Positions 1-64,000 of a stretch of 64,000 nucleotides of DNA are shown here, one piece after another (the first letter of the stretch is position 1; the number at the start of each line of letters is the position of its first letter). The stretch is from a virus (taxonomy: Duplodnaviria > Caudoviricetes). Where the stretch lies: positions 98,951 through 162,950 of IMG/VR virus record IMGVR_UViG_3300031992_000021. One strand, 5' to 3'. The translations under genes were made by a program, and so were the position numbers. The notes beneath the pieces were generated by a model. The model was given only the letters and a program-made list of their open reading frames with translations. It made no database searches and was not told where the DNA came from.

Positions 1-614
1 CCCATCCGGTGCTCTGCCATCCTTGCCGCAGCGGCACCCGCTCCTCCAGAAGTGGCGCCTTCAATGCCCCTTATCTCCGCTTCGACCTTTGGCAGCTTCC
101 TCTGTGCGGCGGATATCCGATACCAGTCCTTTGCGCTTCTTGCGCCAAGATAACCAGATCCAAGTCCTCCAAGATAAGATCCCCAGGAACCAGCTTCCTG
201 GACCCCTGCGGTGTCTGCCTTGTCCTGACCGGCAGCGTCTGCATCGTAGAACCTTACCGGACCTGCTGCCGTCTGCGCAGACTTCCCGAGACCCTTGCCG
301 AGATTGTATCCGGCGTATGCGCCTGCGGCGCCGGCACCTATAGGGGCAAGAACGCGGATAAGTTTCATCCATGGAGATTCCTTGCGCTTCTCCTCCTCGC
401 TCTTTTCGAGAATGGAAGAAACGATGGCATGAGCCAGAAGGCCGCCGCCGCCGGCGAACGCCCAGTTGGACCAGTCTTTCGACAGGTCTCCTCCGGACGT
501 ACTGTTCGGAAGCTTCATTCCAGACTTGTAGTCCACAAGTTCAGCTCCGGACGGAAGTTCGCTGACGACTTCCCCGGTCGCGCTGTTTACGTACCTTTTC
601 GCTGCTTTTTCCAT
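1..614 (-). CDS. Putative virion/ejection protein with glycine-zipper helices (3' end runs off window)
   Basis: Not in ORF track; manual translation MEKAAKRYVNS...WAFAGGGGLLAHAIV...PIGAGAAGAYAGYNLGKGLGKSAQ... is open to the window edge. Confidence 0.7.
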   Translation of the reverse strand, partial: MEKAAKRYVNSATGEVVSELPSGAELVDYKSGMKLPNSTSGGDLSKDWSNWAFAGGGGLLAHAIVSSILEKSEEEKRKESPWMKLIRVLAPIGAGAAGAYAGYNLGKGLGKSAQTAAGPVRFYDADAAGQDKADTAGVQEAGSWGSYLGGLGSGYLGARSAKDWYRISAAQRKLPKVEAEIRGIEGATSGGAGAAAARMAEHRM

Positions 615-625
615 TGAAGATCCTT

Positions 626-997
626 TCATATCTCAATTACCTCCTCAGTAGGAAGCGTTGCGCCTTTCGTGCGAAGTTCGGTCACTACCGTCTGAAGCCT
701 CTGGATGACCTTCTCCTTCCACGCTATTCCGACTGCGACGGCCTCTTCGTAGGAGCCATAGTCCCTGGAGTCGAATCCCCTGCTGTACGGGAATCCGTGC
801 AGCACGCGAATGAACTCGCTGCCGAAGGTCTTGGACTTTGTCTCGGATTCGTGGACATACTGGATTTCTCCGCCAACGTCGACCTCGGGCTCGCCAAACC
901 TCTCCATGAGTTCGATGTCGCCCTGGCTCCAGTCCTCCGTTGAGACAAGAATGCGGTATACCGCATTGTCCATATCCCTGAAAATACGTATCTTCAT
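626..997 (-). CDS. Hypothetical phage protein
   Basis: 123-aa ORF tightly packed between neighbours in the same orientation. Confidence 0.7.
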   Translation of the reverse strand: MKIRIFRDMDNAVYRILVSTEDWSQGDIELMERFGEPEVDVGGEIQYVHESETKSKTFGSEFIRVLHGFPYSRGFDSRDYGSYEEAVAVGIAWKEKVIQRLQTVVTELRTKGATLPTEEVIEI

Positions 998-999
998 GT

Positions 1000-2469
1000 T
1001 CAGACCCTATTGGAATCCTTTATGGAACTGTCGAGGCTTGTCAGGCGCTCGATGTTTGACATCGCGACGCCCCTGTCGACATCGGAAATCACCTTTGCGT
1101 CGGCAGGAGAGATTGCGATCGAGTTCACTGCGCTGCGCAGGAACGACCTTACCTGTGCCTTGTCGAGAGACACGCGAGGAGAAGTCATCACCATCGCCTT
1201 GTACGTCTCCGCAACCTGGTTGGGGTCTGCATCCCTGATTATGGGATCGTTCGATAGAAGATCGGCAAGGATCATCGATCTCCTGACGTTGAGCAACACC
1301 TGGCGCTCGTTGGCTATTCCTTCGTTCCCGCCAAGCGCTCCGACGGCATCTGAGACCGAAGGTATCGGCATTGTGAGAACGGTGTTGGGAGCAGCCCCCT
1401 TTTCAATGTCCCCCGCAAGCTTCATTACCTCTTCCTCAGAGACACCTGTGTCCCTTATGAGGCTCGCAAGCTTCAGACAGAGGTTGGCATCAGGTATGGA
1501 CTCTCCTGCGTCGGACTCCACTCTCTTCTCTGCACGCTTCTCCTTAGGAATGCCATGAAACATGTCGGCAAGGCCGACATCGTTCTCCTTCCCCTTGAGT
1601 CCTACAGCCTCAAGCATCTCGTTTCTCGCTTCTGCGGCCTTGGAAAGGTAGAAGTCGCGCTTCTTCTCGTATTCCGCAACCATCGCGATGTTGCTCTCGA
1701 TGGTCTCTGCGACCTTGAGCAGGTCGTCAACCAGCCCTGAGTCGAACACGTGCATCTTGGCGAACCTTCCGCCATCGGAATCTGCCACCTTGGTGCTGTA
1801 CTCGGCGATGTTCTTCAAGGCGTTCTCGCTTGAGCAGGCGGCCTTGAACATGTCGGCCATGTCGTCGCTTGCAAAAGGAGCCTCGATTGCCTTGGCGACC
1901 TTTATCGAGTCGCGCTCAACCTCAAGCCTCAGGTTCCTCACAACGTCATCTGCGGCGTCTGCGGCAGACTTGAGCTGTCCGATCTTCTCGTCGATGATCT
2001 TGTACAGGCTGCGCTGGGATACGTTAAGCTCATCGGGAATGCGCTCATTCTCTGCAGAAGCCGCCTTCATCATGGATGCGGCGCCGGATGCACGGGCTTC
2101 GATCGTCGGATTCGTCCTTGACGGGTTGGACCCGTAGAACGAGTAGTCGGCATCCGATTCCGCCGACGCCTTCTTCTGGGTTTGCTTCGAGCACCCGTCA
2201 ACGAGAATCTTAGCAACAGCCTCCTTGCTGGCCAGCTCGCACGAACCTGTAGGATCGCTGGCGTCCTTCTCCTTGTTGAGAGCCGCAAGAGTATTGAACA
2301 TCTCGACGAGACGTTCCGCCTGCTTTTCGTTGAAATCCCATGCTTCCGCGGCGCACGCCACGGCCATGTTTGCGCCCATGCCGCCGTTGTAGTCTGCGGC
2401 GGCAGTCTTGAGCGCTTTCATAAGCTTTTCTTTTATCATGGATCTTTTCTCCAACTCGTACGAATCCAC
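1000..2469 (-). CDS. Hypothetical helical protein, probable virion structural/internal protein
   Basis: 489-aa ORF with many K-x-A motifs (QKKASAE, MMKAASAE, IEKGAAP); own promoter upstream. Confidence 0.7.
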   Translation of the reverse strand: MDSYELEKRSMIKEKLMKALKTAAADYNGGMGANMAVACAAEAWDFNEKQAERLVEMFNTLAALNKEKDASDPTGSCELASKEAVAKILVDGCSKQTQKKASAESDADYSFYGSNPSRTNPTIEARASGAASMMKAASAENERIPDELNVSQRSLYKIIDEKIGQLKSAADAADDVVRNLRLEVERDSIKVAKAIEAPFASDDMADMFKAACSSENALKNIAEYSTKVADSDGGRFAKMHVFDSGLVDDLLKVAETIESNIAMVAEYEKKRDFYLSKAAEARNEMLEAVGLKGKENDVGLADMFHGIPKEKRAEKRVESDAGESIPDANLCLKLASLIRDTGVSEEEVMKLAGDIEKGAAPNTVLTMPIPSVSDAVGALGGNEGIANERQVLLNVRRSMILADLLSNDPIIRDADPNQVAETYKAMVMTSPRVSLDKAQVRSFLRSAVNSIAISPADAKVISDVDRGVAMSNIERLTSLDSSIKDSNRV

Positions 2470-2480
2470 TGTTTGCAGTA

Positions 2481-2509
2481 ATTATACCAAATAGCTCACG
2501 CGATGTCAG
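2481..2509 (-). promoter_or_regulatory. Sigma70-type promoter CTGACA-N17-TATAAT with extended -10 (TG)
   Basis: Minus strand reads ctgaca tcgcgtgagctatttgg tataat, 11 nt before the GTG at 2469. Confidence 0.65.
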
Positions 2510-3582
2510 TTGGCGGGGCCGTAAACCGAACTTACGGTGTTGGTCGGAGATGCGTACTGCTCCCAAGAGGGAATTTCAGGACTGCTCCCCTTCCTCGCGG
2601 CCTCAAGCTCCTGTCTCGATTTCCACCAGTCCTTTGCGGCGTCGACAGCCTGCGGGCCTCCATACATGTGCCATCCGAGGGCATAGGACGGAACCTTGGA
2701 AGCCGCCCCTACCGTCCTTGGCGCCATCTTGCCGATCCTTGTGGCATTCGCCATCCTGCCTAAAGCTCCAACGCCTTTGGACAGGGCACCAATGCTCTTC
2801 ACTCCGCCGGCGAGATTGAGTGCCATCTCCGAATATCCGGCGATGGTGTCCCCTGTCTGGAGATCGGCAATGCGCGGGTCGTTTGCCAGCGCCTCTCCGC
2901 GGCTCTGGAGATCCTCCATCCTCTTTACGAGCTCAGGATACCTTGGATCGCTCTCGGATATGTTACCGTCACCTACGTCCCTCTGAAAAGCCTTAAGGTC
3001 TGAATTGAACCTTTCGTGCTCATCAGCGAAGTCCTTTCCGTATGTTCTGGCCAGATATCCTGGACGTTCCGAATCTACGCGGCTCGTCGCGTAGTCCCTC
3101 CACGACCCAAGCGGGGTGAACCTATCCTGGAATTTGCGTACATTGTTCCCGGCATTCTCGGAAAACATGTCTACGACGCCAGGAACGAACTCGTTTGCCA
3201 CATTTGAAAGGCTCTGTTCAAGCCTCGCATCGGCGTACGGAGCTTCCCTCCATCCGACCTTTGCGCCGGTCGAAATCCCCTTTCCTATGGACTTCAACGA
3301 ATCCTTGAAACGTCCCCAATCGGTGAATGCCTTCCAGCCATGGTTCCTGTCAGCCTCGTTTGCGCCTGCGAAAGCACCTCCCAAAGCGCCAGGAACCGTC
3401 ATGGCCGCTCTGGTGACATACTCATCAACCTCTGGAAACCCCCTGCTTGCAGAGTTGATGAACGCCTTGGCTCCCCTTGCGATGTTGTCCGCACCTTTTC
3501 GGTATACCTCAGGCTTGTATACAGGGGGCACGATGAGCTGCGCCTGCTTTACAAGACGGTCTATCTCAGAAAGTACGCCCAT
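2506..3582 (-). CDS. Hypothetical glycine-zipper protein, probable virion/ejection protein
   Basis: 358-aa ORF; GALGGAFAG and other Gly-rich amphipathic segments; LVKQA near N-terminus; abuts the RNAP gene. Confidence 0.65.
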   Translation of the reverse strand: MGVLSEIDRLVKQAQLIVPPVYKPEVYRKGADNIARGAKAFINSASRGFPEVDEYVTRAAMTVPGALGGAFAGANEADRNHGWKAFTDWGRFKDSLKSIGKGISTGAKVGWREAPYADARLEQSLSNVANEFVPGVVDMFSENAGNNVRKFQDRFTPLGSWRDYATSRVDSERPGYLARTYGKDFADEHERFNSDLKAFQRDVGDGNISESDPRYPELVKRMEDLQSRGEALANDPRIADLQTGDTIAGYSEMALNLAGGVKSIGALSKGVGALGRMANATRIGKMAPRTVGAASKVPSYALGWHMYGGPQAVDAAKDWWKSRQELEAARKGSSPEIPSWEQYASPTNTVSSVYGPAN

Positions 3583-6500
3583 TCAAGCCTCCTTTATCTC
3601 GATTGGATCGTTAGGACCGATCTCTCCGTTGCGGTATGCCGCCACGGCCTCTGCCTTGCTGTTGAAGTACCTCGTAGGCTTCCTGGTCCTGCCCCTTGTA
3701 AGAGCCCACAACCCTGAAATCTGCTCCTTCTCTGGCTTGTAGCGCATCGACTTGAGATCGGTAAGGCTGAACAGGTTCTTGGACGGAAGCATCTTCTCCA
3801 TGGCCTGGTTCGCGGCCTTCATGCTCGCCGGCACGTGGATGTTGACGGTATCTCCGTCGTGGTCCATGTTGAATCCGCTGTCGATGAGCGGACAGACGTG
3901 GATCGAACGCCCCTTGACGATATGAGGCTTGAACGCCATGATATTGAACTTGTGCCACGTAGGCGCACGGTCCATGATAACCGGCCTTTCCTCCATTGCG
4001 TCGTCAAGGATGTGCCTTGCCGTGGCGTTCTTCTCCTCGATCATCTTCTTCGCTGTAAGAGGGGAATACCCTCTCTGGATGAGCTTGCGCTCAACGTGCG
4101 GCTTGTACATTTCCCAGGCCATTTCCTCAGGGATGCCGATCTGGTCCATGTCGAGGTTCTTGTCCGGGATGGTGACGGAACGACCGACGTTGTCCTGCGT
4201 CTTGGATATCACCTTGGACTGGTACATGCCGAACTTTGGTATCGTGCCGATGACCTGGCGTATGGCCCCTTTCAGGTTCTTCGCCTGGCCTTCTGCCGTG
4301 ATCGGATCACCAAGTCCGTAGGCCGCCTTTACGGCGCCGTACACCGCAAGGCGCTCGTCGGCGAGCGCAGATGCCGGAAGCTCCTTGGCAAGTGCCTCGT
4401 AGTTGCTCTTCATCTCGATGAGATCCTTGTAGAGCTCGTTCATGTCTGGAACGAGCGCCACATCTCCCATTTTGGCGACGGGGCGGAACATGGGAGGAAG
4501 GACCGGGACCCTTGTGATCATCCAGTCTTCAGGCTTCTTCCCCATCTCCTTCGCGGCCTTCAGGTATCCGAGCACCTTTATGGCGTTGTCCCGCTGCGAT
4601 CCCCTGCGGTTCTTTATCTCTGCCCTGGCGCGTTCGATGGAGTCGTCGATGTCTATCTTGGAGAGAGCATCCTTGATGGCGTCTCCGCCGGTCTTGCCGT
4701 TGAGTTCCTCGCGCCCGGAGAGAACCGCCTCCATCTTCTTGGCCGTAAGACCGAGTACTCGGCGTACAGGCTCCTCCATCATCGGGTTTGGAACCGCCTC
4801 CGGAAGCACGATCATGCTCCAGCGGTTGCCTCCCATGCCGCCGGTCTTTCCGAGATCGAACATTCCTCCCTTCACAGGCTGGAAATCGGAGTCGACCATC
4901 TGCGAGTTCTCAAGGACGCGCCCCTGTGCGAGCTCGTCGATATCCGCATCGGTCTGAGGCATTATCGACGTGACGTCGCCCTTCTCGACGACGTTCACGC
5001 CGCCGGCCTTTAGCGTATTGAGGAACTTCTTGTAGATGAACGGCACTCCAGGCTCTTCGACCGGCAACCCAAGACGGTAGCGGCGCCAGAACTCGTCGTT
5101 CATCTGGCCGCGGGTCGTCATCGAGTCCTTGATCACCTCTGTTGCTCCGTGCGACAGGAGGGCGAGGTTGTCGAATCCGGATATGCGCTTCGCTCCGTCT
5201 ACGCCTCCCTTGGCCGGCTGCTCGTCCTGCGTATAGGCTCCGTCAACGCCGCGGGCGGAGTATTTCTTCTCGGCGAGGTGATGAAAAGCCTTTACGTACG
5301 AATATCCATCGCCTACATTGCGGATTGTACGTCCTGTCTGAGGATCGAAAACATCTGCAGTCTCCTTAACGCCGGCGTCGGCCATCTGCTTCTCTGTCCA
5401 CGCAAGCCATCCCTCAGGAGGAGGAAGCTGCGGTAGACGGATCTGCTTTCCGGTCTTCTTGGCGACCTTGGCGAGATTCATGAGCATCACCTGCCCAGGA
5501 GCGACACGGGAAAGGAACCCCATCGGGTTCATGAGCATGTCGTAAGGCTCGTTTGTGGTGGCGTCCCGCGGCATCTTGTCCATGGGAAGTATTCCGCCGA
5601 CAACACCCTTGAGCCCCTGTTCCGGCGACAGCTTGTCACCAACCTTCACAGGCGGCTCGCTCTTCACGATGACCTTTACTCCATGTGCGCCGGCCACGAC
5701 GTCGGTGACTACTCCAGGCCAGTCGTGCTCCCATTTCTGGGACTTGTCGGTAAGCGCATTCTTGAGAACGCTCGACAGCTTCCCGAGCTGGGCATCTTCG
5801 GCCGAGAGCATCTTAGGCCCGATCGCCAGAATCATGGGATCGTCTCGATGGAGGACCGTCCCAACCTTCACGACGCCATTTTCGTCTATAGTGTCGGACT
5901 GGGCCTTCGTGTAGGCTTTCGGGAACGCGGCAAGATACTTGTTCCGTGCCACCTGAACGCCCTCTTTCGTGTCCTGCTCGAACCCGTAGAGCCTCGAAGT
6001 GGCGAGCTTCTTGGCCGCATCTTCGGATATCACGATTGCGTCTTCGTAGGAGGAAACGCCTGCAGGAGCGGGAAGGACCGCAACCTTTAGGTTACGCCCC
6101 ATGTTCATCGCGCCGGTCTTGGCGTCGGTGAAGTTCGAGTTTGCGAGAATCCCGCCCTCCTGAACCTCGTCTCCTTTCTTGACCTGCGAAAAGTACGTTA
6201 TGCCGGTCATCCGGTTGAACGGAAGCCCTTGTACAAGACTGGACGTATGAGTCTGTCCGTCCTTGCCGCGAATGACGATCTCCTTGTCGTTGGCCTTGAT
6301 GACAGTGCCGGCGAACGGAGCCGTAAGACATCCCACCTTGCGCCCGTAGAACTCGCTGAAAGTAGCCTTTCCGTCGTCCATGAGGCTGTCCACCAGCGGT
6401 ACTTCGCCCTCCTTCTGCGGAAGGTACTGCTCCCAGAACTTGGACATGTAGAACTGGCGCCCTGCCTGAACCGTTGAAGGCATCGGAGTCATGTTGATGC

Positions 6501-8940
6501 CGGCGGAAACAGTATTTCCGAATCCGGGAACCATGTAGTCGACCTCGTCACGATCAACCATGGTGGGAATACCCTTGCGCATGGCGTACAGACGAGGAGC
6601 CTTCGGATCCTGTCCGGGGAAAGCGACCGTGTGCGATGCCGCGTCGTCAAGGGCCACGTATCTGGTCTTGCCGGTCCGAAGATCCATCATCTTGTTGTAG
6701 AGCCTGTTGTCGCTGCCCTTCATGGTGCCGAGCGCCGCCCGGACGTCGATGCCGATCCCGAAAGATTCAGGGCCGCTGATGAAGTCGACAAACCCAAGAT
6801 AGTCTCCCTGAACGTTGCGTGCCTCCGGAGTAACAAGATCCGGAGAAGATATGCCGCCCTCGCCCAAACGCGTGATGCGCGACTGCTGGGTGAGGATTGA
6901 CAGGGGGTTAGCCTCCTCGCCCGGCATGGCGAGGCCGGAACCCGAAAGGAAAGTGTCGAGATACGGAGCAAGAGCGTTGCGCCCGATTCTGGCAAGGTTC
7001 TTGTCCCGCTTTGCCCTGAACAGCATGGACTTGGTGAGCCTGCCGGCGTCCTTGTCGATGCGCTCGCGCATCATGTCCTCGATGCCGTAGAACTTGCTGA
7101 AGCGAGGGTTGTCGCGTTCGTCAGGATCTTCGGCGCCGCGGTTGATGTTGAGGAGCTTCTGGGCCGCCCTGAGGATCACCTGTCCGGTAACGCCATTTAC
7201 ATTCTCAAGTCCGAGCGTGCGTACGACAACATCCGGATCGAGTCCGCTTCCTGAAAGCGCCTCGCTCACGAACTTTGCCTTGTCCGCAGGAGAAAGGCTC
7301 ATGTCGGCCTTGCGTCCGGCATACCTGGCGTAGACCTTGTCGAGGGCACGCGGATCCATCTTTCCGACGTTTACGGAAGTCACCTCGTTGCCCCAAGACT
7401 TCCTGATGTCCTCGTCAGACACGCCGATCGCCCTGAGCACGGGATATAGAGGCACATGGCCCTGCCCGACGCTCATGTTGAGGGCGCCGGTCTCGCGGTC
7501 GAGACCTATCCTGAATCCAAGACCGTTCGCGACGTTGAACTGGGATTCGAGTTCGCCGTTCTGCTTGCGGCGAACGTACACGCCAGGGGAGAGGCGTGCC
7601 TGAGAAATGACCGTATACTCGTTGCCGTTGTTGATGATCGTCCCGCGGTCGGTATAGTACGGAACCCTTATGATCCCGTCGCGTCGCTCGTCGAGAACCT
7701 TACCAGTCTTCTTGTCTGTAAGGCGCCATGTGCCGGCTATGGAACACCCAAGCCTGCGGTTGTTGAGAAGGGCCTGCTTCTGCTGCTCGAGCGTGTAGGA
7801 CGTAGGCCCCTCGTACTTCACGTCGCGAAGTTCGAGCCTTACGTCGTCGTCCTCGACCGGGAAACGGTTCTTGACCGCCTCCAGGACGTTGTCCATGATG
7901 GCAGTGCGGGTAGCCGGAGCATCGATGAACGAGCGGAGCTTGACGCCGGCCGGAACTCCTTCCATGGGATCGTCCTGCTTGGCCTCTGCCGTCTTCTCCT
8001 GTTTCTTTGCGAAAAACTTTCTGACCTTCTCGCGCTGCTCTTCCTCAAGCTTGACAAGGAGCTTTTCCGCATCCTCTTCGGAATCAGCCAGAGGCAACGG
8101 CCAGTCTCCATGCCCGCCGTACATTGCCAGTCCAAGCGTCCTGTTCTTTTCTCCGTCATGCCCTGTATGATCAAGCCAGCAACACCAGTAGTCACGGCCA
8201 TTATCGCGCTTGCCACCGTAGTACCATCCAACTATCTTCCCTATCTTCGGTCCTCTCACGCAAGGTTCGACGACCCACTTCCCCTTAGGGAACTTCTTCT
8301 TCATCTCCTCTGGGACAGGATGGTCGGCATCATCCTCCGGAGCAGCTTCCGCAGCCTTGACCTTTATGGTATCGACTATCGGCTTTACGGACGCGTACTC
8401 GTGAAAAGGCTTGGTCTTGCGGGTGGAAGAATCGATCCACTTGCGGAACTCGGCCTTCGTGACCGGCGTGATCCAGCCAAGTCCGCCCCAACCCTTCTGG
8501 TAGCAGGCAAGGTACGTCTTCTTGGCGTCCTCGATGCTGTCGAATCCGTACATGACCTTGTGCTCGTCGAACTTCTTGGTCTTGGGATCGATCTGGTCGA
8601 TGACGAACACGGCTCCCTTCTCAGGATGGTCGGAAAGGTAGATGTCGACAGGATCCCCGTCGACGCTCTCCGTGCCGCGGATGTCGCCGTAGTCGCAGGC
8701 GAGCATGTTGCGCCACTTCGTTCCGTCAGGAGACGTCCCGGAACGGTACGAGCCCTTCGGATTCTCGATGGAAATGCGGAAGCCGTCAAGGTTGAGATGT
8801 ACCTTGCGGTAGTTTCCGACGCGCTTCTGCCCGTCGGTAGGATCCTTTGCGGCATCCGGAGCGCCTGCGTTCACAGCCCTCTGCGCAGGCGAAGACGCCC
8901 GCTTGCCGAACATCTGCTGTATGGTTTCGGTAAGGGTCAT
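3583..8940 (-). CDS. Phage multisubunit-type RNA polymerase: N-terminal inorganic pyrophosphatase domain + beta-like + beta' N-terminal half fusion
   Basis: PPase motif DGDPVDI; beta motifs FPVED..RGTIINNG..SQARLSPGVY, VGDKLS..GLKGVV..MP..DMLMNPMGFLSR..GQ, HHLAEKKYSAR; beta' motifs PEDWMITRVPVLPPMFRP, GRSV, RAPTWHK, catalytic NMDHDGD at 3850-3870. Confidence 0.93.
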   Translation of the reverse strand: MTLTETIQQMFGKRASSPAQRAVNAGAPDAAKDPTDGQKRVGNYRKVHLNLDGFRISIENPKGSYRSGTSPDGTKWRNMLACDYGDIRGTESVDGDPVDIYLSDHPEKGAVFVIDQIDPKTKKFDEHKVMYGFDSIEDAKKTYLACYQKGWGGLGWITPVTKAEFRKWIDSSTRKTKPFHEYASVKPIVDTIKVKAAEAAPEDDADHPVPEEMKKKFPKGKWVVEPCVRGPKIGKIVGWYYGGKRDNGRDYWCCWLDHTGHDGEKNRTLGLAMYGGHGDWPLPLADSEEDAEKLLVKLEEEQREKVRKFFAKKQEKTAEAKQDDPMEGVPAGVKLRSFIDAPATRTAIMDNVLEAVKNRFPVEDDDVRLELRDVKYEGPTSYTLEQQKQALLNNRRLGCSIAGTWRLTDKKTGKVLDERRDGIIRVPYYTDRGTIINNGNEYTVISQARLSPGVYVRRKQNGELESQFNVANGLGFRIGLDRETGALNMSVGQGHVPLYPVLRAIGVSDEDIRKSWGNEVTSVNVGKMDPRALDKVYARYAGRKADMSLSPADKAKFVSEALSGSGLDPDVVVRTLGLENVNGVTGQVILRAAQKLLNINRGAEDPDERDNPRFSKFYGIEDMMRERIDKDAGRLTKSMLFRAKRDKNLARIGRNALAPYLDTFLSGSGLAMPGEEANPLSILTQQSRITRLGEGGISSPDLVTPEARNVQGDYLGFVDFISGPESFGIGIDVRAALGTMKGSDNRLYNKMMDLRTGKTRYVALDDAASHTVAFPGQDPKAPRLYAMRKGIPTMVDRDEVDYMVPGFGNTVSAGINMTPMPSTVQAGRQFYMSKFWEQYLPQKEGEVPLVDSLMDDGKATFSEFYGRKVGCLTAPFAGTVIKANDKEIVIRGKDGQTHTSSLVQGLPFNRMTGITYFSQVKKGDEVQEGGILANSNFTDAKTGAMNMGRNLKVAVLPAPAGVSSYEDAIVISEDAAKKLATSRLYGFEQDTKEGVQVARNKYLAAFPKAYTKAQSDTIDENGVVKVGTVLHRDDPMILAIGPKMLSAEDAQLGKLSSVLKNALTDKSQKWEHDWPGVVTDVVAGAHGVKVIVKSEPPVKVGDKLSPEQGLKGVVGGILPMDKMPRDATTNEPYDMLMNPMGFLSRVAPGQVMLMNLAKVAKKTGKQIRLPQLPPPEGWLAWTEKQMADAGVKETADVFDPQTGRTIRNVGDGYSYVKAFHHLAEKKYSARGVDGAYTQDEQPAKGGVDGAKRISGFDNLALLSHGATEVIKDSMTTRGQMNDEFWRRYRLGLPVEEPGVPFIYKKFLNTLKAGGVNVVEKGDVTSIMPQTDADIDELAQGRVLENSQMVDSDFQPVKGGMFDLGKTGGMGGNRWSMIVLPEAVPNPMMEEPVRRVLGLTAKKMEAVLSGREELNGKTGGDAIKDALSKIDIDDSIERARAEIKNRRGSQRDNAIKVLGYLKAAKEMGKKPEDWMITRVPVLPPMFRPVAKMGDVALVPDMNELYKDLIEMKSNYEALAKELPASALADERLAVYGAVKAAYGLGDPITAEGQAKNLKGAIRQVIGTIPKFGMYQSKVISKTQDNVGRSVTIPDKNLDMDQIGIPEEMAWEMYKPHVERKLIQRGYSPLTAKKMIEEKNATARHILDDAMEERPVIMDRAPTWHKFNIMAFKPHIVKGRSIHVCPLIDSGFNMDHDGDTVNIHVPASMKAANQAMEKMLPSKNLFSLTDLKSMRYKPEKEQISGLWALTRGRTRKPTRYFNSKAEAVAAYRNGEIGPNDPIEIKEA

Positions 8941-8951
8941 CGCGTTGCCTT

Positions 8952-10508
8952 TCAGGCCTTTGCCGGCTGATCTGTCTGTGCGGCAGGGAACATTTTCCTG
9001 ATCCTGTCCTCAACCATGCCCTGCCCAAAGCTTGTATTCTTGGCAAGTGAAGACAGAATGTTGAACAGCCACCCGTCCTTCTTGAAGGTGCGTCCTATGT
9101 AGTCGTCAATCATCTGATTGCCATAGCTCTTGAACGCATCGTCATCGCGGAACTTCCCGATCATCATGTCCTGGAACCTTCCGCTAGACATGAGCTTGTC
9201 CTTGAAAGCCGGGGAATTATAGGAGTTCGACGGAGTCTTCCACCACGTCTTGAACTTGTCCCACGCCCCCATGCCTTTAGATGCGGTAGACTTGATAGCT
9301 CCGATCGCGGAGTTCACGGCGTCATCGTCTCCAGATACGTAAGCCTTTGTAAGGTTCAGGAGATTTCCGCTGTTCTCCGGCATTCCGAGCGCATCGACGG
9401 CGCCATTGACGATATCATCCTGCGACGCGCCATTGAACCCCAGAAATGCGTCCTTCTCGATTCCGGAACGGTCTATGCGCTCCGCCCCGACGATCATCGC
9501 CCTCTTAACCAAGATTGCTGACAGGGCCGTTTCGGCCGATATTGCGATCTCCTTGTCCTCCGAGGTCTTGTACAGTATCAGAGGCTCGTCCGGATAGCTG
9601 TCCGACTGAAGGGACTTCTTCTTGGCATCGGCCTTGCGCTTCTCCATGATCTTGTTCACTATCACAGCCGAAAGCGCGGCCGGAAGCATGAATGCCCCGC
9701 CAAGCGTCGTGAGCGCGGTGTATGCCATGTTGTCGCCTGCGGCCTGAGCCGACTTCTCTCCGCCCTCAAGGAGCTTTACGTACTCCTCGCGTGCATTCTC
9801 GACATCTTCGTTGGAACGCGACTTCCTGACGTTGTTCACAGCCTCCACGAGCTTTGCCGCCAGATACACGCTCGCAAGACCTCCGGCCGTAAATGCGAGC
9901 GGCCTTACGACGCCAGCGCTGAACATCGCCTTCCCCGTCCTGTCCGGATGGGTTATCATGTCAAGGAAGCCCTCGGCGGACTTCTCCTCATGAGCTACGG
10001 CTACAGGGTCTGTAGGACTTGCGAACCTGCCGTTCACATCCCTCAAGACCGCACCTTCTCCATCCTTCTTGTCGGACTTCCCGCATTCCTTCGTTGCTTT
10101 GTCCTCTGCTTTCTTGACAGAGGCCGCCTTTCCGAAGAAATCAACCTTCCTTCCGTTCACGATGGACTTCTTTTTGGCCTCGATGTCTTCTGCCGACATT
10201 TCCGCGGAGGGAGTGACTGCGCCTGGCTTGGACGAAGCCGCAAACGTCTTGGCGAAGTCATCCGGAGTGGGAAGCCCGCTCATGAACGACTCTTTCTTGA
10301 CCGGAACGATTATGACGTTCCTCGCCTTTCCGAGATCGGTCAGGTCCTTCTTGTCTTTCTTCGCCTTGAGCCTGCTCATTACGACCCCTGCGCCGGCGGC
10401 AAGAGTGCCTGCGCCAAGTGCCGCCTTGAGATACTTCATGAAGATTGCCTTGTCCGCATCGGACATCGCCTTTTTTTCTACTGGATTGCTCATTCTACAC
10501 GCCTCCAT
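8952..10508 (-). CDS. Hypothetical membrane-associated/virion protein
   Basis: 518 aa with three hydrophobic Gly/Ala helices separated by EKxA motifs (EKKA, EKSA x2, EKDA). Confidence 0.65.
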   Translation of the reverse strand: MEACRMSNPVEKKAMSDADKAIFMKYLKAALGAGTLAAGAGVVMSRLKAKKDKKDLTDLGKARNVIIVPVKKESFMSGLPTPDDFAKTFAASSKPGAVTPSAEMSAEDIEAKKKSIVNGRKVDFFGKAASVKKAEDKATKECGKSDKKDGEGAVLRDVNGRFASPTDPVAVAHEEKSAEGFLDMITHPDRTGKAMFSAGVVRPLAFTAGGLASVYLAAKLVEAVNNVRKSRSNEDVENAREEYVKLLEGGEKSAQAAGDNMAYTALTTLGGAFMLPAALSAVIVNKIMEKRKADAKKKSLQSDSYPDEPLILYKTSEDKEIAISAETALSAILVKRAMIVGAERIDRSGIEKDAFLGFNGASQDDIVNGAVDALGMPENSGNLLNLTKAYVSGDDDAVNSAIGAIKSTASKGMGAWDKFKTWWKTPSNSYNSPAFKDKLMSSGRFQDMMIGKFRDDDAFKSYGNQMIDDYIGRTFKKDGWLFNILSSLAKNTSFGQGMVEDRIRKMFPAAQTDQPAKA

Positions 10509-10510
10509 TG

Positions 10511-10900
10511 TTATTTTTCCGAGTCTTCGGACGATGCCGCTCCAAACTCGACGTATTCGACGTACTTCATCCAGTACGAAGTCCCGTCCTTTCTCTGGAC
10601 AAGATCCTTGTGGTGGTCCACTATGACCTCCATCCTGGATGCCTTTTCAAGAAGTTCAGTCCAAAGCTTCTCGTACTCCTTGACCTGCTTTGCATTCGAC
10701 AAGTCGAATATGCGGACGCACACCTTCTTGATCTTGACTGATTCCGTCGGCTTTCCGCCGGTTGCGTTGTCGATCAGCTTCTGGTATGCCGCCTTCTCGG
10801 CGCTGCTGCTGAAAAGGCTTTCAGGCGTAATCATGCTACGCCCGGAACCAGACATCGGGATTCCGCCAGGAACGGCTATCGAGGAAAAGCCTGACATCAC
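10511..10900 (-). CDS. Hypothetical phage protein
   Basis: 129-aa ORF overlapping the upstream stop (GTGA). Confidence 0.65.
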   Translation of the reverse strand: MMSGFSSIAVPGGIPMSGSGRSMITPESLFSSSAEKAAYQKLIDNATGGKPTESVKIKKVCVRIFDLSNAKQVKEYEKLWTELLEKASRMEVIVDHHKDLVQRKDGTSYWMKYVEYVEFGAASSEDSEK

Positions 10901-11403
10901 TCGCCCCTTTCGTCAAGTGCCGCAACGAGCGCGTCGTACTTCTGCCTGTACTCCTCCGGAGTCATCTTCTTGTAAGACCGTTTAAGCTCGTCTCGCATTG
11001 ACCTGACCCTGTCCATCCACTTGGCGTCCTCGAGCTCGCGCTTCCTGTTCTTGAACATGGCCTCGATCTTCCTGTTCATCTTAGTCTTCGGATCTTCCTG
11101 CTGAAGACTGTCCTTCAAGGTGTTGTACACTCCGCCGGCAAGGGCTCCCGTTCCCGCTCCTGCGGCAACCAGGTTCATGATGCCCTTGGGGACTGCCGCA
11201 GCGGCCCCGAAGAGACCCGATGCACCGGCAGCGGTAAGCCTTCCTGCCGTCTTGAGTCCAGCCAGGAACTTTGCCACGCTGAACGCATCCTTCTCCATTT
11301 CAGGAATGATTTCATTGGCCTTTTTCTCAGTCATTAGGCCCGTAAGCATCGATGCGAAGAATATGTCGTCCGCATGCTCTTTTCCCAAGATTTTCTCTAC
11401 CAT
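10897..11403 (-). CDS. Hypothetical glycine-zipper protein
   Basis: 168 aa; AGAGTGALAGG; EKKA and EKDA motifs. Confidence 0.65.
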   Translation of the reverse strand: MVEKILGKEHADDIFFASMLTGLMTEKKANEIIPEMEKDAFSVAKFLAGLKTAGRLTAAGASGLFGAAAAVPKGIMNLVAAGAGTGALAGGVYNTLKDSLQQEDPKTKMNRKIEAMFKNRKRELEDAKWMDRVRSMRDELKRSYKKMTPEEYRQKYDALVAALDERGE

Positions 11404-11413
11404 AGATCCTCCA

Positions 11414-11767
11414 TTACCACTTGCTGATGGCCGAAACGGCCCCGAAGCCTGTTCCGAGACCTTTTAGAAAGGGTTTGTTAGTGAACGCGCTCGTTATGGC
11501 CCTTCCGAGAACGCCTCCGCCAAGCATCCTTAGCGCATTGCCGGCAGGAGACGTGTTCACAAGCCCGGAATTGATGATCCTTCCGAACGCATCGCGCCTC
11601 TCGTCCGGAGTTCCGATTCCTCTGGCCTGTGCCACGCCGATTGCGGCGAGCACGTCGGAAACGGTAGGAGGCGGATTGCTGTAACCGACCGTGGGGTTCC
11701 ACGGGGTTGGAGCAATACCGTACGCGATCTTCTCGAGAGCACGTCTCTTGTTTAGACTGACAGACAT
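11414..11767 (-). CDS. Hypothetical glycine-zipper protein (probably leaderless start MSVSLNK)
   Basis: ATG at 11767 lies 7 nt after TATAAT; LEKIA motif; C-terminal GGGVLG..LGTGFGA. Confidence 0.65.
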   Translation of the reverse strand: MSVSLNKRRALEKIAYGIAPTPWNPTVGYSNPPPTVSDVLAAIGVAQARGIGTPDERRDAFGRIINSGLVNTSPAGNALRMLGGGVLGRAITSAFTNKPFLKGLGTGFGAVSAISKW

Positions 11768-11774
11768 GCCAATA

Positions 11775-11803
11775 ATTATATCAGTTTTATCCCATGTCAT
11801 CAA
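11775..11803 (-). promoter_or_regulatory. Sigma70-type promoter TTGATG-N17-TATAAT with extended -10, heading the virion/RNAP operon
   Basis: Minus strand ttgatg acatgggataaaactga tataat tattggc ATG. Confidence 0.7.
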
Positions 11804-12015
11804 TGACTGGGATGGTAAGCGATTGCGATGATCGGAATCATGTCTTCTTCATCCGGCCTCTAAGCATTCCGGCGTCAATATAATGCCAGCATCCGTACTT
11901 CTGCCACGCACTAGGCTTGAATATGCTCCAATTGCGGCACCCGCAGTATAGTCCGCCGAGCCTCCTGTGGACACATCCTCGACATGTCGATCGTCCAAGA
12001 ATGTCCTTTATCAGG

Positions 12016-12393
12016 TCAAACACCGTCTACGTCCTCTCGCTTCACCTCTATGCGGGTTATGTCACACCCCCACTCGATCGCCCGCCTGTTGATGAGGTTC
12101 ACGACGTCGGATAGATCAACGTCAACCCCGAACCTAGTGGTGCTGCACTTGTCCTCGCCGTCATTGTCGAAGTGGATGCTCCATGAGTACCTCTTCCCGT
12201 CGTTTACTCCGGCCAGCGTCTTTCCGATCTTCTCCCTGAGGAGCCTGTCAACCATCTTGTCGGCCTGCTTCTTGATGTACTTGTCGTTCCTCTTGTTGGC
12301 AATCACGAAACCTGACACGAACGCCATGGCAGAGAATACCACAGTTGCGGCTATCGCCACCAAAAGTATGATTATAACAGTAAACCAGGTCAT
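12016..12393 (-). CDS. Hypothetical protein with N-terminal transmembrane helix
   Basis: MTWFTVIIILLVAIAATVVFSAMAFVSGFVIA; GAGGAG Shine-Dalgarno. Confidence 0.65.
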   Translation of the reverse strand: MTWFTVIIILLVAIAATVVFSAMAFVSGFVIANKRNDKYIKKQADKMVDRLLREKIGKTLAGVNDGKRYSWSIHFDNDGEDKCSTTRFGVDVDLSDVVNLINRRAIEWGCDITRIEVKREDVDGV

Positions 12394-12485
12394 TTTAACT
12401 CCTCATCATTACCATTAGCATACGTCCGGATGGATACATACCAACACAGACGTATGCGATATTGTGCATGACTGAATCTGCCTCA

Positions 12486-13037
12486 CTACCGTGAGAACCC
12501 GCGGGAAGATCTTGCGGCCCTGAGAACCGATATGTAAACCTCCCTGTCAACATAGCAGTCCTCGCAGCAGTCCTCGCACTCGGGCAGAGTTGACTTCAGC
12601 CCCTCGGCAAATCCTCCCGAAAGAGCCAGGACCAGCTCCCTGTACTTCCTGACGTCGGGGTATCTGGCCTCTACGATAGAGTATCCGGTGGCCGCCAGGC
12701 CGACGATGCCGGCAACTGCAGACGCCCTCTTCTCGTCAAGCTTCCCCTCGGCGACAAGCCTGTTGCATACCTCCTTTGCCGCGGCAGTCCAAGCCTGCGC
12801 AACGGTCTGGCCTTCCGAAGGCTCGGCCTTTGCCATTGCGTCCGCGACCAGCGACATCGCCGCCAGGGTGTCATCGTCAAGGTCGGCAAGTCCGCATGCG
12901 TAGCCGGTGGCCATTCCGGCCGCCTGTCCTACCGCCCTCAGGGTGTCAGCATCGGGAAGTGAATGGTCGCCTCCGGTCTTGCACCCAGCGAACACGAGCG
13001 CACACGCGCACATCGCAAGAAACGTGATTCTCTTCAT
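12486..13037 (-). CDS. Lipoprotein
   Basis: MKRITFLAMCACALVFAG-C lipobox; AAGGAGA SD; TGATATAAT upstream at 13075-13083. Confidence 0.75.
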   Translation of the reverse strand: MKRITFLAMCACALVFAGCKTGGDHSLPDADTLRAVGQAAGMATGYACGLADLDDDTLAAMSLVADAMAKAEPSEGQTVAQAWTAAAKEVCNRLVAEGKLDEKRASAVAGIVGLAATGYSIVEARYPDVRKYRELVLALSGGFAEGLKSTLPECEDCCEDCYVDREVYISVLRAARSSRGFSR

Positions 13038-13102
13038 TGTGTCTCCTTGTTTAGGTTGTTTACGATACCCTACTATTATATCAAATGTACATGCCCGGCC
13101 TT

Positions 13103-14032
13103 TCAAACCATGCCCATTCCACCGGTCTCGCGCATGAACGCGTAGATCTTCATTTTCTGACCATGCTCGTAGGCGAGGTGGACGCGCTCGTACTCCTCCT
13201 TGTCCTCGAAGTCGTAGCTCTTCGGACGGTCCTTCGGCTCAAGCCCAGCCACAGTAAGGCAGTTGTCTATCAGACCGCAGAACACGCCATCGTAGACATC
13301 CATGTCGCCGCCTGGGTACTCATGGCCGAAGCGGTAGTCCATGCGGAGCGTCAGGGCCTGAAGTACGAGCAGGTCGACGTCCTCCTCCCCCTTTACAGAC
13401 TTGGTTATGGATTCCGCGGCATTCTCCATCAGTTTGTCGACGTCCGGGTTCTCGGATATGAACTTCTTGGCCTCTTCCTGATCGGTAATCCTCATGACCG
13501 CTTTCATGAGCTTGCGGAAAACCGGACCCTTGTCGCGCAGCGAAATGCTGAGAATGTCGTTGTAGGCACGCTCCCAGTCCTTCTCCTGCTCCTTGTCGGC
13601 ATGGTTGGCGAACAGCCAGTACCCTATGGCGAAGCGGTAGAACTGGCGGGCAATCCACCTTGCAGAAGGGTTGTATACAACATTCTCGTCGTAAGGCGGA
13701 AAATCCTCCGGACGAACCAGCGGCATCTCCGCCGGCTGCTCCTTGAGGGCATCCCTGGCCTTGCACATGGCCTTGAACACGTCCCACTCCTCCAGCGACA
13801 CGTGGCAGTCGCCTATCGGATCGCAGTCCCTGCAGCAGCACCCCATGCACCATTGCACTTCGTGGCGCGTCTTGCCCTTCTTGCACTTGGCACTGGATTC
13901 CAACATCTCTCCTCTGGGGTTCTTCTCCGGTAATATGCCGTTGAAAACACCATGGCGAAGCTTGTCGTAGAGCTCCGCCAGAACGTCCTGCAGCTTGTCG
14001 CGCTGCAACATAACTCTCTCTATGTCTTCCAT
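13103..14032 (-). CDS. Hypothetical protein with Cys-rich (zinc-finger-like) segment
   Basis: WCMGCCCRDCDPIGDCH; GAGGAG before MEDIER. Confidence 0.6.
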   Translation of the reverse strand: MEDIERVMLQRDKLQDVLAELYDKLRHGVFNGILPEKNPRGEMLESSAKCKKGKTRHEVQWCMGCCCRDCDPIGDCHVSLEEWDVFKAMCKARDALKEQPAEMPLVRPEDFPPYDENVVYNPSARWIARQFYRFAIGYWLFANHADKEQEKDWERAYNDILSISLRDKGPVFRKLMKAVMRITDQEEAKKFISENPDVDKLMENAAESITKSVKGEEDVDLLVLQALTLRMDYRFGHEYPGGDMDVYDGVFCGLIDNCLTVAGLEPKDRPKSYDFEDKEEYERVHLAYEHGQKMKIYAFMRETGGMGMV

Positions 14033-14522
14033 TACAGCTCCTCTCCTGTCACGTCCTTGAACTTTCCTTCTAAGTCGGCGAGTTGCATCAGGCACACGCC
14101 CTTGGCCACCTCCTCCGGATCAACTTCCTTTCCATCTTTGGAAAATATCGTTATTCCACCGATTCCGATAAGCCCGTTCTCCTCCTTCTCGATCTTGAGG
14201 ATCTTTTCGAGCTTCTCAACCCATGTGCCATCTCCGTCTACGATAGCCCTGAATCTGTCTGCGAACTTGGACTTCATCATCTCTTCAACTCCCCGCAAAT
14301 GACAATCAACAGGCCAATAACCTGGAGCGGCCAGAGAATCGAGAGTATGGCAAGACCCCACACCGGAAGAACACCATACCTCTCCGGATGCTTATTGTAG
14401 TGTTTTCGCTGCTTCAGGTCTTCGTTGGCGTTGTATGCGAACCTGAAAACACATATGGCAATACAGACGTACACAATCGCTGATATGCAAAGAACGAAAT
14501 TCATTTTTAGATGTCTCCTATT

Positions 14523-15191
14523 TCATATCTCCGGGAAGTCTGAGAGGTACTGCTTGTCACGGATCCAGTCCGGATACTCAAGGCTTTTCTTGACCTGTAT
14601 GAAGTAGCTCCTGTCGGTTGAGTAGCTTCTGCTGCAGAGCTGGTTGAAATAGTCGGCATGGAACTCGGTGTCGTGCTTCCTAAATTCGCCGAGCCACGCC
14701 TCATATCCATCCCTGAGCAGGATGACGGCATGGGCGCCCCACAGGTTCCCATTTATCCTTCCGAAGCCATCCTTGACGTCGCATAGGGAGTGGTTGTTCT
14801 TGCCATTGTCGTATTCCCTAATGAAGTGCAGATTTCCGAGCGTGATGAGATGAGCGTCATCAGGTATCCCATTCTCTGAAAACAGGGCATCGAGCTTTTC
14901 ATGGCATTGATTCATGGGATAGGCGTCGGACTCGAATATCGTGACGCTCGGCCAATTCATCGCAAAAGCCATGTTCACGATGGAAAAGTGTGACAGTGCG
15001 CATGCGACCATGGGGACACGTTCCGTACTGCACTGCATCAGACCTCTTGGGAAAAGTCCAAAATACTTGCGAGGTAGGTCACTGAATCCGGCGGACCGCA
15101 TGCGAGAACAGAATCTGCCATACTCGAAATCGTCTTTTACGATGACAAACGAGTTCTCCATCATGTTTTCTATCGTGAATTTCATAGTCAA
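14523..15191 (-). CDS. Glycosyltransferase family 25-like protein
   Basis: ACALSH...TIFESDA...WGAHAVIL resembles GT25 GC.LSH / ILEDD / gt.AY motifs. Confidence 0.55.
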   Translation of the reverse strand: MTMKFTIENMMENSFVIVKDDFEYGRFCSRMRSAGFSDLPRKYFGLFPRGLMQCSTERVPMVACALSHFSIVNMAFAMNWPSVTIFESDAYPMNQCHEKLDALFSENGIPDDAHLITLGNLHFIREYDNGKNNHSLCDVKDGFGRINGNLWGAHAVILLRDGYEAWLGEFRKHDTEFHADYFNQLCSRSYSTDRSYFIQVKKSLEYPDWIRDKQYLSDFPEI

Positions 15192-15192
15192 C

Positions 15193-15864
15193 CTACTTCG
15201 TAGTGCACCTCGGGTTCGAGTAGTCGCTGTCGTAGATCACCTCGAAGTCTTCGCTGTCGAAGAACGACTGGGCAAGGTACTTCTTGCTCTTGATCTTGAT
15301 CATCCCGTTCCAGAGGGATGCAGTCTCAAGAGGAATGTCGAGATCCGGGTAGCACTTGCGGACAAGCTCATGGCAGTAGACCGGCTCCGAATGCTTTGCC
15401 GACGTCTCCTCCACCTCGAAATCGTAGTCGTACTTGTTTCCGAGATACGCATGGGCTATCGACGAGGCCTTCCTCGTAAGAGCGTCCATGTCCCTTCCGT
15501 CCTTCTCCACGGGACGCAGGATGGCGAACCCGTCGCACCTCAGGAAGTCGAGAATGTCGATCTTCTGGACTCCTCCGCTCATGGCGTGGATGATGATTCC
15601 GCATCCGATGTATATCCCGGAATGCGAAAACCTTCCAGGAATGAAGTAGCCGTCAAGGTAGTTGCGGTATCGCCTCACGAACACGTCGCCTCTCTTGGCG
15701 AAACTCATGGCCTTCCTTATGCTTGAGGCCTTGACGTCATACCCATGTGGGTCGTATACGATGAACATCGGCCAACGATACACCTTGATCTTGCCAAAAA
15801 CGTTAAGGAAGGCTATCCTTAGGCTCTTGACAAGTCCAAAAAAGATATTTGACAAAACGTTCAT
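15193..15864 (-). CDS. Permuted papain-like NlpC/P60 (YiiX/YebB-like) amidase
   Basis: KRGDVF...FSHSGIY..IIHA...YLGNKYDYDF...YCHELV with His before Cys; ATG 7 nt after TATAAT. Confidence 0.85.
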   Translation of the reverse strand: MNVLSNIFFGLVKSLRIAFLNVFGKIKVYRWPMFIVYDPHGYDVKASSIRKAMSFAKRGDVFVRRYRNYLDGYFIPGRFSHSGIYIGCGIIIHAMSGGVQKIDILDFLRCDGFAILRPVEKDGRDMDALTRKASSIAHAYLGNKYDYDFEVEETSAKHSEPVYCHELVRKCYPDLDIPLETASLWNGMIKIKSKKYLAQSFFDSEDFEVIYDSDYSNPRCTTK

Positions 15865-15871
15865 GCATAAA

Positions 15872-15880
15872 ATTATACCA
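15872..15880 (-). promoter_or_regulatory. Extended -10 promoter TGGTATAAT
   Basis: Minus strand tttggtataat tttatgc ATG. Confidence 0.6.
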
Positions 15881-15916
15881 AATTGGGTGCCATGGAAGAA
15901 GACTTCTGGTGAAAAA

Positions 15917-15991
15917 TGGATGAGGAGGTGTGAGTCGAACACACATGGGGCGATTCAAAGCCGCCCGTACTTTCCGTTGTACTACTCCTCA
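15917..15991 (-). tRNA. tRNA-Gln(TTG)
   Basis: Cloverleaf, loop CTTTGAA, U1-A72, encoded CCA. Confidence 0.9.
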
Positions 15992-15995
15992 ATGA

Positions 15996-16069
15996 TGGTC
16001 GGAGATGAGTGAGTCGAACACTCGCCTTCTGGGCCCAAGCCAGGCGTGCTGCCGTTATACCAATCTCCG
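15996..16069 (-). tRNA. tRNA-Pro(TGG)
   Basis: Loop CTTGGGC, CGG acceptor, CCA. Confidence 0.9.
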
Positions 16070-16070
16070 A

Positions 16071-16146
16071 TGGAGCTGAGTAATGGAGTCGAACCATCAA
16101 CCTGCTGCTTACAAGGCAGCCGCACTGCCTATTGTGCTAACTCAGC
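16071..16146 (-). tRNA. tRNA-Thr(TGT)
   Basis: Loop CTTGTAA, CCA. Confidence 0.92.
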
Positions 16147-16147
16147 A

Positions 16148-16223
16148 TGGTACTCCGAGAGGGGATCGAACCCTCAACCCGCAGATTAAGAATCTGCTGC
16201 TCTACCAGTTGAGCTACCGGAGC
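16148..16223 (-). tRNA. tRNA-Lys(CTT)
   Basis: Loop TTCTTAA, CCA. Confidence 0.92.
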
Positions 16224-16230
16224 ACTTAAA

Positions 16231-16305
<75 letters not shown>

Positions 16306-16308
16306 AAA

Positions 16309-16387
16309 TGGTTGCGGAGGCAGGGATTCGGACCCGCGTGGACCTGCTTATGAGACAGGCGCTGGAACCACTCCAGTCCACTCCGCA
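16309..16387 (-). tRNA. tRNA-Met(CAT), initiator-like acceptor
   Basis: Loop CTCATAA; acceptor TGCGGAG/CTCCGCA-ACCA; lacks GGG/CCC in anticodon stem. Confidence 0.82.
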
Positions 16388-16412
16388 ATGACTTGACTAA
16401 GTATACCATAAA

Positions 16413-16487
16413 TGGCTGGGGAAGTGTGAATCGAACACACATACTCCGGGTCAGAGCCGGATGCACTTGCCGTTGTGCTATTCCCCA
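16413..16487 (-). tRNA. tRNA-Gln(CTG)
   Basis: Loop CTCTGAC, U1-A72, CCA. Confidence 0.9.
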
Positions 16488-16488
16488 A

Positions 16489-16563
16489 TGGAGCATCCAG
16501 CGGGAATCGAACCCGCATCATCTGCTTGGAAGGCAGAGACCCTGGCCATTGGATGATGGATGC
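16489..16563 (-). tRNA. tRNA-Gly(TCC)
   Basis: Loop CTTCCAA, U73, CCA. Confidence 0.9.
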
Positions 16564-16576
16564 ACAAATGCTAAAA

Positions 16577-16653
16577 TGGTTGTCGCGGCAGGACTCGGAC
16601 CTGCGTATGCCGGTGTATCAGACCGGTGCGTTAACCAACTTCGCCACGCGACA
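16577..16653 (-). tRNA. tRNA-Ile(GAT)
   Basis: Loop CTGATAC, T-loop variant TCCGAGT, CCA. Confidence 0.85.
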
Positions 16654-16659
16654 ATTGAA

Positions 16660-16736
16660 TGGAGATCGAGGTGGGAATCGAACCCACATTTTCGGTTTTG
16701 CAGACCGCCGCCCATTCCAATATTGACAACTCGACC
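16660..16736 (-). tRNA. tRNA-Cys(GCA)
   Basis: Loop CTGCAAA, U73, CCA. Confidence 0.85.
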
Positions 16737-16748
16737 TATAATTACAGA

Positions 16749-16830
16749 TGGTGCGCGATGAGGGACTTGAACCCCCACGCCGAAGCGTCTGGACCTAAAC
16801 CAGATGTGTCTGCCGTTTCACCAATCGCGC
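16749..16830 (-). tRNA. tRNA-Leu(TAG)
   Basis: Loop TTTAGGT, long variable arm, CCA. Confidence 0.9.
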
Positions 16831-16837
16831 ATTTCAA

Positions 16838-16911
16838 TGGCAGGAGTTCCTTGAGTCGAACAAGGCTCATCGCTTTTGGAGAGCGAGGCACGGCCGATAT
16901 ACCAAACTCCT
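16838..16911 (-). tRNA. tRNA-Trp(CCA)
   Basis: Loop CTCCAAA, A1-U72, G73, CCA. Confidence 0.88.
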
Positions 16912-16912
16912 A

Positions 16913-16990
16913 TGGTGGGCGATACAGGAGTCGAACCTGTAGAGACCTGCTGTCTGAGAGCAGTATGACTGCCAGTTGCATCAATCGCCC
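16913..16990 (-). tRNA. tRNA-Leu(CAG) with short variable region
   Basis: Loop CTCAGAC, A73, 6-nt variable region, CCA. Confidence 0.8.
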
Positions 16991-16996
16991 GTCAAA

Positions 16997-17079
16997 TGGT
17001 CGCCACAGAGGGACTCGAACCCCCATGCACAAGGCCGGCGGGTTTGAGCCGCCTACGTCTGCCGTTCCGTCATGTGGCG
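16997..17079 (-). tRNA. tRNA-Leu(CAA)
   Basis: Loop CTCAAAC, long variable arm, CCA. Confidence 0.88.
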
Positions 17080-17080
17080 T

Positions 17081-17164
17081 TGGTGCCGAGTGAGGGACTC
17101 CAACCCCCAAGCGCTAGGCGTCGAGGCTTAAACTCGATGTGTATGGCAGTTTCACCAACTCGGC
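17081..17164 (-). tRNA. tRNA-Leu(TAA)
   Basis: Loop TTTAAGC, long variable arm, T-loop TTGGAGT, CCA. Confidence 0.85.
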
Positions 17165-17168
17165 AAAA

Positions 17169-17243
17169 TGGCGGGGTATAGCGGAGTCGAACCGCTCCAA
17201 GGAGATCGACAATCTCCCGTACTAACCGATATACGAATACCCC
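17169..17243 (-). tRNA. tRNA-Asp(GTC)
   Basis: Loop TTGTCGA, G73, CCA. Confidence 0.88.
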
Positions 17244-17251
17244 AATGAATA

Positions 17252-17346
17252 TGGCGGAGAAGCCGCGACTCGAACGCGGACGTGACCTTGCGACCACTAC
17301 TGGCTGTTTAGCAAACAGCTGCCTTGCCAATTAGGCTTACTTCTCC
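17252..17346 (-). tRNA. tRNA-Ser(GCT)
   Basis: Loop TTGCTAA, long variable arm, G73, CCA. Confidence 0.88.
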
Positions 17347-17347
17347 A

Positions 17348-17440
17348 TGGCGGCAGGAGGGGATCTCGAAACCCCACAGGGCTCATCACCCTTACTCGCG
17401 GTGTTCAGGGCCGCTACCTTGCCTTTAGGTTTATCCTGCC
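17348..17440 (-). tRNA. tRNA-Ser(TGA), C33
   Basis: Loop CCTGAAC, long variable arm, G73, CCA. Confidence 0.8.
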
Positions 17441-17444
17441 AGAA

Positions 17445-17538
17445 TGGCGGAGGTGGAGGATCACGATACCCCACACGGCCTTGCGACCGCTACTGGACGG
17501 CTTCCGACCGTCTGCCTTGCCTTTAGGCTTACACCTCC
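17445..17538 (-). tRNA. tRNA-Ser(GGA), C33 and divergent T-loop
   Basis: Loop TCGGAAG, long variable arm, G73, CCA. Confidence 0.78.
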
Positions 17539-17542
17539 AAAA

Positions 17543-17636
17543 TGGCGGAGAGGGGGAGTCTTGAAATCCCACGGGGCCTTGCGACCCGTACTGGATGCTT
17601 TCGAGGCATCTTCCTTGCCTTTAGGATTACCTCTCC
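17543..17636 (-). tRNA. tRNA-Ser(CGA)
   Basis: Loop CTCGAAA, long variable arm, G73, CCA. Confidence 0.82.
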
Positions 17637-17640
17637 AAAA

Positions 17641-17724
17641 TGGTGGGACTGAGAGGACTCGAACCTCCACGCCGAAGCACTACCACCTCAAGGTAGCGTG
17701 TACTGCCAATTTCACCACAGTCCC
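17641..17724 (-). tRNA. tRNA-Leu(GAG)
   Basis: Loop TTGAGGT, long variable arm, CCA. Confidence 0.88.
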
Positions 17725-17737
17725 GTTAAATCGAATA

Positions 17738-17814
17738 TGGCAGCTCCTGGGGGACTCGAACCCCGCATTTCCTGGCTGAGAACCAGGCGTACTGACCGAT
17801 TATACGAAGGAGCC
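17738..17814 (-). tRNA. tRNA-Glu(CTC)
   Basis: Loop TTCTCAG, CCA. Confidence 0.88.
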
Positions 17815-17817
17815 ACT

Positions 17818-17895
17818 TGGTAGCGGCAGCGGGGATCGAACCCGCAGATTCCTCCTTGAAAGGGAGGTGGCTCTAACCGGTTTGCCTATGCCGCC
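17818..17895 (-). tRNA. tRNA-Glu(TTC)
   Basis: Loop CTTTCAA, CCA. Confidence 0.88.
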
Positions 17896-17903
17896 ACTTA
17901 AAA

Positions 17904-17989
17904 TGGTCGTGCGTCAGGGTATCGAACCCCGCCTCCCCTAGGGGCCCAGATTTACAGTCTGGTGGCCGTCCTTAGACCTATACCGCACG
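17904..17989 (-). tRNA. tRNA-Tyr(GTA) with C1-G72
   Basis: Loop CTGTAAA, long variable arm, acceptor CGTGCG/CGCACG-A-CCA. Confidence 0.82.
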
Positions 17990-17990
17990 T

Positions 17991-18065
17991 TGGCTCTAGG
18001 GGCCGGAGTCGAACCGGCAACCACCGCATTAACAGTGCGGCGCACTACCATTGTGCTACCCTAGA
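17991..18065 (-). tRNA. tRNA-Asn(GTT), first gene of the array
   Basis: Loop CTGTTAA, U1-A72, G73, CCA. Confidence 0.92.
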
Positions 18066-18082
18066 ATCGAAATCTTCTTCCA

Positions 18083-18095
18083 GTTGTCAAAGAGC
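18083..18095 (-). promoter_or_regulatory. rrn-type boxA antitermination element
   Basis: Minus strand GCTCTTTGACAAC about 18 nt before tRNA-Asn; matches the rRNA-leader boxA consensus (GCTCTTTAACA). Confidence 0.7.
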
Positions 18096-18120
18096 GAAGT
18101 GGTTCTTTTGCATGTGCCAC

Positions 18121-18161
18121 AAAAACATTCAGGCGACCCTGCTTTTTCTCGCGGGGCCGCC
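18121..18161 (-). terminator. Attenuator terminator hairpin of the tRNA-array leader
   Basis: GGCGGCCCCGC-gagaaaaa-GCAGGGTCGCC followed by tgaatgttttt. Confidence 0.6.
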
Positions 18162-18192
18162 TTCCTTCTCTTCCTGTCAGATCGATTATGCT

Positions 18193-18333
18193 TCAGCAAT
18201 CCAAGCCTGACACCGGCAGCCCCGCTTTCTGGCTAATATCTTCACAATAGCCAGATCCAAGCCACTCGTTTGAGAGCGACTTGGCTTGCAACAGATTCTG
18301 CTGCTTTGCGACTATGGATGTGCTAACGAACAT
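18193..18333 (-). CDS. Putative 46-aa leader peptide of the tRNA array
   Basis: MFVSTSIVAKQQNLLQAKSLSNEWLGSGYCEDISQKAGLPVSGLDC*; lies between promoter and terminator; codons 37-40 are complementary to the terminator 5' arm. Confidence 0.65.
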   Translation of the reverse strand: MFVSTSIVAKQQNLLQAKSLSNEWLGSGYCEDISQKAGLPVSGLDC

Positions 18334-18356
18334 TTCTTATCTCACTGACACCGCAT

Positions 18357-18386
18357 AGTATATCAAAAACCGGATGTGCGTGTCAA
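18357..18386 (-). promoter_or_regulatory. Sigma70-type promoter TTGACA-N18-TATACT (extended -10) for the tRNA array
   Basis: Minus strand ttgaca cgcacatccggtttttga tatact. Confidence 0.8.
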
Positions 18387-18411
18387 TGGCCATGATCGGA
18401 GTATAGTCCTT

Positions 18412-18642
18412 TCAGAAGAATACAAGGTAAAAAGGCCACAGAAGGATGAACTTGAGCTTCTCCCTAAAGCCCATCGGAGGCAGCGAAACGCCGTGAACCC
18501 GAGCCCTTCTCCTGCACTCGATGTCATGCGCTTCGCAGACGATCCACATAAGGGAAGCGCCTGCGAGGTATATGAACATGAGGAATATGGCAATGTTTTT
18601 CACGGAAAATATTATATCAGATTGGAAGGCAAAATCACACAT
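18412..18642 (-). CDS. Small membrane protein
   Basis: Hydrophobic helix and C-terminal LLWPFYLVFF. Confidence 0.5.
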   Translation of the reverse strand: MCDFAFQSDIIFSVKNIAIFLMFIYLAGASLMWIVCEAHDIECRRRARVHGVSLPPMGFREKLKFILLWPFYLVFF

Positions 18643-18643
18643 G

Positions 18644-18895
18644 TCACTCCAGTTTGATGTATTTATACGGTATTTTCCCCCATACGCAGATCTCGTCAAG
18701 CTCTGGCTGCCAAGTTGTTATCCTGACGTCCTGGTAATCCCTTCTAAATGCGTCTATGTCCACCGATACGAGCGCAAGATCCCTCCACCAGCTGTACCTT
18801 CCCTCGCTAAGGCACACGAAGTTGTACCTTGGAACAAGCCCATTCTCCATTATCGACGCAAGGTTCTCTCGAGGAGTCCTATGGTATAGAGTCAC
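18644..18895 (-). CDS. Small ADP-ribosyltransferase/KptA(Tpt1)-fold protein
   Basis: LYHRT..NLASIMENGLVP...VCLS...E...IP matches the LYHGT..I...GL.P..V.LS pattern of the NAD-binding ART lobe. Confidence 0.5.
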   Translation of the reverse strand: MTLYHRTPRENLASIMENGLVPRYNFVCLSEGRYSWWRDLALVSVDIDAFRRDYQDVRITTWQPELDEICVWGKIPYKYIKLE

Positions 18896-20650
18896 TTAGA
18901 CCTCCTTTGGATCGAGCCTGTCGTCGATCGGCGCCTCGTCGTTGGTAAGGCCTCCGCCGAACGCGCTCTCGGGAATCATGTCGTCCACGGACAGACCGAG
19001 AAGCTTCATGGCCACCATGCTCGCAAAGCAGAGCGCATGGCAGAAGTCGTCCGGATGCGACGCGTTCCTCAGATACAGCCTGTGCGTCATGCCGCCGACC
19101 TCGGTCGTTGTCTCGTAGGGCGACAGCAGGTCGTCGGTGTAGATGTCGAACCCGTCCTTCGGGAAGAAGATCCTTCCGTTCCTGATAGCTAAAAAAAGGG
19201 TGTCCAACGCCATGACCTTGTCGATGGTCCAGCACTGCACGACGTTCGTCCTGCCTCTGGACTGGTTCTTTCCGAAGAGCTTCAGCTGCCTAGTGTACTG
19301 CATCTGTACGATCGGGAGCCCGAACCGCTTTGCCAGTATCTGGTTCTTGTCGAGACCCATGCCGGCGTCGGCAGCAACGGCGACGACGTTGTAGAACCGG
19401 CATATCTTGGCGATGTCGGTCATCTGCTCGTCCGGATCGTACCCGCGGTATCTCCTGGCCCACAGCGTGTCTATGCGGCCGTTCGGACGTATTCCTATGA
19501 CAGTTATGACCGTGAACGAGCTAAGTTCTGCCCCACCCCAGTCGATGCCGGCAACGATGAAGCTGTAGCGTCCGGGATTGGTCTTGACCTCCTCCTGAAG
19601 GCGCTTGGTAGACGGAAGCACGCTCTGCTGCTTGATGTGGTGCCTCGTGAGCAGCCTCTGACCGACTGAGTAGGATATTCCGAGGTTTTCCTGGATGAAC
19701 GTGGCGAGAGTCCCTGTCGTGAGCTTCCTGAGGAGCTTCTGCCAGTTGTTCATGTCGTCCACGATCGCAGGACAGACAACCTGGGGGATGTGGTATCCCC
19801 TGAAGCTGTACATCCTGTCCTCGTAGCCTCCTACCCACTGCCCGTTCCTGACGTTTATGCGCTTTCCGCAGTGAAGGCAGTGGAGACCGTCGGCGCCGAT
19901 CATCTTGAGGACGCCTCCGTCGAGGTTCGGTATGGCCCACGTTCCGCACCCCTCGCACTTCATGACCCACTCGCACATTGAGCTCTTCTGCCACAGGGTC
20001 TCGATGTAGTTTTCGGTAACTTTGGCCGTTCCGGTGAACCTGCGGCATCCGTACTTGGACGATGTGAGCGATTCGGAGATGATGGGGACCGTCTCGTCCG
20101 TCTGGTCCTGGATCTCGTCGAAGTCGATCATGTCCGCCATGATACCGCGGGCGCGGTCGGCCGAAGTCTTGGCGTAGGTGAGCTGTATGCCGGCGCCGTT
20201 TGCGAACGTCTGGTGCCCAGTGGCACTTATGATCTTCGCATCGGACAGGACGCCGGCCATGCTCTTGGACTGGAGCTTCTGCGCCAAGGGGCAAGACCGA
20301 ATGGCCTCAGTCAGGTAAAGGTCGCTGTAGCGGCGCGTCTGTTCCTGCAGCGGAGCTACGTACAGCAGCTGGAACTGCGGGATGCAGAGCGGTATGAACA
20401 CCTCGCTCCTCGACAGGGTCATCGACTTGCCAAGCTGACGGCCAGACATTATGATGAGGTCGGGATAGAGCTTCTTCTCGAAAAGTACGTCGAACTGCGG
20501 CCTGTCCTTCAGGCTGAAAGGCTCACCCTTCACCCTGAACAGGTGCGGCAGGAGCGCGGCGTTGTTCGTGGCGTTTATCTGGGCCGCTATCTCGCTGTTC
20601 TTGACGAGCGACGGAACCTTCTTGATGATCTCTCGGTCTATCGACGCCAT
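18896..20650 (-). CDS. terL: Terminase large subunit (GpA-like)
   Basis: Walker A GRQLGKS, YVAP, RARG...DFDEIQD Walker B, CxxC..CxxC zinc insert, nuclease AGIDWGG..ADAG..DDFCHA. Confidence 0.9.
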   Translation of the reverse strand: MASIDREIIKKVPSLVKNSEIAAQINATNNAALLPHLFRVKGEPFSLKDRPQFDVLFEKKLYPDLIIMSGRQLGKSMTLSRSEVFIPLCIPQFQLLYVAPLQEQTRRYSDLYLTEAIRSCPLAQKLQSKSMAGVLSDAKIISATGHQTFANGAGIQLTYAKTSADRARGIMADMIDFDEIQDQTDETVPIISESLTSSKYGCRRFTGTAKVTENYIETLWQKSSMCEWVMKCEGCGTWAIPNLDGGVLKMIGADGLHCLHCGKRINVRNGQWVGGYEDRMYSFRGYHIPQVVCPAIVDDMNNWQKLLRKLTTGTLATFIQENLGISYSVGQRLLTRHHIKQQSVLPSTKRLQEEVKTNPGRYSFIVAGIDWGGAELSSFTVITVIGIRPNGRIDTLWARRYRGYDPDEQMTDIAKICRFYNVVAVAADAGMGLDKNQILAKRFGLPIVQMQYTRQLKLFGKNQSRGRTNVVQCWTIDKVMALDTLFLAIRNGRIFFPKDGFDIYTDDLLSPYETTTEVGGMTHRLYLRNASHPDDFCHALCFASMVAMKLLGLSVDDMIPESAFGGGLTNDEAPIDDRLDPKEV

Positions 20651-20652
20651 GG

Positions 20653-21867
20653 CTACCTCTCAATCGCATCCGCTATCTGAGCGTCGATGATCTCGGTCGC
20701 CACCTGCTTTCCGGCGTCCTGTATGTGCGTCTTGTCGATTGCCTGCTGGCTCTCGATGCGTGACTGGATATCGTTGTCGGTGATCATGCCTGCCCCGCCG
20801 ACCACGAGTTCGCGCATCTTCGGAGCGGCCACTCCGAGGAGCGCCAGGAACGCCTCCGCCATCTCTCCGCCCTCTCCGCCGTCCTTGCGGTCGTCGGAGA
20901 TGTACTTCATGTGAGCGGAGTAGGCGGCGAGAACCCTTGCCACGTCCTCGTGGGCTATGGTGCCTGTGAACAGATCGGAAAGGAGCCTGGAGATCGAGGA
21001 CTTCCACGAAATCTCCATCATGTGCATGAGGCTCGTGTCCTTCAGTCCATGAGCCGTCCTCTCCCATCTCCACAGGTAGATAAGGGCCTCGTACCCCATC
21101 GTGGCGCCAACCGCCTTCCACACGTCGCTGTCCTTCGCGATAGGACGCCCGTCCTGTACGCAGAATCCGTCGCGGTCGATTTCCTCCCACTTCCTGAGAA
21201 AAGCCTTGAGCGGACCCCACGGCATCGCCATCTTCATCCTGAGCTGAGTAGACGGATGCGGCTCGAAGTTATCGTCCCGGCAGTTGAAGTACAGCCTCTC
21301 GTACGCCTCTATCGCCGGCTGCGAACTGGGCAAGCCGATGAGGTCCATGGTTATCACGTCAATGCCGATCTCCGTCAGCAGAAGCGCCTCAATGCGCTTT
21401 TTCATCGCCGACTCGCTGTCGACCTCCTCATACCATCTCTGGGCAAGCTTCAATGGGACTTTTTCGTCCGTGGTCGGCACTCCGTCCGCATTGTCGTTCA
21501 TGAACATCAGCTTCTTCATTATCCATTCGTCAAGAGCAAACGCCCTGTATTCTGGATGGGTGTCGAACGGGTGAAGCGGAGTGTGTATCTTTTCTGTTAC
21601 AGTAACAGTCTTTTTATGAGAGTTTTTCTTCTTCTTTGCCGGTTTCTTGGATTTAGACGACTTTGAGCCCTTCTCGTTAACAGATACCTCACGCGTTACA
21701 GTACGCGTTACTGTAACGCATCCGGTCTTCGCCAGGTATGAAAGACCGTCCTTGTTCCACCTTCCGTTTGCGAATAGATATTGGGCCAAAATCGACCTCC
21801 ACGCAGGATTGTACTGGCAGGGGTCGTCAACTGGCGTTACGATATCTCCGTATTCGAGAAGGTCCAC
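20653..21867 (-). CDS. Hypothetical protein immediately upstream of terL
   Basis: 404-aa ORF 2 nt from terL start; IEAYERLYFN motif; Lys-rich insert. Confidence 0.7.
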   Translation of the reverse strand: MDLLEYGDIVTPVDDPCQYNPAWRSILAQYLFANGRWNKDGLSYLAKTGCVTVTRTVTREVSVNEKGSKSSKSKKPAKKKKNSHKKTVTVTEKIHTPLHPFDTHPEYRAFALDEWIMKKLMFMNDNADGVPTTDEKVPLKLAQRWYEEVDSESAMKKRIEALLLTEIGIDVITMDLIGLPSSQPAIEAYERLYFNCRDDNFEPHPSTQLRMKMAMPWGPLKAFLRKWEEIDRDGFCVQDGRPIAKDSDVWKAVGATMGYEALIYLWRWERTAHGLKDTSLMHMMEISWKSSISRLLSDLFTGTIAHEDVARVLAAYSAHMKYISDDRKDGGEGGEMAEAFLALLGVAAPKMRELVVGGAGMITDNDIQSRIESQQAIDKTHIQDAGKQVATEIIDAQIADAIER

Positions 21868-21875
21868 GATCCGTC

Positions 21876-22205
21876 CTAAGATATTTCGGGGCTCCCGTAC
21901 ATTTCAAACATCTGAGGCCAATCTTCGTCACCCCTGCAGGAGAAACCCCACTGGTCGGGTTTCATCCTTATCAGCAGTGCGACCACCTCTCCGTTCGAGT
22001 CCCTCCACTGAATGGCGCCTACTCCGTTGGACCTGAAAAGTACGTCTTTCCTGTCAAAACCCATCACCGTCACAAGGTTGGACGGATCCGGAGCGGCCTC
22101 GTGAACATCCGCCCCTTTGTCGGGCACGGCATTAGGGACGGACACAGAAACGCCAGTCCCGTCCTTGCGGACTCTCACATCCCTCTCTACCGGCATCAAG
22201 CTCAC
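21876..22205 (-). CDS. Hypothetical protein
   Basis: 109-aa ORF in operon. Confidence 0.55.
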   Translation of the reverse strand: MSLMPVERDVRVRKDGTGVSVSVPNAVPDKGADVHEAAPDPSNLVTVMGFDRKDVLFRSNGVGAIQWRDSNGEVVALLIRMKPDQWGFSCRGDEDWPQMFEMYGSPEIS

Positions 22206-23134
22206 CTGAACGCCTCCATGCCAGGAGTGAAGCCTCCACCGATGTATGTCTGGACAGGGTTCTGCGAAGGCTCCATCGCCTTTACCGCGTCATGCGCACT
22301 AGTCCAGAGATCACCATAGGAAATCCCTTTCTTGAAACCATTCAGGACGCAGATGGTGAGAAAACCTCCGCGACTGCCTCCGTAAGAATACTCGATCTCC
22401 TTGCACCCGCTCCAGCATAGCAGACGAGGGTTCTGCCCCCTCTCCCCGGAAAGGGCTCGGGCGACAATGTGCCTGTCCGGCCGGAACGTGAAGCCGGACG
22501 AACGCACCAGGTCTTCGGCCTCAACGAGAAGTCCCATGTTGTTGAATCCGAGGGCCTTTGCTCTTTCCTTAACGTCAACAACGACTTCCACATTCGGATT
22601 TACCGGCTTTCTGACAGTCCTGAACATTGTGGCCGAATGGCAGGCGTCGAAATACAGGAACACGCGCCCCTTGCACTTGCTTACGATACCCCATATCTCG
22701 TCGTCCAGCATGTGGGAGTCGTACAGGCACAGATACTCGTCCATCCTGTCGGCGCCGTCGGGCTCCTTGCCGCCGAGGTATTCCTGGCCGCCGTGTCCCG
22801 AATAGAAGAACAGAAACAGCCCGTCCTCACCGGTGCCATCGATGCCCTCCTTGAGCTTCGACACGACAGCGGCCTTCGTGGCCTGCTCGGATATGAGGGT
22901 ATCTCCCTTGTACCCGAAGATCTGACTCATGAGAGCCGACAGATGCTTCGCGTCGATCTCGCATCCGGGACACTCCCCGAAACGCTGAGACTTCTCCATT
23001 CCTACGCAGAGGTAGGACACCTTCGACCCTCCGCCAGACGCGTCAGCCGGCCCGGTCGGCTGAGTGGTCTGCGTGACGTTCCCGGAGTTGAAGCACCCCG
23101 AAAGAACCGATGCTGCCAATATCAACGACTTCAT
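22202..23134 (-). CDS. Caspase-family (C14, metacaspase-like) peptidase with lipoprotein signal
   Basis: MKSLILAASVLSG-C lipobox; GCEIDA, catalytic FYSGHGGQ and FDACHSAT, SGC..E.S..GG.LT, QNPV. Confidence 0.88.
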   Translation of the reverse strand: MKSLILAASVLSGCFNSGNVTQTTQPTGPADASGGGSKVSYLCVGMEKSQRFGECPGCEIDAKHLSALMSQIFGYKGDTLISEQATKAAVVSKLKEGIDGTGEDGLFLFFYSGHGGQEYLGGKEPDGADRMDEYLCLYDSHMLDDEIWGIVSKCKGRVFLYFDACHSATMFRTVRKPVNPNVEVVVDVKERAKALGFNNMGLLVEAEDLVRSSGFTFRPDRHIVARALSGERGQNPRLLCWSGCKEIEYSYGGSRGGFLTICVLNGFKKGISYGDLWTSAHDAVKAMEPSQNPVQTYIGGGFTPGMEAFR

Positions 23135-23167
23135 TGTGATTCTCCTTTGTTTTGGATTTCCAAGCTG

Positions 23168-23434
23168 TCACTTGTGAGAGAACCTTCTCGGACCTCCCCA
23201 CGTCGTAAGGTTACGAAGCTCCCACCGATTGCATCCGCCATCGGCGAAAAGGAGCTTCTCGCGCTCCTCGTATGAACACCTGTGTTCACAAGTTGTGCAG
23301 GACTTCCGCGGAGAGAACTTCTCGCACGCAAGGCCTTTTATCTCCGACAGAACGACCTTACCGTCGTCTGTTTTCGTCAAGCACAGCGATTTCCCGTCTC
23401 TGCGCCTGTAGCGTGTACACCATTGGCACGTCAT
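23168..23434 (-). CDS. Cys-rich small protein
   Basis: Two CxxC...C...C repeats. Confidence 0.55.
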   Translation of the reverse strand: MTCQWCTRYRRRDGKSLCLTKTDDGKVVLSEIKGLACEKFSPRKSCTTCEHRCSYEEREKLLFADGGCNRWELRNLTTWGGPRRFSHK

Positions 23435-23475
23435 TTCAGCATTTTTCTCCTTGCCCTTAATGAGCTACAGGAAGA

Positions 23476-23504
23476 ATAATACAATATCTTGAACTTGCAG
23501 TCAA
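23476..23504 (-). promoter_or_regulatory. Sigma70-type promoter TTGACT-N17-TATTAT
   Basis: Intergenic AT-rich minus-strand match with 17-nt spacer. Confidence 0.55.
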
Positions 23505-23543
23505 GCACGCACGCCCCCGAAGACGTGCCAAGCCATGCGGAAA

Positions 23544-23861
23544 TCATGACTTCGGTCTCTTCTTCCAAGAGGTCTTTCCGGGCTTCCAGAGCCTGCATAT
23601 CTTGCCGTCCCTCTGGCAGTCAAGAGAACACTTCCCCTTTCTCGAAGGAGTGTTTCCGTCCGCAAAATACTCGCCCCTCTCCCAGTACCGGCAGTTGGAA
23701 CACCGCTTCTTCATCCTGAAGTCGGGACAGATCTGCTTGTTGTAGGGACGCTCCTCCCCCGGCTTTCTCCTGTAGAACTTTACGTCGCTGTGGCCCGGAT
23801 GTACGCACCGGCCGTACGGGCACCCTCCATACTGGAGATTCTCGCATCTATGGCAATCCAT
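23544..23861 (-). CDS. Cys-rich small protein
   Basis: CHRC...C...CP / CSNCRYW...C...C repeat. Confidence 0.55.
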   Translation of the reverse strand: MDCHRCENLQYGGCPYGRCVHPGHSDVKFYRRKPGEERPYNKQICPDFRMKKRCSNCRYWERGEYFADGNTPSRKGKCSLDCQRDGKICRLWKPGKTSWKKRPKS

Positions 23862-24144
23862 ATCGAGCCCCCCCTTAGAATGTGCCCTTTATTCCGACAA
23901 ACACGACTGGACGCGGTCTCTTCCCTCCAGTGTCAATCATCTTGACGGTAGCCCATGGACGCACCGTAAGCCCGACGTCCGCGCTTTTTCGCGGCGGACC
24001 GAAAGCCTCAAGCTCCTCTTTCGACAATGGCTTGTTCCGGCTCCATACGATCATCTTGTCCAAGACCGACAAATCATCCCCTGAATCCTCCTGGGGCTGA
24101 CTCTTCCTAAGCATGACATCATCTGCTTCCACGAAAATCTCCTT

Positions 24145-25587
24145 TCACCATTCGTTGTCAGAACCCCATTCGTCAGATTCGCCGTCGAACCTGTCCGCGC
24201 CGGCGAAACCATTGGGGTTGTACGAGAACGAAGATCCAGGCTCAGCTCCGTCATCTTCAATCTCGTCTTCGTCGTCTTCGTCGTCTACTCCCACAGACTC
24301 CCTCTCGAGGTCAAAGCGGTTTGCGTCGTCAACGCATTCCGCCCCTTCCGGACTGTATCGGTCAAGGGCGCTTGTGAACATGAGAGCCTCGACAGGGGTG
24401 AGAAGCCCGGCCTTGAGGTCTGCGCATATCTCCTCCGAAGATTCATACGGGACTATCTTCCCGTCTTCGATGTCGTCAAGTATCTGCTCGACCGTATTGT
24501 ATTCGCGAGCCTTCCTTACGACATCAGACTTAGCCTTCTTAGTCTTGCGCCTCTTCGGACTCTGCTTGCCACCGCCTGAATGGTCATTTGTTTCAGTAAC
24601 GGTTACTGTAACATTATCGCTATCTTGCGTACGCTCGGAAACGGCGACCTCTTTACCGTCTTTTTTGCAGATAGCAGTCTTTGACTCGCAACCCTCCAAA
24701 ATGGGGGTATTGGAAATACCCTTGTCTGTGGACTGGCCCGAATCGGAACCATCAATATCTTGGTTTACGGAAGCGTTGTTCTCCTGTCCAGGCCATACCA
24801 ACGGGAGTTCAGGCTGCATCTCTCTCAGCCTTTTCTCCTCTTCTTCCTTCTTGCGCTTCTTCTCCTGCTCTGCCTTTGACATCCTTCTGGGAGACGGGTC
24901 AGGTATGCAGCCGGCGAGCTTTTCTGCCCTGTCTATGCACTGGTCCATTCCCTTTACGAACCAAGGTAGGAGCGGAGACTTCTCCTTGTGCAGGCAGTCA
25001 CGTGCCTTTATGACGAGAAGGCGTATCTTGAACGCCCTCATGTCTCCGGTGTCTATGGCGTGCTCGAACTTCTCCCTTGCGTAGTTGGCCACGTAGTTTC
25101 CGAACAGACAGCGTATGATGGACTCCGCCATGTCTGCCACAGACTGCTCTGCCGCCGTGACTGGCTGTCTCTGGTACGGTATCTTCGCGCTGTTCGGAAG
25201 CCCGTGCTCCTCCCTGAACAGGCACTGGCGAACCCTGTCCCTCCGTATGCAGGCTCTCATCGCCGAGAACCATCTGGAGCACGCGTCGGAACATACGTCA
25301 AGGATTCGCCTGGCCGATTCTGCAAGCGCTTCGTCCGCCGCAGGATCTCCCTCGCATGTCACTGCGTGCTCTATCTTGAGCTCAGGGACGGCCGACATGG
25401 GCATCACCTGCATCCTCGTCTTCAAGATATCGATATCCGGACCGCCGTCAGGCTTTACGAACGATATCTGTGAGAACGACGCCCCAGAACCGAAATCCAT
25501 GCCTATCTGGACTTCGGATACGGAGGGTTCGAGAGGAACAAGGCTAGACGGCCTTACTCCAGATATGATGACTGGAGCGGCCGGCAT
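24145..25587 (-). CDS. Hypothetical protein with acidic C-terminus
   Basis: 480-aa ORF in operon. Confidence 0.65.
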   Translation of the reverse strand: MPAAPVIISGVRPSSLVPLEPSVSEVQIGMDFGSGASFSQISFVKPDGGPDIDILKTRMQVMPMSAVPELKIEHAVTCEGDPAADEALAESARRILDVCSDACSRWFSAMRACIRRDRVRQCLFREEHGLPNSAKIPYQRQPVTAAEQSVADMAESIIRCLFGNYVANYAREKFEHAIDTGDMRAFKIRLLVIKARDCLHKEKSPLLPWFVKGMDQCIDRAEKLAGCIPDPSPRRMSKAEQEKKRKKEEEEKRLREMQPELPLVWPGQENNASVNQDIDGSDSGQSTDKGISNTPILEGCESKTAICKKDGKEVAVSERTQDSDNVTVTVTETNDHSGGGKQSPKRRKTKKAKSDVVRKAREYNTVEQILDDIEDGKIVPYESSEEICADLKAGLLTPVEALMFTSALDRYSPEGAECVDDANRFDLERESVGVDDEDDEDEIEDDGAEPGSSFSYNPNGFAGADRFDGESDEWGSDNEW

Positions 25588-25588
25588 C

Positions 25589-26683
25589 TCACTCGGCCCC
25601 TCCAGCCATTTCTCCTGCAGGTCCGGATTCGATTCCGGCCGCAGTGTCTATCATGTCGGATTCAAGATCACGGATGAATCCCACGAACGACAGCCCGAAC
25701 ATGGGCAGGTCGAACCTCGTTCCGAGGAACGTTACCGGATCCTTCACATAGGCCTTCCCGTCCATGACGTACGACAGGAGGAGCTGAGCCCCAGGCTTAG
25801 GGGTTATCTTGGCGGAACCGATCTTGGACACCACAGTGATGCAGGGAGGCGCGTGGAACACGGTTATGGCGTCGAACGTCATCTGGGTGCCGCCAACGTC
25901 GAAAACAACCGGCAACTTCTGCGAAAGAAGATCCTTGAACTCGTCTTCATCCACTCCGTCCGGAATCTCCTTTGGCGTGGATGCCGTGACGATCTCCGAC
26001 ACGCGCCCCTGAAGGTCCGACAATGTACGTTCGATCGCGTCGAACGACACCCCGAGCCTCTTGAACAGATCCTCCTTGAACTCCTCAAGGGTTTCCGCTG
26101 CGACGTTTTTAGCGGGCTTGGCAGGCTTCGAGGGCTTGGCGGCATCCTGCTCCCCTCCGGCCGGTTCAGCCTGTTCGGAGCCTCCCCAGACCTTTCCGAG
26201 GACGGCCTTGTCCACGATGACGGTCTTGTCGCCGCTTTCGACCTTGGAGCCTTCAGGAGACCAGTTCCCCTCGTGATCCACCCGTCCGTTCTTCATGTCC
26301 TGGACCCTGCGTGCCGCCTCGGCCTCGCGGATGGCCTGCTCCTCGCCCTTGCTCTCGGCCTTTTTCGACGGGCTCCTGCGCACAGGCTGGACTTCAACGG
26401 ATTCCTCGTCGTCGTCATCGACGAAATCGTCCTGACCGGACATCATCTCGGCCTTGCGCATCTCGAAGAGCTTCATGGCGTCCGCCGCGTCCACCGTCGT
26501 GGAGTCGCCGGTACGGTATCTCCGGCGTCCGACGTCCATGTCCTTCCTCTCCTGCGCGTCAGGAAGAGGCTTCCTGCCCTTGGCGCGGCGCTTGCGGTTC
26601 CTCTCTTCGAGCTCCGTCTGCTCCTTGCCGAGGCGTTCAGCCTCCGCCATCATCTTCTCCATGCTGTTGTCGCTGCTTGTCAT
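25589..26683 (-). CDS. Hypothetical protein (disordered N-terminus, beta-rich C-terminal domain)
   Basis: 364-aa ORF. Confidence 0.65.
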   Translation of the reverse strand: MTSSDNSMEKMMAEAERLGKEQTELEERNRKRRAKGRKPLPDAQERKDMDVGRRRYRTGDSTTVDAADAMKLFEMRKAEMMSGQDDFVDDDDEESVEVQPVRRSPSKKAESKGEEQAIREAEAARRVQDMKNGRVDHEGNWSPEGSKVESGDKTVIVDKAVLGKVWGGSEQAEPAGGEQDAAKPSKPAKPAKNVAAETLEEFKEDLFKRLGVSFDAIERTLSDLQGRVSEIVTASTPKEIPDGVDEDEFKDLLSQKLPVVFDVGGTQMTFDAITVFHAPPCITVVSKIGSAKITPKPGAQLLLSYVMDGKAYVKDPVTFLGTRFDLPMFGLSFVGFIRDLESDMIDTAAGIESGPAGEMAGGAE

Positions 26684-26706
26684 TTTACGCTCTTCCTCTT
26701 TTGCGA

Positions 26707-26791
26707 TGGTGGATGCGCCGGGGCTCGAACCCGGAACTGCCCTTCGGCATGTAGCCTAGGGGCGCTACTATCCATATTGAGCTACGCATCC
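26707..26791 (-). ncRNA. Atypical tRNA-like RNA with extended anticodon arm
   Basis: Perfect acceptor GGATGCG/CGCATCC-A-CCA and T arm CCGGG-TTCGAGC-CCCGG; 13-nt anticodon loop that folds further. Confidence 0.7.
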
Positions 26792-26805
26792 TGTTTCTAC
26801 GTCTA

Positions 26806-26882
26806 TGGTGGACCCTGAGGGACTTGAACCCACGACCAGGCGATTATGAGTCGCCCGCTCTAACCGGCTGAGCTAAGGGTCC
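26806..26882 (-). tRNA. tRNA-Ile2(CAT) (or elongator Met)
   Basis: Loop CTCATAA; acceptor GGACCCT typical of lysidine-type Ile2; CCA. Confidence 0.85.
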
Positions 26883-26890
26883 TGGAAGAA

Positions 26891-27700
26891 TCACTTCTTC
26901 TTGCCCTTGGCGACAGCCTTCTTCTTGGGGCCGATCTGGGCGAGGTCGCCGGCCACCTCGGCCGCCTTCCTGTCCATCGCGCTTCCCTTTTCGGGCGCCT
27001 GGGGAACGGGCTCCTGAGCGTCTGCGCTCTTGGTGCCGTCGCCTTCAAGCCCGTGGGCCATGCTCACGGACACGGGCTCTGCGCCGATCTCGCCTGCATC
27101 ACCACCGGCCGGCTCCGGATCCGCGGCTCCGTCCTTCTTGGCGTGGGCGCCGATCGGGTCGAGGATCTCCTCGGAGCTGGGCTTCTCCTTGTTCTCGCCG
27201 GCGGCGATTCTGGCGTTCTCCTCCATGAGCTTCTCGAATCCGCTCTTAAGCTTGGAGGCGTCCACCTTCTCGCCCTCGTTTTCGAGAGTAGCGGGTCCGA
27301 CCGGTTTCCTGTCAGGATCGGTCTCGCCGTTGATCTCGGCCTCCCTGCGTGCCGCGTCGGCATTGGCCTTGCCCCTCTCGTCCATCTCGCGCTGCTGGGC
27401 CTCGCGGATGGCCTCGGAGTTGCGCTTCTCGCCGGTGGGATCCTCCCTGACTTCCTTCGGAAGCGACGCGGGGTCGAATCCGCCGCCCTTGGCGTCAAGA
27501 TCCATCAGCTTGGCGATGAGCTCGGCCTCCCTGGCGTTGAGCCTGATGCCGAGACTGCTACCGCACACCTTGACCACCTCCTCCAGCGCATCCTGAAGCC
27601 GGCGGCGCTTGAGACCTCCGTCAGGAGACACCTGGCCGGGAGCCAGGGATCCAGAAAACGATGTGAACACTGTGCGCGTTGTTAGGTTTACGAATTGCAT
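26891..27700 (-). CDS. Hypothetical protein
   Basis: 269-aa ORF with genome-typical codon bias. Confidence 0.65.
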   Translation of the reverse strand: MQFVNLTTRTVFTSFSGSLAPGQVSPDGGLKRRRLQDALEEVVKVCGSSLGIRLNAREAELIAKLMDLDAKGGGFDPASLPKEVREDPTGEKRNSEAIREAQQREMDERGKANADAARREAEINGETDPDRKPVGPATLENEGEKVDASKLKSGFEKLMEENARIAAGENKEKPSSEEILDPIGAHAKKDGAADPEPAGGDAGEIGAEPVSVSMAHGLEGDGTKSADAQEPVPQAPEKGSAMDRKAAEVAGDLAQIGPKKKAVAKGKKK

Positions 27701-27727
27701 TTTACTGTTCCTTTTTGTTGTTTTTGT

Positions 27728-28579
27728 TTACTTGCCATTGAAACCGGACGCCTCCAGGCTGTCCGCCAGCTGCTGCTGGGTCATCCTCGCCCCAAGGCGG
27801 GAACGACCTTCGTCCTTCATGGCCCTCATCGCATTGAGAGCGTGCATGAAGAAACCGTGAACCGTCTCCGGCATGAACACATCGTCGATTCCGGAGGCCT
27901 TTATCGACTGCATCCTCAGCGCCCTCCTGTCGGAAAGCGAAAGCAGCGGACACGAGCCGACGTCGAAAAGGAGCGAAACCAAGGTATATGAAACCTCCGT
28001 CCGCTCCCTCTTGTTCATGCAGAACATGAACCTGCGCCTCATCGACTGGACCGGCCACGACGAGAACCCATGCACGGAGAAGCACTCGTCGGTGGCCTTG
28101 TCGAGAATCGGCATGACCAGAGACTCCTCAAGCTCGCTTGCCGGGGTGTTGAGGAACCTCACGGCCGCGATTTCGTCGAGAAGATGCCTCATGGCCTGCC
28201 TTACGTCACGCTCCACGGACGGACTTGCGGCGTCGACGCACATGGAAGAGAGATCCCGCACAAGCTCGGCGGCCTTCTTGGCCCCCTCGGTGTCAAGCAT
28301 CTCCCTGTCCCCGGCGTCTATGGCCCTTCCCACCGCCCTTGCGGCGAAAACCGTCTGGGAATGCGGTATGCACCCCCTGTCGTAAAGCACGGCTATGGCG
28401 GACACGGAAGGAATCCACGTGAGCGGATCCTTGTGCGCCGCCACGCGCTCCTCGATCGGCCGGCTGCACTTGGCCCATGTCACGACGAAAGAGGACGAGT
28501 CCGGGTCGAACACGACCTGTGAGGCGTGTCTCTCGAATCTCGCCCTCTTGGCGGAACGGCTGGGCTTGGGCTTCACCAT
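27728..28579 (-). CDS. Hypothetical protein
   Basis: 283-aa ORF in operon. Confidence 0.6.
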   Translation of the reverse strand: MVKPKPSRSAKRARFERHASQVVFDPDSSSFVVTWAKCSRPIEERVAAHKDPLTWIPSVSAIAVLYDRGCIPHSQTVFAARAVGRAIDAGDREMLDTEGAKKAAELVRDLSSMCVDAASPSVERDVRQAMRHLLDEIAAVRFLNTPASELEESLVMPILDKATDECFSVHGFSSWPVQSMRRRFMFCMNKRERTEVSYTLVSLLFDVGSCPLLSLSDRRALRMQSIKASGIDDVFMPETVHGFFMHALNAMRAMKDEGRSRLGARMTQQQLADSLEASGFNGK

Positions 28580-29169
28580 GTGAACGCGTACCCGATCCTG
28601 ACGGGAACAAGCCTTACAGGCAAAACCCTTACCGGAACCTCGGACTCCTTGTCCTCCGACCTCGGAACCGACTTCTCTTTGCCGCAGCAGGAGCCGCCTC
28701 CGCAGGTGTTCCCGACCGAGCTGATAATAGACTGCAGCACGCCGAGGCCGTAGTTGTCCGCGCAGTACGACACAAACCCGAACAGCACCTTCCTGACCAC
28801 GCCCTTTAGAAGCTCGTAGAGCCTCAGCTTCAGCGAATCGCCCCTCGGAACGGACGACAGGTCGATGCCGTTCTGTTCTGCGATGAACTTCACCACGTCA
28901 AGGGGGTTCTTGCCTTCCTTGTCGCACTTTTCGATGAATCCGTCGATGTCCTCGTCCTTGATCTGCATCTCATCGGACAGACACACCCCCTCACCCTTTG
29001 GCGCATCCATGCCGGCGACAGCGCTCTTGGCCACACTCTCTCCCCATGCAATAGGGGAGTCAGGTCCCGCATTGCCTCCGGACGCATTATCTGCGCCTTC
29101 ACCGTTTGGCTTGGAGCGACCGCACCCACAGCCGCCACAGCCACTGTCAACTTCTTTTTCGTCAGCCAT
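28573..29169 (-). CDS. Hypothetical protein
   Basis: 198 aa, AAGGAGA SD, first gene after the promoter at 29219. Confidence 0.65.
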   Translation of the reverse strand: MADEKEVDSGCGGCGCGRSKPNGEGADNASGGNAGPDSPIAWGESVAKSAVAGMDAPKGEGVCLSDEMQIKDEDIDGFIEKCDKEGKNPLDVVKFIAEQNGIDLSSVPRGDSLKLRLYELLKGVVRKVLFGFVSYCADNYGLGVLQSIISSVGNTCGGGSCCGKEKSVPRSEDKESEVPVRVLPVRLVPVRIGYAFTW

Positions 29170-29218
29170 GTGTTCTCCTTTGTGTTATGAAAGTAGACTC
29201 CTTGGTCTACGGCTCGAT

Positions 29219-29247
29219 ATTATATCAGATATTGTCACAATATGCAA
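29219..29247 (-). promoter_or_regulatory. Sigma70-type promoter TTGCAT-N17-TATAAT with palindromic operator
   Basis: Spacer contains perfect inverted repeat ATATTGT-G-ACAATAT (29229-29243). Confidence 0.7.
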
Positions 29248-29281
29248 TGGGGGTGCGAAAAGATATTTTCATCTGATAGCT

Positions 29282-29314
29282 AAAAAAAGCGAGAGCCCCC
29301 GAAGGGGCTCCCGC
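29282..29314 (-). terminator. Rho-independent terminator ending the accessory-region transcript
   Basis: GCGGGAGCCCC-TTCG-GGGGCTCTCGC-TTTTTTT. Confidence 0.9.
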
Positions 29315-30030
29315 ACGGTCATACGTCCACGCCGAACCGCTTGAGGATGACCCTGCCGACACCTAGGCTGATGTCGCAGGCATTCCACTCCTTAGGGTCG
29401 GCCGACTCAAGGACGTCAACCGCAACCTTTTCTGCGATCGCGTCTGCGATCTTCGCCGAGTATTCGCTCGTAATGCCGTCCTCGATCTCTTCGAGGAGCA
29501 TGGTGCAGAAGTCGTCCCTCGTGCATCCGAGCTTTCCGTACACGTCCATCAGTCGTCGCTCCTGTACTGGTCGAGCCTGAACCCGAAGCACTTGCCGGCA
29601 CTCACGATCCTGTCGATCGCACCGCGGATGAGCGTCTCCGCCGTCTCCTTCGACATCGTGTAGTCGTCGTCGAACTCCTGCACGTAGTCGCAAAGGATGG
29701 AATACGCATACGCAAGATGCTCGCAGTACGCGTTCCTCTTGGGGGTGTCTTTTTCCGTTCGCTCCGCAAGCCTCAACCTTTCGGCGACCTTCGAGCAGAT
29801 CTCCCACGAGTCCTTCTCTGACCACTTGGAGCAGTCCGGAAAGTCCCCGCTCGCCTCGACGACAACGCCTGGCAGCAGAACCAGGTCCGCTGTGATAGAT
29901 TCGTCGGAAGCCTTGCGGAGAACAATCCTGGGGGGATTGCCGGATCCCATGCAGTCCACCTTGAGATAGGCCTGCATGAGCTCGTAGCCTTTCGACCCGT
30001 CTTTTTTGGTCTTCTTTGCCATGTCTCCTC

Positions 30031-30423
30031 CTACCACCTTCTCTCGGACCACCCGTCATCGCGGTTCCCGCGATCTCCACGTGGCCGGCGCTTCCCGTAT
30101 CCGTGTCCACCGTTTCCTCCATGGAATCCGCGTCCGCCACGATTGCCGCGACCTCCACGATCGCCACGATTGGCGCGATCTCCGCGGGGCCTTGCCTCGC
30201 TGACCTTCAGCACCCTGCCGTCGAGTTCCGCTCCGTTCATCTCCTCGATGGCCGTCCTCGCCGACCCCTCTTCCATCTCGACGAATCCGAACCCGCGAGA
30301 TCTCCCGGTCTCGCGATCCCTTGCGACGTTGGCGTCATTGACTTCGCCGAACCTCTCGAACGCCTTCTTCAGCCCGTCGTCCGTCGTTCCCCACGACAGA
30401 TTTCCGATGTATATCTTGATCAT
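30031..30423 (-). CDS. RRM-domain RNA-binding protein with RGG-rich tail
   Basis: RNP2 IYIGNL, RNP1 RGFGFVEM, C-terminal RGDRGGRGNRGGRG. Confidence 0.92.
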   Translation of the reverse strand: MIKIYIGNLSWGTTDDGLKKAFERFGEVNDANVARDRETGRSRGFGFVEMEEGSARTAIEEMNGAELDGRVLKVSEARPRGDRANRGDRGGRGNRGGRGFHGGNGGHGYGKRRPRGDRGNRDDGWSERRW

Positions 30424-33400
30424 CTCTTCCTTTCGTCCTTCCTATTCCATGCAACCGTGGGGGTCGCCCATTATGCACACATGGTCGGACTTGTCGCCGC
30501 CGACCGTGACGCTCAGCACGTTTGTGCAGAAATTACCCTCGAAGTCGCCGATGCACATCGGCGTGTCGAGGCCCTTCGGGAAGTTGAGCCTGTCGGCAAG
30601 AACCATCGCGGCGAACTCCCTTACGGTCAGCCGGCCGCAGTAGTCCTTGTCGATGATCTGGTTCAGCCTCGTCACCTTCTTCTTCCCCCACACGGCCGCA
30701 AGCAGAGCGCCGCGCCTGTTCTCGTCCATCCTGGCCTCGACGGCCAAGACGGCCTTGGACTTCCCTTTCTCGTTCGTCTTGCTATCCTTCGTCTTCCTCA
30801 TGTCAGATGCCTTTCCTTTGTTCCTGACTATCTCCGCAGCGCATCCGAAACACATCCTGCCGGACGTGGTATGCACCGAGTCGTCTTCAGTTACTATCAT
30901 TCCGCATTGACAGCAGAACAGACAGTTACCCCTGTTCGTCTTTGATTTCATTCAGGTCATCCTCTCCGTCGACAAGCTTGTACACTTCCCAACTGCACCA
31001 TTTGCTCTCGCCTGTCCTCTCCCTGGACAGGGCAATCCCCCTGCCGACGCCGAGAATCCGGCGGAACGCATTCGCTGCCCGATCCTCGCGTATGACGAGT
31101 CTTGGGCCTGATTTGTCTGGAAGGAACCGGCAGTTTGCCGTCCCCATGAGATTCAAGGCATCTTCGCCATATATGACGAACTTCCCCTTCTCGTGGAACA
31201 CCACAACATATCTGCGCGGAACTTCCATCCTAATCTTGGCATAATCCTCCCTGACTCCATTGTTGTTCTTGGCCCTGTCGGATATCCTCTTCGCCTCCTC
31301 CGCCTTCTTTGCGGCTTCTGCGTCCCTTTCCTTTTTCTTGGCCTCTTCTTCCGTCTCAAGAAGCGGAACCCACACCATCGCCACCTTGTCGGCATTCATA
31401 ACGTCAGGCCTCTCCGGATCGTCCCTGATCACGAGATCGAAGTCTCCGATCTCCCTTTCCAGCAGCGGCGCCAGCTCTGGCATCACGTCAGGATGCGCAC
31501 CGTGGTAGTCCGAAGACAGGAATATGTGCTCCTCCTCGTCCGGGGTGACTACGCAGAAGTAGACCTCGTGGTCCGACTCAGCCATCAGTTCGTTCAGAGT
31601 CATTTCACTATTTCTCCTCTATCAGTCGGCGAACTCGCCTTCCTCGGTACACTCATGCACCCCGTCCGAGTCGGTAATGAACAGCTTCACGTCGCGACGG
31701 TCGTAGTCTACGCCGCACGAATCGCACATTCTCTTGCACTCGGCGACGCATAGCTCAATGGTATCCATTCCATTGCTGACACACTTTCCGCCATTCGGAA
31801 GCGGTATCTCGAAATGATACGGTTTTCTCCTGTCACTCATAGCTTGAGCCCTCATGTCTTTCCCTGCTTGACTGGCGGAACCAATGACCTCACAACGGTG
31901 AACCCGTCTCTTGGCTCCCCAACTTCGCAATTCGATGAAAGCACCTTGTCGTAGTCGATAGTCGGAGATCTCTTCAAGATCTCTATTATCTTCTTTCCGC
32001 CGTGTATGGTGCTCATCGTCCATTTGTCTGTGCTGTACTCTCCACGACCTTCGTGGTGGCTCGTTGACACCTCAAGGATAACGTTGCCGGTTACTGCGCA
32101 AAGCAGCTCTTCAGTTGTCATTCGACCCCCTCTGGCATCCCGCCTCATCCGTATGCGACAGGACGCCGTACTTCTCCTTGAGTTTCAATATCTCGTCCTC
32201 CGTGTCTCCGTCGAACTTCGCAGCGTCGCACAGGCGCCTGATGAAGTCTACGATGCTCACAAGCTTGAACGTGGTGAACTTTCCGTTGAACGGCTCGGAC
32301 TCCCTGTACTCCCTGACGGCCGTGATCTCCCTCATCTCAGCCCCGTCTCCGTCACACACGCACCCAAGCGTGCAGTGAAGGATGCCATCCTGATCCCTGA
32401 ACACCTCGATGTCGCCCCTGTCGTCCTCCTCGCTGAGGTCGACAAGGCACGTGCAGTGCTCGGCAAGCGGCGGATCTCCGCAAAGTTCCACGAGGAACGT
32501 CCAGTCGTCATTCAGATACATGTCTCTCCTCCTCGTCGCCCTCCTTCACGTCCAGACCACCCCGATCCTTCACGGATCCGTTGTAGTCCCAGTTCTCCTG
32601 CCCCTCGCAAGTGATGTGGCAGTCGCACAGGTAGAGAAGTGCCCCGTCGAGCGTCATAAACCCCTCCACGAAGCACTCGCCCTCCCGGTTGTCCACTACC
32701 GTGAATGGATACCCAGTCTGCTGAGCCGCCTTCTCGTCCTCGACCATCAGCCACTGCTTGCGCGGAAACTTGCTCTCGTCTCCCCACTCTTCCCTGGTGA
32801 TGTCGCCGTTGGACATGTCGGCATGCCCGTCTAGAACGCGCCTGACCTCTTCCCTATCGCTTTCGCTGTCTACTATCGTGACGTCCATTGACTCATCCCT
32901 CCATGTAGTTGTAGAGCGTGGCGCCGGTCTCCGTCATCAGAAATGCCGGTATCACGCCGTTCCACGGGATGTTCGCTCCACGGAACACGTCTTTTCCTGA
33001 ATCAAGGTCGTGTCTGATGAAGTAGAAGCCTTCGTTTCCGAAGAAGCTCCAATACTCCATCAGGTTCCCGTTGACCTTGTACTCGATCACGCCGATCTCC
33101 TCGGCATGCACCAGAGCCCGGCTATCGTAGTCAATCACCTCTTCGGGCATTCCAATCCCTTCCTCCACTTCTCGAACGACTTGTTCCCCTCGTTGAAAAG
33201 GAATGTCATCGATGCGTAGTTCGTGCCGGCGATGAACTTATCAGGCTTGTCGTAGCCCCTGCATACGTTCGCGACCATCTGCGCGTCGTACGGAAGTCCT
33301 CCAGCCACGGAGGTGGTTATCACGTCAACTCCAGTTTCGTAGAACGTGAATATCCTGGCAGTAGCCTTGCGTCCAATCGATACGTCCGTAGCAGCAAGGA

Positions 33401-36400
33401 ACTTCTTGAGCGGCATGGTTCCAAAAGCGACCGTCTGTCCGATCGCCCCAATCGTGGCCGTACCATCCCTCTTGAGCATGAACCTGCGCCTCTCCAGCCT
33501 CATTTCGACAACGCCGCTCCTGATTCTATGGAGAAGAGCGGTGAGGACAATCCCGCTGAAATCGTCCCTTCCGTCGGTATCCGAAACCGGCATCCACGGC
33601 AAAGCGGGAGATATCCAGTAGTCCTTGTTCGCGTTCCCCGACACATCCACCCAAGGCGGCAGATGCGCGTTTTTCTTCACCTTCATTCTGTTTCTCCTTT
33701 CTGACCGTCCGCGCCATTCTTCGGCTTCCATGTCCCATGGAAGTCGTCAACGTATTCAACGCCGAACTTGCCACATATCTTCTCGAGCTTTTCGAGATCC
33801 TCAAGCGTGCCACACCATCCGTCAGACCTCCCTTTGAGGATGCACTCACTCACGATTGCGGCTGCGCATTCCATCAGGCTCGTATAATCCGAATACTTTC
33901 CTGCCATACGTCCTCCTCACTGAACCTTTTCCTCTTCAAGCACCACTGACATGTGCGGATATTTCATCTGACCCGGAATCCTGTTGCTCTGCATTTTTCC
34001 AGGAATGTACCGAAGCACTTTCTTGGGCATCAATCGGTCAAGGACTTCAGCCTCCTTTGTTCCAGCCCCAAGATCGCTATCCAGTATCTCAATGTGTTCC
34101 GACGTCCTCTCGCCAAGAGACACGGTGAATACAGTATTGGTGCCGGCAAGGATAAACAACTCCCCAAACGTCATTTGGAGTCCTTTCCAAGCCCGCTGTC
34201 GTTGAGCAGGGCCATGTACTCCTTCACCGCGTCCTCGTGCGGCATCTCGCGAAGCCGCTCGAACTCCGCAAGAAGCTCGTCCCCGTATAGGCGCACGGTC
34301 GTCCTGTAGTGAGCGTATTCAACTCCAGGTTCGTTCCAATTCGGCCCGCGCAGATATGGCAGAAGCCTCTCCGGATCCATCACATAGTCCGGATTCACCT
34401 TCAAAAGGCTCTTGGCCCACTTCTTGAACTGCTTCAGCAGCTTTTCCACATCAATCATTTCTTGTCCTCCACGATGCAGACGATGTAGCTTCTGTTCAGG
34501 TACGGCTGAGGATCGGTGCAGCACACCCGCTTCAGGAACGTGTCGTAGTACCACAGGGTGATGCGGAAAGTAAGATACTTCTCGCAGTCGATGTGAACCT
34601 TTGGCCCAGACTCGTAGAACCCATCGAAGTCGTAGCCGGGATACTGCCTGCTGTACGGACCATCCGTCCAGCCGGCGCCATCTCCACGCTCGTTCGGCTT
34701 CCACGTCACGCATTCGAGCGGCAGCTCGTCATCCTCGAGATCGTCTCGACTTCCCCTCGCGGCCTTGATGTAGAGCTTCTCGAACTTGTCCAAGTCGCTC
34801 TTCTTGACCTCGAAGATGTATTCGGTTCCGCTTCCCGCGGCGATGCCTCTCCCTTCCCTGTTTGGGCAGCTCCACAGGAAGTCGAACAGTTCCTTCGTTA
34901 TGTCCATGCAATCACCTCATCCTCAGCACGACCTTCTTGTCGTCATACTCGAACGTGACCTGCGCAGCACCCTGCCTGACTATGCAGCCGGTCCTGCACC
35001 ACGAGATGAACTTAAGCGCGGAGCTGCTTCTGAACGCAGCCTCTATCTCAGCCATCTTGTGCAGGTCCCCGTCAGTGTATCCACGCTCCTTCCACTCAAC
35101 AATATCTTCTGGGGTGGCGGCCACGTAGATCTTGTGGTTGTCGTGCCAGAAGAACCCGAGTGCGGACCTCACGTCCGTCCGCCCTATCTTGATCAATCTG
35201 CTGTTTCTTCCCACTTAAGCCTCCTTCTGTTCTTCTATCAGCTTCCTTGCTAACTTTCGCGGGCTCTCGCCAGGATGCTGATAATCGTCATCAAGCCAAT
35301 ACCCGAACTCGAGATACGCCCAGTCATGGCTCTTGTCATACGCCCACACGGCCAGAGCATACTCCAGACTGCATCTCGCGAACGCCTGCCTATTCGTCAT
35401 CTTTCCGTTCACGCATTGCCCTCCTCTTCTTGGCTACCGCATCGGTATCCTTTTTGGTCCACTTTGAGTAGGAGACGCTGATATGCCTCTTGCTCCTCCC
35501 AATCTTCACGTTGACCATCACGCCGTCCTCCCGTAGAATGCCGGCTACCTCGCCGGCGAACTCGTCCGGATCGAACCTGTCAGGTATGCGGAATCTCACG
35601 GAAGTGGCCCTCCATTCAGGAGGCTTCACAGCCACCCCGGCCTTCTTCATGAGATTGAACGTGGCCTCCGCAACGCAGAGGCTCACCTTCTTGACGACAT
35701 TCTCGTTCACGACCGGCTCCTTACGCCCATAGGGGAAGGCCTGTCCCAGAACTCGCCACGCTTCGAGAGCAGGAAGAACCGCTTCCAGTCGTTAGGAAGC
35801 CCAGCCTCCTTGAGCGCGTCAGGGATGATGTCGCGAAGGTCTCCCGTGGGATAGGCCTTCCTGGAGAACCCGTACTCGGTAGACGAGCTCTCCCAGAACC
35901 CTATTCCCCGGAATTTGCTCGCTTCAGCAGTTTCGCTGCTGATGTCGCATATCTGGTCGCCGTGGTACTCGATGACCCTCACGAAGTCGTCCTTCAGCCG
36001 GCCCTTCTCGTCCCTCTCGTCGCGGCGCATTCCAACCTTGAGCCCGTTCCCGAACTCGACGCTTATGATGCCCCAGCCCGGACGGAAGAAGACGAGCCTC
36101 GCTTCCCTGAACCTCTTCTTGTTGCACGGCACATAGCCTGATCCAACGACGTCAAACTTCTTAGCCATCTCAGACCCTTCCTCTCATCGTCAGGCTCGAA
36201 CGGCATCCGCTCGTGCCTGAAGTTCATCAGCAGACTCAGGACCGCATCCCTGCGCGTCCTGTACTTGTGCCCTGGGCGCCACATCTTTTCCTTGTTGTCG
36301 TAGACGCTCCACCAGACCTTGCCGTCCAGAGCACCGCGCTTCACGGGCTCGAACCTCGACTGCCCGCAGCACGGATACTCACTTCTGTACTTTGGCGGCT

Positions 36401-36635
36401 TGTCGAGATCCTTTTTTGAGATCTTCTTCGCCATGGCTACCTCTTCTTGATTGAGATGCTGATTCCCGCACCGCTCCAAGACCGACGCGTAAGAAGGGCC
36501 TTCCTGATTTCAGAAAAGTCCTTCCTCGTGCCGTCGTCTATCTGCTGGATCGCAAGATCTGCACATTCCTCGACAGTGCCGCACAAGTCTATGGTTGGCG
36601 GGTTGTCCTCGAACCTTATCTCTAGCGAAAACATG

Positions 36636-37172
36636 TCATCCTCCAGTCTTTCCGGTACGCAAGTCTGCGCTCGTGACGAACCACTCATGCGAGCTCGAAT
36701 CGTTCTTCGAGTTGATATAGCAGCAAGGACATGGCCCCCACGGCTTGCCTCCCGAAGTCACATACGGATATGCGGCCGACTCTATGGCCTTCTCGTACTC
36801 CTTCTCCATCTCGGAGACGGCCTTGGCCTCGGACAGGAAAAACGAGACGCTAGGCCTGAAGTCGACCCCATTCCTGTCTCTCGAGATCCTGACCAATGCG
36901 TAAAGCCCGCTTCCAACAAGCGCGTTGCCGACTTCCTGCTCGACAAGCTCCTTCGGAACGTCAAGATCCCTGGTATTTCCCTTCTCGTCGTTGTAGGCGA
37001 CTGGCATGTATGTCTCCAGGTCGTCTATGTCTATATTGAGGAATTTCGGTTCCCTCTCGTCATGGATCGCGTCGCACACCTTCTCAGCCGCCTCCCTTGG
37101 GCTGTCGGCCTCCGCATCTATCGACACGGTTCCGACAACCCTCAGGAACACCTGATACTTCCGCGTGCTCAT
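36636..37172 (-). CDS. Two-domain protein: DpnD/PcfM-like N-terminus + V[WY]..F.S..A domain
   Basis: KYQVFLRVVGTVSIDAEADSPREA; YALVRI...FFLSEAKAVSEM. Confidence 0.5.
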   Translation of the reverse strand: MSTRKYQVFLRVVGTVSIDAEADSPREAAEKVCDAIHDEREPKFLNIDIDDLETYMPVAYNDEKGNTRDLDVPKELVEQEVGNALVGSGLYALVRISRDRNGVDFRPSVSFFLSEAKAVSEMEKEYEKAIESAAYPYVTSGGKPWGPCPCCYINSKNDSSSHEWFVTSADLRTGKTGG

Positions 37173-37567
37173 TTCTTCTCCTTGCGACCCTGAAGCAGAC
37201 GATCCATCGTAGCCTTGTCGCACAATGCCTTCGTGCCGGGCTTCCCGTCCTTCATGGCCTCAGGCTTCATGACCACATACCTTCCGGTCGGCCAGTGCGG
37301 CTTGCCCTCCGTATCCGTGAACGCGAAGGCCTTGTTGTCGCCGAATCGGCTTCCGTCATCCGTCACCTCGATGAGGTGGACGCCAAGCATGAACTTCTCC
37401 ATGCACTTGTCGCAAGGCTCCAGGCTCGTCACCATCCTCTTCGGCGCCTCCGCGTCTCCCTTCATCCTTCCGAACAGCGCAAGGCCCTTGGGCTCTCCGC
37501 ACCAGAAGCAGATGTCCAGAGACGGATTGACACCGTGCTTCTTGGACAGAGTTATTCCTTTAGACAT
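37169..37567 (-). CDS. Phage zinc-binding hypothetical protein
   Basis: KHGVNPSLDICFWCGE...EAP....EPCDKC. Confidence 0.6.
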   Translation of the reverse strand: MSKGITLSKKHGVNPSLDICFWCGEPKGLALFGRMKGDAEAPKRMVTSLEPCDKCMEKFMLGVHLIEVTDDGSRFGDNKAFAFTDTEGKPHWPTGRYVVMKPEAMKDGKPGTKALCDKATMDRLLQGRKEKK

Positions 37568-38654
37568 GTTGATTCCTCCTTGTCTTGACTCACTTCGAGA
37601 ATGGACACTTCCCGGACGCCATGATCTGCGCCTTGGCAATGTCCAGAATTGCCTTCGGTATCTTCGCGTGATACAGGTTCTTCCAGTCGCAATGCTTCTC
37701 TTCCCCGTCTGGGAACACTACGGCTGCTCCACCGCCTCCGTGTATCGTAGCGTTAATGCTAATTGACTTCACGACACCGGTCTTCACGACTCCGCTGTCA
37801 CTCCTGAACTCCACGACGTCGCCATCCCAGAAGTCCAGTATTCCAAGATTCGACTCCTGCGAACACAGGAACTTGTCAAAACCGTTCTGTACGAGGTTGT
37901 CGTAGTAGCATCTCTTCCAGCCGACAAGGGTTTTCGCCCTGTCGAACCACAGCTTCGCCCTCTCCAACACATCGCCAAGCGGCGTCTTGCCGTCTTCGCG
38001 CCTCTCGTCGTTCACGATGGCGTCCTTCACCATCTGAGCCACGAGCGCATCGCTAGTCAGTCTCTTTGCCATGATTTCTCCTTTCCTGTCACTTCCACCC
38101 TTCATACCCAACCTTCCTCAGGTGGGCGTAGTATTCCTCGAGCAGCTCCTTCGGCGCGAACTCTACCGCAAACGGTTTCTTCGGAGGGAATATACCAGCC
38201 GACTCCCACTCGTGGACGTCGTCTTCGTCATTTACAGACTCTACCTCTTCCGAGTTGATCAGCGCGTCCTCTACATACTCGCGGAACGACGCGAACTCGT
38301 GATCCCCGTCTGCAATTCGGTTCTCTTCCCACTGCGAGACCGTAGGATTGTCTTCATCGTCGAGAAGTTCCGACACGAACGACTTGTCGAACAGGTCGTC
38401 GGAATCCTTGTAGTCGTCGAACCATTCATCGAGACCCTTTTCCGTCTTGTCCGCTGCGACACACTGCTGCCACAGCTCCTTCGCAGACTCGGGATCCTCT
38501 GTGATGTATTCGTATACATCCTTCTTCATCGGCCTTATGACAACGCACGATGTCGCGTACCCCAGAGGATTCCCCCTCCATGTTCCGTCGTAGCTCAACT
38601 CAAGCCCGTACACCTGTCCGTGCTCGTCGGCACCAAGAGTAACGTATCTGTCCA

Positions 38655-39635
38655 TCACTTCCCCCTCAGGTCATCGATTTCCTTGATGTTCTTGTACGCG
38701 TCGTACTCTTCCTTCGGAATTGCCTCCTGGGCCTCTACCTGCGCCAGACCCCAGCTTCGGTATACGGCCGCGTCCTTGATGTCGGGAGTCCACATCGATA
38801 TCCCGTTTTCGCTCGGGAACTTCATGAACTTCACTCCGTCGTCGAACTTCCTCAGGATCACGAACTCCGGGATGTTGTACTCGTCTCCGACAAGGTTTGA
38901 GCAGTCGTTGTCTGCGAAAACCTCCCATCCTTCTTCCTTCGGGAAGTCGATGCCTCCCACATCATCGACATAGTAGCCGCCGCACGAATCACCTCCGTCC
39001 TCCCAGTCGTGGCCCTTTTCGGTCTCTCCGTTCTCGTATGTCTTGGTGTACGGACGCTTGATCTGGGTGTCGTACCAATAGCATTCGCCGTCCAGAAACT
39101 TCTGGAACAGCTCAAGCTCTCCCTCGGCGATTTTCTCAAGGTATTTGAGAAACTCCTGATGGTCCTTCGCCGGACGCCTCGTCTTCGTCTCCTCGTCGTA
39201 GACCTCCATCCACGGACCGTTCATCTTCTCGAACCGTTCCTTGTCGGTCCACATGAACGCCGCGTTCGGCGTCGTATCGAAGCCTCTTCCTCCGCCGCCA
39301 GGAATCGGAGTGTCACCGAACGCGCACCTGACAGTCCCCAGACTCAGCGCTATCCCGCTGTGGATGTACGCAGAGACCCAGAACGCGACAACACCGTCAC
39401 GGCACTTGTATTCTCCGGTGGGGAATCCGTCCTCGTCCTCGATCTCCACGAGCGGATCGGGATAGTTCTTGTCGTCTTCGTTTCCTGTGATGGCGTCTAT
39501 GCGAGAATGCAGATAGAACGTCTGGTCGTAATCCTTCAGAGGATTGGGCGGAAACCTGTCCCTGTGGATGACGACCCTCTTGTTGCACTCCTCGAACAGA
39601 TCGTCGCCTACCGAATGAACCTTTCCTTTCTTCAT
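38655..39635 (-). CDS. Conserved phage/ICE hypothetical protein (YxHSG...DSCxGxY family)
   Basis: AYIHSGIALS...FLDGECY...DSCGGYY. Confidence 0.55.
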   Translation of the reverse strand: MKKGKVHSVGDDLFEECNKRVVIHRDRFPPNPLKDYDQTFYLHSRIDAITGNEDDKNYPDPLVEIEDEDGFPTGEYKCRDGVVAFWVSAYIHSGIALSLGTVRCAFGDTPIPGGGGRGFDTTPNAAFMWTDKERFEKMNGPWMEVYDEETKTRRPAKDHQEFLKYLEKIAEGELELFQKFLDGECYWYDTQIKRPYTKTYENGETEKGHDWEDGGDSCGGYYVDDVGGIDFPKEEGWEVFADNDCSNLVGDEYNIPEFVILRKFDDGVKFMKFPSENGISMWTPDIKDAAVYRSWGLAQVEAQEAIPKEEYDAYKNIKEIDDLRGK

Positions 39636-40165
39636 GATGCCTCCTTGTCTTTCTGTTCCATAACCTCTGCGTCGAAGTCCACCGTGTCGCACGCAAGCCC
39701 GAACGCAGGATACGGGTTGAACGAGTTCTCAGTCCCGTCTATCGGGGTTATCAGCCTCAGCCCCTGTCCGAGAAGCTTCTTCTCGTATTCCGTGACAAGC
39801 TTGAGGTCCTCTTCGTCGAGACCGCTCGTCTCCGCATTGACGAAGTAGTCGACGGCCCACTGCGGAATCCCCTCGACCACCGTGGTCTCAATCCCCTTCT
39901 TCTCCTGCTTCGGTTCCTCTTCGTCACCGAAGTCGCCAGGCACGTATTCCACGCCTTCCTGCCGCATCACGTCGTCGGAAACAAGCTTGTCCGCGTCGGA
40001 CATCTCTCCCCACGACGGGCCGCGCTCCTTGTCATCCTCGTTGCCGTACGCCTCCGGATGCCACTGCTTCATCGTCTTGACAAACATGTCCTTGTCCGCA
40101 AGCCGCACGAGGTAGTTCTGCTTCGCCTGGAGCTTCTGCTCCTCAGTCAATTCGTCGAATGACAT
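39632..40165 (-). CDS. Hypothetical protein with C-terminal DUF6926-like domain
   Basis: IPQWAVDYFVNAETSGLDEED...YPAFGLAC. Confidence 0.5.
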   Translation of the reverse strand: MSFDELTEEQKLQAKQNYLVRLADKDMFVKTMKQWHPEAYGNEDDKERGPSWGEMSDADKLVSDDVMRQEGVEYVPGDFGDEEEPKQEKKGIETTVVEGIPQWAVDYFVNAETSGLDEEDLKLVTEYEKKLLGQGLRLITPIDGTENSFNPYPAFGLACDTVDFDAEVMEQKDKEAS

Positions 40166-41879
40166 GGTTCTCCTTTCACAGTTCAACGACCTTCCACCTG
40201 AGCCTAAGCCAAGACTCCCTGTCGTTCTCCGCGTCGTATATCGGAACGTCGAGCGATATCTCGTCTGGAAGAACCGTCCTCTTGCATGGATCCTTGCCGT
40301 CCCTGCTCCACGACGCGTCATACGATTCGGCGGTGCCAATGTAGTCGCGCTTCATCGCCTTCCTTGCCGCGCCTCTGGTGTCGAACACATCTGTGTGCGT
40401 GGCTCCGAGAAGGAACAGACCCCAGTCGTCCTCGCAGTCGATCATGCGGCAAAGAACCGCGAACTTCGACTTGTACTTCTTGATCTTCATGTCAGCACCA
40501 CATCAGGTTAGGGTCTTTTCTCACGATGCGGCAGATCTCGCGGCACAGGCAGAACTTCTCATCCTGGTCCATGTGTAGCCTTTCCCACTTGGGATTTCTT
40601 TCATAGTCCCATCTGGCCTTGTTGAGCTCCTTCTGCAGGAGCCCCACATACCTGTCACGTGCCTTGTCGTAAGAGATGAACCTGCGGACCAGCTCGCGCA
40701 GGAGCTGGCCCTCCGTCATCTTCTCGCAGTCCTTGATTTTTCCAGCCATCACTTCTCCTTTATGTCCTCGTAGTACCTCATGCCGTTCTCGATCGCGGCT
40801 TTCTCGATAAACTGATAGAAGTCCGCCTCGATGGCGTCCATTTCAATCGTCTCCGTGGCATCGAACTCGGACACCCTCTGCTTTCTCGCGCCAAGGTATT
40901 TCGTAACCTGAGAATCCTCCCACCCAATTCCGATGAGATATTCGTAAGCTTCCTTGGCAATCTTTTGCATCACGTCGTCGCCAAGCTCCTTGGCGAACAT
41001 GGGGCACGGCATAGACTCGAAGTCGTACCTTGTTATGGTGACGCCCTTGTGCGAGAACTCCTTGAAGAGAATCTCGTCGTCTTTCTTAGACATCAGCCAA
41101 ACTCCTCTTCCATTTCGCCGGTGGACATGAAGAACATCGACTCCATCATCCGCTCGACCGCAAGCCTCATGGCATCGATAACGAACGTCGGAACAACCAT
41201 GGATACGCCGGCGATGTTGAGTCCAACCTCGGCAACGTCGCCGATGAACTCCATTCCGGTCACATCTCCTCTCGCAAGCTTCTGCACGAATAGCGTCAAT
41301 CCCGCGCCGGACGCGCTCGTCCCGTGACCTACCTGCCGGCAAGACAGCCCGTTCGTAACCCTCGTCTGGTGAACGAACGCAGCCGCGTCCATCGGCGTAA
41401 GGAGCAATGTCCGCTGCCTGATGTTCTTCATTTCAGGCTCAACCTGTATCTCGTCGACCTCCACGTCGACTCCGCCCTGCACGGACGACATCGATATCTG
41501 GTAAATGAACTCCTTGCCCGTCTTCGTCTCCCTGTTCTTGAACTTCAGCATACCCTGTCTCCTTCCTTTTTGGCCTTCACGATGGAAAGCTTCCTGTATA
41601 CGTTTTCCACACGATCTGCGTACCAAGCCTCCATTCCGTCCTCGGAGTAGTGGATCTTTGACCACTTTACCGATTCTGGAGGATACGTGTACCCCGGCAT
41701 GTCGGCCAGGTTTCGCACTCCGTCAGGCGTAGTGATGGTTGAGAGAGGAGCCCACTCGTTCCTGATGACATTCTCGGAAAACTTTTTGGCTTCGTCAAGA
41801 GCAGTGAACTCCGTGACAGCCGTCCAGATTCCGCCGTCCGACTCCTGATCCTCGGCCTGGATTACAAGCCACTTGCCTT

Positions 41880-42224
41880 CTACTTCCTCCGCCATGCTTC
41901 CTCCAAATCCTTTCGCGTCATCCTTTTCATGATCTTGAACCTATACCCAAACAGGTTCTCCAGCTCCTTCTTGAGAGGTCTGTACTCCTTCTCCGAGCAC
42001 GGACGGCAGTTCTTCAGGTAGAAGTCGTATGACGCCTCTCCGTGCTGACCGACATGGGCGTAGCTCATGACGTTCCCTGGGTTGGCCGAGGCTCCGGGGA
42101 AGAAGGCCAAGACCTCCTTCCCCAGGCTCCCGTCGTCGTATCTGGCCATCTTGAAGATGACCTTGGTAACTTCCTTGTCCTTTTTCACGACGTCTCCGTT
42201 ATTCAAGGCCGCACTGGAATCCAC
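41880..42224 (-). CDS. Conserved phage hypothetical protein
   Basis: VIFK...VLAFFP...SYAHVGQHGEA...EYRPLKKELE. Confidence 0.6.
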   Translation of the reverse strand: MDSSAALNNGDVVKKDKEVTKVIFKMARYDDGSLGKEVLAFFPGASANPGNVMSYAHVGQHGEASYDFYLKNCRPCSEKEYRPLKKELENLFGYRFKIMKRMTRKDLEEAWRRK

Positions 42225-42925
42225 GACAGCTCAACCTCGAACGACTGCGTGCTTCCGTCGTAGAGCCATCTGCCATGATGGTTATTCTGGGCATCGTTCA
42301 TGATTTCCTCGACCGTCTCGCCGAGCCCTTCTTCATCAGGCCCGAAGTGTCCTTCCGGATGCGAATCCTTCACGAACTCCCTAAGAAGATCCGGAAGGTC
42401 GAACAAGGCCCCTTCCTTTGTCATGTATACCCTATCGCTCCCGCCGATCAGCTCGGTGCCCTCCGTTCCGGCCGCGTCGCCGGTGAGCAGCCTGCGCCAC
42501 GACAGAACCCATACTTTCGGTATCTTCTTCCCTCCGGGATCGTCAGTGTTCAGCGCATCCTCGCAGCATCTCTTGATCTGCCACGCCAGCGCGGTAGCCT
42601 GGTCGGGAGTCAGGGTGAGCATAATGTTCCCCTTGTCGTCCTGCAACGTGAACATGTCCCCGCAGTCCTCCGTGATGCGTCCCGCCTTGTCGAGCGACAC
42701 CTCCACGGTTATACGGGTCTTCCCGTCGACCTCTACAGCGGTCAGCGTGTTGTACTGCTCGGTGCCCATTACACGCCACAGCTTCACCGCCTGGTCGGGA
42801 GAGAACATCATGCGGCGAAAACCTTCGCTCGTCTCGAGGTTGATGAGCACAATGCCGTTACTGGCCGTGCATCCAACCTCGACATTCATGTCCTCCGGCT
42901 TCTCCATTGGAATCCTCGTCTTCAC
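42203..42925 (-). CDS. Hypothetical protein, tandem paralog of 42922-43635
   Basis: PDQAVKLWRVMG; WLYDGSTQSFEVEL. Confidence 0.6.
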   Translation of the reverse strand: MKTRIPMEKPEDMNVEVGCTASNGIVLINLETSEGFRRMMFSPDQAVKLWRVMGTEQYNTLTAVEVDGKTRITVEVSLDKAGRITEDCGDMFTLQDDKGNIMLTLTPDQATALAWQIKRCCEDALNTDDPGGKKIPKVWVLSWRRLLTGDAAGTEGTELIGGSDRVYMTKEGALFDLPDLLREFVKDSHPEGHFGPDEEGLGETVEEIMNDAQNNHHGRWLYDGSTQSFEVELSWIPVRP

Positions 42926-43635
42926 CTCTTCACCTCCTCTTTCATGAGCTGGACAACGAACGAACGCTCCGTTCCGTCGTACATCCAAACACCCTGTTCC
43001 TCGCTTCCCATCTCGATGAGTTCATCGAGGATGTCGTCAACTGTGCGCCCGTGGTCGGCAAGCTCCTCCCAGTGAATCTCGTCGTGGGACTTGTTGACCT
43101 CCTCCCTGAGGAACTCCCTGAGCCCGTCCAGAGCGTCATCCCTGCTCGAAAACGCCTTGGCGTTTCCACCTAGGCTCCGGCAGTATTCTGTGTCGCCGCT
43201 GCAAGGCCCAGGCCTCGACGAACTGATGAGAATCCATACATCGGACGTCTTCTCCTCAGACTTACGATCCTTGTCCTGAACCGGATGAACCGGACCGTTG
43301 TAGAGAGCGATGCCTCCAGCCTTCACGATCGCCCATGCGACAAGCATGCATTCGTCTGCGTCAAGTACGCACAGCACCTCTTTGTCCGAGAACGTCCACG
43401 TCCCGTCGTGATCGTCGTACCGGATGTCGAGGTGCGGCGAGGGGATGTGCATCGCGTCCTCGACCTCGCCCATCATGCGCCGCCACACCTGTACGGCTTC
43501 CTTCGGCTGGAGCGCCTTGTGCCAGCAATCCCCGTTGTCCATGCGGCCGTGGAACACGATCTTTCCGTTGGTGTCGCTCGTCACGGTCATCTCCGTGTAG
43601 AAGCGTATCTTAACATTCTTAGATTTCACTCTCAT
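42922..43635 (-). CDS. Hypothetical protein, tandem paralog of 42203-42925
   Basis: PKEAVQVWRRMMG; WMYDGTERSFVVQL. Confidence 0.6.
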   Translation of the reverse strand: MRVKSKNVKIRFYTEMTVTSDTNGKIVFHGRMDNGDCWHKALQPKEAVQVWRRMMGEVEDAMHIPSPHLDIRYDDHDGTWTFSDKEVLCVLDADECMLVAWAIVKAGGIALYNGPVHPVQDKDRKSEEKTSDVWILISSSRPGPCSGDTEYCRSLGGNAKAFSSRDDALDGLREFLREEVNKSHDEIHWEELADHGRTVDDILDELIEMGSEEQGVWMYDGTERSFVVQLMKEEVKR

Positions 43636-43647
43636 TTTCAGTTCCTT

Positions 43648-44838
43648 TCATTCTACTCCGGGAAGCGTCATCTGCCCCGGACAGTAAGTGTCCAGCCGGT
43701 CGTCGAACCAGCTTTCGTCCATGTTGGAAGAGAAGTGCTCCACGATGGCTTCATGGAGAAGATCCCTGATGTTGTTGATCTTCTTCCTTCCTCCGGGAGT
43801 CTTTACGATCTCATCGTACAGTTCATGTCCGTCAAGACCATATCCCCTCTTCAGGTCCTCCTCCATCTTCTCGTACTCAAGACCAAGCTTCGTGCGGAAC
43901 CTCTGGTTCGCGTCCTTGTCCCAGTAGTACAGATGGTCGCACTCGAATCCGCTCGCGCACCCCCAGCACACGTCAAGCCACTCGTGGATCACGCAAGCCA
44001 GGAAGTCGTAGTTGTCCCAGTCCGAAGCCCCTTCGTCCTTCTTCTTCGGATTCGGATTGTCGAGCTCGAAGCAGTTCCTGCACTCCGCGTTCTGGTGGCA
44101 CTCGTCACACAGCACGCGCTTCATGATCACGCCGATTCCTCCGTCTCCCGTGTACGCATCCTTGTCCATCGAGCAGCTGAACGTCTCGTAGTCGCACGGC
44201 TGGAACTGCTCTCCGCAGTCGCTGCACGTGCACCACACATCGTACCCAATGCTCTCCATCCTGTCGAGCGCGTGCGTCATGAGCCCGACGTTCCCGCTGT
44301 ACCTCTCGCAGAACGCCTTGCACGTCTCCTTGATGTGAGACTCGTCCATAAGCCCGATTTCATCGAACTCGTCGCGTGACATACCACCACCGACAACCTG
44401 CATGAACATCGAATCGAGACGGTGCGTGCGTTCAAGCTTGTAGCCGTCGCGCAGCCTCACGAACTCATTGTACCTCTTCTCGTCCTTCTCGACTAGCTTC
44501 TTGACCCTCTGGTCGGTGAACGGATCTCCCTCGACCTCGTACCACTTCTTCCCGAACACCTTCTCAACGGCTTTGTGAAGGGCCTCCTCGAACTGCATCT
44601 TCGCCGAACGGACGTCATACCCGAAGTCGGCCTTGAGGTTTCTGATCTTCCGATCGTACCAGTCGTCTTGGTCTATGCCGCTGCATCCGCTGCTGTATAT
44701 CGGAATCCAGTGTCCTTCCTTGTCCACCAGCCCGACGTTCGGTTCAAAGATGCAGCCGTCGTAGCCGCCGCCCTCCCAGTCGAACAGCCTGTTCCGATAC
44801 TTCTCAGGTATCGGATCTCCGTACTTGTACTCTTCCAT
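43648..44838 (-). CDS. Hypothetical protein with multiple CxxC motifs
   Basis: 396 aa; GGGYDGCIFEPN; CSDC, CDEC, CRNC, CWGC. Confidence 0.65.
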   Translation of the reverse strand: MEEYKYGDPIPEKYRNRLFDWEGGGYDGCIFEPNVGLVDKEGHWIPIYSSGCSGIDQDDWYDRKIRNLKADFGYDVRSAKMQFEEALHKAVEKVFGKKWYEVEGDPFTDQRVKKLVEKDEKRYNEFVRLRDGYKLERTHRLDSMFMQVVGGGMSRDEFDEIGLMDESHIKETCKAFCERYSGNVGLMTHALDRMESIGYDVWCTCSDCGEQFQPCDYETFSCSMDKDAYTGDGGIGVIMKRVLCDECHQNAECRNCFELDNPNPKKKDEGASDWDNYDFLACVIHEWLDVCWGCASGFECDHLYYWDKDANQRFRTKLGLEYEKMEEDLKRGYGLDGHELYDEIVKTPGGRKKINNIRDLLHEAIVEHFSSNMDESWFDDRLDTYCPGQMTLPGVE

Positions 44839-44842
44839 GCAT

Positions 44843-44998
44843 TCATTCCTTTTTGCAGTCCAATATTGTATAGCAGACAGTACCGTAGTCTAACGGCATC
44901 TGTTTCTCGGCTTTTTCTATGGCCTCTTCTTCAGACGAGGCTTCTACGTCCACCACGCTATACGAACATCCATCGTCGACCTCTACCTTGTATTTCAT
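44843..44998 (-). CDS. Small protein (VEASSEEEA family), missed by ORF track
   Basis: MKYKVEVDDGCSYSVVDVEASSEEEAIEKAEKQ..., 51 aa, fills the gap exactly. Confidence 0.6.
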   Translation of the reverse strand: MKYKVEVDDGCSYSVVDVEASSEEEAIEKAEKQMPLDYGTVCYTILDCKKE

Positions 44999-45001
44999 TT
45001 G

Positions 45002-45412
45002 TCAACCTAATCTGAACAGCAACCACTCGCCCCATATGAGAAGAACCTGAACAGCGTGGAACACTTGGTCACGAACGAGGTTTATCCTCATATCGTTGGC
45101 CTTCAGGTCGTCAATGATGTAGTGCGCAGAAGCATGCACAAAGACGCTCACGCCATAAACCGTCCCCACGCACATGGCGAGTGGGAGGCATGTAACAAGC
45201 GCCCACTGGAAAGAGTGGATCCACAGGGCGACCTTGTAGTCGTTCTTGTACATGTTCCACTCCTCTTCCTTTTCGACGGGAATCTGCTCTCTCCACCACC
45301 TCCACTGCTTTAACTTGTCAAGCCTCGCTCCGATCTGAAGATTGAAGTCGGCGAAGAAGTGCAGCAGAAACATGATTCCCAGCACCGAGCTCGGATGAAT
45401 AGATATCTCCAT
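45002..45412 (-). CDS. DUF3307 family membrane protein
   Basis: HFFADFNLQ...HS...HYIIDDLK...DQVFH. Confidence 0.75.
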   Translation of the reverse strand: MEISIHPSSVLGIMFLLHFFADFNLQIGARLDKLKQWRWWREQIPVEKEEEWNMYKNDYKVALWIHSFQWALVTCLPLAMCVGTVYGVSVFVHASAHYIIDDLKANDMRINLVRDQVFHAVQVLLIWGEWLLFRLG

Positions 45413-48400
45413 GGCATCCTCACTCCGAGAAGTCCGGATCGATGTCGATCGTGCGGCCGTACCCGCCACCAGTCTGCGCCGGCGAATACTCGTCAGGAAT
45501 GCCGTCCTCGACGATCTGCCTGGCCTCTTCCTCGTTCTCGGCCCACACCTCGAACGTGTCGGAGAAGCGCTCCATCACCGTAGCGATGAACTTGCGCTTC
45601 TTGCCTTTTCTCGTGACCTTTTCGGTTTCCTTGGACTTCTTGACCTTCTTGACTTTCATATACCCTCCACCTTGATGATCATCGTGCCCTTCCTGGCCTC
45701 GCCGTTCACGACCATGGCCGGAAGGCTTTTCTTGCCCACGTACGGATTTCTCTCAGAGACCCCGTACTGCCCGATCGCCGCGTAGAACCTGTACATCGCC
45801 ATCTTTGCGTCCTGTGGTGTCTTGGCAAGCACTGGCTGAACGTAGTGCGCAAGCGGCGAGCTCTGCGGAAACACGAACCAGTACTTCTTCATTTCAGCTC
45901 GTTCTCCTGGATCTCGAACACGAACTGCTCGCATCCGATTTCGCTCTCCATGTCTGTGCTCATGTCGTACACGCCGCCTTCTACAACCTCTCTGACGAAC
46001 AGCCGGACGGCAGGCCCTATATCCTCAGGCATCTTCCAGTCATCCATCTTGAAGGCAAACGCCTTCCTGATCCTTCCGGGAGTCGCATTACACCATCCCC
46101 GCAGAAACTTGATCAGATTCTTCTGGTCGTGGTTCACGTCGTGCATGAACGCATACCTGATGTCAGGACGCAGCACAAAACGCTCCATGATGTAGTCGAC
46201 GCATGCCGTTACGGCGTCCTCTCGCTTCCTGTAAGTGCCGACGACCTGAGTATCCACGGGTTCGTCGGTCGTAACGTCGGTGGAAACCACCGAATAGACC
46301 TTCTTGCTTTTAGCCATCACAATCCTCCAGTTGACTTGTCAGATGGTCGATGACCTCATCGAAACCACCGAAACTCAAACACCCAACATTGACGCCAGTG
46401 AATTTCACGCGTCTCAGATTCTCTATCTTCCTGTTATCAGACGAACGGCACATCTCCATCAGATCATGCTCTGTCGGACACCCGAAGTTTGGACAAGTAC
46501 CCATCACGTAAGTGTCCGAGTTCGGCTCTATCTCAAACTTTTCCGTCCACTCGTAGTCCAAAACCCCGTCCCTGATAACGCCTACCGCCACCTTCGGCCT
46601 CATACCCCTGCGCGTAAGCGAGTCATACTCCTTCAGATAGCGGTAGTACGTCTCCACAGAAAGCAGACCATGACAGAAGAGCGAGTCTATCGACCTACCC
46701 TCTTGTCTGGCCCACTTGAGCTTCGTGCATGCCCCCATTACTCTTCCGGCTCTTCCGGATATGGAATCTCAAGCCTAACAACTGGGTCTTCCGCCTCGAA
46801 GAACTTGTCCCGAAGCTCGTAGGCCTTCTGACCCTTCAGGAGGGGCGGATCCTCCGCCGTCCCTCCCGCGCAGTACGCCTTGTCGATCACGTCGTCGAGC
46901 CTGTCGTCATCGTACACGCTCCTGGCGTCCAGCATGCCTTGGGCCTTGATCTTCGCCTCTTTGGAATCCTTGGCCTCGATCTCGATATGCGCCGTGAAGC
47001 TCAGGTCGGCAATGAACTTAGCCATTGGGCTTCCCCGCCTGGTCGTCAGTTGGCTCCTTTGTCTCTTTCGGCCCCTGCGGCTCCCCGTTCGGGAACGCCT
47101 TGAGCCTCTGAAGCTCGTGGTCGAGGGCCTTCTTCAGCTCCTCCTGCGGCATGGGGAAGAGCCCCAGGCGCAAGGCGAAGAAGTTCAATCCAGGATCGTC
47201 CCGATGCGCCGCATACTGCGCCATCTCGGCAAAGATCCGCAGCATCGCCATCACGGGCTTCTTGAGAGCCTCCTGCTCGGAGCAGCTCCGCACGATCTCC
47301 TGCAAAAGAACGGGCGCCGCAACGCACCCTTCGAGATCCTCTTCTTTTCCGATTATCGGTATTGACATATCAATCTTCCTCCACTTCTTCGTTTTCGTCT
47401 TCTTCGTTGTCTTCTTCGCCATCCTCGTCGCCTTCGTAGTCGCCTTCGTCAGATTCAACGGGAATGGTATCATATCCGTATACGGTCCTTCCGTCACGGC
47501 ACTCGTCTTCGCAGAAATCGACCTTGAGCAGGTCGGGCAGAAGTCGGGCGACCTTTCTCGCCACCTTCTTCACCATGACCGCCAGGTCGGAATTATCGTC
47601 TTTCTCTCCGAAATCAACGAGACAGTCCTGCGCAATGACGTCGGCAAACCCCCTGCAAAGCCCTTTCATGGACTTGTACGCCCCTAGGATCTCTGGGTCG
47701 CACTCCTTGTAGGTGCTCTGCAAGAGATACACGCGGTTATCTTTCTTACTCATTTGTACTCGTCTCCTTCTTTCAGGATGTGGCGGATGATATGGTACCG
47801 GTAGCCAAAGAGGCTTACCTCAGCCTCTCCGCTCCTCTCCTCATTCGTCGGTTCGCGGACCTCGTAGCACGAGCACCATGGCCTCGTGCCGTAGAAGTCC
47901 CTCATGATCTCCCTTGCCTTCTGCTCGCTCGTGGCATACACCCCCTGCAGCATGTCATGCAGGGGGTGCGCCAGTCCAAACGTAAAGACATAGAACTTCA
48001 TCTCTTACGCCTCGCTTACCTTCATTTCGACCTTCAGGACCTTGACGTTTATGTCTCCGCCTACGAGCGTGGACAAATTCCCATTAAGGTTCAACTCGGC
48101 CCGCTCCTTAGTGGCAAATGCCTCAGCCTTCGCCAAATCTCCCGTCCACCTCCATCCAGACGGCTTGTTGAATGTCACATACCTCGGAGGGAAACAGAAG
48201 AAAGTACCTATAATGTAGGCACGTCCCCCGTTTTTCATCAACTCGCGTACGATCATTTCACTCCTTTACGTTATCGGCGCCGCCGCTGTAGAGTACGCAG
48301 CTTACGCTCGTCCCGTCGTTGAGGTCCACCTGAACCTTGCCGTCCTCCTTGAGCGACTTCCTCGTCTCTCGCAGGAACTTGTCAGACCACTTCATGTGGT

Positions 48401-51400
48401 GAGACCTGTAGAGATCCTTCACATAGCCGATGAACGTCTCGATGGCCCTCTCCTCGCTCGTGAACATCTCCGGCCACGGTGTCGTGAACTCGGGATCCTC
48501 CGTGTCGCTGTCACCCCAGGTGACGGTCTGCCAGATGGTCCCCTCCACGTCGTTTTCGTCGACATTGAAGCGGTACTCATTCTGCCCATCATAGACAAAA
48601 TAGCACCCCTGTCCGCCAAGCTCGTCCCGAAGCCATTCAATGAACTTGACGCACATGCCGCGTCTGATCAAAGTGCGCCCGTCCTTGTCCTCTCGGAAGA
48701 ACTGCTCCGCGAATTTGTGGTTCTCGTCGTTAGCCATGGCGTACGCCAGAGAAGGCACCGAGTCGAACCTATCCATGATCCACTTCACGCATTCGTCGAG
48801 GGCAAGCCCCCGCGTAGCATACGATCCGCAGATGTGCTGAACGATTCCGAACCTCTCTTCGTTGTCTATGGCAGACACAGTCCATATCTTCATTGCTTCA
48901 CCTCGGTGGAATACATCCTCCAGACGATCTCCCTGTCGTCCGTCGAATAGTTGTACTGCCATACGCTGCGGCCACACTTCCCAGGATTCGAGAGCACGTC
49001 CTTGACGTCGGAAGCGATGCGCTCCTCTACATCGTCGTCGTCCAGCCCCTCGTAATTAGCCCTGACAGACTCTTCCACGGCCTTGCGAAGAGCCTTCAGG
49101 CAGGCCTTCTTGTCGGAGCACGCGACAGCATACGGCGTAAGCGATTCATGTACGGTCTGATGCCCGAAGGCGTCACCGGTAAGGGTGAACGCCTCGCACA
49201 TTATCCAGACCTTTGTCTTGACCTTGTCCATCAGAACACCACCTCAAGCTTTCCTTTCATTGTTTGCCTTCGGAAGCATGAACATCATTTGGGGCATCGG
49301 GTCGTAGTACACCCTGTCGTCCTCCTCCTTAGTAGTTTCAGTAGGATAGAGTTTCACAAGATCCTCCATCTCCTTCTCAAGACGCTCAAGGCATCCAAGG
49401 CATTCCTTTGGAACGTCCGCCCCACGCTCGTCCCGAGCCTTCTTCATCATCAGCCATTTCTGCACAGTCCTGTACAGCATGAGTCCAGGGCACATGCGAT
49501 AGCCCTGCACCTTCTCTTCGAGATAGTTGCGAAGCGTGGTCCACACCTCGTCCATGTCGATGATGGCGTTTCCGACTTTGAGCCATGTGATGTCGAGGTA
49601 CTTCGTCTTGAGGTACGGCCACCAGCCGCCCTCCGGGCACGACCAGTTGCCGTCTTCGTCGAACACCGGACGTCCGATGTCGTACCACATGTTCTCCACC
49701 TCATCCTTGACCCATTCCTCGTACAGCTTCCGCTGCTGGCAGGCATACCCCTCCTCGAACGGGATGAGCCTCCAGTACTGCCAGAGCTCGTCCGAATCCT
49801 TGTCGTTGAGGATTGCGCGGACAACCGCCTTCACCTCTTTCCTCTCGCACGGAAGCAATCTGTTGCCCTTGCGCTCCCTCGGCCTTATGCCAAGCTGAGC
49901 TATTTGCTCTTTTGTGAATCCCATCCTAGAGACCTCCTTGTCAGTTCATCCGGCTCCCAGTCCGGGCAAGCCTCGTTGTTGTTGAATCGCCAGTCCCTGT
50001 GCGGGTTCCTGAGCTTGCACTTGCATACGTCCTTTTTCTCGTCTACGCCATTGCAGTGCTGACAGTTTCCGCAGTAACCGGTCTCTTCTTCATCAGGCCA
50101 TTTCCAGGCCCGGCAGGAGAGCTTCGTCGGCCTTTTCGACCTTTGGGGGAGAAACGGATGCTTGGGGGACGCCTTCGTCCCCCTCTTCGTCCCGCCCTTC
50201 GCCTTTGCTTTTCCTGTACGCTTCAAGATCATAGTCAACCACCTTTTCCTTGAGCTGCTCGCGGAAGATGACCATCAGCTTCTCCTCCGCGTGAGAAGCC
50301 TTCCGGCCGAACACGCGGAATCCGATGTCCTCCCCGTTGAACATGACTCCATAGCAGTTCTCTCCGTTCTTCGGCTTGATTGCGTAGTCAGGCTTCATCA
50401 CGATCTGGATCATGGACTAGCCTTCCTTTCCTCCAGAAGATACGAACGAGAACACGCCCTCCCTCGGGCACTCGGCGAAGGCCTCGCTCCTTACGATGCA
50501 CGCGAACACGTGAACGCAACGCTCGAACCTCTGCCGGCTCATGGACTTCGCAAGTTCCATGTAAGCCCTCGTCCTTTCGGCGCCCTCGGCAGGATCCCAG
50601 TCGAGAATGTTCCAGTTGTGTTCGTCCGGAACAATCTCGCCTGTCCACTGCTTGAGCTGGTCTTCGTTCTTGAGATGGTGCATGAGGCAGTCCATCGCCG
50701 CAATCACCTCGGCCCTGTTCGCAATCTCCTCTCCGAGAACGTTCTCGAAGTCGGCAAACGACTCAGGCTCCTTTGGCTTGCATTCCTTTTTGCGACTCTT
50801 GCAACCCTTTTGGACTAATCTTTCGCTGTATATCCTGTCCACCTTGTCGAGGTCGACCTTCATCTTGGCGAGAACATACTCTGTCGCGTTGTACGGATGC
50901 AACGCTCCTCCACCCCACGCCTTGGCTATCTCCCTTCTGACATCGCATGGCATGCACTCTATCAGACCGCCATAGTCGTAACCATGCTTTTCGTTGAGCT
51001 CTTGCCATGTCATGGAATCACCTCGAAAATCCTCCGAACAGCTCGTCCGGCTCCCTCAGATCCTCGTGATCCGGCTCTTTGTCCTCCGAGAACGGATCTC
51101 CTTCGTGGATCCTCCCCATGTCGACGAACTTGAGCTTGCAGAGCCGCTCCCAGAGCTTGGAGAGGCACTGCTGCCCCGGCCAGCTCTCCCATGTCCTGTT
51201 GCAGTAGGACACCTTCGTGACGCGCTTCCCGAAAAGCACGTTTTCGTTCTCGCGGTACTGAGACCAGTCATTCACCATGTCGTCGAGACGCGGAAGCGGA
51301 CCTACGACGCACGCCCTGTGCATGAATCCGCTTCGCGAGCTCTTGCTGTGCACGAAGAAGTCAACCGACCTGTCGTGCCCATCCTTGTCCTTCCACCCAA

Positions 51401-53587
51401 ACCTGTATTTCTTGAACATGATTCCTCCTATTTCACAGTCACCTTCACATCGACCTTAAGCGGTCTGACTCTGCTCGGGAAGGGCGTCCCTCCGGCCCAC
51501 AGGACGACGTCCTCCTGCGTACACAGAGCCTCCACGGCCTCATCGTACGTATCGTAGCGGTCAGCCGAGAGGGGGTTGCTCGTAGTCTCGCAGCTGTCTC
51601 CGTGATAGCCGCGATCCTCGACCGTCATGAACTGGCTGATCGACGGGTCTCCTATGATCCAGAAATCGTCCTCGTCCCTGACCACGTCCGACTTCGATTT
51701 CTTCGAGCGCTTCGACATCTCAGAAATCTCCATCGAAGCGGACACGCTGTAGTCCGCCCCTTTGTCATTGTTCTTTGATATGTCGACCTCTACGCCGAAC
51801 CGTCCCATGCTCGCCGCGAACCTTCTGAGCCAGAAGACGAGACGGTTCTCCTCGGTCTCGTCTACCAGCCCATCCATCTCCACCTCAATGGAAATGCTGT
51901 CTCCGAAGCCAACGATCACGTGGTCTTCCAGCCACATCGGCTTCCCGTTGTCGAACGCGATGTCGTTTCCTTCCTCGTCATGAAGCGAAAGCGAGCCGTG
52001 CGTCCTCACGTACTCGCGGAACTTCCTTCTCCATGTCTGCAGATCTTTTTTGGATATCATATCCTGTCCTTTCTGATGATGTGGTACACGTCTGCTCCAT
52101 TGTCCGTCTCCGTGTAGTCGATAAGGTAATCCTTGACTGCGGAGTCAGGGTCGAACCGGCATCCGATCCTCTTGAACAGACGAGTGAACGTGCTCATACC
52201 CTTGCCGTCGAAGTGGAAGTGCGGCATCGGAGTCCTGTCGATCGCATATTCCTTCCACAGCTCCTCGCCGTGTTCGATCACGAACCGGTCTAGCGAAGCC
52301 CTGGCGGCCGATAGAGTCACAAACGCACCATATCCGTCCTTCTTCTTGTGGTTGAAGCACAGGGCCTCGTATACCGCCGCGCTCCTCTTGTCGTAGCCGC
52401 ATCCCGTTGCGCGGCCTTCCCCCATCGCCGTGTTAGTCCCATACTTCTCGTCCTCGTAGCAGAGATAGGCGAACGCATGAGGGTTAGACCCATACATCCT
52501 GCTTCGCGACCACTCCACGCGGATGTTGATCTCCACGAGCTTTCCGGCCTTGTCGGCATCTTCCAGCCTTCGCTTCCACATTCCGATCTCATTGGGAAGC
52601 GACTTCTCAAGATATTGCCGAGCCTTGTCGACATCCTCCTGCAGCACGACATGTCCCTTCGCCATCCACCGGACGCTGCTCTTCAGCCTGTAGCAGTTGT
52701 GCTCCTTGTCGAAGCACTTAGGGTTTCCAAACGTTCCCTCCATCGCCTCCAGCGTTTTCTTCGCCGCTTCAGTCTCGCGATCGAAATAGGCGACGAGCCC
52801 CTTCTTAACGGCTCCGTAGTTCTTGATGTGTCTCATGTCTTCCTTTCATTTTTCAGACGCGATGTAGACGAGATACTTGTACAGCTCATCGATGCTCGCC
52901 GCGCCATATCCCACGAAGTCGAGAGCCTCGGTGATGAACCTGCGGATGTCTCCGTCCGTCCACTCCTTCCGCTTCAGGAGAAGCTGTCCTCCGTCGACCT
53001 CGCGCAGGCCTTCCGTAGTGTCGTCTACGTATCCCTTGTCCACTGCGTCCACAACGATGAACGCGGAACCCTTCGTTCCGTCGAGCTCATACCTCTCGAC
53101 CATGATGTAGTCGTCGAACCCTTCGTCGATGTCGTCCGCGTCAAGGTTCCCCCCTGCTCCGAACGCAATGTTGAAGAACTCCTCGGACGCTGCGTCGTAG
53201 AGGACTATGCCTCCTTCCCACTCGAACTTGTTCTTCGGAACCACGTCCTTGAACCGCTCGAACGACGCCCTGTCGCTCTTTGCGAACCTGCTCTCGTTCT
53301 CTTCCGCCATGTCTCCTCCTAGACCAGCGGAAACGCGAACTCGTCGCCTTCGCATATCCCGTATTCCTTTTCGAGAGCCTCGCACATGAGGAGGCACGCC
53401 TTGCACGCCGCCTCGTTCCTTCCGTCGAAGCGCTCGGCACGCTTCATCCTCGCAAGCTCCCTTACAAAGGGAATGATGAATCCTCCCGTGAACGACTGCA
53501 CGAGAGTCCTGTGCATCGCCGCCATGCCCATGGCGAGCCGCTCGAGGTCCTGCCTGCTTCCATACCGGTTGGTGAGCGCCTCGAGAT

Positions 53588-53998
53588 TCATCCTAGCCTC
53601 ATCAACCTTGTCGACCTTGTCGACATCTTCTTCGTGTCCTTTGTCTGCCATAGCACACCTCCTTTGATGTTGGCATCCTCCCAGTTCTGTTCCTGCACCA
53701 CAGGAACGCCCATCTCAAGCGCGACGCGAAGCTCCATGCGTGCTCCCTCGCTGGTCTCCCAGCCGCGCAGCATGAATATCGCGTCGCACTTCCTGAGCGC
53801 CGCGATGTCGGCCTCCAAGACCATCTCGACCAGTTCGGGGTTCGAGTCGATCTCCTCCGGGGTGGCGATGGAGTCTCCTATCTCCATCGGATTCACCGCA
53901 TGGAAACCGGCTTCTTCGAGCCTTTTCGACCAGTTCCTGAACTGCCACCTGTTGTAGTCGGCCACCCCGCGCATCTTTCCCGAGACGTATACCGTCAT
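53588..53998 (-). CDS. DUF4406 family (nucleoside 2-deoxyribosyltransferase-like) protein
   Basis: VYVSGKMRG..DYN..F...VNP...L..CDAIFMLRGWETSEGARME. Confidence 0.8.
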   Translation of the reverse strand: MTVYVSGKMRGVADYNRWQFRNWSKRLEEAGFHAVNPMEIGDSIATPEEIDSNPELVEMVLEADIAALRKCDAIFMLRGWETSEGARMELRVALEMGVPVVQEQNWEDANIKGGVLWQTKDTKKMSTRSTRLMRLG

Positions 53999-56551
53999 TC
54001 CGGGCCGCAACACGTAGGGAAGACCCTTCACAGCCGTCTCCAGTCCAGCGACTTCACGAGCCAGCCGAATCTGTCGGACAGCGCGTCCGCGATTCCGTCC
54101 TCGATATCGTCCGCCTGCATGAACAGCCTGAACGAGTCTGGAAGGTCCACCTTCTTGCCGTCCGTCTCCCACCGAATGTTGAAAGCCTCGACCTCGACAA
54201 GGCCAAGGTATCCCTTTGTCATTTCGGCCATCTTTGCGAGAGCCCTCACGAGATGCCGCTCGCACGCATCGTCGTCCGAAGGCTGCGAGGCAAGACAGAC
54301 CATTGCGCAGCTCTCGACCTTCTTCACGACGTCGCGAATCTTCGAGTTCTTCTCGGTCATGACGGAACCTCCAGCTTGACAACCTCTCCCCTGTACGAGA
54401 AGCTTCCGTCGCACAGATGCCATGCGAGCTTTCCGTCCTCGGAGTAGTACCAGTCTGAATATTTCCGGCTGTCTTCGTCCTGCTGCATCCCACGCAAGTC
54501 CGCGAGCGACTTTGTTTCGCCGTCGATCTCGATCTCCGACGTCCAGTCCTCTCGGATGGCCCTGTTGAGCTCTCTGACCGCAGCATCCTCGCTTGCGAAC
54601 AGCTTCACGTCGCAAGCGATCTCGTCGCTCGGGGACTCGCCGTAGTAGTAGCACGCCGTCTTTACGCACCATACGACACCCTTGCGGCTTTTGAAGGCAA
54701 CCTTCTCTTTCAGCTTCCCGTTCTCCGCCTTAAGCTTGCCATACTGCTCGACGTACCACGAAGAACTGTGTACGGCATCCTTTGCCCCAGGCTTTTTCGC
54801 AACATCAAGGTAATATACCTCTTGTGGCTTCCTTGGCATTTTCATCTCCTTTCTCCCTGATTTCAGGGACCGCCGTCCGCTCGATCTTGTAGTCCGTCAC
54901 GCAGTCGCCATACCGGAACTGCGCAGACTTTCCGCCGAACCACTGGCAGTATTTCTCCACGGCGCACTCCAGTTCCACTTCCGTATACGAAATGCCCGTG
55001 AACACGGTGTTGATCACGCATTCGGCGAGATCCTTCTTGATGAAGTCTACGGCTTCTTCGGATGTCGAGAACAGGCATGACGACGCGCAGTTCTCGTAGT
55101 TTCCGTGAGAGGTTCCGTCGACCGTCACCATGTACACATAGCCGCTAGTCATCGCACACCTCGGCTATCAGAGGGTCGTCCGCAAGAGGCATAAGCTTGT
55201 TGATCAATTCGTCGAGCTTGGGGTTCTTCCATATTCTCTTGCTGGCGTACCCCCGCCCGATGAACTCGGTCGCAACATCCCTGTAATCTCTGAGCGTGCT
55301 GCTCAGATGCTTGGCCTCCCACTTGGCTGTTCCGACAAGTCGACTGAGAGTCTCGGCATAGTCTCCGCACATCCTTGCGCTGTCCTTTGCGAGAAGCTTC
55401 TTGTTTTCATACAGTTCATTCGCATCGAACTCAACCACCCACTGTCTCCCGTCGTCGGCCGTGCACTCGCCTACGAACTCTACCCTTGGGTATGACGTGA
55501 TCGTGCTTCCCTTCTTCACTTCGGCGCCACGCATGTTGATCGAATAGACGCGAAGAATCAGCACCTCCTGATCCCTGAACACCTTCGCGCCTCCGACACT
55601 TGCGATGTGAGCCCTCAGCATAGTCTTCCCAATGAACGAAAGGGCTATCCTGTACACTGCGTCGAAGGGGTCTTCCCCCTCCTTCGCCACTGGGTAGCGG
55701 AAATGCCTCGCCCAGATGGAATACTTCGATTGCACCATATCAGTTCTCCATTTTCATTGATTCAATGGGTTGAACCGACGTGGCTGTAAACCTCGCCGGT
55801 TCGTAGTTTGACGGCGTCCCGGCCGTCGTGATGTAGCACCCGTGGCACGGCTCCTGCACACTCGAGTCTCCGGTCTTGTAGTTGAAATCGAGATGCACGC
55901 ACCCATGGCACTGAATTATGCTTATCATTCCACGTACCCTCCGTGGTAGTCGCTATCGGCCTTGTATGCCCCTCCTGACACGACGACCGACCCCATGCTC
56001 ATGGGCTGGACGTCGAGATACTTCAGCTCGTTCCTGGCCCATGTGCAGTTGGGGTTCTTCTTCAGTATGCCGACAAGCTTCTTCCTGTACTTCTCGCGCT
56101 CATCTTCCGTCATGGCTCAGGCCTGATCGGGCTTGAAGATCTTGTTGCACTCCTCGAACTCGAGGTTCGTGAGCGACGCATGGATGGCATACATGGCCGC
56201 CATGGTCTGCACTCTGCTCTTGCAGTCGTTCGCAATGGCGAGGAACAGCTTCTTGTGGGCAAGCGTCAAAGCCTCAACCTCCTTGCCGAACGGGCACACA
56301 GGAGACTCAGCCTTCTTGGCCTTCTCGACCTTCTTGGCCTTTGTGACCTTCTTGACCTTCTTGACTTCCTTGGTTTTCTTCATCTTCTTCTCCTTTGAGT
56401 TTCTTCATCGTATCCTCCCTGTCCGGGAGGATCTCCTTTAGACAGTTTTCGCACAGATGCGCGTTGTCCGCCCCTCCGTACACGAGCACAAGCGCTCCTG
56501 TTCCGGAAGGCACGGGCTTCGCGCACCTGTCGCAGACGATCATCTCGATCT

Positions 56552-56992
56552 TCATGGGCTTTTGACTTTGGGGACGTAGTTTGTCCACGTGTCATGGCGC
56601 TTCAGCGCACCGCATCCGCAGTGCCATTCCTGCTCCATCGCAACGGCCGTGACCTCCACCCATCCGTTCGTGACAAGCCACCACTCCCCCTTGCAGAAGC
56701 ATGGCTTCTTCATGGCCTCCCGGATGTAGTCGTCAGCCCTCCTGTCGCCTTCCTCCAGGTAGAACTCCGGGTATCCGACAGGATAGATCCATCCGCTCTC
56801 GCGGCTTGGACCATGCCTGACGGATACGTGCAGCCTCCTCCCAAGCTCGACGCGTGAGACCTCATGCGGATCGTTCGTGGAGCACAGCACGGTATGCGAG
56901 CACTCAAACACGACACGGGGCCGCTTGTACTCATGCTCTCTGGAGCATCCTGAAAGCATGAACGCGCATGCAACAACAATCATCGTCTTCAC
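56552..56992 (-). CDS. Putative lipoprotein
   Basis: MKTMIVVACAFMLSG-C lipobox. Confidence 0.55.
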   Translation of the reverse strand: MKTMIVVACAFMLSGCSREHEYKRPRVVFECSHTVLCSTNDPHEVSRVELGRRLHVSVRHGPSRESGWIYPVGYPEFYLEEGDRRADDYIREAMKKPCFCKGEWWLVTNGWVEVTAVAMEQEWHCGCGALKRHDTWTNYVPKVKSP

Positions 56993-58588
56993 AGTTTAAC
57001 CTCCTGTTTCTCTGCGTCCTGAAGCTGATATCCCATCTTAAGTTTCCTGCCCAAGCAGGCATACTCGAATATCCACTTCCATTGCATGTCATTTCCCTTG
57101 GCGGCATCGGCAATCCAGGTCGCCACGATGAACTCCTCGTAGATCGGACAGAGCTTCTTCTCCTCCGACGAGCACGTGCATCCCGGATGAGCCTCCAAGC
57201 ACCTCTCCTTGACCTTCTTCAAGGCGTTTTCGGCAATCTTCACGGCCGAATCGTAGCATCTCAGGTGGACCTTCTGCTCGTTTGTGACGTCGCCTGCCTT
57301 GATGGCCTCGTCAAGGTTCTTCTCAAGCCAGTAGTTGGCAAGGTTCACGTCCTTGATGTACTTGGCGAACTTCTTGACCGTGGACGCCGCCTCGTCCAGC
57401 TTCTGTATTTCCTTTTCCGTCAGATCGTGAATTTTCATGTGTCATCCTCGACATGAGCTCGCAGAAGGCATGGCCGGCCTTTGAGCCGACCTGCCTCGAT
57501 GCAAGCATGAGCTCTTCTGTGCTCACCCGTCGCATATCGTCATCTCCGGCTTCTCCAGCTTCATCAGTCGGTCAGCCGGTCCGTTATCACAAGCCGTACG
57601 AAGTGCACGGTGTTTTCCATGCGGTCTCCGTCGACCGTTCCCTCGGAGTGCTGAGTCCTCACCTTTGAGGGGTCGCTGCATCCAAGGGCGGTGAGAACAT
57701 TCTCAAGCACTTTTCCTGATGCTTTGATCTCGACATTCCTGGTCATGCTGTCAGCGCTGGGTCTATCCTCGACATGGACGCTGTATCCGGACGGATCGAA
57801 CCCCATCTTGACGAGACGGTTTCCGATGTGCCTCGACCACATCTCGTCGATCATCGAGGAAAGATCGTCGCGCAGCATGACAGTCCCGTCGGACTGAACG
57901 TCCCCGTTTCCGAACAGCGGTTTTCCGTTGATCTTGATCTCATGCTTCTGGGCATCAGAAAGATCGCTTAGCTTGATCGTATCCTCTGCGGATATTTCCG
58001 GAACCTTTGCCATTCCAGACACCCTCACAATGCACGGAACGCCGTCATTGCACGAATCCTGCGCCCACTCCACGAACCTTCCGGCCTCTATCTTGACGCC
58101 GCTGTGGAAAACGAGCTCATTCCACTTTGCTCCGCTAATGCCAAAGGATTCCACAAACTCTGTGTGCCAAGTCAAGCTCTTTCCGTCAACTGTGACGAGC
58201 TGCATGTACCCATCCCCGTTGTTGAAATCCCCGTAGTTCCCGTAGTCAACGTTTTCCAACTTCCCGAAGAAGGCATACGCCTCGGCGAGCTTCTTCTGTG
58301 ATCCGTCTTCTCCTACCTCGATCTTTCCTTCCTTGTCCACGGCGAAAACCTGCACCAGCGCAGCCTTCGCCTTCTTGTCTTCGTTGCTCATCTTCTCATC
58401 TTCCTTTCGTTTTTCTTTACTTTGTTTTTCCAAACTCCCTGCGGCACGCCTTCACTACGCGCTCAAGGAACTTCGACGGCTCTATCGTGTGCTCGCGGGG
58501 AATGCGACCGTCCTTTGTCATGCTGTCCTCGTTCCAGTAGCACCTGGCGTAGTTCTGCTCCACATCCTTCCGGATGTCGTCTACCGTC

Positions 58589-59242
58589 TCATTTCTCGCC
58601 ATCTTTCATCTCCTTCGTCTGTTCGTAGGCCATCCGCATGGCTACAAGCCAGAACACAACGAAATTGCTCACGCGCTTTCCGCATTCCCAGATCCACTCG
58701 TTGCAATCAGGAAATATTTCCTTGATGTCCAGCTCTGCTTCATAATTCGTGAAGCGAACGCAGTTGTCGAACTCCACGTGGGAGAAGAACGAGTCGCAGT
58801 GGTCCTCGAAGAACTCGTCGAGCTTCGCGTGGTCTCCGTCTTGTCCGTACTCCAAGGCAAACCTTTCGCACAGATCTTCCTTGAACTCCTCCAGCCCCCA
58901 GTCGTACAGATGGCTGGCCGTCTTCACCTTCTCAAGAAAGTAGCACTCGTTGATATCTACCAGCCCATCGCTTCTCTTGTACGTAAAGCACCTTGCCATG
59001 CCGAACAATGTAGCAGGACATGTCGGATAGACCACAGCCTCGCCCAGGTCTCCGGTGATGTACACCGCCTTCGTGTCTTCTCGCTCATGGTCGAACACCA
59101 TGCGGACCCAATGCTGGATTGTCCCTGGCTTCTTCCAGTCCAGCACGTCGAAGCTTTCGCCTCTCACATACCTCGCTTCATGGTTCTTGAACGCACGAAC
59201 GGCATCCTCTATTGAGCCTTTCCACAGTTTCATGATCCACAC
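58589..59242 (-). CDS. Conserved phage hypothetical protein
   Basis: WKKPGT...YITGDLGEAV...YFLEKV. Confidence 0.6.
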   Translation of the reverse strand: MWIMKLWKGSIEDAVRAFKNHEARYVRGESFDVLDWKKPGTIQHWVRMVFDHEREDTKAVYITGDLGEAVVYPTCPATLFGMARCFTYKRSDGLVDINECYFLEKVKTASHLYDWGLEEFKEDLCERFALEYGQDGDHAKLDEFFEDHCDSFFSHVEFDNCVRFTNYEAELDIKEIFPDCNEWIWECGKRVSNFVVFWLVAMRMAYEQTKEMKDGEK

Positions 59243-59637
59243 CGCCTCATGTCAGTCGTTTATGAGCGACATCAGCTCCTCTACCCGCTTCGGTATGTAT
59301 CCGATTGCGCAGTATGTGTTCGTGCCACCTGTCCAGTCCTCCGCATGGGCCATTGTGCGCATGAGCACCTTGCTGTACCACGCCTTCGGAAAGAACCTTA
59401 CATCGCTGATCGACAGGTACACATGCCTGTCGGGCTTTCCGTTCTCCCCCTTCCTCGTAATGACGGCCGAGAACTCATAGTGGTTCCTGTGAACATCCAC
59501 GCTGTAGCCTTTCAGGGCCTTGCGGAGCCACCGCGCATACTCGTTCTGGAACGCCTTGTAGTCGTCTCCGGTGTAGCATCCGCTCGAGAACACGTGATTC
59601 ATCCACCCCCTGAGCTGCTTTGGTACGTCTTCTTCTG

Positions 59638-60831
59638 TCATGTCTCCTCCTGCTTTGCCTCCGAGATGCGCCTGCCGGCGATCTCGAAGTATTCCTTTTC
59701 CTTTTCGATTCCTATGAACCGATGTCCAGTCTGCACGCATGCAACACCAGTAGATCCAGAACCCATGAACGGATCCATCACGACCGATCCCGGCGGCGCC
59801 ACGAGCGTCACGAGATACCTCATGAGGGCGAGCGGCTTGACGGTCACGTGGCTGTTTCCTTCTCCGCGCTCAGACCTCGACGCCTTGGCGCAGTAGAAGA
59901 ACCTCGCCGCAGACCCCGAATCGTTCCGCGGAACGCACTTCTTCCTGTTCCCCGAGAACTTTCCGTAGATGCCTCGCGTCGTCTCGCTCGGCTCCTTGCC
60001 GGTCACTGAGCCCTGCTGACCCCTGCTCTCCGGAAACAGATCCAGCACCTCCGGAGATCCGTCGTGGATGAGGTTCGCCGGAAATCTTCCGACTCCCGCC
60101 GGCCGGTTCCCGGATACAAAGTTGAATCCCATCCCCTGCGTGTCCGCCTTGTGCTCGTTGCGCTCTATCCCGTCCGTCAGGTTGTCGCCGTCAGGCAGCG
60201 GAACACGGCACGCATCGATGTTAAGCGCACCAGTCCCGTGCTTGAGTACGTTGTTGATCACCGTACCGTCAAGCGGCTTCCTCGCTACGAGGATGGGCTC
60301 GTAAGCGGGTTTCAGGCACGTCCCAAAACCCTCCCACTTCGCGGCCCCAGGAGACAGCTCTCGCACCTCCTGCTCGACCTCGTGGCGCTTGTGGTTTCCC
60401 CTCAGCAGGTTTCCACCCTGCATGCTCGTGTCGACCTTGCGTGTGCCTACGACCTTGCCCTCGTAGCCGTTGTGCCTGTCGATCGCCTTGGCGATGTTGA
60501 GCGACTTCGGCCATCCTCCTCCGAATACCCACATAATGCAGTCGCGGATCTCCCAGCCGGCATCCTCGATGGCGCATGCGAGACGATGGTATGTGCGAGT
60601 GCCGCCGAACGCAAGAAGCCAGGCTCCGGGCTTCGCAACCCGGATAGCCCGCTTCCAGAACTCGACGCCAGGCACGCACCCGTCCCACTCCTTGCCCATG
60701 AAACCGCCTTTGCCGTCGCCGGTAAGACCGTACGGAGGGTCGGTCACTATCGCATCCACGGAATCTGGCGGAAGAGTCGGCATCAGGTCGAGGCAGTCGC
60801 CTTCCTTAATGCTCCATCCGTTCATTTTCAT
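59638..60831 (-). CDS. DNA methyltransferase (N6-A/N4-C, beta class)
   Basis: VTDPPY catalytic motif precedes H.TVKP and DPFMGSGSTG SAM-binding motif. Confidence 0.93.
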   Translation of the reverse strand: MKMNGWSIKEGDCLDLMPTLPPDSVDAIVTDPPYGLTGDGKGGFMGKEWDGCVPGVEFWKRAIRVAKPGAWLLAFGGTRTYHRLACAIEDAGWEIRDCIMWVFGGGWPKSLNIAKAIDRHNGYEGKVVGTRKVDTSMQGGNLLRGNHKRHEVEQEVRELSPGAAKWEGFGTCLKPAYEPILVARKPLDGTVINNVLKHGTGALNIDACRVPLPDGDNLTDGIERNEHKADTQGMGFNFVSGNRPAGVGRFPANLIHDGSPEVLDLFPESRGQQGSVTGKEPSETTRGIYGKFSGNRKKCVPRNDSGSAARFFYCAKASRSERGEGNSHVTVKPLALMRYLVTLVAPPGSVVMDPFMGSGSTGVACVQTGHRFIGIEKEKEYFEIAGRRISEAKQEET

Positions 60832-61684
60832 TCACCAGCTTGTTCGATGACTTGGCGAGCGCGTCGAGCGCAGATGGTATTGCAGCCATTATTGCATCGT
60901 CCTCGTCACGCTCCTTCTCCGTCATCCCGAAACGCTTCACAAGGTGCAGGGCACCGCTCATCATCATGAACGGCTGCTGGAGGTACGTTGCCTCCTTGCT
61001 GTGCCCCTGCGCCATCGGGAACTCCATCATGAGATCGCCAAGCTTCTTTGCGAACTCGTTCATGCTCTTCTTGAAGTCGGGACCAAGTTTTTCGTCTATC
61101 GCCCGCTCCTCTTCACGCGTCAGTTTGATTTCGCGCATTTCTTCCTTCTCCTTTCCTTGACCATGTACTTCTCCATCTGCTTTTCCGCGCTTTCCCTGTC
61201 AGGGAAGAACTCCGTGCATACATGGTCCACAGGACATTCCTTGTTCTTGCAGTAGAACCGCAAGGCGTAATATCCGTACCAGTTCGCGCATCTGCACTTG
61301 AACAGACGCATTACTGCGTTGCGCCCGCACACAGGGCAGACGGTAGTAGACTGAACGTACGCCCTCTTGCACCCGCTCTTCTTCATTGTAGCCTCCACCT
61401 CTTGATCGTGCTCAGAGACTTGACAATGTCGTCCTCGCCCTTGATGATTATTTCAAGTGTCGTAGTCGATCCGAACAACCTACGGTCCTCATGAGCAGTT
61501 ACGCACTCGATACTCTCAACTTCTCCGTCCATGTACTCTATCACACAGACCTTGTCGTTTTTGAGGCAGAACATGGTTATGGCAATTGTGACTATGGCAA
61601 TAAGCAAGATCCAGAACCAATTCATTGAAAATAGTTCTACCACAAAAGCCAAGAACGACTGACGGCGTCCGCAAGTGTAATCCA

Positions 61685-62431
61685 TCAAGAAACCCCCTTC
61701 TCGCAGTTCCCCCATGGCACCTGCCTGATCCGCAGGTGCTCAGGGAACTTCGTGATGTCCCGCTCGCACTTCCCGTCCAGATCGATCTGCTTCACGAACA
61801 CAGGCACGTTTGCCGCCCTGCACTGCTCTACGATGGACTCGATCCATTCGAGCTTGCACGGGCGCCTGTTCGATCCGCTCTCGCAGCCTACCGCCACCCA
61901 CTTGAACATCTCAACCATGTCGCACATGTCTATCGGACCAAGCAGAGGCTCGGCCGACAGCCACATCTTGTGGCGGAACGGTATCGCCGCCGCATAGTCG
62001 ACTCTTCTGTTGAACCATTCCTGGTTTTCCGCGGTGAACCCGAAGTACGCGTTCGGCACCTCCGAGTAGTCTCGCAGAGTTATCAACATATTGTCAACAC
62101 GCTTCGTGCAGAACAGGTATGTCGCGTCGAACGGCCTCTTTCCTCCTCCATGCGGATCGAAGTAGAACAACTTATCAAGGATGGACATCGACTCCTCTTT
62201 GGAGATCCAGTCCCCCCATAGATCCGTCATGTTCCCGCAGAACACGACACCTGACTGCGGAGGCGTTTTCTTGTTCGTCTTGTGCGGCTCGAACGACTGA
62301 CCGAACCTGTCAACCGTCGCGCACCTCGCATAGCAGTTGTCGCACGCCGGCGAGATTGGCTTGCATCCCAGCCATGGATTCCACGGCTTATCCCAGTAGA
62401 CAGCCCTTGGCCATTGAATGAGGTCGCTCAT
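61685..62431 (-). CDS. Phage Gp37/Gp68 (DUF5131) radical-SAM-like protein
   Basis: WNPWLGCKPISPACDNCYA, MTDLW, TKR, SAEPLLGPI, WVAVGCESG, PVFVKQ. Confidence 0.88.
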   Translation of the reverse strand: MSDLIQWPRAVYWDKPWNPWLGCKPISPACDNCYARCATVDRFGQSFEPHKTNKKTPPQSGVVFCGNMTDLWGDWISKEESMSILDKLFYFDPHGGGKRPFDATYLFCTKRVDNMLITLRDYSEVPNAYFGFTAENQEWFNRRVDYAAAIPFRHKMWLSAEPLLGPIDMCDMVEMFKWVAVGCESGSNRRPCKLEWIESIVEQCRAANVPVFVKQIDLDGKCERDITKFPEHLRIRQVPWGNCEKGVS

Positions 62432-64000
62432 TTATCCTTCCCTCCACCCTCTGCGTCAGACTTTTTTATCCCGAACAACTTGCGATCCTCTTCCGTGATG
62501 AACGGCTCCGCGTACTTCAGAGAATCGGATGCTAAGCTCTCAAGCCGTGCCAATTTTTCAGGAACCTCCACACCTTTGCTCCTATAGTTAAACTCGCACA
62601 CCTTTGATATGAAATCGCGGCACAGTCCAAGGCTTGAATAGCAGACAGTGAGAGCCTTGTGCTCAAGATGCTTGCCGAGCCCTTCGACAAACCCATTGAA
62701 CTCTTCTTCTGTCAGCGGAGAAGCCTTCTTCTCTTCCGCGCTTTTTATTTCCTCAGACATTAGATATCTCCTTTTCTTTTTCTTCCTTCTTGAACTCCAT
62801 GAGCCACTCGGCGCCTAGACTTCATCTCCTGCGTCAGGATCGGACTGTATCGTCATGCCCTTCACTGACTGCGCAAGCGTCTTGGCCACATGCGCCTTGA
62901 TCTGGTCTGCCATCACGCGGAACACCCAGTTGCCCTGCCCAACCTCGAACAGCGCCATGTTCTCGTCGACACGCTGCTTGATCGTCCCCTTGAGGCTCTC
63001 CGACATTTCGGCAACCTGATGCAGAATCTCTTCGTCGAACGACCTTCTGACCTCTCTCCTGATGTGATCACGCGCTTCCGTCGTAAGCCTGATCATGTTG
63101 TCGTCCCTGTGGGGACACCAGATGCCGAGGTTCGTGCTGCCGTGGATGACTGAGATGATCAGCTTGTCGATCCTCTCCGACACCTGCTTCTTCACCTGCT
63201 CCTCAATAGTCCTCAACACGATCTCCTCGACGTTCATCCCAGGAATAATCATCGTCGGCACGTCATTACTGACCTTCTGCTTTTTGACGCCAGAGCCGAC
63301 TCCAGACTTCGCCATTCTTTTATCAGTCTTCATTCTATCGCTCCTTTTCTTTTTCTTCCATGAAGTCATCCATTGTTCCTTTCCTCATATAGCACCCGCC
63401 TGACAGTATGCTCGATCGCTTCTCTAAGCGAGTCGCTGTAGGTGATCTTTTCTATGAGAAGGCGCATCATCATGTCCTCTACAATGCGACGGTGGTTCAC
63501 CATAAGGTGATCCACCATCTTCTTCTTGAAAGCTTCGATGTCCGGACCAAGGTCGATCGACTTAATCGCTGCGCTTGCCAATGGTCCGAGCTTGATCTCT
63601 GTTGTGTTGTTCCATCCGATTTTATCCCTTACAATCAAGAGATCCTTGAACTCCTCGCATTTTGTCAATGCCTCAAGTAGCGCCTGCTTGATCAGGTCTG
63701 CGACCTCTTCTGGAGAGAGCGACTTGATTCCGTCCGAGATCACCTTCTCGAAAGTTCCGCTCTCGATCTCAATGTTAAGCTTCATTTCTTTCCTCCTGAT
63801 TTTCCTGTTTTTCACGCGTCCTTTGACAACAGCGCAGCAGTAGCGCAGATGTTTTCGACCTTCGACTCGAACCTGTAAGGCAGTTTCCCTCCGTTTATGT
63901 CGGACAGGATCTTGTCAAGACGCTCACCTTCCTCCTGTACCCTTTTAAGGCTTGCATGTGAAATGCCGTCAAGCATCTTTAGCACTGCGCGCCTGAAGCA

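Follow-up and report, generated by a model that had tools for sequence, protein, structure and literature searches.

A phage-type pyrophosphatase domain fused to a beta/beta' RNA polymerase in an uncultured phage

The DNA analysed here, a stretch of 64,000 nt (the window) from the 163-kb genome of an uncultured phage whose record is 92% complete, carries one ORF that stays open over 5355 nt (1785 aa) and in which an N-terminal leader is followed by a phage-type pyrophosphatase domain (InPase), a small SH3/Tudor-like barrel, an RNA polymerase (RNAP) beta part and the N-terminal half of beta' (Table 1). The fusion of the polymerase to InPase is confirmed as real. The best explanation of this architecture, to which we assign a probability of about 0.45 as a whole, is that its product is a modular precursor of the one multisubunit RNAP that the phage has; it would be made late, packaged and injected, with InPase clearing pyrophosphate (PPi) in early transcription. 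This function was anticipated by Iyer et al. 2017 (PMC5512222), while the fusion to RNAP was not; the latter would, for the first time at the genomic level, tie a phage-type InPase to a polymerase. A first-pass annotation of the same DNA had read the frame as a pyrophosphatase (PPase), a domain of about 100 aa, beta and the N-terminal half of beta', which is borne out by the one ORF and by its Pfam matches to InPase, beta and beta'; it had not recognised the fusion as described, and no description was found in the searchable literature.

Table 1. Positions in the window of the ORF, its parts and motifs, and the adjoining genes
Feature	Position	Strand	Remarks
Whole gene (1785-aa precursor)	3583..8940	-	leader, InPase, barrel X, beta and beta' N-half; stop codon included
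N-terminal leader, residues 1-35	8836..8940	-	two predicted helices
InPase domain, residues 36-190	8371..8835	-	PF18823; family-I PPase-like barrel
DGDPVDI, residues 94-100	8641..8661	-	family-I PPase signature; D94, D96 and D99 invariant in 102 fusions
KAAE, residues 195-198	8347..8358	-	first K-x-[AS]-[QE] motif, immediately following InPase; candidate site of cleavage or border of a cassette
Cassette X, residues 216-300	8041..8295	-	small SH3/Tudor-like beta-barrel
KTAE, residues 316-319	7984..7995	-	second K-x-[AS]-[QE] motif, where helix 288-321 ends
RNAP beta-like part, about residues 346-1345	4906..7905	-	Rpb2_6 at 926-1245; phrog_24349
RNAP beta' N-terminal half, about residues 1346-1785	3586..4905	-	Rpb1_1 (weak), Rpb1_2; phrog_25354 positions 163-533 of 1216
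NMDHDGD, residues 1691-1697	3850..3870	-	beta' Mg-binding catalytic motif (NADFDGD equivalent)
Upstream co-oriented gene, 518 aa	8952..10508	-	no family match; four K-x-[AS]-[QE] motifs; stop 11 nt before the RNAP start
Downstream gene, 358 aa	2506..3582	-	no family match; its start immediately follows the RNAP stop codon; KQAQ at residue 12

The N-terminal pyrophosphatase domain

The Pfam InPase model PF18823 is matched at residues 37-169 with 170.2 bits (cut-off 26.8, E 2.6e-50), the alignment covering model positions 2-134 of 135. The canonical family-I model PF00719 was not listed at E <= 0.1, and the phmmer comparison with the E. coli PPase gave E 0.26 in the motif region only. The heptapeptide DGDPVDI indeed fits the pattern D-[SGDN]-D-[PE]-[LIVMF]-D-[LIVMGAC], as the first-pass annotation had it, and was aligned by hhalign to D65/D67/D70 of the E. 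coli enzyme with a probability of 92%, this alignment being confined to the DGDPVD core and globally unreliable outside it. The AF2 model built with an MSA, which was used instead of a single-sequence model of residues 1-350 (pLDDT 42), had pLDDT 79-95 over most of InPase, residues 51-190. The top 50 Foldseek matches were all family-I PPases (probability up to 0.99, E about 2e-3), and VIA-align to PPases gave moderate Z values of 6.1-6.4 over residues 48-174 (113-117 aligned, rmsd 3.4-3.8). Thus, the PPase fold of the domain is upheld by the MSA-based model, Foldseek and VIA-align, with every family-invariant acidic residue kept.

The candidate catalytic residues E59, R66, Y84, D94, D96, D99, D115, D125, E126 and K128 are invariant in the 102 fusions retrieved; a set of 39 diverse InPase homologues shows no variation at E59, D94, D99, D125 and E126 and almost none at D96 and D115. 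Conservation across the fusions is at least as high in InPase as in the RNAP core, and the clade carries DGDPVD, canonical for true PPases, whereas polyvalent proteins usually have DGDHVD. By sequence, the domain is a phage-type InPase, catalytically intact-looking, whose activity is predicted. No enzyme assay of any PF18823 member was found in the searchable literature.

Polyvalent proteins packaged in virions are a typical setting of the InPase family (PMC5512222). The identity to their copies is 40-58%, the match to the tail of the Pa193 portal gp19 has E 6e-27, and the nearest 77 InPase homologues all lie within polyvalent-type ORFs of 650 to more than 4000 aa. In Pbunavirus portals the domain makes up the C-tail (PDB 9b41 sequence), a copy not resolved in the cryo-EM map (PMC11042391), and it is also fused in PHROG families of the 'virion structural' and 'minor head' kind. 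The domain family and the virion context are thus the same as here; however, the known copies lie inside proteins of 2000-4000 aa or at the portal C-terminus and are not described with multisubunit RNAP, while here InPase is N-terminal and joined to beta. These portal and head-protein fusions, together with the constant adjacency of InPase to the N-terminal leader, could speak for a structural or packaging module, such as a capsid- or portal-docking domain with catalysis irrelevant or lost. Such a role is very improbable, as the invariance of both acidic and basic active-site candidates in the 102 sequences and their retention across the 39 distant homologues would be unexpected for mere docking, and the clade members lacking InPase (P0095) keep the leader.

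The polymerase core

The Pfam models RNA_pol_Rpb2_6 (residues 926-1245, 113 bits) and RNA_pol_Rpb1_2 (residues 1635-1715, 77.5 bits) are matched above their cut-offs, and the protein ends just after the motif NMDHDGD, with the stop 88 residues later. The C-terminal half of beta' is encoded by a separate gene 53 kb away (genome 49160-51049, minus strand), with an Rpb1_5 match of 42.4 bits (cut-off 28.5) and phrog_25354 positions 636-1104, complementary to the part covered by the N-terminal half; in multisubunit RNAPs this half is the bridge helix and trigger loop region. The protein can accordingly be classified, from its sequence features, as a multisubunit (beta/beta') RNAP, having the beta barrel region and the beta' active-site domain with DxDGD. 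The genome contains only this RNAP set, with a sigma-like gene encoded elsewhere. An internal translation start at M326 was considered and rejected, as no Shine-Dalgarno-like sequence was found upstream of it, and the promoter and terminator scan around the gene gave nothing informative.

Disparate activities in one polypeptide, by which polyvalent proteins are recognised (Iyer et al. 2017), are found here as InPase and RNAP, and relatives combine InPase, LysM, lysozyme and RNAP. The zincin-like metallopeptidase, common but not universal in polyvalent proteins, had no counterpart, there being no peptidase family match in the 1785-aa protein with Pfam and PHROGs.

Recurrence and origin of the fusion

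The fused beta-beta'N RNAPs form a family that is large in metagenomes and little studied: the best 150 cluster representatives listed at 50% identity all had E < 1e-216, while in the phage collection only four isolates covered 80% of the query and no near-identical DNA was found. The fusion to InPase occurs in 102 of the 131 retrieved relatives; these fusions fall into about 90 clusters and come from ENA, Logan, JGI and NCBI assemblies, and 8 contigs share one exact sequence. The carriers make up one clade, with a single gain, in which InPase is present in 102 of 105 members and is always the first cassette; the sister clades lack it, and it was absent from 148 other RNAP cluster representatives. 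The first 12 or so residues of the leader resemble the leader of the sister-clade RNAPs without InPase.

The first-pass annotation had named an assembly artefact as a refuting outcome. An assembly or gene-calling artefact joining a polyvalent-protein fragment to an RNAP gene is excluded in practice and of negligible probability, because the same architecture recurs in relatives from four sources, on contigs of up to 192 kb, and because the frame is open throughout.

Link to the virion and proposed mechanism

The closest isolate is the Salmonella phage Arash, with 30% identity over residues 352-1782. In Arash and the Vibrio phages D69, D148 and D181, beta is fused to the N-terminal half of beta', while the C-terminal half is separate and a sigma-like gene lies elsewhere, as here. 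In Arash particles the homologue Gp206 was the top protein with 3516 spectra, above the capsid protein, and was accompanied by Gp216 (the C-terminal half of beta', 1210 spectra) and the sigma Gp10 (467 spectra); the preparation held 116 of 272 proteins, and the authors allow for carry-over of abundant enzymes (PMC10585845). In Arash and here the RNAP gene stands in the structural block, in the same order of RNAP, gp222-like structural protein and capsid protein; in the present genome it precedes the capsid gene, lying upstream of it by about 10 kb. This position is weak evidence, because nearly all genes share one strand. Most ORFs of the head block had no PHROG recognition, and the neighbour genes (518, 358, 489, 129, 168, 129, 206 and 330 aa) had no significant Pfam or PHROG family, weak matches below threshold being disregarded. 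Gp206 differs in starting 26 residues before the core, with no leader, InPase or cassette slot. The Arash protein Gp23, annotated as 'pyrophosphatase', was considered as an InPase counterpart and rejected, being unrelated to InPase in sequence and having no homologue here. Presumably it is MazG-like.

By analogy with Arash, it is plausible that the polymerase is virion-borne, accompanied by enzymes that help in the first minutes after infection. Alternatively, it may be an intracellular middle or late polymerase whose tethered PPase boosts bulk transcription in the infected cell, in line with the single RNAP set in the genome, the one-strand layout that weakens the argument from gene position, and the possible contamination of the Arash particles. 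This alternative is improbable: the Arash enzyme outranks the capsid protein itself, the InPase relatives are virion-associated, and the LysM-lysozyme found in some relatives makes little sense on a polymerase confined to the cytoplasm.

According to the preferred reading of an injected polymerase with its own PPase, the precursor would be produced late and, as with its homologue in Arash, end up packaged in the capsid, and RNAP would enter the next host with the DNA and transcribe early genes. InPase would hydrolyse the PPi released at each nucleotide addition, and the removal of PPi would pull synthesis forward, limit pyrophosphorolysis and prevent a local Mg-PPi build-up. The domain may act tethered to beta, or after cutting at K-x-A/S-Q/E linkers bracketing each N-terminal cassette; it would hold the first place in the slot as the constant cassette, and relatives may load LysM-lysozyme or unnamed modules there as well, with the polymerase doubling as a carrier of entry enzymes. 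The removal of PPi to help early transcription was proposed for polyvalent InPase by Iyer et al. 2017, next to the hydrolysis of nucleotide signals as the first hypothesis (PMC5512222), and it is plausible for the present domain. The fusion makes the proposal of 2017 simply testable, as the same enzyme can be compared with and without its own PPase. It counts against the preferred reading that a PPase is already present in the host cytoplasm and, as regards cleavage, that the prohead protease families S78, S77 and ClpP had no match in the genome. The rationale of the first-pass annotation, early transcription in a sealed compartment away from the host PPase, found no support, since neither phiKZ gp54 (the nuclear shell protein, chimallin) nor Pfam Tubulin was matched in the 92%-complete genome, a weak negative in that the gp54 search was run with no positive control.

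Comparison with known virion polymerases

The N4 enzyme gp50 is likewise encoded among late genes and is packaged, injected and active on early genes, and in relatives of N4 such RNAP polyvalent proteins are fused to lysozyme or transglycosylase and other effector domains. However, gp50 belongs to the single-subunit T7-like polymerases and always comes with a fused zincin peptidase, while the present enzyme is of the two-barrel beta/beta' type with no peptidase domain detected. A cellular-type beta/beta' polymerase would thus have joined, by convergence, the strategy of polyvalent injected proteins that was hitherto known for N4-type single-subunit polymerases. A single large virion-delivered two-barrel RNAP is gp66 of the crAss-like phage phi14:2, an enzyme mentioned in PMC7481178; it is so extremely diverged as to escape beta/beta' HMM detection, whereas the present enzyme matches the Pfam RNAP models directly. 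The virion RNAPs of phiKZ and AR9 are also phage-encoded beta/beta'-type enzymes carried in the particle, but the phiKZ-type phages are nucleus-building and have two sets of 4-5 polypeptides, in contrast to the one fused set found here, which is closer to cellular RNAP. In the AR9 (Bacillus) group, an HD phosphohydrolase domain is fused to the C-terminus of a beta fragment (PMC7824862).

The variable slot before the polymerase core

The stretch between InPase and beta varies from 31 to 714 aa across relatives, and unrelated modules swap in it between near-identical RNAP cores; in eight clusters it holds LysM and a tail lysozyme (Phage_lysozyme2). The motif K-x-[AS]-[QE] occurs only twice in the whole protein, at the boundaries of the slot, the second copy standing just before the conserved entry DDPMEGVP...ATR into the RNAP core; the head gene block shows an enrichment of about threefold for it, and the capsid protein has it near the N-terminus, within LEKVAQ at residues 26-31. 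The variability of the slot and its motif-marked borders suggest that InPase may be just one of several cargoes and that head maturation possibly removes it, so that it would not be a permanent part of the enzyme.

The presence of lysozyme and other unrelated cassettes in the same slot means that the fusion may reflect co-delivery and not functional coupling. InPase would then be an independent injected effector with no special link to transcription and the polymerase precursor its mere vehicle, and the effector might act by destroying a host-defence nucleotide signal that contains pyrophosphate, in agreement with the first hypothesis of Iyer et al. (PMC5512222), or by perturbing host PPi metabolism. 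The border motif enriched in head proteins, suggesting release by cleavage, and the placement of the nearest InPase homologues in polyvalent proteins with no polymerase point in the same direction. Mere co-delivery is nevertheless rather unlikely, because InPase, unlike the exchanged modules, is one constant cassette at a fixed first place in the clade and has the signature of true PPases in place of that usual in polyvalent proteins.

A broader and tentative reading, itself somewhat doubtful, takes the RNAP N-terminus for a programmable cargo slot whose cassettes would be bracketed by K-x-A/S-Q/E head-protease sites, loaded 1:1 into the capsid and released on maturation for co-ejection. The short leader common to the cargo-less sister RNAPs would be followed in it by InPase, the Tudor/SH3-like barrel, LysM-lysozyme and unnamed modules. 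If true, the phage would have a naturally evolved counterpart, based on RNAP, of the T4 capsid-targeting-sequence trick, and the motif-bounded slot, if real, would offer a ready-made route for putting foreign proteins into capsids.

The cassettes other than LysM-lysozyme and cassette X had no PHROG or Pfam family, and the protein language-model look-up of one of them gave sub-threshold leads (0.84, LPD23 included). Cassette X, the domain of about 100 aa that the first-pass annotation had left unnamed, is a small beta-barrel as predicted from the structure model; it is missing from many relatives and occurs among the others in two sequence variants.

Gene and Domain Layout of the Fused Polymerase

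The RNAP of the window (P0001) is encoded by a single open frame of 1785 codons, and both Pfam and PHROGs bear out the first-pass annotation, which had read there a pyrophosphatase (PPase), a beta subunit and the N-terminal half of beta' in one frame. The frame stops 88 residues past the beta' catalytic motif, while the beta' C-half is a separate 629-aa gene matching Rpb1_5 and positions 636-1104 of phrog_25354, the full-length beta' family of 1216 positions; no second RNAP set was found in the genome. The viral record, a single sequence of 162,950 bp with a CheckV completeness of 92%, ends with the 64-kb window. The genome also has a sigma-like gene similar to gp10 of the Salmonella phage Arash, the closest isolate, and, distinct from this smaller gene, a 533-aa ORF assigned to phrog_351.

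Coordinates of the features in the RNAP protein (residues), the window and the whole record (genome)
Feature	Location	Match or content
RNAP gene	window 3583-8940 (-)	
InPase, PF18823	residues 37-169	Pfam, E 2.6e-50, 170 bits against a cut-off of 26.8
Family-I PPase signature	residues 94-100	DGDPVDI
Boundary motifs K-x-A/S-Q/E	residues 195 and 316	
Cassette X	residues 216-300	
phrog_24349 (beta)	residues 662-1336	PHROGs
RNA_pol_Rpb2_6	residues 926-1245	Pfam
phrog_25354 (beta')	residues 1409-1775	PHROGs, model positions 163-533
RNA_pol_Rpb1_2	residues 1635-1715	Pfam
beta' catalytic motif	residues 1691-1697	NMDHDGD
beta' C-half gene	genome 49160-51049 (-)	
Sigma-like gene	genome ~72.5-72.8 kb	similar to Arash gp10
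533-aa ORF	L003:9636-11237 (-) = genome 27636-29237	phrog_351 'RNA polymerase sigma factor', E 1.4e-74, residues 245-521
2998-aa ORF	L003:162-9158 (-) = genome 18162-27158	phrog_9915 (function unknown)
Capsid protein gene	genome 91267-92274	
848-aa gp222 homologue	L007:10079-12625 (-) = genome 96079-98625	Hint_2, LAGLIDADG_3, Intein_splicing
Sigma-70-type promoter	window 2481-2509 (-)	CTGACA-17-TATAAT, extended TG, 11/12 matches
tRNA array (20 genes)	window 15917-18065 (-)	Gln x2, Pro, Thr, Lys, Ala, Gly, Ile, Cys, Leu x5, Trp, Asp, Ser, Glu x2, Asn
Large terminase gene	window 18896-20650	Arash gp1 homologue

Distribution and Novelty of the Fusion

The InPase-RNAP fusion is real, recent and limited to one clade. 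In a word-indexed search, PF18823, PF00562 and PF00623 stood together in about 90 clusters of 76-96% identity, and the recurrence of the fusion in assemblies from ENA, Logan, JGI and NCBI, on contigs as long as 192 kb, speaks against the assembly artefact considered in the first reading. Relatives at 60-70% identity are of ~1460-1490 aa and have no InPase. The exhaustive HMMER search with the core downstream of the variable slot (residues 346-1500) gave 1416 representatives at E <= 1e-30; the best 150 of them all look to be of the fused beta-beta'N type, as judged by length and span matched, and in nearly all of these 150 the query start falls at target residues ~15-80, so that they carry no long N-terminal extension. 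In the tree of the beta N-region, the 102 InPase carriers are placed within one clade of 105 (SH-aLRT 82), where the three non-carriers are a truncated protein, a protein whose N-terminus is short and a third that has LysM-lysozyme in place of InPase. The InPase HMM gave zero matches against 148 other RNAP cluster representatives. The nearest named phages are Salmonella Arash and Vibrio D69, D148 and D181, at ~30% identity over residues 352-1782. Many RNAPs of the clade (P0022, P0028, P0041, P0046, P0064, P0070 and others) reach 2000-2700 aa because LAGLIDADG/intein elements (PF14528, PF03161, PF14890) are inserted at several sites of beta and beta'; the copy of the window is free of them.

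The InPase domain, its virion context and the idea of PPi clearance come from Iyer et al. 2017 (PMC5512222), where fusions of N4-type RNAPs with lysozyme, ART and peptidase domains were also described, and the 2021 jumbo-phage survey of the same authors (PMC7824862) reported, for Bacillus phages, a beta fragment joined to an HD phosphohydrolase. In the literature searched, neither an InPase joined to a beta/beta' polymerase, a fusion already suspected to be undescribed, nor a cassette slot on such a polymerase was found; therefore, this is a new combination of known parent kinds, polyvalent proteins and virion RNAPs, and not a new category.

The InPase Domain

The PPase signature noticed at first reading is accompanied by a predicted PPase fold. 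The AF2 model (55-row alignment, mean pLDDT 76.6) reaches 79-95 in block averages across the greater part of the InPase domain (51-190), and its top Foldseek matches in the PDB are all family-I pyrophosphatases, with a probability up to 0.99 and E-values of only ~2e-3 because the model holds several domains; an independent all-against-all structural search placed PPases at a moderate Z of 6.1-6.4 over residues 48-174. The sequence alignment to the E. coli PPase is limited to the Y-G-x-I...DGDPVD core (probability 92%), with Y84 corresponding to Y55 and D94/D96/D99 to D65/D67/D70, and the canonical PF00719 was not matched by P0001 in the Pfam search; the domain is therefore a member of the phage InPase clade that Iyer et al. 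2017 (PMC5512222) defined, and not of the housekeeping PPase family. No variation is seen among 39 homologues (38-90% identity) at E59, R66, Y84, D94, D99, D125, E126, H127 and K128, and the 102 RNAP fusions are all invariant at these positions as well as at D96 and D115. By its modelled fold and conserved residues the domain looks like an active PPase; no structure or assay of the clade was found in the literature searched. Residues 48-179 match the InPase tail of the Pa193 portal (PDB 9b41) at E 6e-27, a tail for which that structure has no density (PMC11042391). Residues 25-190 are also matched by a dozen InPase-bearing PHROG families with DarB-like, virion structural, minor head and endolysin annotations, and the nearest non-RNAP InPase loci in IMG/VR all (77/77) lie within ORFs of 650 to >4000 aa, mostly 2000-4000 aa, of the classical polyvalent-protein kind.

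The Cassette Slot and Its Boundary Motif

A slot of 31 to 714 aa separates InPase from the conserved beta entry (DDPMEGVP..KLRSF.DA.ATR), and its content varies even among proteins with identical beta N-regions. Cassette X is found in ~60 clusters, in two variants ~54% identical; LysM with Phage_lysozyme2 in eight clusters, one of them without InPase; and several rarer modules have no Pfam or PHROG family. X, left at first as a ~100-aa domain without assignment, is predicted by AF2 (pLDDT 77-92) to form a small barrel of SH3/Tudor/chromo-like type and, after it, a long helix; PWWP, SH3 and the Tudor-like domains of CarD and UvrD/PcrA match it structurally at Z 5-6, which is inside the usual range of the tool for common folds, and therefore no function is given to it. 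It is difficult to account for a polymerase with an in-frame peptidoglycan hydrolase other than by a particle-borne polypeptide active in entry, and the lysozyme association is likewise known in N4-like virion RNAPs (PMC5512222). The promiscuity of the slot favours the main rival explanation, that InPase is merely one of several co-delivered effectors, against which stand the constancy of InPase, its invariable first position and its canonical DGDPVD motif.

In the slot sequences examined, K-x-A/S-Q/E marks every cassette border; for example, PIKVKAAE follows InPase, EKTAQAKQDDP precedes beta, and where two cassettes meet the two occur in tandem. Along the 1785 residues of P0001 the motif appears just twice, and not at all in the 1440-aa core, against 1.4 expected; in the 102 fusions the motif stands 20-40 residues ahead of the core anchor in 98 and <=12 residues past InPase in 79 (96 with a looser pattern). 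The whole genome has 83 motifs against 49.8 +/- 7.3 expected, and the 16 genes at genome 86.9-110.7 kb (window 1-11800 and upstream) have 31 against 10.8 +/- 3.2, with a maximum of 24 in 1000 shuffles. In the head-block proteins K-x-[AS]-[QE], in many cases with E or V in front of it, shows an enrichment of about threefold: it occurs in the capsid protein at residue 28, just ahead of residue 34, where the alignment with the Arash capsid protein begins, at residue 12 in two small neighbours, and in seven copies in a 530-aa Ala/Lys-rich protein adjoining the capsid gene. The motif is a candidate head-maturation protease site; no prohead protease of the S78, S77 or ClpP families was recognised in the genome, and the conserved linkers could instead serve as recombination joints only. 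The sister-clade RNAPs without InPase (P0097-P0113) have a similar short, conserved, amphipathic leader, M-x-L-K-x-A-I-D-E-W-L, followed by (E/V)K-x-A-Q, an acidic DD.DP..MP.GRL and the core, with no cargo, a pattern that suggests a propeptide older than the cassettes; no leader was found in the Arash RNAP homologue Gp206. The simplest reading is that an N-terminal propeptide with a maturation site was later filled with cargo cassettes.

Probable Virion Carriage and Proposed Mechanism

In purified Arash particles, Gp206 was the most detected protein by LC-MS, with 3516 spectra and 128 unique peptides, followed by spectra of the capsid protein (1333), the beta' C-half Gp216 (1210) and sigma Gp10 (467), in a preparation of 116 proteins for which the authors allow contamination by abundant enzymes (PMC10585845). 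In the present genome, the RNAP gene and its neighbours are tightly packed, head-to-tail, inside the structural block, in the order of RNAP, genes of 358, 489, 123 and 316 aa, the 848-aa homologue of the Arash structural gp222, three genes and the capsid protein, which parallels the RNAP ... gp222 ... capsid order of Arash.

From the observed architecture, conservation, phyletic pattern and gene context we infer the following steps, with confidence falling in the order given. The precursor would be made alongside the head proteins and then packaged; following ejection, RNAP with the beta' C-half and the sigma-like factor would transcribe early genes; InPase would hydrolyse PPi, with mass action favouring nucleotide addition over pyrophosphorolysis; and InPase may be cut free at the K-x-A sites instead of remaining tethered. 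PPase is used in in-vitro transcription practice, where it prevents Mg-PPi accumulation, and InPase might have this further effect. The sealed compartment proposed at first to make a PPase useful gained no support, chimallin and tubulin homologues not being found in the 92%-complete genome (weak negatives), and a local or transient benefit where DNA enters needs no compartment.

The gp222 homologue, just outside the window start, is interrupted by an intein, and this gene, again of 848 aa, is also located downstream of RNAP in a relative (locus L008). On the downstream side of RNAP, a near-consensus sigma-70-type promoter lies across the final codons of the 358-aa gene and the short interval that separates it from the 489-aa gene. 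The dense tRNA array is placed between the large terminase gene and the RNAP block, and the giant 2998-aa ORF, with no Pfam family, matches phrog_9915 in six stretches.

Follow-up and report, generated by a model that had tools for sequence, protein, structure and literature searches.

A probable leader-peptide transcription attenuator followed by an rrn-type boxA in the control region of a phage 25-tRNA operon

Results

Organization of the tRNA operon and its control region

The window, the whole 64,000-nt stretch of DNA analysed here, makes up the final 64 kb of an IMG/VR record of an uncultured phage, 162,950 bp in length and ~92% complete. Its GC content is ~56%, the minus strand carries most of the genes and the phage terminase is only 29% identical to the terminases of cultured phages. 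An array of 25 tRNA genes is located on the minus strand (18065-15917), of which 20 are detected by ARAGORN under default settings and the full 25 once the threshold is relaxed, the anticodons obtained with the relaxed threshold agreeing with a reading by eye. The array contains Asn, Tyr, Glu (two), Leu (five), Ser (four), Asp, Trp, Cys, Ile, Gly, Gln (two), CAT, Ala, Lys, Thr and Pro tRNAs and is without Arg, His, Phe and Val tRNAs, tRNA-Arg(CCT) and tRNA-Met being present elsewhere in the genome. Three tRNA-Ser genes (CGA, GGA and TGA; 17347-17640, minus strand) are arranged as tandem units of ~98 nt that are ~70-75% identical, a tandem which is missed by default ARAGORN and by Rfam. An Rfam cmscan of 15000-19500, with E values up to 1, returned only tRNAs and chance matches, with no T-box or other family in the leader.

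The original prediction placed a promoter, a 46-codon ORF, a hairpin followed by a U-tract and a boxA in front of 25 tRNAs on the minus strand, and all of these elements were located. The promoter (18386-18357) consists of a TTGACA -35 hexamer (18386-18381), invariant in the 7 of 7 aligned relatives that reach this position, separated by an 18-nt spacer from an extended -10 element, TGa-TATACT (TGn-TATACT; 18365-18357), in which the TG is present. It matches at 11 of 12 positions and is the top site in a 4-kb promoter scan. From the promoter spacing, the transcript probably starts near 18352-18350. The leader ORF (18333-18193, minus strand) is situated between the promoter and the tRNA genes, beginning ~18 nt after the predicted transcript start, and comprises 46 codons from the ATG at 18333 to the TGA at 18195-18193. 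Its Shine-Dalgarno sequence is weak, consisting only of GAG 7 nt upstream, while AGGA is carried by half of the gene starts in this phage (50% of upstream windows vs 16% background). Translation of the leader ORF is predicted.

Further downstream, 25 nt past the U-run of the hairpin, a boxA-like sequence, GCTCTTTGACAA (18095-18084, minus strand), occurs on the transcribed strand ahead of the untranslated RNA genes and is the single occurrence in the 163-kb genome. It matches the E. coli rrn boxA consensus, GCTCTTTAACAA, at 11 of 12 positions. Nus factors are predicted to bind at this site. A perfect -35 hexamer, TTGACA (18085-18090), is embedded in the G variant of boxA and could mislead promoter scans near tRNA arrays; this hexamer was considered as a second promoter and rejected, as no -10 element is present at 16-18 nt.

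The promoter, leader and 25 tRNAs form a module of ~2.5 kb (window 15868-18411), with a gene for a small membrane protein on one side and a 222-aa gene on the other. In a relative whose terminase is 74% identical and which carries no tRNAs (L003), both flanking genes are found only 17 nt apart (L003 9087-9104), and thus the whole promoter-to-tRNA module behaves as an insertion. As the genes upstream of the promoter differ in other relatives, the module site is an insertion/deletion hot spot. No tRNAs are present at the module site in the relatives found through their terminases (L001-L005, 53-74% identity), and short DNA matches in these relatives are chance matches located inside genes.

Codon content of the leader

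Recounting of the leader codons gave the 37 distinct codons in 46 that had been reported previously, representing 18 amino acids. Under uniform codon use 32.5 ± 2.2 distinct codons are expected (P = 0.036), and 46-codon windows of the phage's own genes contain 27.3 ± 2.9. A cognate or wobble codon for every tRNA in the array had also been claimed and is indeed present for 25 of 25, a coverage for which P is ~1e-4 with uniform codons as the null and 1.5e-4 with windows of the phage's own genes. Considered in the opposite direction, 36 of 45 leader codons are served by the array, compared with 61% expected (P = 0.005). The suggestion that amino acids absent from the leader mirror the missing tRNAs held only in part. 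Arg and His are absent from both leader and array, but Phe and Val codons occur in the leader with no corresponding tRNA in the array, and for Arg the relatives' leaders do contain this amino acid while tRNA-Arg(CCT) is encoded elsewhere in the genome.

Alternative structures in the leader transcript

The terminator hairpin (18162-18131, minus strand) contains 11 pairs and one C.A mismatch with a folding energy of -22 kcal/mol, and is composed of region 3 (18161-18151), the loop GAGAAAAA (18150-18143) and region 4 (18142-18132), with a U5 run (18125-18121) located 5 nt (GAAUG) past the stem. Region 2, the 5' strand of the antiterminator (GCGGGGCUGCC, 18225-18215), lies in leader codons 37-40 and is a near-duplicate of region 4, both being able to pair with region 3. 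Regions 2 and 3 pair over 11 bp, including one G-U, and an inner hairpin (18212-18175), in which UGUCAGG (18212-18206) pairs with UCUGACA (18181-18175) and which includes the stop codon, stacks beneath this pairing and extends the helix. Folding bears out the proposed antiterminator, its inner helix and its exclusion of the terminator, as both helices share 18161-18151. By our estimate, the chance expectation of an 11-bp complementarity to the terminator arm within 200 nt is ~0.004. CUGACA (18180-18175) has two possible partners, the inner UGUCAG (18212-18207) and a second copy at the 5' end of the transcript (18350-18345), an arrangement that provides a long-range alternative pairing that stabilizes the terminator fold when no ribosome is present.

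Transcription is predicted to terminate at the 18162-18131 hairpin. This hairpin was nevertheless absent from the terminator-scan calls, despite its stability, because the U5 run lies 5 nt after the stem, an offset which would weaken a canonical intrinsic terminator. When pairing was forced in eight leaders of the lineage described below, seven of them showed a gap of 1-4 kcal/mol between the antiterminator and terminator conformers. The unconstrained minimum fold switched between the conformers with the choice of 3' end and the RNAalifold consensus chose the antiterminator. The leader is unusually stable as a whole (folding z = -6.45). Fold analysis also indicated three hairpins inside the leader ORF on the minus strand, H1 (18304-18288), H2 (18284-18257) and H3 (18255-18228), which are possibly pause or timing elements.

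The dependence of folding on ribosome position was modelled by masking a 30-nt ribosome footprint and comparing the forced conformers at equilibrium. With no ribosome on the transcript, the terminator is favoured by 4.6 kcal/mol. A ribosome with its A site at codons 2, 5 or 11 shifts the balance to the antiterminator by 2-3.5 kcal/mol, codon 8 being about even, whereas at codons 14-32 the terminator is favoured by 3-8 kcal/mol. The antiterminator is impossible with the A site at codons 35-45, and the terminator is favoured by 2 kcal/mol with the ribosome at the stop codon. Region 2 is positioned at -30 to -20 nt relative to the stop codon, being masked by a ribosome at A-site codons 35-45 and exposed by one at the stop, so that a terminating ribosome would leave region 2 uncovered. 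Thus, the equilibrium folds back a switch only for early stalls, within the first ~11 codons, and the model needs kinetic, co-transcriptional folding. For later stalls, it is plausible that the local antiterminator domain would form ahead of the long-range alternative.

Relatives of the leader

The 46-aa leader product has six relatives in the protein collection, with 72-96% identity, and no homologues were found in this collection beyond the lineage. These relatives of the leader ORF had already been predicted by gene callers in public assemblies. A DNA search with the window leader among cultured phages gave no match, and matches in IMG/VR to a 17-mer of the terminator arm were rejected as chance. 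A lineage set of nine leaders was assembled from the contigs of the protein relatives and one metagenome match (L060, a close relative). Homology within the lineage begins right at the promoter (~18390-18394, just upstream of the -35 hexamer), with upstream genes varying between contigs. The leader is 91-94% identical between relatives, compared with 81-88% for the flanking genes.

In all nine leaders the 46-codon frame is open, the 43 variant alleles including no indel and no stop codon, although the probability of an open frame by chance among these alleles is ~0.08. Indels are found in the promoter spacer, 5' UTR and terminator loop of the lineage leaders but not in the ORF. Substitutions in the ORF are 12 synonymous vs 31 non-synonymous and are distributed evenly over codon positions, indicating that the leader peptide itself is not under selection. 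This neutral pattern fits what would be expected of a leader peptide and, equally, of a non-coding RNA.

Pairing is largely maintained across the lineage. The region 2-region 3 helix is 96% paired across the nine leaders and the inner hairpin 98-100%, while the terminator hairpin is 89% paired with no covariation. In H1-H3, 87-95% of cells are paired, with one compensatory change, in H1. In one relative (L291), a G to U change in region 2 is accompanied by a C to A change in region 3, by which the antiterminator pair is kept and the terminator pair is broken; this compensatory change from G-C to U-A supports the predicted antiterminator helix.

The relatives' leaders cover 20-25 of the tRNAs in the window array, for example 22 of 25 in L051 and 20 of 25 in L291. 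A reduced array of ~13 tRNAs is present in L046 (659-1934), all of which are covered by its own leader. In L051 (1872-2117), loss of boxA and of the first 14 tRNAs coincides with loss of the U-run and of the antiterminator, which has two mismatches. A deletion in this relative fuses the leader to tRNA-Leu(TAG), removing boxA. Array size thus varies within the lineage while the leader persists.

Leaders of other phage tRNA arrays

Two scans of IMG/VR were performed for similar control regions. The first, which required the boxA 12-mer followed by a T-loop, returned 33 loci. In 24 of these the 12-mer immediately precedes a tRNA and often directly follows a sigma-70 promoter, the arrays comprising as many as 34 tRNAs. 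At three loci a hairpin and U-run touch boxA with a short ORF upstream. The second scan, for a T-run, a degenerate boxA and a T-loop, identified 58 loci having a T-run, boxA and tRNA within 45 nt, which fall into 29 sequence clusters. In 24 of the cluster representatives it was possible to assign both a terminator hairpin and a short ORF beginning with ATG, and many of these have recognizable sigma-70 promoters. In most of the 24, the final 2-8 codons of the ORF pair with the terminator 5' arm, and boxA and the first tRNA come next. In many other arrays (L067, L069, L078, L079, L116 and L023) the leader ATG is located 6-7 nt after the -10 hexamer; with this spacing the leader would be a leaderless mRNA for which no Shine-Dalgarno sequence is needed.

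Comparison of leaders preceding other phage tRNA arrays had been proposed as a check of the original prediction, and it revealed short ORFs whose codons match their own array. A Pro/His/Gln array is preceded by a leader containing QPQPQQHPQ, a Pro/Gln/Arg array by one containing RRPQPQQPRR, an Arg/Leu/Gln array by one containing LRLRQRRQRLLQRSQ (also given as LRLRQRRQRLLQ) and a Trp/Val/His/Ile array by one containing IVHQVIWHVI. For large arrays, with 18-25 distinct anticodons, leaders of 40-42 codons cover 18/18, 24/25 and 23/25. A swap test was carried out in which every leader, represented each time by its best candidate ORF, was compared with each of the 24 arrays; at the amino-acid level, 12 of the 24 leaders scored highest with their own array (Fisher combined P = 8e-5, a value limited by the rank floor). 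A coverage test over 19 arrays gave a combined P of 3e-9 against uniform codons and 2e-19 against windows of long ORFs from the same locus.

The codon-matched leaders share with the window the order promoter, short ORF, 2:3/3:4 switch, boxA and first tRNA, as well as a similar distance from the stop codon to the terminator arm, 30 nt in the window and 18-38 nt in the other arrays. Region 2 is located at -30 to -20 nt relative to the stop codon in the window and mostly at -4 to -25 in the others. The window differs in having a longer antiterminator loop with an inner hairpin, an 18-nt 5' UTR where many of the other leaders start at the ATG, a U-run 5 nt off the stem rather than adjoining it and a boxA 25 nt after the U-run, compared with 0-12 nt. 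Sequence homology with the other leaders is not detectable and the leader peptide of the window shows no significant similarity to theirs, and the resemblance is therefore treated as analogy. DNA searches among cultured phages with two of the other leaders (L118 and L077) gave no match. The parts of the trp/his-type layout originally proposed are present in the window, and the layout recurs, with tRNA-matched leader peptides, in many unrelated phage arrays. This recurrence makes the attenuator reading far more credible than a single locus would.

Discussion

The control region of the 25-tRNA operon is probably a leader-peptide, that is ribosome-mediated, transcription attenuator followed by an rrn-type boxA, and the best reading of the signal sensed would be the decoding speed of the array's own codons. 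In the proposed mechanism, transcription would start at the near-consensus sigma-70 promoter and a ribosome would translate the 46-codon leader. When decoding is fast, the ribosome would be on codons 35-46 and the stop codon as regions 3 and 4 are being transcribed. Region 2 would then be masked together with the inner hairpin, the terminator hairpin would form and the transcript would end near 18120. A ribosome held at a slow codon further upstream would leave region 2 free to pair with the terminator 5' arm, and the polymerase would read on. On passing boxA, the polymerase would probably recruit host Nus factors, which would allow it to traverse the 2.2 kb of untranslated tRNA genes. The outcome would be a feedback loop, the whole array being made at a higher rate when any replaceable tRNA is in short supply and being shut down when supply is ample. 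Both the coupling of ribosome to polymerase and the physiological trigger are presumed in this scheme. Weighing against it in the present copy are the weak Shine-Dalgarno sequence, the displaced U-run, the exposure of region 2 by a ribosome at the stop codon, the neutral substitutions in the ORF and the falling codon coverage in relatives.

A more specific role for the leader, as a general tRNA-supply sensor acting as an inducible counter-defence, is advanced only tentatively, its trigger being presumed. If nucleases of the host that cleave anticodons (PrrC-, colicin-, VapC- or PARIS-type), or host shut-off driven by the phage, were to deplete any of the 25 tRNAs, ribosomes would slow on the matching leader codon and the replacement tRNA set would be switched on, the array being switched off again once supply is restored. 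Induction of the array by anticodon nucleases or by uncharged tRNA is purely conjectural, and extra tRNA would not relieve amino-acid starvation.

It is conceivable, but unlikely, that the switch is real and is not read by a ribosome, the leader being a structured non-coding RNA in which a protein, a small RNA, T-box-like binding of a tRNA or the kinetics of folding decides between terminator and antiterminator, with the ORF incidental. Such an RNA would account for the strong structure across the ORF (z = -6.45), the compensatory change in H1, the weak Shine-Dalgarno sequence and the neutral substitutions, and the open frame alone is not significant. It leaves unexplained, however, both the 25/25 codon match (P ~1e-4) and the matched leaders of unrelated arrays, and Rfam, with E up to 1, gives no T-box or other family in the leader.

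We consider it very unlikely that there is no regulated termination, with the array expressed constitutively from the promoter and the purine-rich-loop hairpin serving as a boxB-like or RNase III/processing element of an rrn-style leader. Region 2 near-duplicates region 4 and the two folds are close to isoenergetic, the compensatory change supports the 2:3 helix, the stop-to-hairpin distance matches that of the attenuator class and L051 has lost the antiterminator, U-run and boxA together, all of which argue against constitutive expression. Consistent with a processing element, on the other hand, are the displacement of the U-run from the stem, by which the hairpin is not a canonical terminator, the loop GAGAAAAA, which resembles lambdoid boxB loops, and several other arrays (L017, L019) which consist of a promoter, a small hairpin and boxA with no ORF. 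Finally, it is barely credible that the ORF is a gene for an independently acting small protein which only happens to precede the tRNAs. Although the 46-codon frame is kept in nine leaders and gene callers predicted the ORF in public assemblies, purifying selection is absent (31 non-synonymous vs 12 synonymous, even over codon positions), no homologue was found in the protein collection beyond the lineage and the ORF overlaps the switch helices.

As a putative attenuator, the window element resembles the trpL, hisL and multivalent thr and ilvGMEDA leaders of enterobacteria in having a promoter-proximal short ORF with regulatory codons, mutually exclusive antiterminator and terminator helices and ribosome position as the proposed signal. 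Those leaders control biosynthetic enzymes, whereas the window element would control tRNAs and would sense tRNA rather than amino-acid supply. In contrast to them, the window leader has no run of a single amino acid, sampling 18 amino acids and 37 codons, and its antiterminator strand precedes the stop codon rather than following it, with a boxA behind the terminator. Attenuation of translation-apparatus genes in response to the state of tRNA occurs in pheST of E. coli, through the pheM leader, and in the T-box riboswitches of Gram-positives. Unlike the window leader, pheM responds to a single amino acid and has a synthetase under its control, while T-boxes bind uncharged tRNA directly with no need for a ribosome, and the window is without a T-box motif. 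The rrn leader (boxB-boxA-boxC; NusB/NusE, NusA, NusG and SuhB) and lambda nut provide the likeness of a promoter, a hairpin, a boxA (11/12) and a long untranslated RNA operon; the window copy of boxA differs in being located in a phage, before tRNAs and directly after a putative conditional terminator.

In a full-text literature search, neither leader-peptide attenuation of tRNA genes nor a boxA before phage tRNA arrays was found to have been described, and to our knowledge tRNA genes are held to be controlled at their promoters, through growth rate and the stringent response. A leader that tests the decoding speed of the codons served by the downstream tRNAs would, if the proposal is correct, constitute direct feedback between tRNA supply and tRNA synthesis. 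It would help to explain why phages carry tRNA arrays and how these could be expressed on demand, for example after cleavage or degradation of host tRNA, and it would represent a small, transferable device for sensing the decoding speed of many codons simultaneously. Should the counter-defence role also hold, leader-peptide attenuation of tRNA genes would be a widespread and undescribed layer of phage control, with leaders tailored to each array. As the design recurs in unrelated phages and both the promoter and boxA are near the E. coli consensus, the idea is directly testable with reporters.

Sequences related to the window boxA also occur outside the arrays described above. An exact 17-mer corresponding to an extended boxA, GCTCTTTGACAACTGGA, was found after a promoter in uncultured Bacillota and Clostridiales MAGs, with no rRNA found beside the 17-mer in 10 loci. 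In these MAGs an element present in many copies combines a TTGACG...TAAAAT promoter with GCTCTTTGACAACTGGA and a conserved leader, often at contig ends (L173, L178, L180-L182, L185, L194, L204, L207, L212, L215 and L233), and neither rRNA nor tRNA was found beside it. Among individual phages, no boxA-like 12-mers were found in Arash and D69, while T5 contains two, both in terminal-repeat regions, and KVP40 contains three.
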